A stretch of 64,000 nt of DNA from Geosiphon pyriformis uo1 (Eukaryota > Fungi > Glomeromycota). The DNA lies in assembly GCA_016748015.1 (NCBI GenBank), contig JAAOMT010000586.1:603483-667482 (forward strand), written 5' to 3'. Within the stretch, counting starts at the first letter, position 1. Every line of letters begins with the position of its first letter. The notes under the pieces were generated by a model that saw only the letters and a list, made by a program, of their open reading frames with translations, did not search any database and was not told where the DNA came from. Positions 1 through 64,000 of the stretch are shown piece by piece. Position numbers and translations under genes: made by a program.

Positions 1-705
1 AAAAATTTAATTTAAAATATCAACTGGTTTAAATTTGCAATTGTTAAATATTTTAATAAAAAACTTAAATTAGATTTTATTAACCAAAAAACAGCTGGTT
101 TATGCACATATTTAATAAAAACTTTATACAAAAAACTGTTAATCATGATTAAAAAAAAATTGTATAAATCTAAATATCCAAGTATTATAAAAAAAAAGAA
201 TTTAAATCATGTATTTTTGTATATATCTGACTTAACTAAAAAATTACTTGTTAATAAATGTGCACATAAATAAAGATTATTGTTCAAAGCTTTGATAACA
301 TTGTTTTTGGTCTTGCAATTATTAAATCAAACTAAAGACAATAATGGTGTTTATATAATATTAATTAAAGATATATAGTTCAAGACCTAATATGTAAAAT
401 CTGTTGAGTGTGTAGTTTTGCAATTAATCATTAAGACCAAATTTGGGTTCCAAATGCAAAATTGAGATCAAAGTGCAAAAGGTTGGATTTGATTATTAGC
501 AATAGCTTTGTGATTTCGGATGTTGGTAGTAGACCATGCATATTTGATAAAGGGAAAGTTCGCAAAAATGGTTTCACCAGGGATTTGCTTGTTCATTTTG
601 ATATGTGTAATGTTAATTGCTGGTCACATGTAGCAAAAACATGAGTCGAGCCTAATTTATGACATATATGTTGTATTTTTAATAATGATTTAATTAATAA
701 GTCAA
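1..705 (+). mobile_element. Eroded 3' end of a LINE of the same superfamily as the 25-64 kb array (continues off the left edge)
   Basis: From position 91 it translates TAGLCTYLIKTLYKKLLIMIKKKLYKSKYPSI, matching the ORF2 C-terminus of other copies (e.g. LASLCTYFMKTVYKKLFIAIRKRLYNKYYPGV near 51100). The family 3' UTR motif GCTGGTCACATGTAG is at ~619-633, followed by a TAA-rich stretch. Confidence 0.8.
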
Positions 706-1281
706 TAATTAATTTTTAAACATACAAAATTAAACATAAAATATAATTAATTTAATTAATATTGACGTGGTGGGTTGGTAATAAAGAGGATATCCCAAAA
801 ACCTTGGCCTAAACAACAAACGCAAGATTCGCAATTCCTAAAAGGCTTCGTCTGCTATAATTCCTTAACTTAGGTTTATTATGTCCAAGAAAGGGCGGCG
901 AGTAAAAAAATCAACGCGAGTGGAAACGACAAGCAAACAGGAAGGAACTGAAAATATCCACGTCGCAAGTGAAATGGCAGAAAATGATCTTAGCTCTTGG
1001 TGGTCATAAACATTAAGCAGGTTGAGTACAGCAAGCACCCGAGCGAAAGGAACAAAATCCAACGGGACGCGTGTTTTGTACTTATTTGTTACAGGTAAAA
1101 AGTGAGTACCTCATGAAAAATGAGTTCGTAAAATATACTTGTTTTCAAGTTGTCGACATAATTTTACGACAAAGTATGATGATGTTAAATTCTATTCAAG
1201 AAATCGATAATCAGTGTAACGTAATGCCCTCAAAATTCTAGAGTTTTCCATAGAATCAATTATATAACTCTGACACATATC

Positions 1282-4405
<3,124 letters not shown>

Positions 4406-4795
4406 TGTGAAAATAGCTTTGCTACTTGTAAAAAAAAGAAAACTATACAAATTTCTAAATATTTTTTAATTAACAATTATGTTATTTATCAGAAATGAGA
4501 TGAGCGACTACCTCTAGATACTAATCCATGTAGTCTATAAAATGAGGGTTAATAGAAACATTACACACCTCAAAGTTTACAAATAAAAAATCGTGGCATC
4601 TAAGAAAATACTGCTAAAATCTAGAAGATAATTACAACATTATATAGAATAATACATCAAGCATTCATCAGATTCGTAAAAAATTTCTTTCAAAGTAGTT
4701 CGAGAATGAAGTATTGGTAGTACCAAGATCAAGATCAAGTCTATGACCAATTGAATTTGTTGATTCATGATTCAAACTTTTCTAGACAGAGATAT

Positions 4796-6950
4796 TTACT
4801 CTTGGGCTTCCACTCCTGTTTGGATTTCTACCTCACAAGGGGTAGAGGGCTTCTGACAGAGGAAGAATTAGCTTAAGAAAATTTGATCAACATATAATTA
4901 ATCCCGATAATTAGTTTCCAATGCGAAATTCCATCTCACCTCTAATGGCTCACTTTGAACATGGAAATAACGTTCCAACGGTTCAAGATCATGTACAGTG
5001 ACCTTGGTAAGGATGTTAACCAAAGTGCCTTCACGACCATAACCACCGCTGCAAATAGCCCTATATTTCAAAGTGTTTAACCTTTGGTCGTGAATGAAAA
5101 ATAATACAAGATATTCATATGTTTACCGATCATGATAAGGCTCTTTTCTGGGTGGCAAGTCATAATTGATAACAAAAGGAGTAGGGCTGAAAGTAAGGGA
5201 CGAAGAATAATTGCCAACAATCACCATGATTCCATCTTCATTTTCAAAGAATTTGTTAAGTATTTCCCAACGTTGTTCGTCAGGTGTATCGAAATCCTAA
5301 AAAAAATTATTTAGTTTTGGGATGAGGGATGAAAAGAGTTTCTGGGATCAACTCACAATAGCCATAACGGGCCAGTCCGAATACATCGTAGTCAGCTTTT
5401 CAGCTAATGAATTAACAGTTTCAGAATTGCGGCAAAAAACTATTAGTTTATCCATTTCAAGAATATCAATAGCATCACAGAGGGCACTCAGTTTTTGTTC
5501 CTCGTTATCAACAATGATATAATAAAAGTGCAAGCCATCACTAAATCCGCTGTCGTCGAGCACAACTACCGCATTTGGTGCTTCTCTCTCTTTCAATTCA
5601 GCAAGGGTATACGTTGTGGCAGTTGTCATCAAGATTCTTTTAATTCTTGGAAAACATCTAAGAACATCAAAAGTCTTATGACCGTGTTGTCGGGAAAACA
5701 TGAGGCAACACTCCTCGACAACAATGGTTTTGATGTGGCCACCAACCCAGTCGCGTGTTCGAATTAAAGGTAAAAGAAGACCTATTTAAATAATAAAATC
5801 AAAAACAGTTAACTTCGAGAATGATGCAACAATACTAAAATAAATTTTTGCTCTTTTAATAGGTAAATTTATACCTGGAGTAGCAATCATTATTTGTTTC
5901 GCTTTCTGTTTGTCCGCCATGGCCACCATATTATCTTCTAAAGTGGTCTCAGGAGTGCAGGTGATAAGGTTCACGCCAAGGAAACGACCCACAGACTGAA
6001 AAAGGTCTTGAACGAAATGACCAATATCTTTAGTAGGGACAAGTACAAGGGCTTGACAAAGTGGATCATCTGGGTTGACCTCTTGAAGGAGAGCAATTAC
6101 AAAGCACATTGCTCTTTGCTCGATACATGGTATTTGAATAATGGCATTTCTTCCAGAGAAGATCGCTGGGATAGCACGTTGCTGAATAGATGAAGGTTCA
6201 GTATACCTATTTGTTTTAAGAGAAAAACAGGGAGGTTTTATTTTTGTTTTAAAAACGATATTAAAAAATTTACAGAAACTAAAACTACTTACCACCCATG
6301 CTCTCGAATGCCATCCAATAATGGTTGTTTCAAATTCATAGCCTCGAAGGTGGCCACACCTTGATTCCAATTTTCCTGCAACATTACACGATTATTGATA
6401 CCGATGGCACTCATGTTCCCCTGTAATTTTCGGAATTAGTTTTTTTTTGTTTGATTTCCCATTTTTAAAGACATGGGTTTAATTGGCAAGAGCAAAATGA
6501 AGGGTGTACCCATGTTACCTGAAATCGAAACCCAAACCCACGGCCTCCCCCTCTTTGATAACCACCTCGAAAACTTCGGGAAGTACCGCGAGGGTAACCT
6601 CGAACAAAGCCTCGAGAAAAACCACGACCAAATCCACGCGGAGGAAATACTCTTTGAACTGTAGTTGATGAAAGTGGAATTTGATCATATTGTTGATTTT
6701 GAGAAGCCTGAAAAAGTTTTGTTGGCCGACCTCCATTTCTTTTTTGAGATTGAGGCTGTTTTTGCGATTGTCCTTGACTTGTAGATACTTCCTCCGACTC
6801 CCCCTGAATAGTAACAGTAGTGGTATTCGTAGATGCAGCAGCTTTTTTCTTTTTTTCAAGCTTTTTTTGCTTTTTTCTTTCGGACATTGATAACCTTTTC
6901 CTGTTCTTTGGAGCATTGTCAGTTTCTGTCGTACTGACTTCTGTTTCAGT

Positions 6951-6999
<49 letters not shown>

Positions 7000-7460
7000 G
7001 CTTCTTTTTTCTTATCAATTGCAACTATAGTTTCTTTCTTTGGTGGGGAAGTTTGCATGTCATTATTATTTGATGGCTCAAGAGTGCTTTGCAATGGGAC
7101 CGTCAAAGTAGTAAGTCTTTCGGGAGTGTGAAACATTTTTTTTACTGGGGTATCCAGGTCTGACGGGATAGGCTCGGGTAGACTGTTGATGAAGCGATTG
7201 TCGTTTGAACGGTAAGGTGATAGTGTGGCAACAGTATCAGAAAGTCTCGCTATTTTGTCTTGAATCTCGGGGATAACGTTCAAGGCTGCCTTTATTTCCG
7301 GAAGAAGGGTTAAAGCTTCCTTGAGCTCAGGTAAGACAGCTAAGGTGGATCGTATTTCCCCGATAGCCTCAAGTAAAGCGGCGTGAGTTTCAACCTCTGG
7401 TATCATTTGTTCGTTAACTTCAACCTCTGGTATCATTTGTTCGTTAGCTTCAACCTCCAT
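4796..7460 (-). CDS. eIF4A-derived DEAD-box pseudo-helicase with a ~315 aa N-terminal extension (coiled coil, poly-N, Lys-rich patch, RG/RGG repeats); multi-exon
   Basis: Exon 1 (7460 to ~6519) splices in phase 0 (CAG|GTAAC...TACAG|GGG AAC ATG) to [39 protein letters not shown] (eIF4A Q-motif region). It continues QALVLVPTKDIG, IATPG, IKTIVVEECC, MTTAT, KLSALCD, LIVFCR, VINYDLP, DRAICSGGYGREG, with a stop TAA at 4796-4798. Confidence 0.8.
6954..6999. repeat. (TTA)n microsatellite encoding poly-Asn in the pseudo-helicase N-terminus
   Basis: Visible TTA run, read as a poly-N tract in ORF 6465..7460(-). Confidence 0.95.
7388..7457. repeat. 30-bp tandem repeat (about 2.3 units) encoding EVE[A/V]NEQMIP
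   Basis: TTCAACCTCTGGTATCATTTGTTCGTTA is repeated; the protein reads MEVEANEQMIPEVEVNEQMIPEVE. Confidence 0.9.
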
Positions 7461-7947
7461 AGTCCTTTAAGGATTTTTTTAAGTGTAGTAAAAAGATAGG
7501 CTCGCGTTTAATATCAGTATGTAAGGAGGCTAGAAAGGAAAGTAGTATGTCGTTATTTAGGAGAAAAAAGAAAAAGTGAATCAAAGATGGAAGAAAATTT
7601 TTTTTACCTGAAAGTGTCTCATATATAAGCTCTTTATTGACTGATATGTGTAAGGCTTGACGACAGTAGGAATAACGTGACTCACGAAGAAAAATTCACA
7701 AAACGACTTTATCAAGTATGATAAATTAATAATGCTTAAAGGTTCAAGATGACAAAGTTAATGATAAAACAAAGTTTGAATCAGGTGAGAGGAAAGTGAT
7801 CGCAAAGGTTGCCAAAGCCAAATTGTAAAGGTTGAACGCGTCGCACTTTGAAAATTTTTATTTGCAGCATCTCATTAGTATTTAATTGGTTATCAGTTAT
7901 AACGCCAATCTAAGAAGTTGAATCAACAACCTGGGACCGCAGTAATC

Positions 7948-8289
7948 ATGGAAAAGATTAAACAAAGAAAAACTGTTGCGATATTTGCTAAAGCTTTAAT
8001 TCAATGTTCTTCTCAGGTTATTCTTTAATTCAATGATGACTTTGATTCCGTGTTTTTTTTAGTGATCTATATTTTTTCTTAGGCTACAATATATGCAAAA
8101 TGTGTAGTAAGACAAATTGATAATGTTCATAAAGATAATTGCTTATCTGAATTTCAAGCGTTCAAGCAATGTCTTCGGAAGGTTATTGTTATCTTATATG
8201 TTCAAAAGTTTGTGTCAAATTTATTCATTACTTTCTGATTTGAGAATTTTTATAATACTTTTTTTCTTTAGATAGTTAAATCTTGTTAA
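7948..8289 (+). CDS. NDUFAF8: Small twin-CX9C mitochondrial intermembrane-space protein, NDUFAF8-like (3 exons, ~61 aa; not in the ORF track)
   Basis: Manual splice with GT-AG introns gives MEKIKQRKTVAIFAKALIQCSSQ|ATIYAKCVVRQIDNVHKDNCLSEFQAFKQCLRK|IVKSC*. Cysteine spacing is CX9C-X12-CX9C, with the Y.KCV and C..EF....C pattern of NDUFAF8. Confidence 0.8.
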
Positions 8290-8452
8290 ACAACAAGGTA
8301 TTACGAATAATATCTGTGATAAGCTGGCAAAAGCAAAAGTAAAACGATTAAACTTTGAAATCAATAGACAGAGGGAAGGGGAAAAGATAAAAATTATTGT
8401 AAAGATTAAGATTTACCAATTTTTAAAAGATATTTAGTCAATTTGTTTTGTT

Positions 8453-9700
8453 TTATTTTATTTTATTTCTCATGTTTTTTTCGTCAATTAATTTCAACAA
8501 AGTATAAAGTGTTTGAAGATATGGCACTTCAATACCTTTTTCTTTTGCAATTTGTACCGGATTTCCCAAGATTGCTTCAATTTCCATCGGATTACCTCTT
8601 TCGCAATCTAATAACATACTAGGTTTATGTCCACCCTCCAACTTTCTAGTTAACTCAACGTACCGATCGATTAAACTATCGGGTAATTCATACCCGTCTG
8701 CTTTTGCTACTTTTAAAACATCTCCCATCGTCAGCTTAATTAATTCTACCGTTAATGAATCTTTAAGCAATGTATGTGTATCATTTCCACCTGATGTCAC
8801 GCTTATTGCACTCCAAGATGCATTCCTGTGGAGAAAAATTTTATTTTAAAAATTTATCTTTAACTGAATCAAATACCAAAAAAACCAATAACATACCAAA
8901 CTAACTTTTCCCATCTTGCAGCTTGAATATCATCTACCACATCAATTTGGACACCTCCAGCTTTGAAAAAAGATGCCAAAGTGTTAGCCATTTCCTCTTT
9001 TTCCTCTTTAGACCACTGAGCCTCTCCTTGATTTTTATCATGAAAATAAGAAATCTTTGTAAATTCTGGTCCTCGTTGATGAATCACACCTATATCTAAT
9101 TGTCCAACTCCAATCCAAGTTACAATCGATAGCAAAATATTCTGGGGAAATTGGGTCGCGACAGGTATTTCAATTCCTACTCCATTTTGTATCAAGACAA
9201 TGGTGGTTTTAGATGAGATGATTGCCGGCCTAATTAATTCGGTTACGTCAAAAATATTTGGTAAAACTTTGGTGCAAACTATCACGAAGTCAAATGGGCT
9301 TGATTCTGTTACAGCCTCCGTAACTGTTCTGGTAACTATTCCAAAAAATTTAATGTTGAATGAAAATAGATGACAAAAATTGAAAATTTTCTAGTAATTT
9401 GGAAAAAATCATTATCAAGAACCTATATCAGGTCGATAATTAAGATCTCCAAATTTTGTCGAATATATTTCGAAACCCTGCGTTCGGACTCGTTCATAAT
9501 TTGATCTACACACTGCTGTTATATGACAATTTGCGACTTGAAGACGCCAACTATAAATGGCTCCAATTGCTCCTGCCCCAACTATCATCCGATATAGAAT
9601 TTTCAATTTCTTATACAAAAAAAAAAAAAATCTCAAATATCCTCATGATTTTACCCAAAAGAACCTTAGTGCTTGGTAAACTTGACTTGGTTTCTTCCAT
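8453..9700 (-). CDS. PAN5: 2-dehydropantoate (ketopantoate) reductase, PanE/ApbA family (4 exons)
   Basis: KVLL|VGAGAIG Rossmann motif, IVCTK, IQNGVGIE, WEKLVW|NA, HKPSMLLD, PMEIEAILG. Start MEETKSS at 9700. The family call is secure; orthology to PAN5 is less so. Confidence 0.88.
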
Positions 9701-9996
9701 AGAATGATTCGTTGATTAATATTCTTTGGTAAATTTTTCAAAATGGAAATTCTCAAAATACTTTGATAATAAGAGTATAAATTTGAAAGTTATTTTTCCA
9801 AGACAGTGGACCTCGGATAATCACAATCTATCTATTCACATATTTATAAAGGATCGGCTCCCATCAAAAGTAACAAATCATTTAATGAATATTTAATTTA
9901 GTAAAGCCTCGGTTTTTAGCATTTTATTTACAACGAAAGTAATGTGGGCAACAAGTAATAGAAATTTGCTGATTTGTCCTGAGCCAATCATTTGAT

Positions 9997-12880
9997 CTAA
10001 CAAGCGCAATAAAGACTTATCAGGAGACCTCTGTCGTCATAAACATCCTCTTCAATTTCCCTTTCTTCTTCCTTTGTCATTGACAAGATATCGTGTTTAC
10101 GAATGGCAGCACGTTTTTCGGAATCTTTAGAACCGCATACAGCCTCCATCAGGCGCTCACAGATTACTTGGGCTTCAGTAAGGTATTCAGGGATTTCTTC
10201 ATCCTCATCCACCGGCTCTTCTATAACTTTTCTCGTCCTGGCCCTGACAGGATCAACGGCTGGAGGAGTGGTGGAACCTGAAATCCTCGGTTTTTTAGAG
10301 GGAACATTTGAAATAATCGAATCATCATCATCACCTCCTTTCCGCTTGCCTAAAGAGGCATCAGAAAATGTGGCAACTTCAAATGAAGAGGTATCATGAT
10401 TAGAGGAAATGTCAGCAGAATTAATAGTAGTGGTAACGGCAGATGACGCAGATATATTTTTGGTGGCAGGGGCACCACCAACGACATTAGGGTCCAAATT
10501 ATCGAGATTGCTAGGAACAGAAGTCGTGAGATCAGTAGAAGAATCAGCGAGATCTGAAAGAGAGGAATTTACAATATCTCCCGAGGAAATTGTTGGACCA
10601 GTTTGAATGACTGAAGATTTTCGGCCTTTCTTTTTAGCTGGTGGTGATCCTGTTAGATCGATCAACTCAGTACTGGTAACGAGACTGGTTTTCCCAGTAG
10701 CTTTCTGTGATTTGGACTTTTTGGCACCACCAGATCCCCCATTAATTTGTCCTGAATTTTTCGGAGCCGGGAGTTTAAGTTGTTCCTGACTTACTCTTGG
10801 TGGAAGAATTTGAGATTCCGCATCAGGATTTGCATTCCGCGGGACCAAGTATTGTTCGAAAGGATTTTCACCTTGTTGAATTCGTTCCCAATGATTTTGG
10901 TGTGTTCTCAATTCACTTAATCCGTTTTGAGCAGTTTTGGGATCCAAAATAATTTTGCTGAGATTAATATCAGCCAATTGGCGGTTAATCAACTCCTTTA
11001 AAAGTAAAATTTTTTTGAGCCCATCAGCACGATGGGTGAGGAACCAAAAATATGGCAAATATTCATCCAGCTTATCAGCCAACAACCGTAACTTTTTAAT
11101 TAAATCAAGAAACTCTTTCTTCTCTTTTTCATTCATGTTACACTGTTGATGTTTAAATGGGCCTTTTTGAATCTCATCATTAGCTTTTTTTATCATTGCT
11201 ATAGCTTGTTGGCTATCAGCAAGCGATAAATTAAGCAATCTGCGAGGAGATGAAGGTAAATTGTTGATATTATTAGATGGTGATGGTTGACGTGCGTTTG
11301 GAAGCATATTAGAAACCCCTTGTTGATTTACACTAGATGCGAGAGTGGAAGTTGCTTGTTGATTAATAGGAGGAATATTAGACGCTCCTAGCTGATTAGA
11401 TGCTTGTTGTACAGTCGTTCGAGATGCCGGGTGAACGCTCATATTGGAATGGATCTGTGAAACGCCCCGATTTGCAGACGGTTGTGGATTTTTCCGGTTG
11501 GGTTGAAGTTGTTGAACGCCAATGTTAGATGGTACTTGTTTCCCAATAATGTTGTTGGAAGGCATTTTTTGAGAATTAGATGGCGCCTGATCCATATTGA
11601 TGGTATTGGATGCTTGTTGAACATTAATGTTAGAGGGAGACTGAGAAATCCCAGCAGGTTGTTGCATCATAAGACTATTGGCAGCAGGATTAGGTGCAAT
11701 CATCGGACCTTTCCTCATATTCGGAGGGGGGGGGCTGATTTGTGTGGTTTGGACAGGTGTACGATTAGGTTTTGTTGGGAAACTCTCAATTATGGTTGAA
11801 TTAAAGCCAGGCATTGTCGAATAACTTGGGGCCATAAGATTTTGGTTTACTGGAACGCTTGCTGGTCTTACAGGAGGATTATTAATGACAACTGACCGAC
11901 CAGAATTATTTGATGCTAAAGATGTTTGTGGATTCGAGATGGACACTTGCACTCCACCGTGAATATTTGCTGATGCTGCTATCATATTGGGATTTTGTTG
12001 GTGGCCAGCTGGGTTTTGTAATATCATGGTATTGGAGTTTTGTGTTAGAGGTGCCGTAGGTTGAGTTACTATCGTATCAGAAATTTGTGTAATGGAAGTT
12101 GGAGAAGTTAACATTGTGTTTGCAGATTTTTGAGCAATAGTTGGAACTGGAGATAAAGCTGATGAGTTTTGCTGCATGATTAGATTACTTTGATTTCCAT
12201 TTGGAATCCGCCTATAATATAACTGTAACAATTGCGCCAGCTCCTCTTGACTAGGAGGACGACCATTTTCTTGGGAAAACAAGTTACTCAATTGGGAATA
12301 GTGGCGGATGATATTGATCCGTCGCTGGTTTTGCTGCTGCTGTTGTTGTTGATAGGGAGTCCATCCTGGACCCTGAATCTCCGTTTGTTGGTTATAAGGG
12401 AATCTTCCAGCTGATTGTTGCTGCTGAGAGTTCAAATGTTGTTGTTGTTGTTGTTGCTGTTGTTGCTGTTGATTCTGCTGTTGTACATTTAATTGTTGCG
12501 GTTGATTGGGCTGCTGTAGTTGTAGTTGATATTTTTGGAGTTGCTGTTGCGTTAATAGTTGCTGATTAGGTTGTCGGATTAATTGAGGTAAAGATTGAGG
12601 AAGCTGGGAAATTAGTTGAGCTGCATACTGCGTATCAGAACCTAATCCTACTCGTGGTGGCTGCTGTGTTGTTTGAGGCATGCGTTGGACCGGAGATATT
12701 AATGGTTGGGCCTGCTGACTTTGTATAGCCTGTGGAAAACTCGTATATTGGTGGTGCAAAATTTGTTGAAACTGATGTTGTTGCAATAATGGATTGTGCT
12801 GTTGCTGCTGCTGCTGCTGCTGCTGCTGTTGCTGTTGTTGCTGTTGTTGCTGCTGTTGTTGTTGTTGTCGTTGTTGTTGC

Positions 12881-12911
<31 letters not shown>

Positions 12912-12973
12912 GCTGTTGTTGTTGTTGTTGTTGTTGTTGTTGCTGTTGTTGTTGTTGTTGTTGCTGTTGTTGT

Positions 12974-13012
<39 letters not shown>

Positions 13013-13605
13013 ATGTTCACGTTCACGTTCACGTTCATTTGACCTCTAGTTCTTGGAATAAAGTACTTATTTCGTGACTGATTATTGAGGTTTGGCTGCG
13101 TAATATTTTGAGGAGAATTTTGCTGCGGTAGACCACTTAGAGGAGCAAGGTTCTGAGCTATATTCTGCGGCGGCAAACTATTTTGTTGAGACAAAGTTTG
13201 CCCCGACAAATGTTGCAGTGGCAAACTGGATTGATGAGGAGAAACTACACTTTGCTGCATCAAATTTTGTTGTGGCAAAACGGTTGGTTGAGCAATCGCG
13301 CTTTGTTGGTTGGCACTTGTTGAAGTTGTATTCTGTTGTTGCTGACTTTGCATCACATTTCCTGAACTCCGCGGCATTTGATTTAATTCGTTGAACTTTA
13401 CAAGGATCTGATTATTGTATTCTTTGCCTGTTTGAGAAGTACTGTTAAAAATATCTTGCTCCAAATTAGAGGCAATGCGAAAGCATTCTTCTCTTGTCAT
13501 AGGTGAAGTCCTAGAAAGAAGTTGAAAAAAACCCGCAATCACTCTTTTTCTCATATCTCTATTAGGTCGCCCTTGTTGCGAGTTTGAGCTATCCATCGTG
13601 AGCAT
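9997..13605 (-). CDS. MED15: Q-rich Mediator subunit Med15/Gal11-like protein (single 1202 aa ORF)
   Basis: N-terminal KIX-like helices (MRKRVIAGFFQLL...RIASNLEQDIFNS...KEYNNQILVKF), a long poly-Q/Q-rich region, and a helical block resembling the fungal Med15 middle domain (NEKEKKEFLDLIKKL...KLDEYLPYFWFLT...LKKILLLKELINRQL). The start could be 13605 or 13596. Confidence 0.72.
12790..13012. repeat. Mixed CAA/CAG trinucleotide repeat encoding a ~70-residue poly-Gln with one Arg interruption
   Basis: TGT/TGC runs on the + strand. The poly-C, poly-L and poly-V ORFs in the track are shadows of this repeat. Confidence 0.97.
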
Positions 13606-14899
13606 TACAACGAGGATTCACAAAATGATTGAGAGACGTAGAATCGGAAATGAATGGAACGCGGCAGATAACTTTGACCTTATCTTTGGACACTTTTAAA
13701 AGAAAATTAAAGGGACGTGAAAAGAAAAAAAAGGTAACAAACTTAGACATTATATAAGTTTTTTGGTCCTTACTCTTGGAGTCGATAGGTACATTAATGC
13801 CACATAGTCGATAGCCACAATACTTATGACGGCGATTTTTCTGTCTCGACGAAAGATTAAACAAAAAAACTAGAAAGGTACCTGTTGCCGTAAAGTGTCC
13901 AAGACGTTTAGGATGAGACTAACAAGAGGACACTAGGAAGAGTGTGGATATTTCTTCAAGATGTCTTTTATGAGACACAAGTAGTTGTAATAAGAAAGAA
14001 AAACTCTCCTAAAGATAGAATTCTCAGTTGATTTAGTTAACGGTTTTGAAAACTGTGGTTTGAAGGAATTATTATACAAAATGGTTATGACATAAAAAAT
14101 TGGGAGAGAGTCAGGAATCCGAGTTTATATAAAAAATCTGATTAAATATGGCCAATCAAAATTTGCCTAGCTGTGTCCAAGTGTTACTTTATTCAAATGA
14201 TCATAAACGACTTAATTCTATCCACGGTAAAAAACATATTTTCTAATGCCCAAAGAGGATAAGAAATTTATTGAAGCATGAACAATTGATTTTCCATATA
14301 CAAAGTTTCCAAGCGCCTTTTCAAATCCTGCTATTTGAGAAATTCTTGCTTCCCGTTCACATTAGATTGAAATTTTTTGAAATATTCCATCATTTTCGTG
14401 AAAGCCGTTGTGATAAGAAATCAGTTGTCCGCGATAGAAGACATTAGTTTCGGCGAAATCAATTGGACCTCTTAAAATTCTGGCCAATTCAAATGTTTCA
14501 TACTAAAATGACATTACCAAAGTTAATAGATTTTTAATTATTTTATGAATCTAAAAATCTTAATACCTTCCATCCCATAAACCGTCACTTTGAGAATTCA
14601 TTTTTAGATCTCATCATTTTAGGTTGAGCATTCAATTTTTGCGATAAGAAAATCAAGTTTAGGTGAGAGAACAAAGACTTTTATATGCCTAAAGAGATTA
14701 GACTCTCTCAATATTTGATAGAAGACTTTTATGAATTCTCAGCAGTGCAATATAAACTTTTGATAGATGTATCCTTTTTATTGTTGCTGTAAACATCATT
14801 AACAGTAGGTTGAAAGCTAAACTTATTTGAATCATAAAAATTTGTTCAAAGTTATCTGTTTACTGTTGGTTAAATTTTCAAAATTAATATCTGCTCAAA

Positions 14900-17500
14900 C
14901 TTTGAATATTTGTTTTTATAATAATTATTTGATAAAACTAAATTTTTAATCTATATTTTATTTATCTAATTATTTAATTATATATAAAATAAAACAAAAA
15001 ACAATGTATTTTTGAAAATAAATTGTGTTTTAAAAATTTTATTATCATTTTTTGATAATAATAATAATTTTTTACATTAGAAGAATTAAGCAAAAGTTAA
15101 TTTTAAACAGTAACCTGTACAATAAATGCTTTCTACACGTGACCAGCCACTTGAGCCGATCAAGAAATTTTTAGAAACATGTAACTTAAGTGTTCTTTAT
15201 TTATTTTTTAGCCAATTATATAGTTGAATTGCTCAATCTGTGAAAAGATTAAAGTTTTTCTTATGAATTGTGTTGTTTGTAGTGGTGTGAATTTATTGCT
15301 ATGACTTTTAAAGATTCTGGCTAGTTTATTTACTTGTATCTATAAAGGTTTATTATAAATCTCAAAAAAAAAATCAATCATATAAAAAAATAATACATAA
15401 GTACAGTACTTCCAATATTACAAAATAAGCTAAAATCAATTCGATTAAAGGCATAAAAACATTGTTAATTACGAACTTTATAGTAAAGAAGAGCCATAAT
15501 TGATAAAGTTTATCAAACTTGAGATTTATCAAAAAAGATTCAACAATATTACTTAGATTATATATATTACAAAATTAAAAAATCTATAAATATAAAAATT
15601 ATATTTACCAAATTACATATTCAAATTGATAAATAAAATCTTTTTACTAAGACTATCTTTTGTTTTTAATTGTTTTTTTTACAAATTCTTTGGCTTTCAA
15701 ATAAAGTTTAACAAAGTTTTTTTATTTTTTAATATTACATATATCTAAAAAATTTAAATTTCGAATTTAAAAATAAAATATCATTTATAATACAACTAAA
15801 ATCAGATTTTTGTCTTATATTTTTTTAACATACCAATTTAAATTGGCTTTATATTTTTTAAATGATTTAAGTAATAATACAAAAAAAATCAAGTAATAAA
15901 TAAAATCAATACTTTATAATACTTACAAAAATTTCATAAATATTATTTTATATTAACTTATTTTTATATATTTTGTTAATTATTTGTATTTAATATTACT
16001 AAAATTTGTAAGTTATAATATTAATTTTTTATTAAAATTCAAAATATTAATAAAACAAAATAAAAAACAATAAAATCAAAATTTTATTTATTATAATTGT
16101 TTTATTTATTTAAAAAATATTTAATAAATTTTTTTTAATTCTTAAACTTATTATAATTAAAAAAAAAATACAATTTAATTTTTTATATAATATTTTTTTA
16201 TTTGTTTAAATTTAAACTTGTTTATTGAAAATTTTTTTTTTTACTAAAGTTAACAATAATATTTTAAAAAATAATAAATAAAAAACTCTAAATTCAGATT
16301 AAAAAAACAAAACATAAAAAAAACATATAACAAAAATAAAAAAATTTTAAATTTAATATTTTTAAATATAAATTATTTTTATTATTAAAAAAAAAATAAC
16401 AATTAAATTAATTGTTAAATAATAAAAATTATAATAAACAAAAATATTTAAATATAATACAAAAAATCAAAAATAATAATATATTTAAAAAACTATTTTT
16501 TATTTTTATTTTTATAAATAATAACAAAATTTTTTAACAATTTATAAAAAGTTAATTTTGACCAAAAAAAAAACTTTATTATAAATTTTACAAAAATATA
16601 AATTTAATATATTTGTTTTAATTGATATTTCTATAAAATTTATAACAATAAATTTTAATTTTAATATTTAATTTAAATTTAAACAAAAACAATAATATTA
16701 ATAATATATATTTATTAATATAAATACAAATTAACAAATAATTAAATTGTTAATAATAGTTAACTTAAATAAATTAAATTTAAATATGTAGATTTTTTTA
16801 AAAATATTATAAAAAATCTAATTTAAATAATTATATTAATAAAAATATTATTACAAATAAAATTTAATTCTTTAAAAATTTTACAATTATGAAAAAACAA
16901 GAAAAAATAACACAGTTAATTTAAAAAAATTAGTAATTAATTTAAAAAAAAATATATTAAGCATTAAAATTATGTAAAATTAAATTGTAAAAACTTTGCT
17001 AATTAATAATATAATAAAAAAATACATAAAAAAGACTATTTTAAAAAATCAACTTGAATTATTTTATACATAATAAAAAAATGTTATTAAAATTCAAAAA
17101 AAAACAAAATAAAAGATAAAAATATCAAATATATTTACAAATTAGAATATTTAATATAAATTATTTAATTATATATAAAAAAACTTTTAAAAAAATAATA
17201 AATAAAATTATTATAAGTTAATTATCAGATGCAATTTTTTAATTATTTAATAATAAAACAGTTGGTTTGTTAAAAATATTAAATAAACTTTGAAAACAGA
17301 ATAATACTTTAATTTATAATATATGTTATTAAAGCTTTTTAACTTTTGCATAAGATTAAAAATAGTCTTAAAACATTGAATCAAAGTCTGAGTATTAATG
17401 TAAAAAAAATCAATAATCTACAAATATAAAATTAAAAACGTATAATTTGATTATTGTTTTTAATTAAGAAAATATATATTAATTAAATTTAATTATTATT
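14900..17500. other. Extremely AT-rich, CpG-depleted tract between MED15 and cyclin C; probably fully eroded transposon DNA
   Basis: Almost only A/T, with no ORF of 60 aa or more. A LINE 3' UTR motif sits at 15125-15164 on the minus strand. The transposon origin is inferred. Confidence 0.6.
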
Positions 17501-17598
17501 TTTTATTTCCATTGGAAATCTTTTCATCGGTCTTGTCACGTGAAATTTATATATTAAGTTTTAACATGGAGACCTTGTCTTTCTACCCGATATTCATA

Positions 17599-19474
17599 AT
17601 GGCCGCTGACTTTTGGGCCTCAACTCATGGGTATGTATCATTATAACAATTTCTTTAAAAGTTCCAAAAATCCCTCTTCATTTAATAATTTAATATTTTT
17701 CATATCCTTTTTGAATTCACCCTTGTTTCAAGACGTCACTGGATACTTGATAGGAGAACTTTGGAAAAGTCCCGTCAACCCGATCTGAAATATGTAAACG
17801 AAATAGAACTAGGGAAGTTACGTATATGGTATGCAAATTGTATGTACTCTTGAAAGGTATAACTAATGAAATAAACAATTTTTTAAAATTGAAAATTTAA
17901 TAAATTATGGGATTGATGGTTTTCAAAAAATCTTCATCTAATAGTTTTATAAAATTTTTGAATATTGGATCTGCCGGTCTAATATAATGATTTTTTATTT
18001 TTTTTTTACTTCAAGTAATTCATAATCTGGGTAAAAAACTCAGTGTAAAACAAGTCATTATCGCTACGGCTATAACGTACTTTAAACGTTTTTATACAAA
18101 GTAAGTATTAAAAATCTGAGTTTCTGTATTTTTGTTATTTTAATATTTGTTTTTTTGTTTTTTTTTTAAAAAAAAAATTATGATTTTAGTTTTTTAATAC
18201 CATCATTAATTTCTCAGAAATACATATAGAAACACAGATCCAAATCTTGTAGCGGCTACTTGTATGTACTTGGCATGCAAGATGGAAGAATCTCCACTTC
18301 ATATTAAAACTGTAATCAATGATATGAAAGTTATTGTGAATAATTGCAAAAAGAGTATGAAAAATTTTTAATTTAATTTTATTCATATAATTTTTACTTT
18401 TTACTCTAAACAAAAGATTTAATCTTTATAATTTTAATCTAACAGCGACTCCATCCATATCTACTGAACAATCTTCATTCCCTTATGATAATCAAAAAGT
18501 AGCTGAAATGGAATTTTACCTTCTCGAAGAACTAGAATTCAACTTGATAATCTATCATCCATACCGTACCTTGACCATATTAGCTCAAGAACTCGGTGCG
18601 AAACATGATGCGATTCGTGACGCGTGGACAATTGTCAATGATTCTTATAAATCTGATTTATGTCTTTTACATGCCCCACACATGATTGCTATTGCTGCAC
18701 TTTATATACCAATTGCTATGAAATCGAATGATAATGTGATTAATAATATTTCTCCTAACGTTACCCCTATTATTCCTAGTAGTGGTCGAAGAAGTGCATC
18801 AACTATTACTACTACTACTACTACTACTACTACAACAACTACAACTACTACTACTACTTCTTCTTCGTCATCATCAAAAAATGATAATAGTATTGGTAAA
18901 ACTAATGATTTGAAAAAATGGTTTGCTAATTTGAATGTTGATATGGAAGAGGTAATAAAGAGAAATTTATTTGAGCTTCAGTTTTTCTTTTTTTGTTATT
19001 ATCCTTTTTCATTTATTTGGTTTTAATCATATTACTAAAAAAATCTTCATTTCCTCCTCTCCCGAAAAAAAAAAGATAACTGAAATAGTCCAAGAATTGT
19101 TAACACTATATGAATCATGGAATCAATATACAGATGATCAAATTCCGGAAATATTCTTAAAATTGAAAACATCCACATCAGAAATAGATGATCTTGTCAC
19201 AACTACAACTACCATTACTACTACTACTACTACTACTACTACCAACGCCACCCCCACCCCCACCCCCACTGCCACTGCCACTGCCACTGCCACCAACAAC
19301 AATAATCCAATCATTACTACTAACACCAACGCTATAAGAGCTTTTCAATTTGAAACTAATAATTCTAAAATTGAAGATTATTTCGATCTTGAGGATCCAG
19401 ATCAAGTCTTTGTTCAAGAAATTTTGCAAAAGTATCAGCCTGAAACTTCTTCTGATTCGGAAATTGTGAATTGA
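17599..19474 (+). CDS. SSN8: Cyclin C (Ssn8/Srb11), Mediator kinase module (6 exons)
   Basis: MAADFWASTHGRHW, LGKKLSVKQVIIATAITYFKRFYTK, DPNLVAATCMYLACKMEESPLHIK, AEMEFYLLEELEFNLIIYHPYRTL, AWTIVNDSYKSDLCLLHAPHMIAIAALY, WFANLNVDMEE|ITEIVQELLTLYESW. Confidence 0.95.
18800..18875. repeat. (ACT)n/(TCT/TCA)n repeat encoding a poly-Thr/Ser insert in cyclin C; a second Thr/Ala-rich repeat lies at ~19198-19325
   Basis: Seen directly in the sequence and translation. Confidence 0.9.
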
Positions 19475-20014
19475 ATTTTTCTTTTTGAGAATAAATTTTT
19501 GAAAAAATAATGGCTACCAATATTTAAGGTAATTATTCTTATTTAATCTAATTACCTTTCTTTTGGTCCAATAACGATTTATATTTGTTTAAAAAATCAC
19601 ACTTATCCAATTTTTACAAAGGAAATTAGAAATTTACAGTTTATAATTTTTTAAACCATCCCCTTTTTTTGATCAAAGAATAAAGTTCTTTTCGAGATCT
19701 TCAACCTCTTGTAGTTTTAATAATCCCCATACAAATCATTACTTTTTAAATTAAATATAATAATAATAATAATAATAATAATGAGTGATTCTAATATGTA
19801 ACAGTTGATTTTAGAAAGATTATATTAACCATTCAATACAAAAGCTTTCCTACAACAAAAACCACCTCCCCTCCCCCCCCATCTGATTTTTATTTAATGA
19901 CATCTAATATCTGGTTGATATCTGACTTGTCTTTTTAAAAGCTTCCTTTGAGTATGGTCTCAGAAAAAGAAAAAAGAATCCAGCTTCATACAAGATAGCT
20001 TTGTTTTGGGTTAA

Positions 20015-20053
<39 letters not shown>

Positions 20054-20766
20054 TTGAATATAGTGGTCAATGTGCTTCAATACAACTCATGTAAGAAACT
20101 TACGCGATCAAAATCATCTTATCTAACAGTTTCTCTTTAAATATATAACGTTCAACGTGATTTGTCTTATTATATGAATTCCAAAAATTTTATCTGGGGC
20201 CTATTCGATTCTCCATGCAATAATTCTTTGTTTTCTTTAGATACCCAAGATCTAGGGTTTCATCTAATATCTTCTCATCCTTGAAACTCTTCAAATGTGC
20301 ATAATGTGTAAGTTTACTCTTAAAAATTGTATGCTTTTAATACTTGTAATTATTCTCTTCTTTCTTCCTGACAAGTCTTAAAAAGATATAAATAAAAGAA
20401 TTCTCGGCTGCCCAAATAAAACCCCAATATTTGATAGACTCTTATGTTTTCGTATGTTTGAATCATATATTGCTCGCTACCCAACTCTTATGCAAATATT
20501 AATTTTATCATTACTAATAAGGGTTCCATTCTATTAAATAGTTTTTAGTAAAATTGGACCACATTAAGAGGTCCAGTCCATAAAACCCAGTAAAAAAGCA
20601 ACTGTGTCTTTTTTTATAAAAATTTCTTGTGAATAGCTTCTTTTAATTAAAAAAATTTGACGCGTGATCATCATGATTTTCGTCAATCATCACATCTGCC
20701 AATTCCAAAAAACACGCTTCTATAGTTTGATTCTTGGAGCGAGCCTAGTAATACTAGTTACCAGAA

Positions 20767-23552
20767 ATGTCTTCCTTGACAAAACCTGAACTTCCGAGAA
20801 TGGCCTCTGCAACTTCTTTCATTGCTCTTCTCAAAAGTTTAAAATATCCACACGCGTCCGAACTACTTCCTGAACAAATATCCTGGGCTACTGAAAACTC
20901 CGAAACGCGTGTTATATTTGATTGGTTATGCGAGAATATTGACCTTGAAAATAATGTGGTGAATAAGGAAATACTAACATTGTAAGTGGTAAGATTTAGG
21001 TAGGAATTTATTTGTAAATGTTATCAGCCAAAAATCGAATGGTTAAAAGGTGAAATCAATATATATTTTTTCAATTGATTTTTTATTTCTATTTACCCAT
21101 TTTATTGTTGAATTTGAAAAGAGATAACGTGCAAAATATTGAATCTAAAATACAACCATTGCGTAAACGTCATAATAATTTAATTATTCATAAAAATCTG
21201 ATAAAGTGAGTGTACTTTAACACGTTTCGATATACTTTTATTTAAAACATTGTAAATTGCTAACTGAATTTCTGTTTCACGATCAAAAATAGATCAACAA
21301 TTTCTGGCCTTGAAACCCAACTTGAGAACCTAAGAGGTGTCCTTGAAGACTTAGATGAGAGCTATAAAGAGAAAGATAGATATTTTGAGCAAGATTCGAT
21401 CAAGGTTGGCATAATAGATACATTTCCTACCGGATAATGTCATTAAATGGGAATAACTTCTTTTCAATAAATTATCTTCATTAACTTTTTATGATCATCC
21501 ATTTATTTAGTTGGATTTGAACATGACCGATACCGCAAATGCTGTCAAAGATGTGGTTACCGAGCGAAAAATCCAAAATGGCAAAGGTGTAATTCGATTC
21601 TATTATTGTATTTCACCATTTCTCCATTCATTATCCCGAATATGATAATAAGTCTTCTTTACTTTTACCAGGTAAGATAAGACGAAATTTTATGTATCAA
21701 TGCTCGAATGCATTTAAGGAGTTTGTTGAGGTTGATCAGAATTTCACATACAAGTTGGAGGAACACTGTAAAAGTTTTTTTTCTTCGGTATGGAAATGTT
21801 TTTGTTTTCGACTCCTTTGATTAATGAAAGAATATTAACTAGATTCTTGAATAATTCAGGCTACGACTGATTTTTCTCAGGATGACAGTATAGTTCAGGA
21901 AATAGCCAGATTAAAGTCTATGTATTTAATAAACTATTTTAGTCTCCAATTTTTTGTAACCACGCTTAAAATATCCCTTTTCTCCTTTTATTCAGATATC
22001 CTAATACAGAGCGTAGGTTGATAGAAGCTACAATAGAGCATCAACGTCTTTCAACCTTTCTGCTTGCGTTGGTAAACGAAATTAACCAAGTTGATAGCTA
22101 TATTCCTGATAAAGAAGTTCTCAGGTGAATCTCTAGATTTTAGATTTCTTCAATTTTAAATTTAGACTAATTTTCAAAGTTTTTGTTCAGATCCAAATTT
22201 CAACAAAATTCTGTTATAATCTCCTCCGTCAACGAACAAATCAAAGATAGTCTTGTAAAAATTGAAGCCCTATTAAAATCACTCGCTGAGACTCACATTG
22301 AAAACCCGATTTTGATTGCCGAAAATATTTCAAAATCAAATTGCCAAACCTCTATAATCAGATGTCTGGATGTGGTGAGTTGCTCCCTCTGATTCATAAT
22401 TAATGGATATCACCTTTTGCTTATTGGTGCTTTTTTTTAACAAGCGCTATTAGGTTATCGATTTATCGTTATCGCAATATGCTCACAATCAATTCATTGC
22501 ACAAGCCTGTCAGATTGAGTACGAAAACCAGAAAACGGTGGATGAATTGCTGATTAAGATCAAAAATGAGTTACAAGTAAAAAAAGATGATTCAGAAAAG
22601 CGAATAGTATGTCTCTATCGCTCTTTCTTATCAATAAAGAATTTCCAAAATTCTTTGTATTTTCCAACTATTTACCTGGGATCGGATTTTATTTTTAGGC
22701 TCTATTTTCTGCAAAATGCTTGAACAATCCAGAAACAACCAGCGTGGTGTCTAGTCATGATCATTTGTTACTTTCCATGAAAAATTTGATGTTTCTGGAT
22801 GGAAGTAAGTTTCAAATACAAAAGTCAGTTTGAAAGAATATTTTACATGTTAATAAATTGGATTATTAATTTTACAGCGAATGAAAAGTTTAGCAATGAC
22901 CCATCGGAAGGATCATATTCATTCTTTACATCATATCAATCTTTGAAAGAAAAAATATCCCAGATTCAAGAGTGCAAAGGAAATGTTTCCCACAACCTTG
23001 AAGAAGAATTGAAAGAGTTACAAGAATTTGTTGAAATTTGGTAAAACGATTAGCTTTTTTTGAATAATTTATCTTTTTCGTGAAATCGAAATTTACTATC
23101 ATGATATCAATTTTGCTTACAGTTCCCGGTTTGAACAAACGATGATAGAAACTTTGTACAGTAATTCCCTCACATCCGAATTACTATTGACCCCGATAGT
23201 ATGTATATTTTTTGGTAAATTAATTTGCTAGACATTTTTATGGATTATTAGAAATTTAACAAATTTGCTCCGTTTTTTCTACAGTCATTGTCAGATTTGC
23301 AACTCACACTACGTGCCAAAACAAATCGGCTTCAACCAAAGTTGAGCCAAATTGCTAAAGTGAGTTAAATATAAATTGAATTATTTGGCATGTCTTTTAT
23401 TTGCATTTACTAAGTGAGATCTTTTATATTTTGAATATTTTATTTAGGAATTGATGGCTACCGACCAGATCAGAAAACGTAAAGAATTGTTTCATTTGTT
23501 TCACACAGATCCTGAACAGTTTCAAAACCGTTTCTTTGGGAATTTAAGTTGA
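20767..23552 (+). CDS. HAUS3: HAUS augmin-like complex subunit 3 (many short exons)
   Basis: The N-terminus FIALLKSLKYPHASELLPEQISW...IFDWLCENIDLENNVV matches the HAUS3 N-terminal pattern. A coiled-coil body includes EIARLKS, and the C-terminus is RKELFHLFHTDPEQF..., with TGA at 23550-23552. Some internal splice sites are unresolved. Confidence 0.8.
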
Positions 23553-23810
23553 TAAAACTCTATGGCAAGTTTGAAATTAACTCCAGGTATTTTATTTATA
23601 ATATTTACAATTCGTTCTATAACCCTCAAATTATTTTTGCAACGGACAAATACTCGGGTTTGAACATTACTACCCTCTCAAAAAATTAAATAAAGTAGAA
23701 ATCACTTACCTCGGATTCATATGACTTCTGAGATAGTCTCGGGTACGTCTTTCCAGCTGTTGACAAAGACAAATTTCTTAAAAACTAACTGGAAATGTCA
23801 TGTCATTATT

Positions 23811-24376
23811 TTATCCATTATCCTCTTTTGGGTCGCCAACCTTATTGTGATTCAATAAACCATAATAATAGAATAGGAGAAAAACTGAAACAATACAGAT
23901 CACGATATAGCACAAATATCTCTGATTTCGAACCGAAATCATATGGCGAAAGCGACTAACAGTAGTGTTCAATGACCCGGTAAACGTTGTGAATGAAGAA
24001 TCCTAACGAATGATGAAAGAAATTTGTAATCTAGATATGTATTCACTCATATCGACCCGAAAAATATTAAACGCTTGACAATAAATACCGTTTCCTCTAA
24101 CAAATTAACTTGATCATTTACTTCGTGATGAATATCTAGGGTGAGCTATTTCAAAAGAGACCAAGGTTTTAAAATGTTGGATTAGTAGTTAGCAAAGTAT
24201 GAACTTTGATATTATCATGAGTCCAAGTGAACCACAGGAAACTTTACAGGTTGCAGACTAGAAAAATTCACCTTATGTAAAGCCGAGACTTTTGAATTGA
24301 GTTCTTCTAGGTGCAAGTCATTTTGTGCTTCGTATGTACGAGCAGTCGAGGAGTTGTGATCCCGGTGTGATGACAT
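23811..24376 (-). CDS. SFT1: Golgi Qc-SNARE, Sft1/Bet1-like (3 exons; not in the ORF track)
   Basis: Manual splice gives MSSHRDHNSSTARTYEAQNDLHLEELNSKVSALHK|LTLDIHHEVNDQVNLLEET|DSSFTTFTGSLNTTVSRFRHMISVRNQRYLCYIVICIVSVFLLFYYYGLLNHNKVGDPKEDNG*: a SNARE heptad with central Q and a C-terminal TM segment, joined by GT-AG phase-0 introns. Confidence 0.82.
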
Positions 24377-25179
24377 TCTCGACAGGCAATTTGCGATTAA
24401 AGAACCATAGTCTAACTTTTAAAGTTATGTAAAAAAGGTTTGATTATTTTAAAAATTTTAATAATTAATAAAACACAATAATATTTATCATTATTTATTG
24501 TTTATTGTTTAAAGAAATTAAATTTTAAACAAATAATCTATTTAATTACCGAATAAATATTATGTAATTTAAATCATATATTAAATTATTATGTTAATTT
24601 AGAAAAACTCAAGTGGTTGGTCACGTGCAAACTGCGTCTATTATAGAATGTTTTTAGTTTTGTTTGTGATAGAAAAAAAAATTTCTAAGTTTTAAATATT
24701 TTTCATCAACTTTTTGTGATTAAAGTAAATTAATTTTTTAGAAATAAATTTAATTATTTTTTTGATTTGGATAATATTTAATTACAATTATTAATTCTAA
24801 ATTTTAAGCTATTTAATCATAAAATATAAAAAATATTAATGTTTCAAATTTAAAAATTAGATAATTGTTTTTGGTAACATATTTTTAAGCAATTGTTATA
24901 TATTATATTTTTAAAAATTTTATTATTTAAACATAATTTGTAAATTTAATTATTTAAAATATTGTAAATATAAATAATCTATTTTATTTGTTATTAAATT
25001 TTTTATTTTATTGTTTTTTAGTTTTTATACAATATAATAAATTTTTATTATTTATTTTGTAAATAATAAAACTGTTTAAAAGTTTGTTATTATGTTTGGC
25101 TTTTTGTTGTTTTTAAAAATACTTAATATTTTGTATTGTAATTTAATAAATGTTTTTTAAAATTTTTAATAATTTATAT

Positions 25180-28100
25180 ATTTTTTCTACTTGCTATATT
25201 TCACTATTTCTCTTATAAATAATCCATTTGTTGTGGACCTGGAAGCTGCTCCCAGTGGTAGTATGTTGAATAAGAAAGCTTCTGTTGGTGCTTTTTCTGG
25301 TTCTACTGGTGGTTTCTCCTCTCAAAAGAAAAAAGTTTCTCTTCACCATATGATTCAGTCTGGTGATAAACATGAAGCTGCTTTGGCCAAACCTTGTTTT
25401 AAAGGAAGTCAATACTCGGATATAGAAAGTGATTCTGGTAACAGTGTTGCTGGTAACATATTGGCTGGTGGTGGTGATGGTTCTCTTTTCAGCTCAGCTG
25501 CAATGACTCCTAAGGCAAAGAAGATTAAGAATAATTTGGACTGCAGTTCTCTTCTTGGTTCCTTGGATTATAATATGGACGATAATGATGGTAGTCCTCT
25601 CTCTTCTCCTTTTGGTATTTCTCTGGACAGGATTTGGTTAGATCCTAAAATTATTAAGACTTAAGTAGAGATAGCAGTTAAGAAATTATTTGTTTTGGAT
25701 ATCAATATCTCAAATATGGAAGGCAAATCAGTGACAGCAAAGACTCAGCTCATAAGAAAAATTTTCTCAAAAATCATTGGTTTTGGGGGGGGCCACTATC
25801 CCTTCAAAATTTGAAGAGATTATCAGATCCACATTCACATCAGAAGAAAGCATGAAAAAAGCTGTGTCATTGACTGGAGAAAATGGGATCATCGTAAACA
25901 CCAATTTCAAGAGACAGGGAGTGCATTCAGATCGGACTGTGGTGATAAAAAAAATTTCCATGAACATGCCAAAAGAAATGATCATCACTGTAGTATCCGA
26001 GTATGGTCAGATTGTGTCTATCAAAGTTCAGTTAATTGGGCTGTAATAGAAGACTGTGGTGAAGTTCACCGAATCTAGCCAGGCTGATCTGTTAGCATCA
26101 AAATGGTCATTCCTAATTGGGAAAGATTCTGTGCGTGTGGCCAAAGCTATGGAAGATCGTGAGACATGGGCTTTTAGGGATCAATTCAGGGTGCTTCTTT
26201 TCACATTGCCAGTGGGAACAACAGCTCATGATCTTGGGACTCTTTTGGAAGGGGCTGGTGGGAAAACTTGTGTCATCAATCGTTCATTGGAGACTGGCAA
26301 TAGAACTTACTGTGCTGTGGTCTGTTTTGAATCTGATGAAGCTATGGAATCAGCTTTTCGCATGGAGCCAATCTTTGATGGTGTGAAACTCTCATGGGCT
26401 AGGTTGGATTTAGTTCACTGTGAACAGTGTGGAAAGTTTGGTCATTCTGCCTTGGAATGTAATGCTGAGATTGTGTCAGCTTCCCAGTCATTCAAGTCAT
26501 TTAAAAAGTCTGCTAACTTGGATACTCATCTCCAGTTGGCCAAATTATATGCTAAAAAGAAGGTTCCGATCTCTCGTCCTGTTGCTTTTGGAGGCAAATC
26601 CTGGGCCCAAGTGGTCTCAGTTGCTTCAGTCTCTCATGGTTTTCATGATGGCTCTGGTTCTGGTTCTCTGCCTTTTGGTGCTTCAAGTTCTGGTGGTACC
26701 CCTCCCCTTTTTTCTATGGTCGATTTCCCCTTGGGTACATGTTTGGCATGGCTGGAACGCTCTATGGAGCTCTTATCTGATCAAATTTTGAACATTTTTC
26801 TTTGTCTTGACAATTTCAGTTTGGTGCCTTCAGCTCCTCTTTCTAGTATGATTTCTTTTGTGGGTACTCCTCATCTATCCATCTCTGATTCTCTTATGGT
26901 TGCTAACTCTGACTTGGGTTCCAACATAGTGTTAAATGTTCCTATGATTCAGCCTATTTCTCTTTCCTCTGGCAATAACAATTCTCAATTGGATCTAAGC
27001 AGTTCCAAGGTGCTAACTTCTAAAGTTGGCATTTTAGAGTCAAAGTTGGTTGCCCTTGATGCCTCCATTGGCTCAATTTTGGCAAAGTTAGAGCAGATGT
27101 GTGCTGGTTCAGGTTCTCTGGTCCTCTTCTCATCTCAATGACCAGTTATATTTGGAAAATTGCCACATACAATGTTAGGGGAATAAACAATCTTGTAAAA
27201 CAGGAGGATATAATTTGTTGGCATAAAGAAATGAACAATATGATCTTAATTGTTATTAAGACTAAGTTGAAAGATGAGGTTTGCCCTTGGATCATGAACA
27301 AGTTTGTTGGTGTTTGGGTTTTTACTTTTGGTTTGAATTCTGATCACATGAGTTCTGGAGTCATGATCATTATAAATGATTTCTTGGCTCAGCATGTGTG
27401 TAAGGTTTCAGACATTCCTGGCTGGTTTTTTTCTGTCAAGCTTCTCTTCAAAAATAAACTGTCTGTGTTGGTTTTAGGGTTGTATACTGAATCATCTTTG
27501 GCAGTACATTTCTCTCAGGCAGATGATATTAATTCTTTGATTGCGAGGGCAGTAAATGAGTCTTCTTTCGTCATCTTGGGTGGTGATTTCAATGAAGATG
27601 GTTCTCGCAAGAGTGCTAGCTTCAGAAAATGTTTTGATTTGGATTTGGTTAACTCCTTGAGTGGAAGCTTGTTTGGAAAGAAAGCTACATAGACCAATTC
27701 TTGTGGAGCGGCTAAAATTATTGATTATGTGTTTGTGTTGTCGAGTCTAGTTAATGCAATTCTGGATCGTGATGTGTCTGGTGTTGAAGAGTATTTTGAT
27801 ACTAATCATAAGGCTGTTTCTGTTTCTGTGAGTCTTGATGGTTTGCTGGATGCGCAGTTGAACTCATTGTGCAAACAAGCAAATAAGGATTGTTGAAAGT
27901 ACAATTTTGTGGATGCTGATGATGCTGAATGGATCAAGTTTAAAGAGGATACGTTAGCAAATGCTGCCATGTTCTATGATGAATTTTACGCTGCCAAGAT
28001 GAGTTTGGATCTGGACACAATATGAAGTCACCTTCGCCAAGTGGTATGTTTGTTGGCTGAGAATGTTTTCAAAAAAAAGTGGTTTAAGGGTTTCAACAGT

Positions 28101-31100
28101 ATCTATAATAAAGTATCATCTAGATTTCACAGATTAGAACTTTTGGTGTTAAAGATTGTCAAAGTCTCTCGTCTGGTCTCTCATGAGGAATTTGTTTCTC
28201 TACTTGATACATGAAAAAAAATTAATCCTGCTAATGCTTCTGTTGTGGATTCTCTCTTTCTTTCGGGTTCCCATTTTGATACCATTTGTTCAGCTTTGGC
28301 CAAGATTAGGAAGTCTTATCGTTCATCTAAGTTGTCAGAATCAAACTGTGCCAAAGAATCTCAGATCAAGTCAGCGATTGACAAAAGAATGGAGAGTTTT
28401 GAGTTGAACAAAGGTTATACTGTACGTAGTGTTTTAGAACGACTCTTCCACAAGGTGGTTTTAGACTATTTGGTGGTAGAAGATGAACTGGTGTTGGATC
28501 CTGCTCTAGTGAAGTCCAAGGTGGATGAGATTATGGAAGGTTGGACTAGAAGGGGTAGGGTGGTGCTTGACATTAATAATGTGTGGTCTTGCCAGTATCA
28601 TCCTCTAGGTTATGTTTTTGACAAAGCTTTTTCTAGTGTGATGGGTTTAATAGACTTTGACGAACTGTTTGGGGTTGTTTCCAACCTGCTGGATGGCAAA
28701 GCTACTGGCCTTTCAGGTATCTCAAATGAGCTTTGGAAACATTGTGATATTTTGGTCCTTAATATGCTTTTGGTGCTTTTGAACTCTTGCTTGTCTGAGG
28801 AATCTGTCCCTGGCCCCTGGAGAGAAGCTTGGATTTCAATGATTTCCAAACCATACGAATGGGAGGGTGTTCTTACCAATACTCGTCTTATTGCACTGAT
28901 TGAAACAGCTTACAAGATTCTTTTCAAAATACTCTTAGACAGGATTTCTTCTGCATGCAGCACTCATAATGTCCTTCATGGTGACAATTTTTTGGTTTTG
29001 AAAGATACAACAACACAGTCCCCCATTTTTGCAGTTGATTTGGTTGTTGAAAATGTCCTGAAAAAGAACTGAGAACTTTGGCTGGTCTTGCAGAATATGA
29101 GAAAAGCGTATGATTCAGTTGGCTGGAAGCATTTGGAGAAGTGTTTGGTTAGAATTAAAATATACAACAGATTCATTCAATTTTTTGGCAGCATTCACAA
29201 AGGTCGCACTAATCAAGTTATGACAGATTTTGGTTTGACAGATGATTATCGGGTCCATGATGGTTTAGATCAAAGAGAGGTCTTTTCCCCCCTTCTGTGG
29301 TGCATTTTTTATGATCCTTTTTTGTGCGAAGTCAAGCATCAGAAGAGCATATGTGAATACAGGCTAATTTCTTATTTCATTTCCAAAAGTGGTCGTGTTG
29401 AGTCACAGACTGGGCTTTCTTCCTATTTTGCCACTGGTGTCTTTGTTGATGATATGATTTGGATTGGCAGTAGTCAGAGTGCTACTCAACACATTTTGGA
29501 TGTTGCTAGCAAGTTTTTCCGGATTAATAACATTTCAATAAACAATAACAAAACTGTAGCTATTCCCATCAATTGTAGGGTTGGAAATCCTGCTCTTTTC
29601 ATTAGTGGTTCACCTATCTCTGTTGCCAAAAAAGGTGAATCTCATCAGTATCTGGGCATATTTCTGTCGACTAAGGGTCTTTTCAAATCTAGTTTAGCTA
29701 GGGTGCATTCGAACATTTGTTTTTTTACAAATTTGGTTCTAAAAAAAGTTATCTCAGATAAGCAGTTCTTATATTTGGTTTCAGTGGTTCTTCAACCTAT
29801 TGTTAGCTACAGGACACAGTTTAGCTTTGTTCCTATCAGCATTTGCAACAAGTAAGATGCTATGATTTGTAAGGGCCTGAAGCTCAAATCTGGACTTCCA
29901 CTCGACTTTCCTAGTGATTCGATTCACCACCCCTTTTTTTATGGTTTGAAATCTTTCCTGCAAATTCAGTCTGAAGGCAAGGTTGCTTCTCTTATTAATT
30001 TTGCCAACTCTGGTGGAATTGTGAGACATTTGTTCTCTCATAGGTCTTATAATCTGCAGGTTTTATGTTGACACCCTATTCATCCGTTGAGTTCTTCTGT
30101 TCACATTTGTGTTAGTGTCTTTAATAATTTTCTGGTGGGTGTGGTTTGCATGTTTTATAATTGCAAATTGTCTTTGGGTAGATCTTTTGCCAATTCCTTT
30201 CGTGTTAATGGTGGGACACCCATGTCAACTGTTTTGGGTGAATCAGTTTTCTCCAGGTGTCTCCCCTTACTTCAGCAGTATAATGTGGCCTTTGTAGACC
30301 AACTTTGTGATCATCATGGTACAGTCTTTGATTGGTCCACATTTAAGCAATGGAAAAAACTGGACCCCTGTGGCCTTGTTCCTGAGTGGTTCAGGCTTTC
30401 TGCTATGTTTCTTGCTGGTGAGGATTCCTCTTCTGCTCGCATCCCAGTTCTTGCTAATGTTGGTCCTTTGGATATTCTGGGTTCCTTTGGCTTTGTGTCT
30501 ATCTGTGATTGTCTTTCACAGGTTGATGCAAGGATGTTGTCAGTCTATACTAATGAGTCATTGAGAAATTTGGGTACAGTTAGCTGTAAAGTGGATGCTG
30601 CAGCTTTTTTCGAGGATATTGGTATGGGTTTGGGTGTTGGTGTGTCTGGCTTGATGTCATCTATCATGGCTGAGTTACAGGCAATTGTATTGGCTCTTGA
30701 GTGTGTTCCTGTTTTTAGTAATGTCCATTTGTTTTCGGATAGTCAGTCTGCTTTGGATGCTTACAAATCAGAATTGGGTATGGTGGCTCCTGATTTCCAG
30801 AATCGATGTTGAATTGAGCGTCAGCACATTGCCAATGTCATTTCCTATAAGGTTCTAAATGTTATTTGGCACAAAGTCAAAAGTCATTCTGGAGTTTTGG
30901 GAAACAAGCATGTTGATTTAATTGTTAGTGCTGATTTTGTTTCTGACTGGTTTTTTTCTCCTTGCCTGGATAAACACTTTTTGATGGCTGATGGCAACAT
31001 TGTCTCTGGCAATTCAAGGCACTTTGTCTGTGACACTTTTTATGCCATGTGTCATGCACATTGGGAAGTGGGGTCTGGTTCTAAATTTTTGCCTGACAAC

Positions 31101-31962
31101 TTACGGGCTGATGTTGATTGGTCTTACTCATCTTTGGTGTGGCATCCTGATTTGCATATGGCCACTGGTTTCACTAGCAAGATTTCAGCTAATGCGTGCT
31201 CTTATTTTATAAAGGCTTTGCATCATCAGTTGTCTGTGGCTGTTCATAAGCAGCTTTATAATAAACTTTATTCCAGTGTATTGTGTCTATATTGTGGTGA
31301 CGTAGAGGTGTCGGATCATGTTTTTTTCTTATGAAGTTGATGATTCTGCTTGGTGTCGGTTGTTGAATTCTCACATAAACACTTGGAAAACACTTTTTGG
31401 TTCTTCTGTCTCTTTTTCATGTTTGTTGCAGTTGTTGTCGTCTTGTGTTTCAGGTTTCTCAATGTCCATGGCTCTTCATAAGGGTTTTGTTTTTGATAAT
31501 TGGTTTTGTAAAGCTGTTTCTGTCTTCCATAATCCCAAGGTGGCATGTTTGAAGGTCGTTGATTTCGCACGTTCTCTTGGCCTCGCTTTTAGAGATGAGA
31601 TATGATTAGTTCGTGCCAAACATCATGTCTATATAGAAAAGCATGGACTGATTCCTTTAGATGGCTCGTCTCTTACTTCAGTCTCTGGTTTGACTTCACG
31701 TCTTTTTGCTAGTGTGGTTGATTTGCTTGGTATCAATGAAGCTTTTGGTGTGCATTTTGGTTTTCGCAAGTCTTGCATGTTTTTTTCCAGCATTGGTAAT
31801 TCGGTTTCTGTCTATATAGCTGTGTAGTGTTGTTCTGACTGGCCTGAATGACTGGTCACGTGTAGAAAGTACATGATTCACGTCTAGTTTAGATTATTTC
31901 TTTGATGTATAGTGCTAGGTTGTGTGTGGATCTCACTCGTTAATAATAATAATAATAATAAA
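25180..31962 (+). mobile_element. LINE copy A, near full length and disrupted: ORF1 ~25263-27141, ORF2 27138-31827, 3' UTR, (TAA)n tail
   Basis: ORF1 has RRM-like blocks and the CEQCGKFGHSALEC knuckle. ORF2 has APE (WKIATYNVRGIN, GGDFNE, IDYVFV), RT (MRKAYDSV, GLDQ.EVFSPLLW, FVDD), RNase H (AELQAI, SDSQSAL, KVKSH..GN) and CLYCGDVEVSDH. It contains many in-frame stops and a few frameshifts. Confidence 0.95.
31828..31941 (+). other. Conserved ~115-nt structured 3' UTR shared by all LINE and ORF1-only copies (representative copy)
   Basis: Core G(A/G)CTGGTCACGTGTAGAAAG.AC.TGA is recognisable in A, B, C, D, the 44.2 kb fragment, E, F, G and H. Hairpins are described in the findings. Confidence 0.8.
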
Positions 31963-31981
31963 ATTTATTAACTTGAAAAAA

Positions 31982-34900
31982 AAACTTCTTTCTCTCTTAC
32001 TTCCACAAACCCTCAAAAAATGCTTTTCTGATAAAGAAGTTTTTTATTTTTCCTTATTAGTATTTCACAATTTCTCTTTCTAACAACCCCTTTTTCATGG
32101 ACCTAGAAGCTGTCTCTAGTAGCAACATGTCTAAAAAAAGGCACCAAAGAGTGCTTTTCATGGTCCTGCTGGTGGTTCCTTCTCACAGAAGAAGAGAGTT
32201 GTGCTTGGGAATGTCAAACACTTAGGTGATAAAAAGGATATTTCTTTAGACAGGTTTGAGCTTGGTAACAGTGTGTTCTCTAATGTGGATAGTGTGTCTG
32301 GTAATGAGGAAAGTACTAACATGACTGGCATTAATGTTGAGTCTCTTCTGGATTCAGCCACCAATACTTCTAAAGCCAAGCATGTCAATACTGGTGCCAT
32401 TTTTGGTTCACTTCTTGGTTCTCCTAATTTTGTCATGGATGATGATAATGATGTTTCTCTTCCTCCTTATCTTTCAATCTCTCTGGAAAAAAAATGGATT
32501 GACCCTAAAATTGTTAAGACTCAGGTTAAGGTGTCTGTCAAAAAATCTTTTGCTCTTGATATCAATCTTAGTGCTATGGAAGAGAATTTGACAACAGCAA
32601 AAACTCAGTTAATTAGAAAAATTTTTTCATTGGTCAATAGTTTTGGGGGGGCCATTACTCCCTTAAAATTTGAAGGGATCATCCGATCTATTTTCACTTC
32701 TGAAAAAAGCATGAATATGGCTGTATCTTTGGCCAGAGAAAGAGAGATCGTCATAAACACTAATCTCAAGAAATCAGGAGTGCATTCAGATCAGGCCGTA
32801 GTAATCAAGAAAATTCCCATAAATACACCAAAAAAAATGATCGTTGCCACAGTTGCTGAATTTGGTAATATTAAATCAATTAGGATTCAGTTAATTGGTA
32901 TGTAGCAGAAGGCTATGGTGGAATTTGTCGAATTGAGTCAAGCCAATCTGTTGGCATCAAAATGATCATTCCTAATCGGAAAAGACTCAGTGCATATGGC
33001 AAAAGCTGTGGAAGATCATGATATCTGGGCATCAAGGAACCATTTTAGGGCACTTTTGTTTATCTTACCAGTGGGAACAACTGCATATGATCTTGGTACT
33101 CTTTTGGATAGGGCTGGTGGTAAGACTTGTATCATCAATAGATCTTTGGACACTGGCAATAGGTTTCATTGTGCTGTGGTTGGCTTTGAATCTGAGAAGG
33201 ATTTGGATTCAGCATTTTGCACTGAGCCTGTTTTTGGTAGTGTGCGGCTCTTATAAGCTAAATTGAATTTGGTTCAATGTGGAAAGTGTGGGTATTTTGG
33301 GCATTCAGCTCTTAAGTGTGATGCTCCAATTGGCTCTATGCCATTGTCATCTTTGGTTAAGTCTTTTAAAGATTTTGTTTTTGAGGAAAGACGTTTCCAG
33401 CTGGCCAAGTTATATAAAAAGAAGGAAGTTCCTATCTCCTGCCCTGTTGCCTTTGGTGGAAAGTCTTGGGCCCAAGTGGTTTCAGTGGCTTCCCTCCTCT
33501 TTCATGGTTTTCTTGCTGGTTCCAGCTCAAATCTTTTTTCTTCTTCTTATCATGACATTGGTAATGTTTCTTCTTTGAATAAACACTTGGCCTCTTTGGA
33601 ATGCTCATTTGAGCTTTTTTCTGATCAAGTGTCCACTATTGTTAGACATCTTAATAGTGCTGAACTGGTACCTTTGGTGTCTTCCTCTTTTGTTTTTCCT
33701 CCTGATGTTTCTGCATCTTCGGGTTCAGATTCAGAATTGAATATGGTTTTGGATGGCACTTCAATGCTGTCTGCTCTTTCTTCTTCTACTGTTGATGTTG
33801 GTGTGTATGTTCTCAGTTTTAGTAGCTTTAGGACTCTCACTGGCAAAGTGGGTGGCTTGGAGTCTAAGTTGGCATCTTTGGAGGCTTCTATTGGTTTGGT
33901 GTTAGCACGTTTGGATGGCTTGTGCTCTAGTTCAGGTGCTTTTTCACATTTTTTCTCCAAATGAATAACCTAGTTTAGAAGTTTGCTATGTGTAATGTTT
34001 GGGGTCTCAATATTCCAGCCAAATGGGCAGACGTTGTTCATTGGCATGTAAGCTCTGAAAGTATGGTTTCTTTTGTTACTAAAACAAAGTTGAGGCCTTT
34101 CTCTGGACCATAGATCAAGGATGAATTTGAAGGGGTTCAGATCTTTACTTCTGGTTTGGATGTTGGTTATCTTAGTGCTGGTGTTGCTGTGATTATGAAC
34201 AATTCTTTGGCTCACCATGTTTCTAAGATAGAAGTGGTTCCTGATTATATTATCTTGGTGCATCTTCTGTTCAAAGACAAGCTTTCAGTAATTGTGTTAA
34301 GTTTGTATGCTGGTGCCTCTTTTGGCGTTTGTTTTGGGCAGGTGTTTAAGTTTTATTCTCTCATTGCTAAGACTGTTAATACCAGCAATTTTGTTGTTTT
34401 GGGTGGGGATTTTAATAAAAATAAGTCTGGGAGGAGTGCAAGTTTCAGGTTTTGCCTGGGTCTTGGTCTGGTCAATTTGTTTGCCAGCCATCAGTTGGCA
34501 TTGGCTCCTACATGGTACAACTTGAAAGGGATTAAAAAAACTATTGATTATATTTTAGTTAGTAAGAGTCTGTCATCTGCTGTTGCTAAGCATTGGATTG
34601 GGTCAGTTTCAGATTTTTTTGACATGGATTATAGTGTTGTCATGGTGTCAGTTGGTCTGGATGGGCTTTTGGCTGTTCAGTTGAATAGCTTGCACAGGCA
34701 GGCTAACAAAAATTGTTGGAAGTTCAAGATTAAGGATGTGGATGTGTTCAAGTGTGATAAGTTTAGAGATTGTATTTCGGCAAGGCTTCTGTTGATTAAA
34801 GGCATTTTTGCTAATGCCAAAGCTGGTGGTAATTTAAATACTATGTGGGCAATTTTAGAAAAGAAGATGGTTGAGTCTGCTGATGAGATTTTTTTCAGAC

Positions 34901-37900
34901 TGTGGTTTAGCAAATTTTGTTGCTCTAGGAACAAATATTTTTCGAAGTTCTTTGGATTGGAGTTGCTCGTTACAAAAATTTTTGGTGCGGTCCATTCTGG
35001 CAATATGCTTGAAGTTGTCTGTCTCATAAAAAAATGGTCCACTTTGGATGAGAACAAAGCTTGCGTGTTCTCTAATTTGGTTAGATTGGGTAAGGATAGT
35101 GGAGTTCTTCTTAAGCATCTGTTTTCATTTCACAAGGAATACAGAAAATCAAAAATGTTTGAATCAAAGCTAGCTGAAGAGGCTTCTGTTAGAAAAGCTA
35201 TAAAAAAACACATGGAGAGTTTCACTTCTAATAAAGAAGGCATGATCAAAAGTATTTTGGACTGGTCTTTTCACAAGGTGGTACTTGATTATTTGGTGGT
35301 TGATGGAGGCTTGGTTCTGAAACCTGGGGAGGTGAAGTCTAAAATGAATAAGATTATGGCAGGATGGACAAGGAAGTGGGTGATACTTACAGTAATGCCT
35401 GATCTCTGGGCTTGCCAATATGCGCCTTTGGATTATGTATGGAATGATGCTTTTTCTAGAGTGATGTGTGATATCAGTTTGGATGAACTGCTTTTAGTGG
35501 TTAATGATCTTTCTGATGACAAGGCTGCTGGCTTGTCTGGCATTCCTAATGAATTGTGGAAACATGGTAGTAATATAGTATTGGGTTGCCTTCTGGAGCT
35601 GTTGAATACATGTGTAATTGTTGGTAAGGTGCCTACTTTATGGAGGAGAGCATGGGTGTCAATGATTCTAAAGCCTTATAATTGGGATGGAGTTCTTACA
35701 AATACTCAGCCTATTGCATTAATTAAGACTGCCAGGAAGATTCTCTCTGATAGAATTTTGTCTGCTTGCAGCAAGTTTGGTGTTCTTCATGATGATAATT
35801 TCTCTGTTTTAAAGAGTATGTCTACACAGTCTCCAGTTTTTGCTGTTGGCTCAGTAGTTGAGAATGCTTTAGAGAAGAATTGTGAACTTTGGCTGGTGTT
35901 ACAAGATATGCATAAAGCATATGACTTGGTTGGATGGCATTACTTGGAAGTGAGCTTGAAATGCATTAAGATGTGCAGCAAATTTATTAGTTTCTTCAGA
36001 GGCATACATAAGGATAAAATTAATAGGATCATGATGGATTTTGGTCTGTTGGATGACTATTGTGTACATGATAGTTTGGATCAAGGTGAGGTCTTCTCCC
36101 CCTTTTTCTGGAGGATCTTCTATGATCCACTCTTGTGTGAGGTTAAAAGGCATAAACATTTGTGTGGATACAGGATTGATACTAATTTTATGGTGAAAAC
36201 TGGCAGAATTGAGAATAGTAGTGGGATGTCATTCTTTTTTGCTGCTGGTGCTTTTGTGAATAATACGATTTGGGTGGAAGATTGCCAGGATTGCCAAACT
36301 TCCATGCAGTATGCTCTTAATATTGCCAGTAAATTTTTTTCAATCAATGATATTTCTATTAACAATAAGAAAATAGTGGCTATTCCAATTAATCAGAGTG
36401 TTAAGGTTGTCTCTTTGAGTATTAGTGGTCAACTGATCTCTATAGCAAAAAAAGATGAAGCTCACAGATACCTGGGAATTTTTTTGTCAACTAAGGAGTT
36501 GTCCAAACCTAGTTTAGCCAAGGCATATTTGGATGTTTGTTTCTTTGTCAATGTTGTACTTAAGAAGACTATTATGAACAAGCAGTATTCTTATTTAGTC
36601 TCCACTGTTTTGCAGCCAATTGTTAGCTACAAAATGCAGTTTAGTTTTGTTTTTTCTGGTGTATGCTACAAGTGGAACGTTTTGGTTAGAAAAGGCCTCA
36701 GGTTTAAGACAAGCTTGCTTTGTGATTTCCTGAATGAGACTTTGCATCATCTTTCTCTTTATGGCTTAAAGCCTTTTGACCAGGTACAATCTGAAAGTAA
36801 GGTGGCTGTAGTGATATCTTTTTCAAATGCTCCAGACATTTTTGGTTGGTTGTTTCTTCATTGCTTCTTGGATTTACAGGTTCTTGGGTGGACACCTTTG
36901 AATCCGTTGCAGTTTCCAGTTAAGCTGCTCATTAGTCCTGTGAACAACTTTTTAGCTGGTATGGTCAGAATTTTTTTGAATTGTGAGCTGTCTTTGGCAG
37001 ACTTTCTACCTAGTGCGTTTAGGGACCCTGGTTATTTTCCTATGCCTGAGATTTTGGGGAAATTCTTGTTTCTTAGTTGTGTTCACTCTTTAAAGTGTTT
37101 TGGAGTTGCCTTTGATAACAGACTCCTTGACAAAAAAGGTGCTGTGATGGATTGGAAGACTTTTCATTGTTGGAAAAGGCTTAATTCCAGGGGCCCTGTG
37201 CCTTACTGGTTTAATGTCATATCAAGGTTTTTGCTGGATAAGAGTTCAGTGTCACCTGCTGCTGTTAAAGCTGGTGGTTTTTCAGGCTGTAGCATTTTGG
37301 ATTTTGAACAGTTTGCTTTTGTGTGTAATGGTTTGCTCGAAGTTTGATCTGGCTCTTTTGATGTTTATACTGATGGTTTGTTGAAATTTGCTGGCTCTTC
37401 CAGTGTAATTAGCGGAGCCACTGCTTATTTTCCTGCTTTGGATTAAGAAGTTGGTATTGGTGTTTGTGGGCTTTTATCTTCAACTTTATCAGAATTGCAG
37501 GCTGTGGCTCTTGCTCTGGAATGCATTCCTCTTTCCTGCACAGTGGTTTTGCATCTTGACAGCCAAGCTGCTATTGATGCATGTGTGTCCAAATTAGCTT
37601 TTGCTGTTCCTGATTTGTGCAATTATTGCTGAATCAAAAAAAAATATATTGCCAATTTGATTAAGAATAAAGATCTTGCTGTGAGTTGGGTTAAAGTCAA
37701 GGGTCATTCTAGGGTCTTTGGTAATGATAGAGCAGATACGCTGGCTGGTGAGGCTGCTGGCTCTCCTCTTTCTTTGCCGGCTGGGGTTCGTGAGTGTTTT
37801 TTGTTGGCTAAGAGTACTGCAATTTCAGGTAATGCTCATCACTTTGTCAGAAATGTTTATAAATCTATTTGTCGTGCTCATTGAGAGGCTGGTTCAGATC

Positions 37901-38788
37901 ATGATGTGGTTCCAGTTGCTTTGTTGCAGAGTTTTGATTGGATTGCTTCCACACAGGTTTGGCATCCTGATTTGCACATGTTTGCTGAGTTTACTAGCCA
38001 TAAGTCTGCGATTCTTCACACATACTTGATGAAAGCTCTACACAAAAGGCTGCTGGTGGCTGTCCGCAAAAAGTTATATGATAAGAGTTATTCTGGCGTG
38101 CAATGTTTGTTGTGTAACAAAGTGAAATTGCCAGACTATGTCTTTACATGTTCACAGGATGTTTATATTCAGGGGGACATTTTGTCAGAAGTGTCTGCTC
38201 ATTGGATTTCTCTGACTGGTGCTTGTGACCCATCTTCTTCTTCCATCTTGAGGACTCTTGATCTTTGTCATTCAGATGTCAGCTTGTATTCTGTCATGTG
38301 TAAAAGGTTTGTGCTTAAAGATTGGTGTGCAGAAGTGGTTGGCATTTTTGGTGATGTTAAGAGTGCAACTAGTGTGGTGGTTGACTTTGTAAGATATTTG
38401 GTTAAGTTGCATCAATCCAAGGTGTAGTTGACAAAATCTAAATTTAGAGTGAATATGGAGAGGGTGGACTTGGTTGATGATAATGGTTTGGTAGTGGGTT
38501 TTTCTTGTTGTGGGTCTTCTATGCTTTCAGATAGAGTGGTCAGGTTGCTTGGTATTGTAGAGTCTTTTGCTGTGAGTTTTGGCCATCGCAGGTCTTGTCC
38601 TTTTTTTTCTGGTTTGGATGGTAATCTGTATGTTGTTTTAGGTGTGTAGTGTTGCCTTGTCTGGCCCGAGTGGCTAGTTACATGTAGAGAGTGTGTGAAT
38701 CATGCTTAGTTTGAACCACTTAGTTTGGTTCTATGTACTAGGTAGTGGTTAGGCTTCATTTGTTAAATTGTTTTAATAAAAAAAAAAA
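31982..38788 (+). mobile_element. LINE copy B, full length and disrupted: ORF1 ~32128-33964, ORF2 33961-38649, 3' UTR, poly(A)
   Basis: Same architecture as A: CGKCGYFGHSALKC, a 1063 aa open stretch with the RT motif decayed to FVNN, VYTDG, WVKVKGH..GNDRAD. TSD ATTAACTTGAAAAAA at 31967-31981 and 41094-41108. Confidence 0.95.
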
Positions 38789-38793
38789 TTAAC

Positions 38794-41084
38794 TTTTTTT
38801 TTTTATTTTTTATTAAATTTTAACGAGCGAGACCCAAATACCACCTAAACTATGATATCACAGAAGAGATTACATTATAGGCGTAAATCATGCATTTTCT
38901 ACATGTGATCAGACACTCGGCCTAATCAAAGACTCACTATGCTGAATCAAAAATAGGTGGAAATAATTCCAACTCACGAATTCTCTCAATGATACCATTC
39001 AGATTCCTAGAATCAAAAATAAACTCACTAAGAAACAATCTAATAGACTCAATATTGCCTCTGGTTTCAGCACCAGACATACACCACAAAGCAATAATAT
39101 ACTCAATAGTGTCCTCACTTAAAAAGGAAGGCTTAGCAGCCAGCATACCATTATAATCCATATTACCAAAGTTAACCTCAGATCTAAGACAAGCAATGTC
39201 CTTGGAGATCCCAACCAAGAGATTAGAAAAATTGTTAGCAGCACTCTTCATAGAAATGAGATCCTTCGCAACCTGAACAGCCTTAGCAGCATTATCATTA
39301 AGAAGACGAGACACCAAAGCAACCAAAGAACCAACAGGCTCAACAATAGACTTAACCAGAGCAGCCAAATCCGAAATCTGCTTTTTCAAAGAGTCCAATC
39401 TAGAACCAACAGCAGGATCAGCAACAGAAGCAGCCAAAAGAGCCACCAAAGGAGGAAACTCAGAAAGACCAGAAGAAGCAGCAGTCTTGGCATATGAAGC
39501 AGAACCCACAAAATGAGACCTGAAAATCTTGGGAACCTTGGGAGTGGGGGGTGGAAAAATCTTGCAATCTATGGCCAGATGGCCCATTTCTTGACACCTA
39601 AAGCAGCGCCGGCAGCCAGGAGTTTTCCACCAGATATGGCATTTCTTTAGAGTACCAGTCTTGACTACAGCAGAATCCAAATCGCCTTGAGAGTCAAATG
39701 TAACCAAAGCAAACCAGGAACAACGACCAGAATCAGGAGAACAAGGGATGAAACATGTATGACCACCAATCTGAGAAATCATATCACTGATTTCAAAAGC
39801 AGTACAACCAGGGGGAAGGTTGACCAATTTGGCCTTAAACTTATCACGAGACAAAATAGTCTCATTTTGATTCACCAGAGGGAGGATTCTAACACTATCC
39901 TTGCCCACCAAGATTGACCAATGCTTCAAGACAGACACAGCAGAGTCCAACTTTTCAAAATAAACCACTACATACTGCCAAATGCCAGCAGGCTTCAGCA
40001 CAACACGAGCAACACTACCAAACACACTAAGAGCCAACTTAATGTTAGCAGCAGACACACCCAAAGGTATATCACGCAGCACAACAGCAGCAGAAGAAGA
40101 ACCAAATTCAGAAACCACCAAAGACTTGGCAATTTTGAGGGTGGCCAAACAAACAAAGCTTGTGAGCTCAACTAGAAACGCAGCTTTCAAAGACTGTTGA
40201 GAAGCAAACTCCACACAGAAAAGCTTCACATTGTCTTTTGAAACAGATTTGGCACCCAAGAAACCATGCAAAAACTGAAAAACAGTCTTAACATGAGCCA
40301 ATTTGGTCTTGAAAATAGCACCAGGCACCAGAGTGGAGGCCACCCACCCAGCAAACTTTTGACGACTAGTAATAGTTTCCCAAGCACTATCAGAAGTAGC
40401 ACCAGAAACTAAAGGAGGAGATAAATCAGTTTCCATTTGATCAGCCCAGTTCCCAAGAACAGGTGACCCAACAGAAGAAGATTGTTTTGCTTCTAAAACC
40501 GGCGATGATCTGCTGGAAGACACCATATTTGGCAACACAGCCAGTGATTGATCTTGGCCCATCTTGGATGACGTGTTGAATGATGCTATGGAGATCTCAC
40601 CTAAGATCTCATTGGGAACCACAAAGGGGTTCGGTGTAACAATAGCAGAGACAAGCGACTGCTCCCACTTTTCTAAACTTTTGGTCTTTTTGACCATTTT
40701 TTTTGAAAAGGTGGTGCCAGAAGCACCAGGTGTTAAGTCTATAGAGGGGAAAACCAGCTTATTTACTGGTCTATTATTAAAAACTTTTGGGCTCTTAGTC
40801 GGGGTGGAGGCAACACTGGGATTAACCCAAGTGTGTCTCTTTGAAGAAACTTTGACTGGTGAAAAACCAGCCAAAGATAGGGAAGTTGATTCAGTGGCTA
40901 CCAAAGGCAGCTTTTCATGATTACTGGGTAAGGGGAAGGCTTCTAAAACATTTTGCCTAATTGCTTCTACAACAGAAAGAGCTCCTCTGGTTAAAATTTT
41001 ATTAGATATCTTAGGACAGATATCAGATGCAGCCTTTTTACTCTTAGCTCTGGTCGTGGTCATAAAATTAAGGAGACAAAGAGT
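38794..41084 (-). mobile_element. ORF1-only (HAL1-like) non-autonomous retroelement, copy C (best preserved)
   Basis: 21-nt 5' leader, one 708 aa ORF, LINE-type 3' UTR, poly(A), and TSD AAAATTAACTT at 38785-38795 and 41091-41101. There are no APE or RT sequences. Confidence 0.88.
38937..41063 (-). CDS. Uninterrupted 708 aa ORF1/gag-like RNA-binding protein (S/P/K-rich N-terminus, RRM-like repeats, CCHC knuckle, C-terminal coiled coil)
   Basis: CFRCQEMGHLAIDC knuckle. WSILVGKDSVR, RDKF..KL..LPPG.TA and GG.TC.I..S..G align with LINE ORF1 WSFLIGKDSVR, RDQF..LL..LPVG.TA and GGKTCVINRS..G. Confidence 0.85.
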   Translation of the reverse strand: MTTTRAKSKKAASDICPKISNKILTRGALSVVEAIRQNVLEAFPLPSNHEKLPLVATESTSLSLAGFSPVKVSSKRHTWVNPSVASTPTKSPKVFNNRPVNKLVFPSIDLTPGASGTTFSKKMVKKTKSLEKWEQSLVSAIVTPNPFVVPNEILGEISIASFNTSSKMGQDQSLAVLPNMVSSSRSSPVLEAKQSSSVGSPVLGNWADQMETDLSPPLVSGATSDSAWETITSRQKFAGWVASTLVPGAIFKTKLAHVKTVFQFLHGFLGAKSVSKDNVKLFCVEFASQQSLKAAFLVELTSFVCLATLKIAKSLVVSEFGSSSAAVVLRDIPLGVSAANIKLALSVFGSVARVVLKPAGIWQYVVVYFEKLDSAVSVLKHWSILVGKDSVRILPLVNQNETILSRDKFKAKLVNLPPGCTAFEISDMISQIGGHTCFIPCSPDSGRCSWFALVTFDSQGDLDSAVVKTGTLKKCHIWWKTPGCRRCFRCQEMGHLAIDCKIFPPPTPKVPKIFRSHFVGSASYAKTAASSGLSEFPPLVALLAASVADPAVGSRLDSLKKQISDLAALVKSIVEPVGSLVALVSRLLNDNAAKAVQVAKDLISMKSAANNFSNLLVGISKDIACLRSEVNFGNMDYNGMLAAKPSFLSEDTIEYIIALWCMSGAETRGNIESIRLFLSEFIFDSRNLNGIIERIRELELFPPIFDSA

Positions 41085-41725
41085 GAAATTAAAATTAACT
41101 TGAAAAAATAAATATAAAATTTTAATTTAATAGATAGTTTTATGTATTAATTTAAATAATGTAAATTTAAAAATTATTATTTTAATATATTAGAATTTTT
41201 GGATATTTATTTTTAAAATTGGTTATTAGAAAAATAATAAGTTTTATTAATTTTTGTAAAATAAATTAAAAATAATATAGTAAATAAAATCTAAATTAAG
41301 ATAATTGCTTCTTAATAAATTGTAAAATAATAAAATAAAATATATATTTTTTATTTAATATAATATTATATATATTTTTTGGTTATATAAAATATTCTAA
41401 TAATTTTAATTATTTTTAGGTTTTATTAATATTTTTAAAATTTTTAACCCAAATTAATATAATTATGAATAGTTAATATATTAATAAAGTTTTTATAAAA
41501 AAATTTTTGCAAGTTTTAATTTTTATGTTTTTTTAAAAATTATTATATTCTTTTATTAACATAAAAATTAAATAATTATTGTTGATTAATTCCAAGTATT
41601 TTTAATAATATTTGTATAATAAATTTACAAATTTTAAATAATTTGTTTTTGCAAATTTTAATTTTGTTAATTTTATTAATTATTATTAATAATATTTTAT
41701 TTTTTATAGATTATAACTTAATAAA

Positions 41726-44005
41726 ACTCTTTGTCTCCTTAATTTTATGACCACAACTAGAACAAAGAGTAAAAAAGCTGCACCTGATATCTGTTCTAAG
41801 ATATCTAATAAAATTTCAACCAAAAAAGCTTTCTCTGTTATAGAAGCAACTAGGCAGAATGTTTTAGAAGTCTTCTCTTTACTTAGTAATCATAAAAAGC
41901 TGCTTTTAGTAACTACTGAAGCATCTTCCTCATTTTTGGCTGGTTTTTTACCAGTCAAAGTTCCTTCAAAGAGACACACTTGGATTAGTCCCAGTGTTGC
42001 CTTCATCCCTACTAAGAGCCCAAAAGTGTTTAATAATAGACCAGTTAACAAGCTGATATTTTTTTTTATAGCTTCAGTATCTGGTGCTTTTAGCATCTTC
42101 TTTTCAAAAAAATGGTCAGAAAGACCAAAAGTTCAGAAAAGTGAGAGCAGTCGCTTGCCTCTGCTATTGTTACACCGAACTCCTTTATGGTTCCCAATGA
42201 GATCTTAGATGAAATCTCCATAGTATCATCTAGCATGTTGTCCAAGATGGGCCAAGATCAACTATTGGCTGTGTTGCCAAATATGGTGTCTTCTGGCAGA
42301 TTATTGCCAGTTTTAAAAGCAAAGCAATCTTTTTTTGTTGAGTTACCTGTTCTTAAGAACTGGACTGACCAGATGAAAACTGAATTATCTTCTCTTCTAG
42401 TTTCTGGTCCTACTTCTGGTGGTGCTTGGAAAACTATTACTAGTTGTCAAAGATTTACTGAGTGGATGGCCTCCACTCTGGTGTCTGGTGCTACTTTTAA
42501 GATCAAATTGGCTCATATTAAGGCTGTTTTTCAGTCAATACATGATTTTTTGGGTGCAAAGTCAGTATCAAAGGACAATGTGAAGCTGTTTTGTGTGAAG
42601 TTTGCTTCTCAAGTGTCTTTGAAAGCTGTGTTTTTAGTTGAGTTTACAAGCTTTGTACACTTGGCCACTCTCAAAATTACCAAGTCTTTGGTAGTTTCTG
42701 AGTCTGGTTTCCCTTCTGCTGCTGTTGTATTGTGTGATATGCCCTTGGGTGTGTCTGCTGTTGACATTAAGACAGCTCTCAGTGTGTTTGGTAGTGTCAC
42801 CCATGTTGTGCTAAAGTTTGTTGGTGTTTAGCAATATGTGGTAATTTATTTTGAGAAATTGGACTCTATTATGTCTGCTTTGAATCATTGGTCAGTTTTG
42901 GTGGGCAAAAATAATGTTAAAATCCTCCCTCTGGTGAATCAAAATAAGATTATTTTGTCTTGTAATAAGTTTAAGGCCAAGTTAGTTAATTTTTCTTTTG
43001 GATGCACAGCTTTTGAGATTAGTGATATGATTTCTCAAGTTGGTGGTTGGACATATTTTATCTCTCGTTCTCCTAAGTCTGGTTATTATTTCTGGTTTGC
43101 TCTGATTACATTTGATTCCCAAGCTAATTTGGACTCTGCTATTGTCAAAACTAGGACACTAAGAAAATGCCATATTTGATAGAAAACTCCTAGTTGTTAA
43201 CATTGTTTCAAGTGTCAAGAGCTGAACTATCTGGCTGTAGACTATAAGATTTCTTTACCTCTCTCTCCCAAGTTTCCCAAAGTGTTTATATTACACTTTG
43301 TTGGTCTTAAGTCTTATGCTAAGACTTCTGCTTCCTTGGGTTCCTCTGAGTTTCCACCTTTGTCATCTCTTGTCTTTTTTTCAGTTGTTGTTGGTAATTC
43401 TTTGATGCTGTCCTATCTGTTTTCTTTGGAATCTGATTTAACTAAGCTTTCTGCTTTGGTTGAGTCTATTGTTAAGCTTATTGGCTCTTTGGTTACAACT
43501 TTTAAACAGTTTATTAATAATGATTTAGTTTCAAGTAGTGCTCTTGGTCTTAGAATCAATGAGATTTTAGTACATATGGGTTCTTTTAGTAGGACTGTTA
43601 GTAAGTTAAGGAGGGAAGTGGTTTCTTTGAAAAAGGAATGCTGCATGGAAGACATTGATATGTCTGGTGATTCAGAGCTTCTGCCTGTTGTGGGTGATAA
43701 GGTGTTTTCCAACTTAATGTTCCTTTGGGAGCATGAGTCTGTTGATATTAAAACTGATTTCTTTAAAACTACCAAGTGGCTAATTGGTTTGATTTCTTAC
43801 AATGCAACTTTGTTTTCTGTCATTCAGAAGATGTCATCTCTGGATAAGTTTTCTTTTATAGCATTAATATAGTGTGTTTTTGACTGGTCCGAATGGCTGA
43901 TCACATGTAGAAAACACATAATTAGCACCTAGTTTAGATTGATTCTTTGATGTATTGTTTTAGATAGCTTTTGGGCCTCACTTATTAAACTTTAATAAAA
44001 AAAAA
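41726..44005 (+). mobile_element. ORF1-only element, copy D (disrupted; ORF 41747-43872; different C-terminus from C)
   Basis: Identical leader ACTCTTTGTCTCCTTAATTTT-ATG, MTTTRTKSKKAA..., one frameshift and several stops, LINE-type 3' UTR and poly(A). An imperfect TSD beginning ATAGATTATA lies at 41706 and 44006. Confidence 0.88.
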
Positions 44006-44204
44006 ATAGATTATATTTTATAAAAAATATTAAATATTACAAATAGATATATTAAATTATATTTTATAATTTAGTATTGTAATTTAATTATATTTTTTAA
44101 AAATTTTAATAAATTTAAAAATTTTTATGTTTAAATTTTTGTATAAAAAACAGAAATTTAATTATTAATAATTTTTAATATTTAGTATTTTTTATAGTAA
44201 TTAA

Positions 44205-44928
44205 TTTTTTTTTTTTATGAGTGTAGTCCAAACATTATCTAGTACTATATATCAAAGAAATAATCTAAACTAAGTGTAAATCATGTATTTTCTATATGTG
44301 ACCAACCACTTAAGCCAATTAGAACAATACTACACAGTTATATGAACAGAGACTGAATTACCAACACCTGAAAAAAATACACAAAATTTACAAAAACCAA
44401 AATATACATCAAAAGTCTTAGTAATGCCAAGCAATTTGACCACACTAGCAGAAAATTTCAAAGCCAGGCCAGACACCAAGATAAAAGCTGAACTATTCAA
44501 AGAAATCAGTCTGTTCTTTTCCATATAGGCATGATATTTAGCATGAACCAACCAGATGTTATTCCTAAAAGCAAGACCAAGAGAGTACATAAATTTGACA
44601 ATCTTTAAATTAGCAATCTTGGAATTATAAAACATAAAAACAGTCTTGTTAAGCCAACCATTAAAAACAAAATTCTTATAGAAAGCTGTATACATAGATA
44701 AATTAGAAGCACAAAATAACAACAGTTGTAGCACACTAAAAGAGGAACAAGAGAGACCAAAAAGTGCCTTCCAGGAAGCCACATGGGAGTCTATTATATA
44801 GTAACAAGCAGAAATGTTTATCTCACAAGAGAAAATATGATCTGATACCTCCATATCACCACAATATAAACACAACACACTGGAATAGCTTCTATCATAA
44901 AAGTGTTTCTGAATGACCACAAGCAGCC
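44205..44928 (-). mobile_element. 5'-truncated LINE (ORF2 C-terminus, 3' UTR, poly(A)), closest to copy A
   Basis: CLYCGDMEVSDHIFSC...GNSVSVHITV* closely follows the end of A, and the 3' UTR is A-type. Candidate TSD AATTAATTT at 44199 and 44929. Confidence 0.88.
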
Positions 44929-45074
44929 AATTAATTTATTTTGATTATTTTTATCTTTTTAATAAATATTTAATTATTAATAAATTAATTTTATATTATT
45001 TTTGTGTTTTTTATTAATAATAATAATAAAATAAAATAATAAAATAAAATAAAAATAAAATAAAAAAAAGAAAT

Positions 45075-48000
45075 AAACTTTTTTCTCTTTTACTTTTCAA
45101 ATCCTCTAAAGAGCAAATTTTTCGAAAAAGAAGTTTTTAATTTTTTTTTGCAAATATTTCTCAATCAAATAATCATTTTGTAATAAATTTGGCTGCTGTT
45201 TTAGGCAGTACTATGTCTAAAAAAAAAATATTTAAAGGAGTTTTTTATGGTCTTGTTAAGAATTTTTTTTTCCAAAAAAAAAAGTTTCATTTAATAATAT
45301 TAAGCATTCTAAAGATGAGAAAGATATTTCCTTAGTCAAACCTGGTCCTGGTAATAGTGTGTTTTTAGCTATGGACAGTATATCTGGCAATAGTAAAAAT
45401 AATAATATTATATTTAGTGTTGGCAATAATTCTCTTCTTGGTTTGGTGGCAAACATTCTTAAAGCTAAAAAAATTAATACTGGTCTGGTTTGTGTTTCCT
45501 CTTTTGGCTTGATCAATTATAGCATAAATGAAAATAATGAATTTTTCTCTTTTTTTTTTAAGATATCTTTCAACAAAAAGTGAGTTGATCCAAAAATTAT
45601 CAAGACTTAAGTTAAAGTGTCCATCAAAAAATCTTTTGCTCTTAATATTAATTTTAATACTGTGGAAGAAAAATCTATTATAGCAAAAACTCAAGTTGTT
45701 AGAAAATTATTCTTATTAATCAATAATTTTGGGAGGGGAGCTATTACTTTTTCAAAATTTGAAGAGATTATTCAATCTACTTTTACTTCAGAAAAAAGCA
45801 TAGAAATAGTCATTTTATTGGCCAAAAAAAAGGGGATTAACATAAACAATAATCTTAAAAAACAAAAAATAAGATCAGATTAGGCTGTGGTAATCAAAAA
45901 AATTCTCATAAACATGCCTAAAGATATGATCATTGCTGCAGTATCCAAATTTGGGAAGATTAAGTCGATTAAAATTCAATTGATTGAAATATGGCAAAAG
46001 ACTGTGATAAAGTTTGCTGAATTAAATCAAGCTGATTAATTGATCTTAAAATAATCATTCCTAATCAGAAAATATTCTGTACATATAGTCAAAACTATAA
46101 AAGATTGTAAGATTTGGGTGTCTAAAGATTGGTTCAGAGCACTTTTGTTTATCTTGCTGATAGGAACAACAAGACATGATCTTAAGACTCTTTTAGAAAG
46201 AGCTAGTAAAAAAATTTGTGTTATAAATAGATCTATAGAAACTGGTAATAAGATTTACTGTGCTGTGGTTGACTTTAACTCTGATAAGAATTTGGAATCT
46301 GTCTTTTGCACAAAGCTGATCTTTGGTAGTATAAGGCTCTTTTGGACTAGAATGGATTTGGTTTGTTGTAAAAAATGTGAATATTTTGGATATTTAGCTC
46401 TCAAATGTGATGTGTCAAGTATATCTGTGCTGCCATTGTCAAAAAAATTCTATAAAAAGATTTTTTCTAAGGAAGTTTACTTTCAACTTGCCAAGTTGTA
46501 TAAAAAAAAAATGTTCTAATTTCTTGCCCTGCTGTCTTTGGTGGCAAATTTTGGGCCCAAGTGGTCTTACTTGCTGGTTCTTCTGGTGATACTTACTTCA
46601 GTTCTGGTCCTGGTTTCTTTCCTTCTGGTGTCTTAAGTTTGGGTGGTACTTTTTATCTTATCTTTGCTGATAACTCATTTTTGAATGCTTATTTAGCCTC
46701 CTTAAAACACTTCTTAAAACTTTTAATGGATTAAGTTTCTGGTATTGTGTACAAATTCAGCAATTTGGAATTGGTGCTTCTGGCTCCTTTTTTTTTTTTT
46801 TCATGTTTAACTACTCCAATAACTGCCAATTTGAATTTGGGTTTGACTATGGTTTTGAACAGCCCTATTTTAGTGCTTCTATTTCCTTCTTTTATTGTTT
46901 TTAATGTCTTAATTCTGGGTTCAAGTAGTTCAAAAGTGCTGACTACTAAAATAGGCTGTTTAGAATCTAAGTTAGTGGCTCTTGAGGTCTCTGTTAATTC
47001 AGTTTTGATAAAATTAGATCAATTGTGTACTAAATTAAATTTTTATGTGCCTTTTTTTTCCCAATAAGTAATTTGGTTTGGAAAATTGCTACATGTAATG
47101 TTTGTGGTATCAATGTACTGACTAAGCAGAAAAATATTATACATTGGCACATGAACTCTAATAATATAATTTCAATAATCACAGAAATAAAATTGAGATC
47201 TAGTATTAGGCCATAGATTATAACCAAATTTGATGGTATGTGAGTGTTTACATTTGGTTTGAATAAGAGTTTTTTTGATGCTAGAGTGATAATTATTATG
47301 AACAATTCTCTGGCTTGACATGTTTTTAAGATTAGGAGATGTCTGATCATGTTATTTCAGTTCAGCTTCTTTTCAAAAGCAAGCTTTTGGTCATAATTTT
47401 AAGCTTGTATGTTGGTGTTTTTGCTGAAACTAGGTTTGGTTAGGCAGTTGAAATTAATTTTTTTATTGCAAAAACAGTTAATGTCAGCACTTTTGTGGTT
47501 TTGGATGGGGATTTTAATAAAAATAGTTCTAAAGAGTGTGAGCTTTCAATTTTGTTTGGATCTGAATTTGGTCAATTTACTTGAAGGCTATTATTTGGCC
47601 AAAACTTTCACATGGAGCAATTTAAGAGGAGTTGAGAAAATTATTGATTACATTTTTGTTAATAAGTATTTATTGTTAGTAATTGCTAGTCATGAAATTG
47701 TTTCTGCTTCTGATTTTTTTAATACTAATTACAAGACTGTTATGATGTCAGTTGGTCTGAATAGACTTTTGGATTTTCATTTGAATAGTTTGCACAAACA
47801 AGCTAATAGAAATTATTGAAAGTTTAAAATTGCTGGTGCAGATGTTCTTAAATGGGCTTGTTTTAAAGAATGTATTTTTGTCAAGTTTTTTTCTGTAGTT
47901 GGTAAGTTTTTATTTGCAAGTGCTAGTGGAGATCTTAATACTATGTGGAATTTGCTGAAGAAGATAATAGTAGATTTGGCTAATAATGTTTTTTCTAAAC

Positions 48001-51000
48001 ATTGATTTTGTAATGTCAAATATTCTTTTAACAGACAATCTTTTAAGTTTTTTAAACTGAAACTAATGGTTGCCAAAGTAATTAAGTCTCTTTAATCTGG
48101 TAATTTTTTTAGGACTAATTTATTTTTTGGTGCTTGGTTAATTGTTGATAAAGTTAAGACTCTTAAAATTTGAGACATATTAGATAATAGCACCAGTGGT
48201 ATAAATGTTTTTAGTTACTTGTTAAGGATTAGAAAAAGTTACTATTATTCCAAGATGCATGAATCTAAGACTACTAAGTCTGCTGTTATTAAGTGTGCCA
48301 TTAATAAGAAAATGAAAAATTTTTGCTTAAACAAAGACCATATAATCAAGAGTATATTAGATAAGCCATTTTATAAAATAATTTTTGATCATTTAATTGT
48401 TGATGATAAGCTGGTTTTTGATCTTGATAATATTAAATCTAATGTTAATATTATAATGGAGGAGTGAACTAAGAAGCATTTAGTTTCTGAATCTTTGTTT
48501 GATCTTTAAGCCTGCCAATATGCCTTTTTATAATATGTGAATAACAATGTTTTCTCTGATATTATGAATGTTGTTAGTTTTAATGAGTTGGTTTAAGTTG
48601 TTAGATATTTACCAAATAGAAAAACTACTGATTTCAGTGGTATTTCTAATAAATTGTAAAAGCATTGTAATGACCATATTCTCAGAGGTTTTTTGGATTT
48701 TTTGAATTTGTGTTTGAAGTTGAATGCTGTTCCAATTTTATGGAAAAGAGCATAAGTTTTAATAATACCCAAACCTTATAAATGGAATGGCATCTTGATG
48801 AATACTCATCCTATTGCTTTGGTTGAGACTGTTCATAAGATTTTTTTTAAAATTCTCTCAGATCAAATCTCTTTTGTCTGCAATAAATTCAGTATTCTCT
48901 ATGGGAATAACTTCTTTATTTTAAAAAGTACTTTGACACAGTCTCCTATTTTTGCAGTTGGTTTAGTGGTTGAAGATGCTTTGAAAAAAGACAAAAAAGT
49001 TTGGTTGGTTTTGCAGAATATGCACAAGACATATAATTCAATTGGTTGATATTATTTAAGAGCTAATTTGTGACATATCAAAATGTGCAAGAGATTTATT
49101 GAGTTTTTTGGTGGAATTCATAAGGATAGATTGAACAAAATCATAACAGATTTTGGCCTTTCAGATAGATATTAGGTGTTTAATGGTTTTGATTAAGATG
49201 AGATGTTTTCTTTCTTTCTTTGGCAAATTTTTTATGACTTTTTTTTTGTGCAAAGTCAAAAGACAGAAGAGTATATGTGGTTATCAAATTAATACTAAGT
49301 TTGTGATCAAGATAAAGAGAATTAATAATGTGAGTAGAATGATTTCTTTTTTCATGACTAAAGCTTTTGTGGATGACATTATCTGGGTTGGGAATAGCCA
49401 AGCTGCTACACAATTTATTTTAGACATTATTAGTGACTTCTTTTTAATTAATATTATTTCAATTAATAATGACAAAATTGTTGTCATTCCTATTAATAAG
49501 AGGATTAAAAATGCTGTTCTCAGGATTAGTGGATTCTCTATTTCAATTGCAAAGTGTGGTGTATTTCACAGGTACTTGAGTATCTTCTTGTCTACTAATG
49601 GTTTATTCAAGCCCAGTTTGGCTAAGACTTAATCTGATATAAAGTTTTTTTTCAATATGGTGTTGAGAAAAACTATCTTGGATAAGCAGTTTTTGTATTT
49701 GGTCTCAGCAGTTCTGCAGCCCATTGTTGGCTACTGCACTCAGTTTAATTTTATTTCTTTCACTGTTTACCAGTGTTGAAATGTTTTGGTTAAGAAAGAT
49801 TTTAAGTCAAAGACTAGACTGTCTCGTAATTTTTCAAATAAAGTGCTGTATTATCTTTCATTATATGGTTTGAAAACATTTAAGCAAGTTCAAACTAAGG
49901 AGAAGTCAGCTTCAATTGTTATTTTTACTAATGCTTCTGGAATTCTTGGTCAGCTTTTTGAGCACAGATTTTTGGATTTGTAGGTTTTGGGCTGGGCTTT
50001 TCTGAACTCCTTACAATATCCAGTATAGTTGTATGTTAGTTTTTCAAACAATTTTTTGGCTGAAATTGTGCATGTTTTTTTGGACAATAGTATTTCTATG
50101 ACAAACAATTTGCTCTGTATTTTTTTTTGTTCTGGCAGGTTTTTTGTTTCAAGTGTTTTGGGGCCATTATTGTATTATGATTGTATTAATTTCTTAAAAA
50201 GATTTGGTGTGCCTTTTTATAACAGACTTTTGGACAAATGCAGTAGAATTTTAGATTGGAGAACATTCCAAAATTAAAAAAAATTAGACTTCAGAGGATT
50301 TGTGCCCTTTTGGTTTGTTTTGGTGTCAAAGTTTTTACATGATTCTGTGCTTACATTAGCATTTTCTAACAGAGATTCTGTGTTGAATGTTAATAATGTT
50401 TTGTTATCTGGTCAGTTTTTTGATATTAAGAGTAGTTTGCTTAAAGTCTGGTCAAATATTTTTACTGTATATACAAATGGTTTCTTAAAAGAGCTTGGTT
50501 TTGTTAATGTGGCTAGAAATGCTGCTGCATTCTTTTCTGAGATTAATTTGGGCATTAAAGTTAAGATTAATAAGTTTTTGTCTTTTATAATGGCAGAATT
50601 ACAGGCTATTGCTTTGGCTTTGAAATGTGTGCCCTTTTTTTGTTTAGTGGTAGTGTGTTTGAACAGTTAGACTGTATTGAATACATGTGTTTCAGAGTTG
50701 AAGTTATCTGGTCCCAATTTTTGTAGTAATTGTTAAATAGAGAGAAGACATATTGCAAATTTGATTGTTAATAAGAACATCTCTGTGGTCTGGTTAAAGG
50801 TTAAAGACCACTTAAGTATTTTGAGTAATGTTTGCACAAATGCTTTGATAGAAGTGGCTGCTTATTCTTCTTTGCTGTTGCTGATTAATGTATGTAAACA
50901 TTTTATTATGGTTAATAATCTGCTGGTTTCTGATAACATTTATTATTTTATTTGGAATATTTTTAGATTGGTAAATCATGCACATTGGAAAATTAGTTCT

Positions 51001-51901
51001 GGTTCTAGGATTTTAGGTGGTTTTTTGGTTTATGATATTGATTGGATTCATACTATAGCAGTTTGGCATCCAGATTCATATATGTTGTTAGGATTTACAA
51101 GTAGGGTTTTAGCTAGTTTGTGTACTTATTTTATGAAAACTGTCTATAAAAAACTGTTTATTGCTATTAGGAAGAGACTTTATAACAAATATTATCCTGG
51201 TGTTTTATGTTTACATTGTAAAGAGGTTAAGTTTTCTGATCACATGTTTATGTATAGTAAAAAGTCTATCTCTCATAAGACAATTTTGTTTGAATGTATT
51301 TCATTTTGGAGGTTTCTGGCTGGTTCTCATTTTTTTGCCTTTTTTATGATTGTGGAATTTTTTCTTTTGTGTTTATTTGATGTTAATTTGTATATACTTT
51401 TTTGCAAGAGCTTTGTATTTGTGGGATAGTTTGAAGAGATAATACAGATTTTTGAAGATCATAAAAAGACTGCTCAGATTTTGGTTAATTTTACATGTAA
51501 TTTGGGTATATGACACTGTTCTGAGTTGTAGAGATTCAAATTTAGATTTAGAGTAGATATAAAGAAAAATAATTTAATTGGTGATTCAGAGGTGGTGCCT
51601 GTGATATTTGTTGGCTTGGTGCTGGTTCTATTAGATAGTGTGATTAGGTTGATTGGTATTAATAATTTCTTTGGAATTAGTTTTAGTTTCTGTATATCTT
51701 GCTTATTTTTTTTTAGTTTTAGTAGTAAAGCTACTGTTTGTATAGGGGCTTAGTGTTGCTTTAATTAGTTTGAGTAACTAGTTACATGTGATAAATATGT
51801 GAATTGTATCTAGCTGGAATTCATAGTTTTGACTCTGTATACTAGATAATAATTGGGCTGTATTCATAAAATGTTAATAAAAAAATAAAAAATAAAAAAA
51901 A
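45075..51901 (+). mobile_element. LINE copy E, full length and heavily decayed: ORF1 ~45213-47067, ORF2 ~47064-51753
   Basis: The 5' end resembles B. It has a decayed knuckle CKKCEYFGYLALKC, WKIATCNV, FVDD, AELQAIALAL and CLHCKEVKFSDH, then a 3' UTR and an A-rich tail. Confidence 0.92.
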
Positions 51902-51918
51902 GTTGATATTTTGTTAAT

Positions 51919-54190
51919 TTTTTTTTATTAAAATTTAATAAATACAGCCCAATTATTATTTAAAAATTAAAAACAAACTAAATGTTTTAAGATTAAATAT
52001 GGTTTACGTGTTTTTTACATGTAACTAGTTATTTAAACCAGTTTAGACTATGTTATATTAATACAATAAAAGAAAACTTACTTAAAACCAACATCTTTTA
52101 AACTATATTAAACAATTTAACACTATAAAAAATCAACTCAACTAGCTATTTGGCTGTTTTTAAGAGATTAATTTTAATATTATTAGGCTTATGTATCCAA
52201 AGAGACATTAAATTAAAAAATAAATTATTATTAATATCAATTGATAGTTTTAAATTATCAAACATATTAATATTATCTATGCAGTATTTTTTTTTCAATA
52301 AAACTATTTTTTTTTAGCTTATTAACAATCTTGCTAAAAAAGTCTAGATAAATTATAAGCTTATTAATCTTAAGATTAAAAACACTACTTAAAATTAAAT
52401 TACTATTAATAATTTATTTAAATACAAAATTAAGAAATTAATAGACTTAATAATTAATTCAATCAAAGCAAAAAATTTAGCCAAATCAGATTTCAAAAAA
52501 ATCAATCAAAAAAACACTATAGAATTATTAATAATCATAAAAAAAAGAGCAGGAATTATCAAAAACAGAAACTTAAAAGAACTTAAAAGAACAGAAGCTT
52601 TGATATAAAACTTAAAATTTATAAAACATTATGTAAACATTTTAAAAACCTTAAAACTCTTGGAAAAAAAAGGTATAGATACTTTATAGTCTACAAATAG
52701 ATGGTTAATTTCTTAATATTTAAAATAATACTAACAATCAGAAATTTTTTATCAAATATAGCACTTTATTAATGTATTAATTTTGACTATTACAATATCC
52801 AAATTAGCCTGGAATTTAAATATAATCAGAGCAAATCAAAAACAATGACCAGAATTAGGAAAGCAAAAAATAAAACATGTTTAACTACTAATCTAAAAGA
52901 TTATATTACTAATTTTAAAGACAATATAGCCAAAAGAAAAATTAATTAACTTGGTTTTAAACTTATTATAAGACAAAATAGTCTTATTTTAATTAACCAA
53001 AAGAAGAATTCTAATAATATTTTTACTTATTAACACTAATTAATAATTTAAAACAGATATAACAGCATTTAGCTTTTTAAAATAAACAATAATATATTGT
53101 TAAACACTAGTAGATTTTAATATAATATAAACAATTTTACTAAATACACTAAGTGTTATCTTAATATTAACAACAAATATACTCAAAAACATATTATGCA
53201 GCATAATAATAACAAAAAAAGAACCAAATTCAAAAACCACCAAAAATTTGGCAATTTTAAAAGTAGTCAAATAAACAAAACTTGTAAACTCGACCAGAAA
53301 TACAGCTTTTAAAGACTTTTGAAAAGCAAACTCTATGCAGAAAAGTTTCATATTGTCTTTTAATACCAATTTTGTATCCAGAAAACCATGTACAAATTAA
53401 AAAACAGTTATAATATAAACCAATTTAATCTTAAAAGTAATATTAAACACTAAAGTAAAAATTATCTATTTAACAAACTTTTAATAACTAGAAATAGTTT
53501 TTCAAATACTATTAGTGATAGCACCAAAAATTAGCAAAAAAAATAATTCAGTTTCCATTTGATTAACTTAGTTCTTAAAAACAGATAATTAAACAAAAAA
53601 CTGTTGTTTTGCTTTTAAAATTAATAATAATTTGTTAAAAGACATTATATATAGCAATACAGTTAATGGTTAATTTTGGCCTATTTTAAATAATAGACTA
53701 AATAATATAATAAAAATTTCATTAAGAACTACAAAAAAGTTCAGTATAACAATAGCAGAAACAAGTAATTGTTTTTATTTTTTTAAATCTTTGGTTTTTT
53801 TGACTATTTGTTTTAAAGAAGTAGTGCCAAAAGCACTAAGTATAAAAATTATAAAAAAAAATCAGTTTGTTAACTGATTTGTTATTAAAAACTTTTAGGC
53901 TCTTAGAAAGAATAAAAACAATACTGAAATTAATCCAAATATGTTTTTTTAAGAAAAGTTTAACTAGTAAAAAACCAGTTAAAGATAAAAAAAATGCTTT
54001 AATAATTATCAAAAGTAGCTGTTTACTATTACTAGCCAAGAAAAAAGCTTTTAAAATATTCTGTCTAGCTGTTTTTACAATAAAAAAAACTTTTTTGGTT
54101 AAAATTTTGTAAAATGCCAAAAAAAATATTAGTCACAACTTTTTTATTCTTTGTTCTAATTATAATTATAAAATTAAGAAAACAAAAAGT
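51919..54190 (-). mobile_element. ORF1-only element, copy F (strongly decayed, D-type C-terminus)
   Basis: KDNMKLFCIEFAFQKSLKAVFLVEFTSF and KVFNNKSVNKLIFF match C and D. The decayed leader ends at the same position. It has a 3' UTR and poly(A), with a possible TSD containing TTTTGTTAAT at ~51909 and ~54203. Confidence 0.82.
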
Positions 54191-54459
54191 TTTATGATTT
54201 TTTTTTGTTAATACTTATAATTAAAATTTATTTTTTTAATGTGTTAAAATTCTTAAATATTTATATTTAACATTAATTATTTAAAAAAACAATATAAATA
54301 GAATAAATATTTTTAATAATATAAGATATTTTGGTATTTTTAATGATTTTTATATTTTTTTTAGTTATTATTAATATTTTTGGCTTTTTAAAATTCTTAA
54401 TATTATATAATTTTTCTAATTTTAATATATAATTAATTAATATATATTATATATTTTAT

Positions 54460-54595
54460 ATTTTATAATTATAATTAAAACAAAAAATAAAAAGTTTTAA
54501 ATATTATTTTTTTTATAGTAATTAATAAAATTTTAACAAAAAAAATTTTTTTTGTTGTAAAAACAATTAAGCAAAATATTTTAAAAGTATTTTTT
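54460..54595 (+). mobile_element. Very eroded 5' fragment of a fourth ORF1-only element
   Basis: AATAAAATTTTAACAAAAAAAATTTT...TTGTAAAAACAATTAAGCAAAATATTTTAAAAGT aligns to D AATAAAATTTCAACCAAAAAAGCTTTC...TATAGAAGCAACTAGGCAGAATGTTTTAGAAGT, with mostly C>T and G>A differences. Confidence 0.6.
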
Positions 54596-54649
54596 TTAAA
54601 TATATATTTTTTTTTATTGTAATAATAAGTAGAATAACTAAAAACTAAA

Positions 54650-57600
54650 AAAACTTTTTTTTTTCTTATATTTAAAAACTCCTAAAAAAGTATATTTATT
54701 AAATAGAAGTTTTAACCATTCAATATAATAAATCCAAATTCTTTTTGTTTAACTATAAAACTATTGTTGATCTTAGTGTTACTGTTATAAAAAAGTCTAT
54801 TAAGAAAGCTATTAAAAAATCTGGTTTTGGTAACAATAATGAATAAATATTTTTTAGAAAAAAAAAAAAAGAAATAGTGCTTTAAAAAACAATATTAATA
54901 ACAAAACAGTTTTTGCTAAAGTTGTAAGTAGTTGCTCTTAGAGCTCTAAAATTGGTAATACTATTGAATTTAATAGTGTTAATATAGAAAAAAAGTGTTT
55001 AATAAAGAAAACCAGTATTGATTATAGTAAAAAAAACATTTTTAATAAAAAAAACTCCAACCAAACACTAAAAAATCTATAAGTAAAGACTAAGCAAACA
55101 TTAAGAATATTTTTGGATAAAATTAATTTATTAAGTAATAATAATAATGGTGTTTTATTGAATGTTTTGCCAAATTTTTCTTCTCTTTTAAAAAATTTGG
55201 TGAGAAGTTTTTTCAAGACAAACTTACAGTAATCAGAAAATTATTTTCCAAAATTAATGATTTTGAGAGAATATTTATTCTCTCAAAATTTGTTGAGATT
55301 ATTAGAGTAATATTTACTTTCAAATTAAGTTTGGCACAGGCTTCTAATATGGTTAGAAATGTGAAAATCTTGATAAATACCAATCTCAAAAAATTTGCTA
55401 AATATTCAGATCAAGCTGTAATAATTAAGAAAATTCTAATTGAATATTGGCTAAAACTATATATATTATACTATCTGAGTTTGGATTAATTAAGTCGATT
55501 AAAATGCAATTAATGAATATATGACAGAAGACTGTAATAGAATTCAAGCAATCTAATTATGCTAATTTAGTTGTAACAAAATAGTCTATTCTGATTGAAA
55601 AAGATATTATATAAGTTACTAGGACCAATTTGAACAAAAAAACATAAAATGCAAAAAATTATTATAAAAAATTGCTTTATATACTGCCACTGAGAATTAA
55701 TGCTCATGATATTTAGGACTTTATCAGGTCAATAAGTAAAAAAACATGTGTAATTAATTGTTATTTAGTTATATATGTTTGGACCAAATGTGTTATCATT
55801 TGTTTTAATTTTATTGAGTCTTTAGATGCCATTATGGAAACTATGCCAATATTAAAAAATGTAAATTTATATTGGTCTTATCTGAACTCTGTCAAATATA
55901 CAAAATATAAAAATTTAGAACATACTTCATTGGATTATATTATAAGTAAGAAAGTTTTTTCTGGTAGTTTATTTTATAGAGTTTTTTTGAATACAAATAA
56001 AAGCAGACTTGTCATTATTTATGCTAAAAATTCAGTATTTATTACTTATTTTGTCTCTTTTGGTAGTGTTTTTTGAACTAAAATTGTTGACAAATTTTCA
56101 TTTTTTTCATTTTTTATGCAAAATGGTTCAACAAATTTTGGCTTTTCTTTAAAGATAAAGTTTTTTTTGTTTGTATTAGTTGAATTAAATAATAGGTTAG
56201 CTGTTTTTAAGTGTAATTTTGTTAGCTTTATAGAGCAAGTTAATAAGCTAACTAAGAAATTAAATATATTTAGGCCAATAGTTTTTTAGCTTAGTCCTGA
56301 ATATTAGCTATTGGCGACTTTTTTATCACAAAATCAAGGAGTAAATACAGTAATAAATAAAATTTTGGGTGTAATTACTTGTAGCAAAACTGTAATGTGA
56401 GCAATATTTTTAAATTTTTTAATGATTTATAAGTTAAAAGACAGTTTAAAGTGTCTTTTGGATATGGTTTTGGGCTTTTTGGCCAAGATAGACAAATTTG
56501 GTTTGGTCTTGAAATTTTATTTATCTTAATAACCAGTCTTGTTTGGAAAATTGCTATGTGTAATATTAAAAACATAAACAATTTGGCAAAACAGAAAAAC
56601 ATTGTTAATTAGCATAAAAAATCAAACAATTTAATCTTTATTGTGACTAAAACAAAATTAAAAAGACAACACAAATCTTAAATTAAAAACAGATTTTTGG
56701 TTTAAAAGTTTTTGTGTCTGGTTTAAATTCTGGTAATTTGAGTTTAGATATAGTGATAATTATTGATAATATGTTTGCTCAGCATATATACAAAGTATTA
56801 AAAATTCCAGATTATCTTTTGTTAATTTGTTTTTTGTTTAATTGTGGTTTTAGAGTTGTATATTAAAACTTTAGCTAATATGTATTTTGACTAAGCAGGT
56901 AAAGTGAATATATTTATTGTCAAGACAGTTAGTTTTAAGTTTTATGTAGTACTGGATGATAATTTTAATAAAAATAGTTTAAAAAAAAGTATTAGTTTTG
57001 ATAAATATTCTAGTTTGGGTCTATATAACTCACATACTAAAAACTTTGCAGCCAAGATATTAAAATAGAGTAATTCAAGAAAAATAAAAAAAACCATTAA
57101 TTATATCTTTGTTAATAAACATCTTTATCAATGATTATTAGCTGTGAAGTTTTTAAGATGACTAAGTATTTTAATACTAATTACATAGCAGTCTTTCTTA
57201 GCATAGGTAGTTTTTTGAATATTTACTTAAATACTATGTGCAAACAGGCCAATTGTGATTATTAGAAATTTGAAATAAAGAATGCAGATAAACCAAAGTG
57301 GGTTTATTTTAGAAAATGCTTAATATTAAGTTTGAATTTGGTTCAACATAAATTTTGGGCTGCAAAAAATCAGAGTGTTCTGGATAGAATGTGAAATTGC
57401 TTGCAAAAAATAATAGTATATTTACCTGAGAATGTTTTTCATAAAATTTGGTTTAATACATCAAAAAATAAGCAATTTTCAAAGTTTTTTAAGTTGAAAT
57501 TATTGGTCTTTAAGATTGTTAACACATTTATCTTGAAGAATATCTTTGAGGTTAACTATTTTATAGGAGTTTGGTTAGCAATCAACCATAATATGGCTTT

Positions 57601-60600
57601 AAAAATCCAGTCTTTGATTGGACAAAAAGTAAAATTTAAGAAAATTCTTGGTTATTTATTTGGAATTAGAAAAAAACATTGCCAGTTAAAGTTTTAAGAA
57701 TTAGAAATGACTAAGATATTGGCTATAAAAAAAGCTATTAATATAAAAATAGAAAATTTTTGCACAAACAAAGACCATATAATAAGAACTGTTTTAGAGC
57801 AGCCATTTCAAAAAATGGTGCTGAAGTCAGATAAGATTAAAAACAAGATAGATAATATTATGATAGATTAAACAAAAAAAAGTCTTAATTCTTAGTCTTA
57901 TCAATATGCTTTTCTGAATCATGTGAATAATAGTGTGTTTTTTGGTGTAATAAAAGAAATTAGTGTTAAAAAACTGAAACATGTAATTAGTTGTTTCTCT
58001 AATAACAAAGTGGCTGGTTTTTCTGGCATTTTGAACAAATTATAGAAGTATGATAATAATAGTGTTTTAAGATGTCTTTTGGTTTTGTTAAACAATTGTT
58101 TGGTTTTAAGACTTGTTTTTTTATCTTAGAAAAGGGCTTGGATTTCCATAATTCTAAAGTCTTATAATTGAAAGGAGTTTTTAATAAATACTAGACTTAT
58201 AGCTCTAATTAAAACAGTGAGAAAATTTTTTCAAAGATACTATCAAACTGCATTTTTTTTGCTTATATTTGATGTGCTTTGTGTTGTAAACTTTTTAGTG
58301 CTTAAAGACATATCTAGAAATTTTATTTTTACAGTAAACTCTGTTTTGAAAATACTTTAGAGAAAGACAAAAAAGTGTGACTAGTCTTTAAAACATCTAT
58401 AAGACATATAATTCAGTTAAATAAGTTTATCTAAAATATAGTTTGGAGTGCATAAGAATGTACAAAAGTTTATTAAATTTTTTGGAAATTTACATGAAAA
58501 CAGGTTCAACAAGATGATAACCAATTTTGGTTTTTTAAACAAATACAGAGTGCATGATAATTTGAATTAGGATAAAGTTTTTTTACTACTTTTCTAAAGA
58601 ATATTTTGTAATCTTTTTTTGTGTGAAGTCAAAAAAGATAAGCAATTATATGAGTACTATATCAATACTAAGTTTGTTGCCAAATCAAAAAGAGTAAAAG
58701 CCAGTTTGGATAAAATGTTATTTTTTGCAGTTAGAGCTTTTATTGATAATACAATTTGAATAAGAAGTAATTATATGTCTATATAATATATTCTAAACTT
58801 GGTTAATGAATTTTTTTTATTAATGACATTTCAATTAACAATAAAAAAACAGTGGCTATTTCTATCAATCAAAGAATAAAAGTTGCTTCTTTGTCTATAA
58901 ATAAGTTTTCAATTGTGATTATATGTAAATGTATATCATACAAGTATCTAAGAATCTTTTTTTTAACAGAAAACTTGTTTAAGCTGAGTTTAATTAAGGT
59001 GTATTCAAATATTAAGTTTTTTTTTAACATAGTCTTAAGGAAAACTTTGTTAAACAAACAGATTTTTTATTTGGTTTCAGCTGTACTATAACTGATTGTC
59101 AGTTATAGAATACAGTTTAGTTTTATTTTAAAAAGTGTATATTACAAATAGAATATTTTAATATGTAAAAAACTCAAAGCCAAGACTAATTTGCCAAAAA
59201 ACTTTTTCAATAAATCCTTATATTATTTTTTTTTATATGGGTTAAAATTATTTAAGCAGTTGCAAACTGAAAATAAAACAGCATTGGCTGTGGCCTTTTC
59301 TAATGCTCTTGGCATTTTTAACAGACTGTTTGAATATTGCTTCTTGAATTTACAGGTTTGAAATAGGCATCTTTAAATTTTTTACAGTTTCTAGTAAAAC
59401 TAAGAATTAGTTCAGTAAACAATTTTTTTGTGAGTTTAATAAAAATTTTTTTGAACAATAAAATTTTTTTGAGTAATTATCTACCTGATGCTTTTTAACA
59501 TGTTGGTAGATTTCCAATATTAGTCATGGCATGATTAATTTATTAAAATGCTTTGATATAGTCTTTAATAACAGATTTTTGGACAAACATAAAACAGTTA
59601 TAAATTAGAAAACATTTTACTATTAAAAAAAATTAGATCTGAGAGGTCCAGTGCCAAAGTGGTTTAATATAGCTTTCAAATTTATGTTTAAATTATACTT
59701 TGTTTCTTTGCAGGCACTTTTGATCTATAATTTTGCCAGTGTTTTAGATTTGAATAAATTTTTGGCTGCTAAAAACCAGTTATATTAAGTTTGGGCTGGA
59801 AGTTTTACTGTTATACAAATGGGTTTTTGAAGGATAGAGGTCTATCTTTTATGGTTTGTAAGACAGCTGTTTATTTTTCAGATGTTAACAAAGGAGTTAA
59901 AATGGAAATTCAGAGTTTGGTGTTATTAATGATGGCCAAATTGTAAGCAATTGTATTGGCTTTAGAATATGTGCTGTTTTTTTGCTTAATAATCTTGTAT
60001 TCAGACAGTTAGATAATTATTAATATATATACAGTTGATTTGGAATTTAAATAGTCTGATTTTTATAATGTTTTCTGGATAAAGCACAAACATATTATTA
60101 ATTTAATTAAGAATAAAAGCATATTAATTAAGTGAATTAAAGTCAAGAGCTATCCAAATAATGTGAGCAATAACTAAACAAATATACTTATAGATATTGC
60201 TGTCAGGCTATGTTTGTTTTTTGTTTATTACATTTAGGAAAAATTGTTGTTTGCTAATGGTTAAATAATATTAGGTAATACTTATTACTTTATGTAGAAT
60301 GTTTACAAATCAATTAACTGTGTCAATTAAAAGACAAATTTTAATGCAGTAATAGTGGCTGATTTTTTTATTTTTCATATTGATTAATTGCATACAGCAT
60401 TAGATTAGTACCCAAATTTTTATATGTACACTGGTTTCACTAGCAGAGTGTTTTCAAGTTTGTATATATATCTCATAAAGACTGTACATAAGAAATTACT
60501 AGTTATTATTAGAAAGAGACTTTACAATAAAAGTTATCTTAATGTTTTGTGTTTAATATATAGTAAAGTAGAATTTTCTGATCATGTCTTTACTTGTTTA

Positions 60601-61126
60601 AGTAATGCTAGCTCTTGTAAAAATGTAGTACAAAAAATAATTTCTTGTTGAAAAGTTTTAATTGGTATTAATGCATCTTTGATTTTAATAGTTGTTTATA
60701 ATTTTTGGTCAAGTTTGTTAAATATTGGTTTGTATAAACTCTTTGGTAAAGATTTTGTTTTGAAATTCTAATTTAAAGAGATGGTAATAGTTTTTAAAAA
60801 TAAAAAAAAGACTGTTTTAGTAATAGTTGATTTTGTTTACAAATTTGCTAAGTTTTATTATCTCAGTTATCAGATGGTATAGTTTGTTTGCTTAAAATTA
60901 ATAAGATGTTTGCAATTGGTTTTGGTTTTTATAAGCCTTGTTTGTTTTTTTTAGACTTGAATAAAGATGTTTTAGTTTAGATAAGTGTGTAATATGGTCT
61001 TGATTAGTCTAAGTAGCCAGTTACATATAGAAAATACATAAATTACATTTAGTTAGAAACTCTTAGTCTGTTTCTGCATATTAGTTAGTGATAAGACTGT
61101 ACTTATTAAATCAATAATAATAAAAA
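54650..61126 (+). mobile_element. LINE copy G, full length and very decayed, with a divergent ORF1 subtype; ORF2 ~56529-60992
   Basis: 5' motif like B and E. LVWKIAMCN, the RT core decayed to FIDN, and YTGFTSR...CLIYSKVEFSDHVFTC are present, followed by a 3' UTR and tail. Confidence 0.88.
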
Positions 61127-64000
61127 ATAAGTAAAGCCCAATTATTATCTAATACAATACAACTATTTAGAATTCTAATTAGATATAAATTACATACTTA
61201 TTACATGTAACCAGCTATTCAACCAATTAAGACTATACTATATATCTATATTAATTATAACATTTTTAACTGTATTAGAAAAAAACAAATAATCCACTCT
61301 TGATTTAAAACTAATAACATGACTTTCTTTAATTTTCAGCAACTGAATAATACTACTTGAAACCTTAACAAAAAGGCTACAAACAGTCTCAAACAAAAAA
61401 TTGTTCTTATCTAACAAATTTTTACAATTTATATTAACCTAAAGCTTTGAATTAGACATTTATATTTATTCTTTATAGCCAGCAGCCAAGCCTTAAATAA
61501 ACTTAACCAACTTGGTTGTGGCAAGTTCAGTATTCTTAAACAAAGCTTTGGCCTCCCCAACCAATTTTCAAACACAAATCCTTTGTATAAGACTATATAT
61601 AAATTCACATTAAAAATACATAAAGCCAATAACTACAAAACCACAGATAAAACTAGAGTTGTATTAGTTAAAAATGTCCAAAAAAAAATATTTATTTAAT
61701 AGATTCTGACAAATAAACAAATTCAGACTATAAACAAAACTGTAATTTGAAAACTCCATCTTTTTACAACACACATACAATATACTTAGATAACTGTAAT
61801 TATATAAACATCTTTTGACTGCTACCAGTAATTTTTTATAAAGTGCTTTTATCAAATATGTACATAAATTAACAGTTAATTTACTTATATATCTGGCTGT
61901 CATATAAGAATTGGAATGCCAAACCAAAGCAATAAGCTTCTAATTAATGTTTCTAACTTGTAAAGAGTCCACAACATTGAAATTAAATTTAACTTCTTAT
62001 TGAAAATGCCTTATAGTATTGTATGTTGTCTTAATAAAATACTAAGTATTGCTAAATACTACCTTATTATCAACCAGTAAAAAATTTTTTTTAATATTTG
62101 CCAGAAAAACAAGTCCTAAGTGTGCAGTCTAATTAGTTAGTCTATTAGCAAATTTATTGTCTAAAATACCAAAATGGTTTTTTATTTTAGTTTAGCTTAC
62201 AGAAATGTTTTATTTTTGACCAAGTTATTAATATAATGCTACTTAATTCAACATCTGTTGTAAAAGTCAGGTGTTTTCAATTTTAGTTCAGCTTGATATA
62301 CATTTATAGATACTTGACTGTTAGAAAAAATCATTACATTAAAAAAAGCCAAAATATGTTTAAGAGCCAATATTATAGTCTGTATCTTAGTTAGAGTTGA
62401 TAAAAACAAACTATAAATCTCCATTTTTACATTCAAACTCAGATCAGAGAAGTAAACAGCAGCACTACTAGTTGTACTAAAAGAACCAAAGTTTTTAACA
62501 GAACTATTAATATATATTGAGATTTTAAACAAGAACATATTCTTTAAACAAGAATAAATAATACTAAAGTTATCTGTATTAGACATACATATTTTAAAAC
62601 AGAGTACAGAAGCTAACAAAAGCTTTTAAGTTAGACTACTATTTTTAACAAATTCTGAAATCTGCACAAACCAAGAAAAAATTGGACTTCTGAAATCCAA
62701 CTATTTCCAATAACAAAAATCCTTCCAAGAAAAGCACTCTTTATAATTATTTAAAAAATCCAAAAATATTCTACTTGACCCAAAATATCTACAACAAAAA
62801 TTCCATTTTTAAGACAAAAAACATTGAACAAACTATTAGCCAAAAAAATTTCATTGTTTAAGAAGATTTGAGTAATGCCAGTAAAAAAATTGTTTGCTAA
62901 ATTTACTTTTAGTCTGATAAGAAATTAAAAAAAATTCTAAAAAACCCATTCCAACATCTGCAAATCCAGCAACTTGTATCAAAAAAACCAATTCAAAACA
63001 CTATTGTTATTGGTAAAATTCATAATTAAAGCCACTTTATCTTTTATCTAAATTTAATTAAAAAGTCTTAAATTATACAAAGACAGATGATATACAGTTT
63101 TATTAAGAAAGTTATTTGGCAAATTAATCTTGGCTTTCAAATTTTTTCTGATCAAATAGTCTTATTTGTTATATGTATTTTTGTTAACAAAGCTAAATTG
63201 AGTTCTGTATTTAATAATTGGCTGTAAAGCTGTTAAGACTAAATAGAAAAATTGTTTATCTAATATAATTTTGCACAAGACTATTAATAAGAAAAACTTT
63301 ATATTTGAGTTCATCTTTTTTATACTTGGACCAAAGAGACTCTTAATTAACAAAAAAATGTCCAAATACTAATAGAATTCACTAATCTTTACAATTAAAA
63401 TAAAAAAACCACTTATGCTCAAAAAAGCACCACTAGACTTTGAATTTATTAAAATAATTACTGTTTTTTTTGTATTTATTGAGATATTTATAATATTAAA
63501 AACTTACTAGCAATGTTTAATATATTCTGTGTCATTGTGTAACAATTGTCAATCTAAATTATATTATCTACAAAAGCACCAGCAGTTAGATAGAAGATTA
63601 AACTTATATTAGATTCAATTCTGTCAGTTTTAACAAAAAATTTAAAATTCACATAATATCTTAAAGTTAAATTATGTCTCTTTATTTTACACAAAAGAAA
63701 ATCATAAAAAATTTTTCAAAAAAAAGATGAAAAAACTTTACTCTGATCTAGTCTATCATGAATCATATAACTATTAAACAAACCAAAATTTGTTATTACT
63801 CTATTTTATGGCCATTATAAATATGACCAAAAAACCTAATAAATTTGATACACATTTTAATTTTTCTTAGATTTTGTTCTAAATGTGACCAGTCTACTAA
63901 GTTATAAGCTTTTTGCATATTCTAAAGCACTAACCAGATTTTTTTGTCTTTTTTTAAAATATTTTTTACAATAAATCCAACAGCAAAAATAGAAACTAAG
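61127..64000 (-). mobile_element. LINE copy H, 3' half (RT, RNase H, CCHC, 3' UTR), very decayed; continues off the right edge
   Basis: MQKAYNLV at ~63900, AGAFVDN at ~63570, DKQFFYLVLTALQPIIKYRTQFSFV and LCTYLIKALYKKLLVAVK. The 3' UTR is at ~61130-61240. Confidence 0.88.

Follow-up and report, generated by a model that had tools for sequence, protein, structure and literature searches.

The genome of the glomeromycotan fungus Geosiphon pyriformis carries a family of dispersed elements that have the ends of a LINE and encode only the first of the two LINE proteins. At least about 490 copies retain their 5′ end. We regard the family as very probably one of non-autonomous, protein-coding non-LTR retrotransposons, HAL1-like in kind, that would be mobilised in trans by LINE ORF2p. 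As ORF1 alone is encoded between LINE-type ends, the element most likely borrows the copying enzyme of the resident LINEs, a dependence that we read from sequence. Each unit measures 2.28 kb and consists of a 21-nt leader, one ORF1p-type gene, a LINE-type 3′ UTR of ~115 nt and poly(A).

Copies and LINEs in the window

The window, meaning the whole 64-kb stretch of DNA that was analysed, contains three full-length copies (C, D and F) and one fragment, together with LINEs A, B and E. Their features are as follows.

25900..31960, plus strand: LINE A; ORF1 from ~25927, ORF2 27333-30524, tail end ~31960; tail type the same as that of copy D
31984..38788, plus strand: LINE B, length 6.8 kb, a candidate for the helper type; broken ORF1; ORF2 with APE and RT, open 1063-aa frame 34156-37347; same 3′ tail class
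38785..38794, minus strand: 3′ target-site duplication (TSD) of C, AGTTAATTTT, located where the poly(A) and TSD of LINE B join
38795..41084, minus strand: copy C, full-length ORF1-only element of 2.29 kb; the one copy in the window whose ORF is intact
38795..38822, minus strand: A-rich tail or poly(A) of C
38823..38936, minus strand: 3′ UTR of C; conserved core GGCCGAGTGTCTGATCACATGTAGAAAATGCATGAT (two potential hairpins), common to LINE tails
38937..41063, minus strand: ORF of C, 708 aa, uninterrupted; Pfam RRM_1 and zf-CCHC
41064..41084, minus strand: 5′ leader of C, 21 nt, ACTCTTTGTCTCCTTAATTTT; similar over the first ~16 nt to the LINE 5′ start ACTTCTTTCTCTCCTT
41091..41100, minus strand: 5′ TSD of C, AGTTAATTTT; six extra nt (41085-41090) precede the element start
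41726..44005, plus strand: copy D, full-length, ORF broken; C-terminal module differs from that of C; LINE-A-type tail
41706-41715 and 44006-44015: TSD of D, ATAGATTATA
45880..51903, plus strand: LINE E; ORF1 from ~45884, ORF2 47259-50343
51919..54190, minus strand: copy F, full-length, heavy transition decay; D-type body, LINE-B/61212-type tail
51909-51918 and 54203-54212: TSD of F, ATTAACAAAA
54523..54587, plus strand: short fragment, 80% identity to C nt 81-145

A preliminary description of this DNA had reported three full-length copies of ~2.3 kb, of which only C had an uninterrupted ORF, and both statements hold, with coordinates right within 1 nt. The fragment that it mentioned is a real match, but extends over just 65 nt. 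The common 5′ end was also found as described: C, D and F all begin with ACTCTTTGTCTCC, in mutated form in the case of F, and a leader of 21 nt precedes the ATG. Copy D is 81% identical to C over nt 1-1764, while F is 69-70% identical to C and D, its changes being mainly transitions. Gene model P0108 is copy D (100% over the C-terminal third). No LINE copy with both ORF1 and ORF2 complete was found in the window.

Each of the three copies is flanked by an exact 10-nt TSD, and the 5′ junction contains a further 6-12 A-rich nt. The duplication noted earlier at C was recovered; those of D and F had been called imperfect, but both are exact 10-mers. C has inserted into the 14-nt TSD of LINE B, TTAACTTGAAAAAA, and splits it, and the order in which LINE B and C inserted can be read because their TSDs are nested. 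The poly(A) of LINE E abuts copy F, tail to tail. We considered whether LINE E and F might have arisen from LINE B and C by segmental duplication, at a spacing of 13.1 kb, and rejected this because the flanks and TSDs of F and C differ.

A dispersed and decayed family

Among the best 40 of thousands of candidate genome matches to C, 38 span nt 1 to ~2285 at 89-94% identity; the exceptions are L013, a copy that begins only at nt 83, and an adjoining 338-nt 5′ fragment. The 5′ start is present in 29 of 30 fetched copies and an A-rich tail in all 30. A 25-nt pattern covering the leader and ATG gave 489 genome matches, versus 0 in the control, and the pattern of the LINE 5′ start gave 437. Since A/T-rich DNA gave a high TSD background, scoring required at least four non-A bases and took mismatched flank pairs as control; under these rules, repeats of at least 10 nt were found in 13 of 29 genomic copies versus 3.7% of the mismatched pairs. 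The genome count that the preliminary description had proposed thus returned abundant copies of uniform length, with poly(A) and TSDs genome-wide. The copies are singly dispersed, in both orientations, within contigs of 0.1-2.7 Mb.

Sampled copies depart from the column majority by 4-7.5%, and 78% of the changes are C>T or G>A. The ORF is intact in two of 30 sampled copies and broken in the other 28. Given this divergence, the C>T/G>A decay and the few intact ORFs, the ORF1-only family may by now have lost most or all of its activity. More than 100 copies are nevertheless carried as hypothetical proteins in the NCBI annotation of G. pyriformis, some of them in fusion with LINE ORFs or, possibly, with host-like domains. 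Gene counts for this fungus are inflated by such transposon copies annotated as genes.

The encoded protein and selection on its core

Pfam places RRM_1 at residues 415-468 and zf-CCHC at residues 486-501 of the C protein; RRM and CCHC are the only domains that it reports, with no RT or endonuclease. The protein is laid out as a low-confidence N-terminus (1-215), a helical region, two RRM-like domains (323-480), the CCHC knuckle and a helical C-terminal module (506-708), with secondary structure taken from an AlphaFold2 model of low confidence (mean pLDDT 35). Earlier, the ORF had been described as ~700 aa with RRM, CCHC and coiled-coil parts. Its length and the first two are borne out, while the coiled coil corresponds to two long predicted helices (550-629) in that low-confidence model. 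A PDB sequence search yielded a marginal RRM match only. By hhalign, residues 216-581 align with LINE ORF1s (E = 4.6e-49). The similarity to neighbouring LINE ORF1s is as distant as had been noted, at 25-29% identity and only over the RRM-CCHC region, and no LINE counterpart could be detected for the N- and C-terminal parts.

Selection was assessed by dN/dS between subfamilies, another of the comparisons proposed at the outset. This is a simple Nei-Gojobori count under strong transition bias and is therefore readable only against the within-subfamily baseline: omega of the core (residues 216-505) is 0.31-0.32 between subfamilies (95% intervals 0.22-0.45), versus a neutral baseline of ~0.85-0.92 within a subfamily. 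Purifying selection acts on the RNA-binding core between subfamilies.

An omega of ~0.3 in the core is also what might be seen if a host gene family, derived from a LINE ORF1 and comparable to L1TD1 or the Blumeria EKA genes, had multiplied as retrogenes, with selection reflecting a cellular function; the copies listed at NCBI as hypothetical proteins would fit as well. However, the copies number in the hundreds, are dispersed, and each have their own TSD and poly(A) and identical UTRs. They sit in the tails of other transposons, and they end in a conserved LINE tail without obvious use to a host gene. With 28 of 30 ORFs broken and neutral decay at omega ~0.9 besides, we consider an origin as host genes exceedingly improbable, and continue to treat the copies as those of a retrotransposon.

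A lineage apart from the sampled LINEs

The preliminary description had held that the element is not a recent internal deletion of a local LINE, and had suggested a phylogeny of LINE and ORF1-only copies. In the resulting ORF1 tree, the ORF1-only copies form a separate clade (support 100/99), and a 100/100 branch parts this clade from all 21 sampled Geosiphon LINE ORF1s, which are 20-39% identical to C. Because the ORF1-only copies form a clade of their own outside the sampled LINE ORF1s, they are not recent deletion derivatives. The search for a parent LINE covered these 21 ORF1s and the annotated proteome, with the best 40-62 of thousands of genome matches scored. None of the long gene models checked has a C-like ORF1 joined directly to ORF2, and gene models bearing RT or APE have their own LINE-type ORF1. 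One candidate, P0123, appeared to join a C-like ORF1 to RT or RNase H, but is an ORF1-only copy that the predictor fused to a complete LINE lying downstream, which has an ORF1 of its own. In the other long candidate models Pfam detects RRM alone or no domain at all, and these look like tandem copies fused together.

These results bear on the possibility that a resident LINE with the same ORF1 repeatedly gave rise to the copies by recent internal deletion or splicing, and that they do not propagate themselves. LINE-like nucleotides at the 5′ end and a LINE 3′ UTR exactly from the stop codon are the remnant expected of an ORF2 deletion, and a rare parent could be missed at the depth of scoring just given. 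Yet such a parent, with a near-identical ORF1 followed by ORF2 and with variable breakpoints among its derivatives, does not occur in the sample: the 21 LINE ORF1s lie across a 100/100 branch, the terminal parts of the protein are without a LINE counterpart, and the ends are invariant in 38 of 40 matches. The existence of several deeply diverged ORF1-only subfamilies and the purifying selection on their core likewise speak against repeated deletion, which we judge highly unlikely.

Shared ends and proposed mobilisation

The first ~16 nt of the element match the start of the resident 6.8-kb LINEs. At the other end, the 3′ UTR directly after the stop codon shares homology, as previously described, with the 3′ ends of LINEs A and B and of others; it aligns with LINE tails from the stop codon onward at 59-75% raw identity, or 83-93% counting transversions only. 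The tail motif is absent from one related foreign LINE. In the potential 3′ hairpins, 88.5% of alignment cells pair, versus 18-41% with the partners slid, with covariation not above that of shuffles. Partner-type LINEs encode APE, RT and RNase H.

In the cycle that we propose, transcription would begin at the fixed, partly LINE-like 5′ start and give a predicted 2.3-kb polyadenylated transcript starting at ACTCTTTG. The ORF1p of the element would then coat its own RNA in cis, as suggested by the purifying selection on the core. Next, ORF2p of a resident 6.8-kb APE-RT-RNase H LINE would recognise the putatively hairpin-bearing 3′ tail and poly(A), a step to which the homology of the tails points. 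Finally, the RNA would be copied into A-rich targets by target-primed reverse transcription, the mode of insertion shown by the poly(A), the TSDs of about 10 nt or more and the A-rich insertion sites.

Sharing of ends could also mean cooperation, in a two-component system where the ORF1-only element supplies ORF1p useful to the LINEs and is mutualistic, not parasitic. The counts of 5′ ends are similar (489 ORF1-only versus 437 LINE starts), both ends are common to the two kinds of element, and the two often adjoin. But every sampled LINE has its own RRM-CCHC ORF1 upstream of ORF2, so no missing function is evident, and insertion into A-rich tails accounts for the adjacency. Consequently, we hold mutualism to be very improbable and prefer a parasite that takes ORF2p from the LINEs.

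Probable exchange of modules and tails

Over nt 1-1640, copies C and D share 75-90% identity, whereas the amino acid identity of their C-terminal modules is only 29%, although these modules are homologous nonetheless. The family also bears several LINE tail types, for example the A type on D and the B type on F. The ORF end common to D and F is followed by the A-type tail block at two loci and by the B type at five, and four of the five loci with a B-type tail, F included, have F's own sequence features. Local gene conversion from the adjoining tail of LINE E was tried as the source of F's B-type tail and rejected, since the ORF-end and tail features of F recur at three other loci.

The lineage is old and modular, and the likeliest cause of the module and tail swaps is template switching during reverse transcription. 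A fuller reading, which we offer as a tentative possibility, is that the ORF1-only lineage is an ancient recombining parasite with no living Geosiphon LINE as its parent. Its core would group with the LINE ORF1s of other organisms, and template switching would have exchanged the tail repeatedly and the C-terminal module once as the lineage moved between helper LINE families. With swapped LINE tails, the parasite could track whichever LINE happens to be active. If this is true, the family would be the protein-coding equivalent of tail exchange among SINEs, and evidence that the lineages of ORF1p and ORF2p can evolve independently.

Comparison with known systems

Our literature search found no ORF1-only element of the HAL1 or HeT-A kind in fungi. 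TRE5-A.2 of Dictyostelium is an ORF2-deleted element that retains ORF1 and is mobilised in trans. It is likewise non-autonomous, but is a near-identical deletion derivative of its parent, whereas the Geosiphon family has no parent with a similar ORF1 in our sample.

A close likeness exists with HAL1 ("half-L1") of mammals. As summarised in the part of PMC3627910 concerned with Bao and Jurka (2010), HAL1 has ORF1p only, no ORF2 and a high copy number, and its coding capacity was kept for long by selection, which implies ORF1p acting in cis and ORF2p in trans. The Geosiphon family is similar in having ORF1p only, a high copy number and an ORF kept by selection. It differs in its host, a glomeromycotan fungus; in its ORF1p, which is RRM-RRM-CCHC where the L1 type has a coiled coil, RRM and C-terminal domain; in a partner LINE with an RNase H domain; in a specific, putatively hairpin-bearing LINE 3′ tail beyond poly(A); and in an ORF1 not close to that of any sampled resident LINE. 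Judged by its RRM and CCHC ORF1p and by partner LINEs with APE, RT and RNase H, it would not belong to HAL1 in the strict, L1-derived sense.

HeT-A and its relatives, of the Drosophila telomeric Jockey clade, are gag/ORF1-only elements that rely on the ORF2 of other families, and ORF1-only lineages there give rise to new ORF1-only lineages (PMC13534243). The Geosiphon family too is an ORF1-only lineage with a probable dependence on ORF2. However, it probably belongs to another LINE clade, has another type of ORF1 and is not telomere-specific: its copies stand singly inside many large contigs and are not lined up head to tail at the ends of chromosomes.

ORF1-only "half LINEs" supply the chief evidence from nature that ORF1p works in cis and that ORF2p can be borrowed in trans. 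A family of this size (~500 copies) in a fungus that diverged early would take the strategy beyond mammals and Drosophila telomeres and show its generality. The Geosiphon family has a different type of ORF1p, a putatively structured LINE tail, selection on the core, and swapped tails and C-terminal modules, and with it one could ask, in a natural setting, what in the LINE RNA and in ORF1p sets the choice of helper. It also resembles SINE-LINE pairs, in which 3′ tails are shared ("stringent" recognition) and SINE tails are exchanged (PMC5786205). Here too the 3′ tail is homologous to those of partner LINEs and subfamilies differ in LINE tail type, but the element encodes a protein, extends over 2.3 kb and presumably depends on RNA polymerase II for its transcription, unlike the short polymerase III head-body-tail of SINEs.

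A family of ORF1-only elements in the LINE nest

The window belongs to a 128-Mb, A/T-rich assembly, and a nest of LINEs fills it from 25 to 64 kb. Three copies (C, D and F) of an RT-less element lie among these LINEs, and the preliminary description's observation of three full-length copies of ~2.3 kb is real.

27333-30524, 34156-37347, 47259-50343, 56841-59782 and 62635-63993: matches to LINE APE-RT ORF2
38795-41084, minus strand: copy C, 2.28-kb class, among LINEs
38937-41063: ORF of copy C, 708 aa, single open frame
41726-44005, plus strand: copy D, 2.28-kb class, among LINEs
51919-54190, minus strand: copy F, 2.28-kb class, among LINEs

The ORFs of D and F are both broken, leaving C with the sole uninterrupted element ORF in the array, as had been claimed. 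Pfam detected only RRM_1 and a CCHC knuckle in this ORF, and endonuclease and RT signatures in a 1063-aa ORF beside C. No complete helper LINE was found within the window. Extremely A/T-rich sequence (14000-18000; 13-23% GC) adjoins the nest.

A DNA search of the genome with copy C, proposed in the preliminary description, returned 1613 first-look candidates, and the best 40 were scored. Thirty-eight of them extend from nt 1 to about 2285 and are 89-94% identical to C; the remaining pair consists of locus L013, starting at nt 83, and an adjacent 338-nt 5' fragment. Among 30 fetched loci, 29 have the common 5' start, all have the A-rich tail, and two keep the 708-aa ORF. When only exact flank repeats of at least 10 nt that include 4 or more non-A bases are counted, 13 of 29 copies have one, vs 3.7% of mismatched 5'/3' flank pairs, which served as the control. 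A 25-nt leader/ATG pattern (3 mismatches allowed) marks 489 genome sites (reversed control, 0), and 437 sites match the 6.8-kb LINE at its 5' start.

The divergence of family copies from the column majority is 4-7.5%, and C>T or G>A changes account for 78% of the substitutions in 30 copies. The region of LINE E and copy F (44000-56000; 18-30% GC) is full of such changes; that of LINE B and copy C (32000-41000) has 38-40% GC. This excess and the GC contrast fit methyl-cytosine deamination or a RIP-like process, uneven along the array.

All 120 relatives of the C ORF among the matches listed are G. pyriformis "hypothetical proteins", and more than 100 such entries in the public proteome (P0002-P0120) are copies of the ORF1-only transposon. 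Some gene models are fused, P0123 with a LINE, while P0029 has kinase domains and P0106 retrotransposon gag domains. Gene counts for G. pyriformis are likely inflated by these models.

Target sites and order of insertion

All copies start with ACTCTTTGTCTCCTTAATTTT-ATG and have an A-rich tail at the 3' end. TSDs had been called clear for C and imperfect for D and F; the first reading stands and the second does not, with exact 10-mers in all three.

38785-38794 and 41091-41100: TSD of C, AGTTAATTTT, exact 10 nt
41706-41715 and 44006-44015: TSD of D, ATAGATTATA, exact 10 nt
51909-51918 and 54203-54212: TSD of F, ATTAACAAAA, exact 10 nt
41085-41090, 41716-41725 and 54191-54202: extra nt at the 5' junctions of C, D and F, respectively

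In C, D and F, 6-12 extra nt, mostly A-rich, separate the element start from the 5' TSD. Across the window copies and loci L002-L030, these additions measure 4-16 nt and are copy-specific, mostly A-rich and often AAA-ending. Candidate origins are non-templated addition, template jumping and short donor-flank stretches.

Copy C is located at the junction of the LINE B poly(A) with LINE B's own TSD (TTAACTTGAAAAAA, 14 nt; other copy at 31969-31982). Consequently, LINE B inserted beside the LINE A tail first, and C afterwards. A segmental duplication giving rise to C and F was ruled out, as their flanks and TSDs differ, and the two are separate insertion events. Tail-to-tail neighbors are C with the LINE B poly(A) (38780-38800) and F, which adjoins the LINE E poly(A) (51870-51925). 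Two LINE 3' ends also face each other near 61.1 kb (61019-61212), and an inverted LINE tail fragment lies ~190 bp from the end of D (44006-44345). The repeated tail-to-tail placement suggests that the endonuclease favors the T-rich strand facing poly(A) tails already in place.

A distinct ORF1p lineage

The protein had been described as only distantly similar to the neighboring LINE ORF1s. Indeed, similarity of C to these ORF1s and to those of 14 further LINE loci is confined to residues ~323-515, with 20-39% identity. Profile-profile comparison extends the homology to residues 216-581 (E = 4.6e-49), taking in a helical region, both RRMs, the CCHC knuckle and the beginning of another helical segment, which makes the C protein a genuine ORF1p relative with the full architecture. 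The ORF1 phylogeny suggested earlier was built by maximum likelihood on the RRM-CCHC region, and its ten ORF1-only sequences group in a single clade (100/99), parted by a 100/100 branch from all 21 Geosiphon LINE ORF1s in the tree (P0247, P0264 and P0265 included). ORF1s from metagenome contigs fall on the ORF1-only side of this branch, and the two examined, P0245 and P0213, have APE/RT/RNase H genes downstream. Outside Geosiphon, no protein above about 37% identity was found among 1.84 billion representatives. The long gene models with RT, APE or RNase H have their own LINE-type ORF1; thus, no parent LINE was found in this partial sampling of those models and the 21 Geosiphon LINE ORF1s. Gene model P0123, considered as a unit of C-like ORF1 and LINE, is an ORF1-only copy merged by the gene predictor with a complete downstream LINE.

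Nei-Gojobori omega inside the C subfamily is 0.85-0.92, a neutral baseline with the same mutation bias. The proposed dN/dS comparison between subfamilies gave, for the core (residues 216-505), 0.31 (CI 0.22-0.44) for C vs the sister-subfamily copy L045 and 0.32 (CI 0.22-0.45) for C vs D. Against the baseline, these values indicate that the RNA-binding core mattered for propagation, as has been argued for HAL1 (PMC3627910).

Shared ends and mosaic structure

Alignment of the ORF1-only 3' UTR to LINE tails begins right at the stop codon, in agreement with the claim that a LINE 3' UTR follows it immediately. Their common core, TGAYTGGCC...GGCTGRTCA CATGTAGAAA..CATG, is able to form two putative hairpins, in which 88.5% of cells pair vs 18-41% with slid partners, with covariation not above shuffles; a two-hairpin structure is compatible with these alignment data. 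One related LINE, located on a metagenome contig, lacks the tail motif. Next to unrelated upstream sequence, the hairpin core (TGATCGGCTCGAGTGGCTGGTCACRTGTAGAAA) recurs in the window at 596-654 (+) and 15112-15170 (-) and elsewhere at L012:5043-5101 (-) and L029:4715-4773 (+); such sites could represent additional LINE families or non-autonomous elements of another kind with this tail. The full LINE L046 (element 683-7495) begins ACTTCTTTCTCTCCTT, like the ORF1-only start except for one indel and one mismatch, and has a ~130-nt 5' UTR, a broken ORF1, ORF2 and a tail of the same class as the ORF1-only elements. LINE B has this type of start at 31984.

C and D share 75-90% identity over nt 1-1640 but only about 40% at nt 1760-2050, a stretch in which transversions rise to 36-39%. 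Their C-terminal modules have 29% protein identity and are nonetheless homologous (hhalign E = 2.4e-26); neither matches LINE ORF1 C-termini. Synonymous divergence of C from L045 and D rises along the ORF, from 0.17-0.22 in the N-terminal third through about 0.5 in the RRM core to at least 0.6 in the C-terminal module, a gradation that suggests repeated recombination between ORF1-only lineages rather than a single event. The D tail is of LINE-A type (74-75% raw identity; 90-93% on transversions only). The body of copy F is of D type from end to end, yet the tail is of the LINE-B/61019/61212 type, and C and L045 each have their own variant. Five loci, each on a different contig, combine the ORF end common to D and F with the B-type tail block; four of them, one being F, have the ORF-end and tail features of F itself. 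At two loci, this ORF end precedes the A-type block. Tail type is therefore inherited, and the recurrence rules out a local conversion artefact.

Proposed mechanism and comparison with known systems

By its sequence, the family is retrotransposed, lacks RT, encodes an ORF1p and has LINE ends, and the interpretation of a half-LINE parasitizing the co-resident LINE is supported. We infer that the best-fitting mechanism combines ORF1p in cis with LINE ORF2p in trans. ORF1p would act on the element's own RNA, and the tail in common with LINEs, along with the poly(A), would recruit LINE ORF2p. Insertion at A-rich sites would then proceed by target-primed reverse transcription, and template switching would produce the tail and module chimeras.

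Our full-text literature search, with partial coverage, returned no account of an element of this kind from fungi or Geosiphon. The way of working is like that of HAL1 (PMC3627910), but the family is not a HAL1 in the strict sense, as its ORF1p type and partner LINE differ. It is also like that of the ORF1-only telomeric elements of Drosophila (PMC13534243), although the Geosiphon family is not telomeric. The proposed reliance on a specific tail resembles that of SINE-LINE pairs (PMC5786205). The ORF1-only Geosiphon family is a variation on a parasitic strategy already known.
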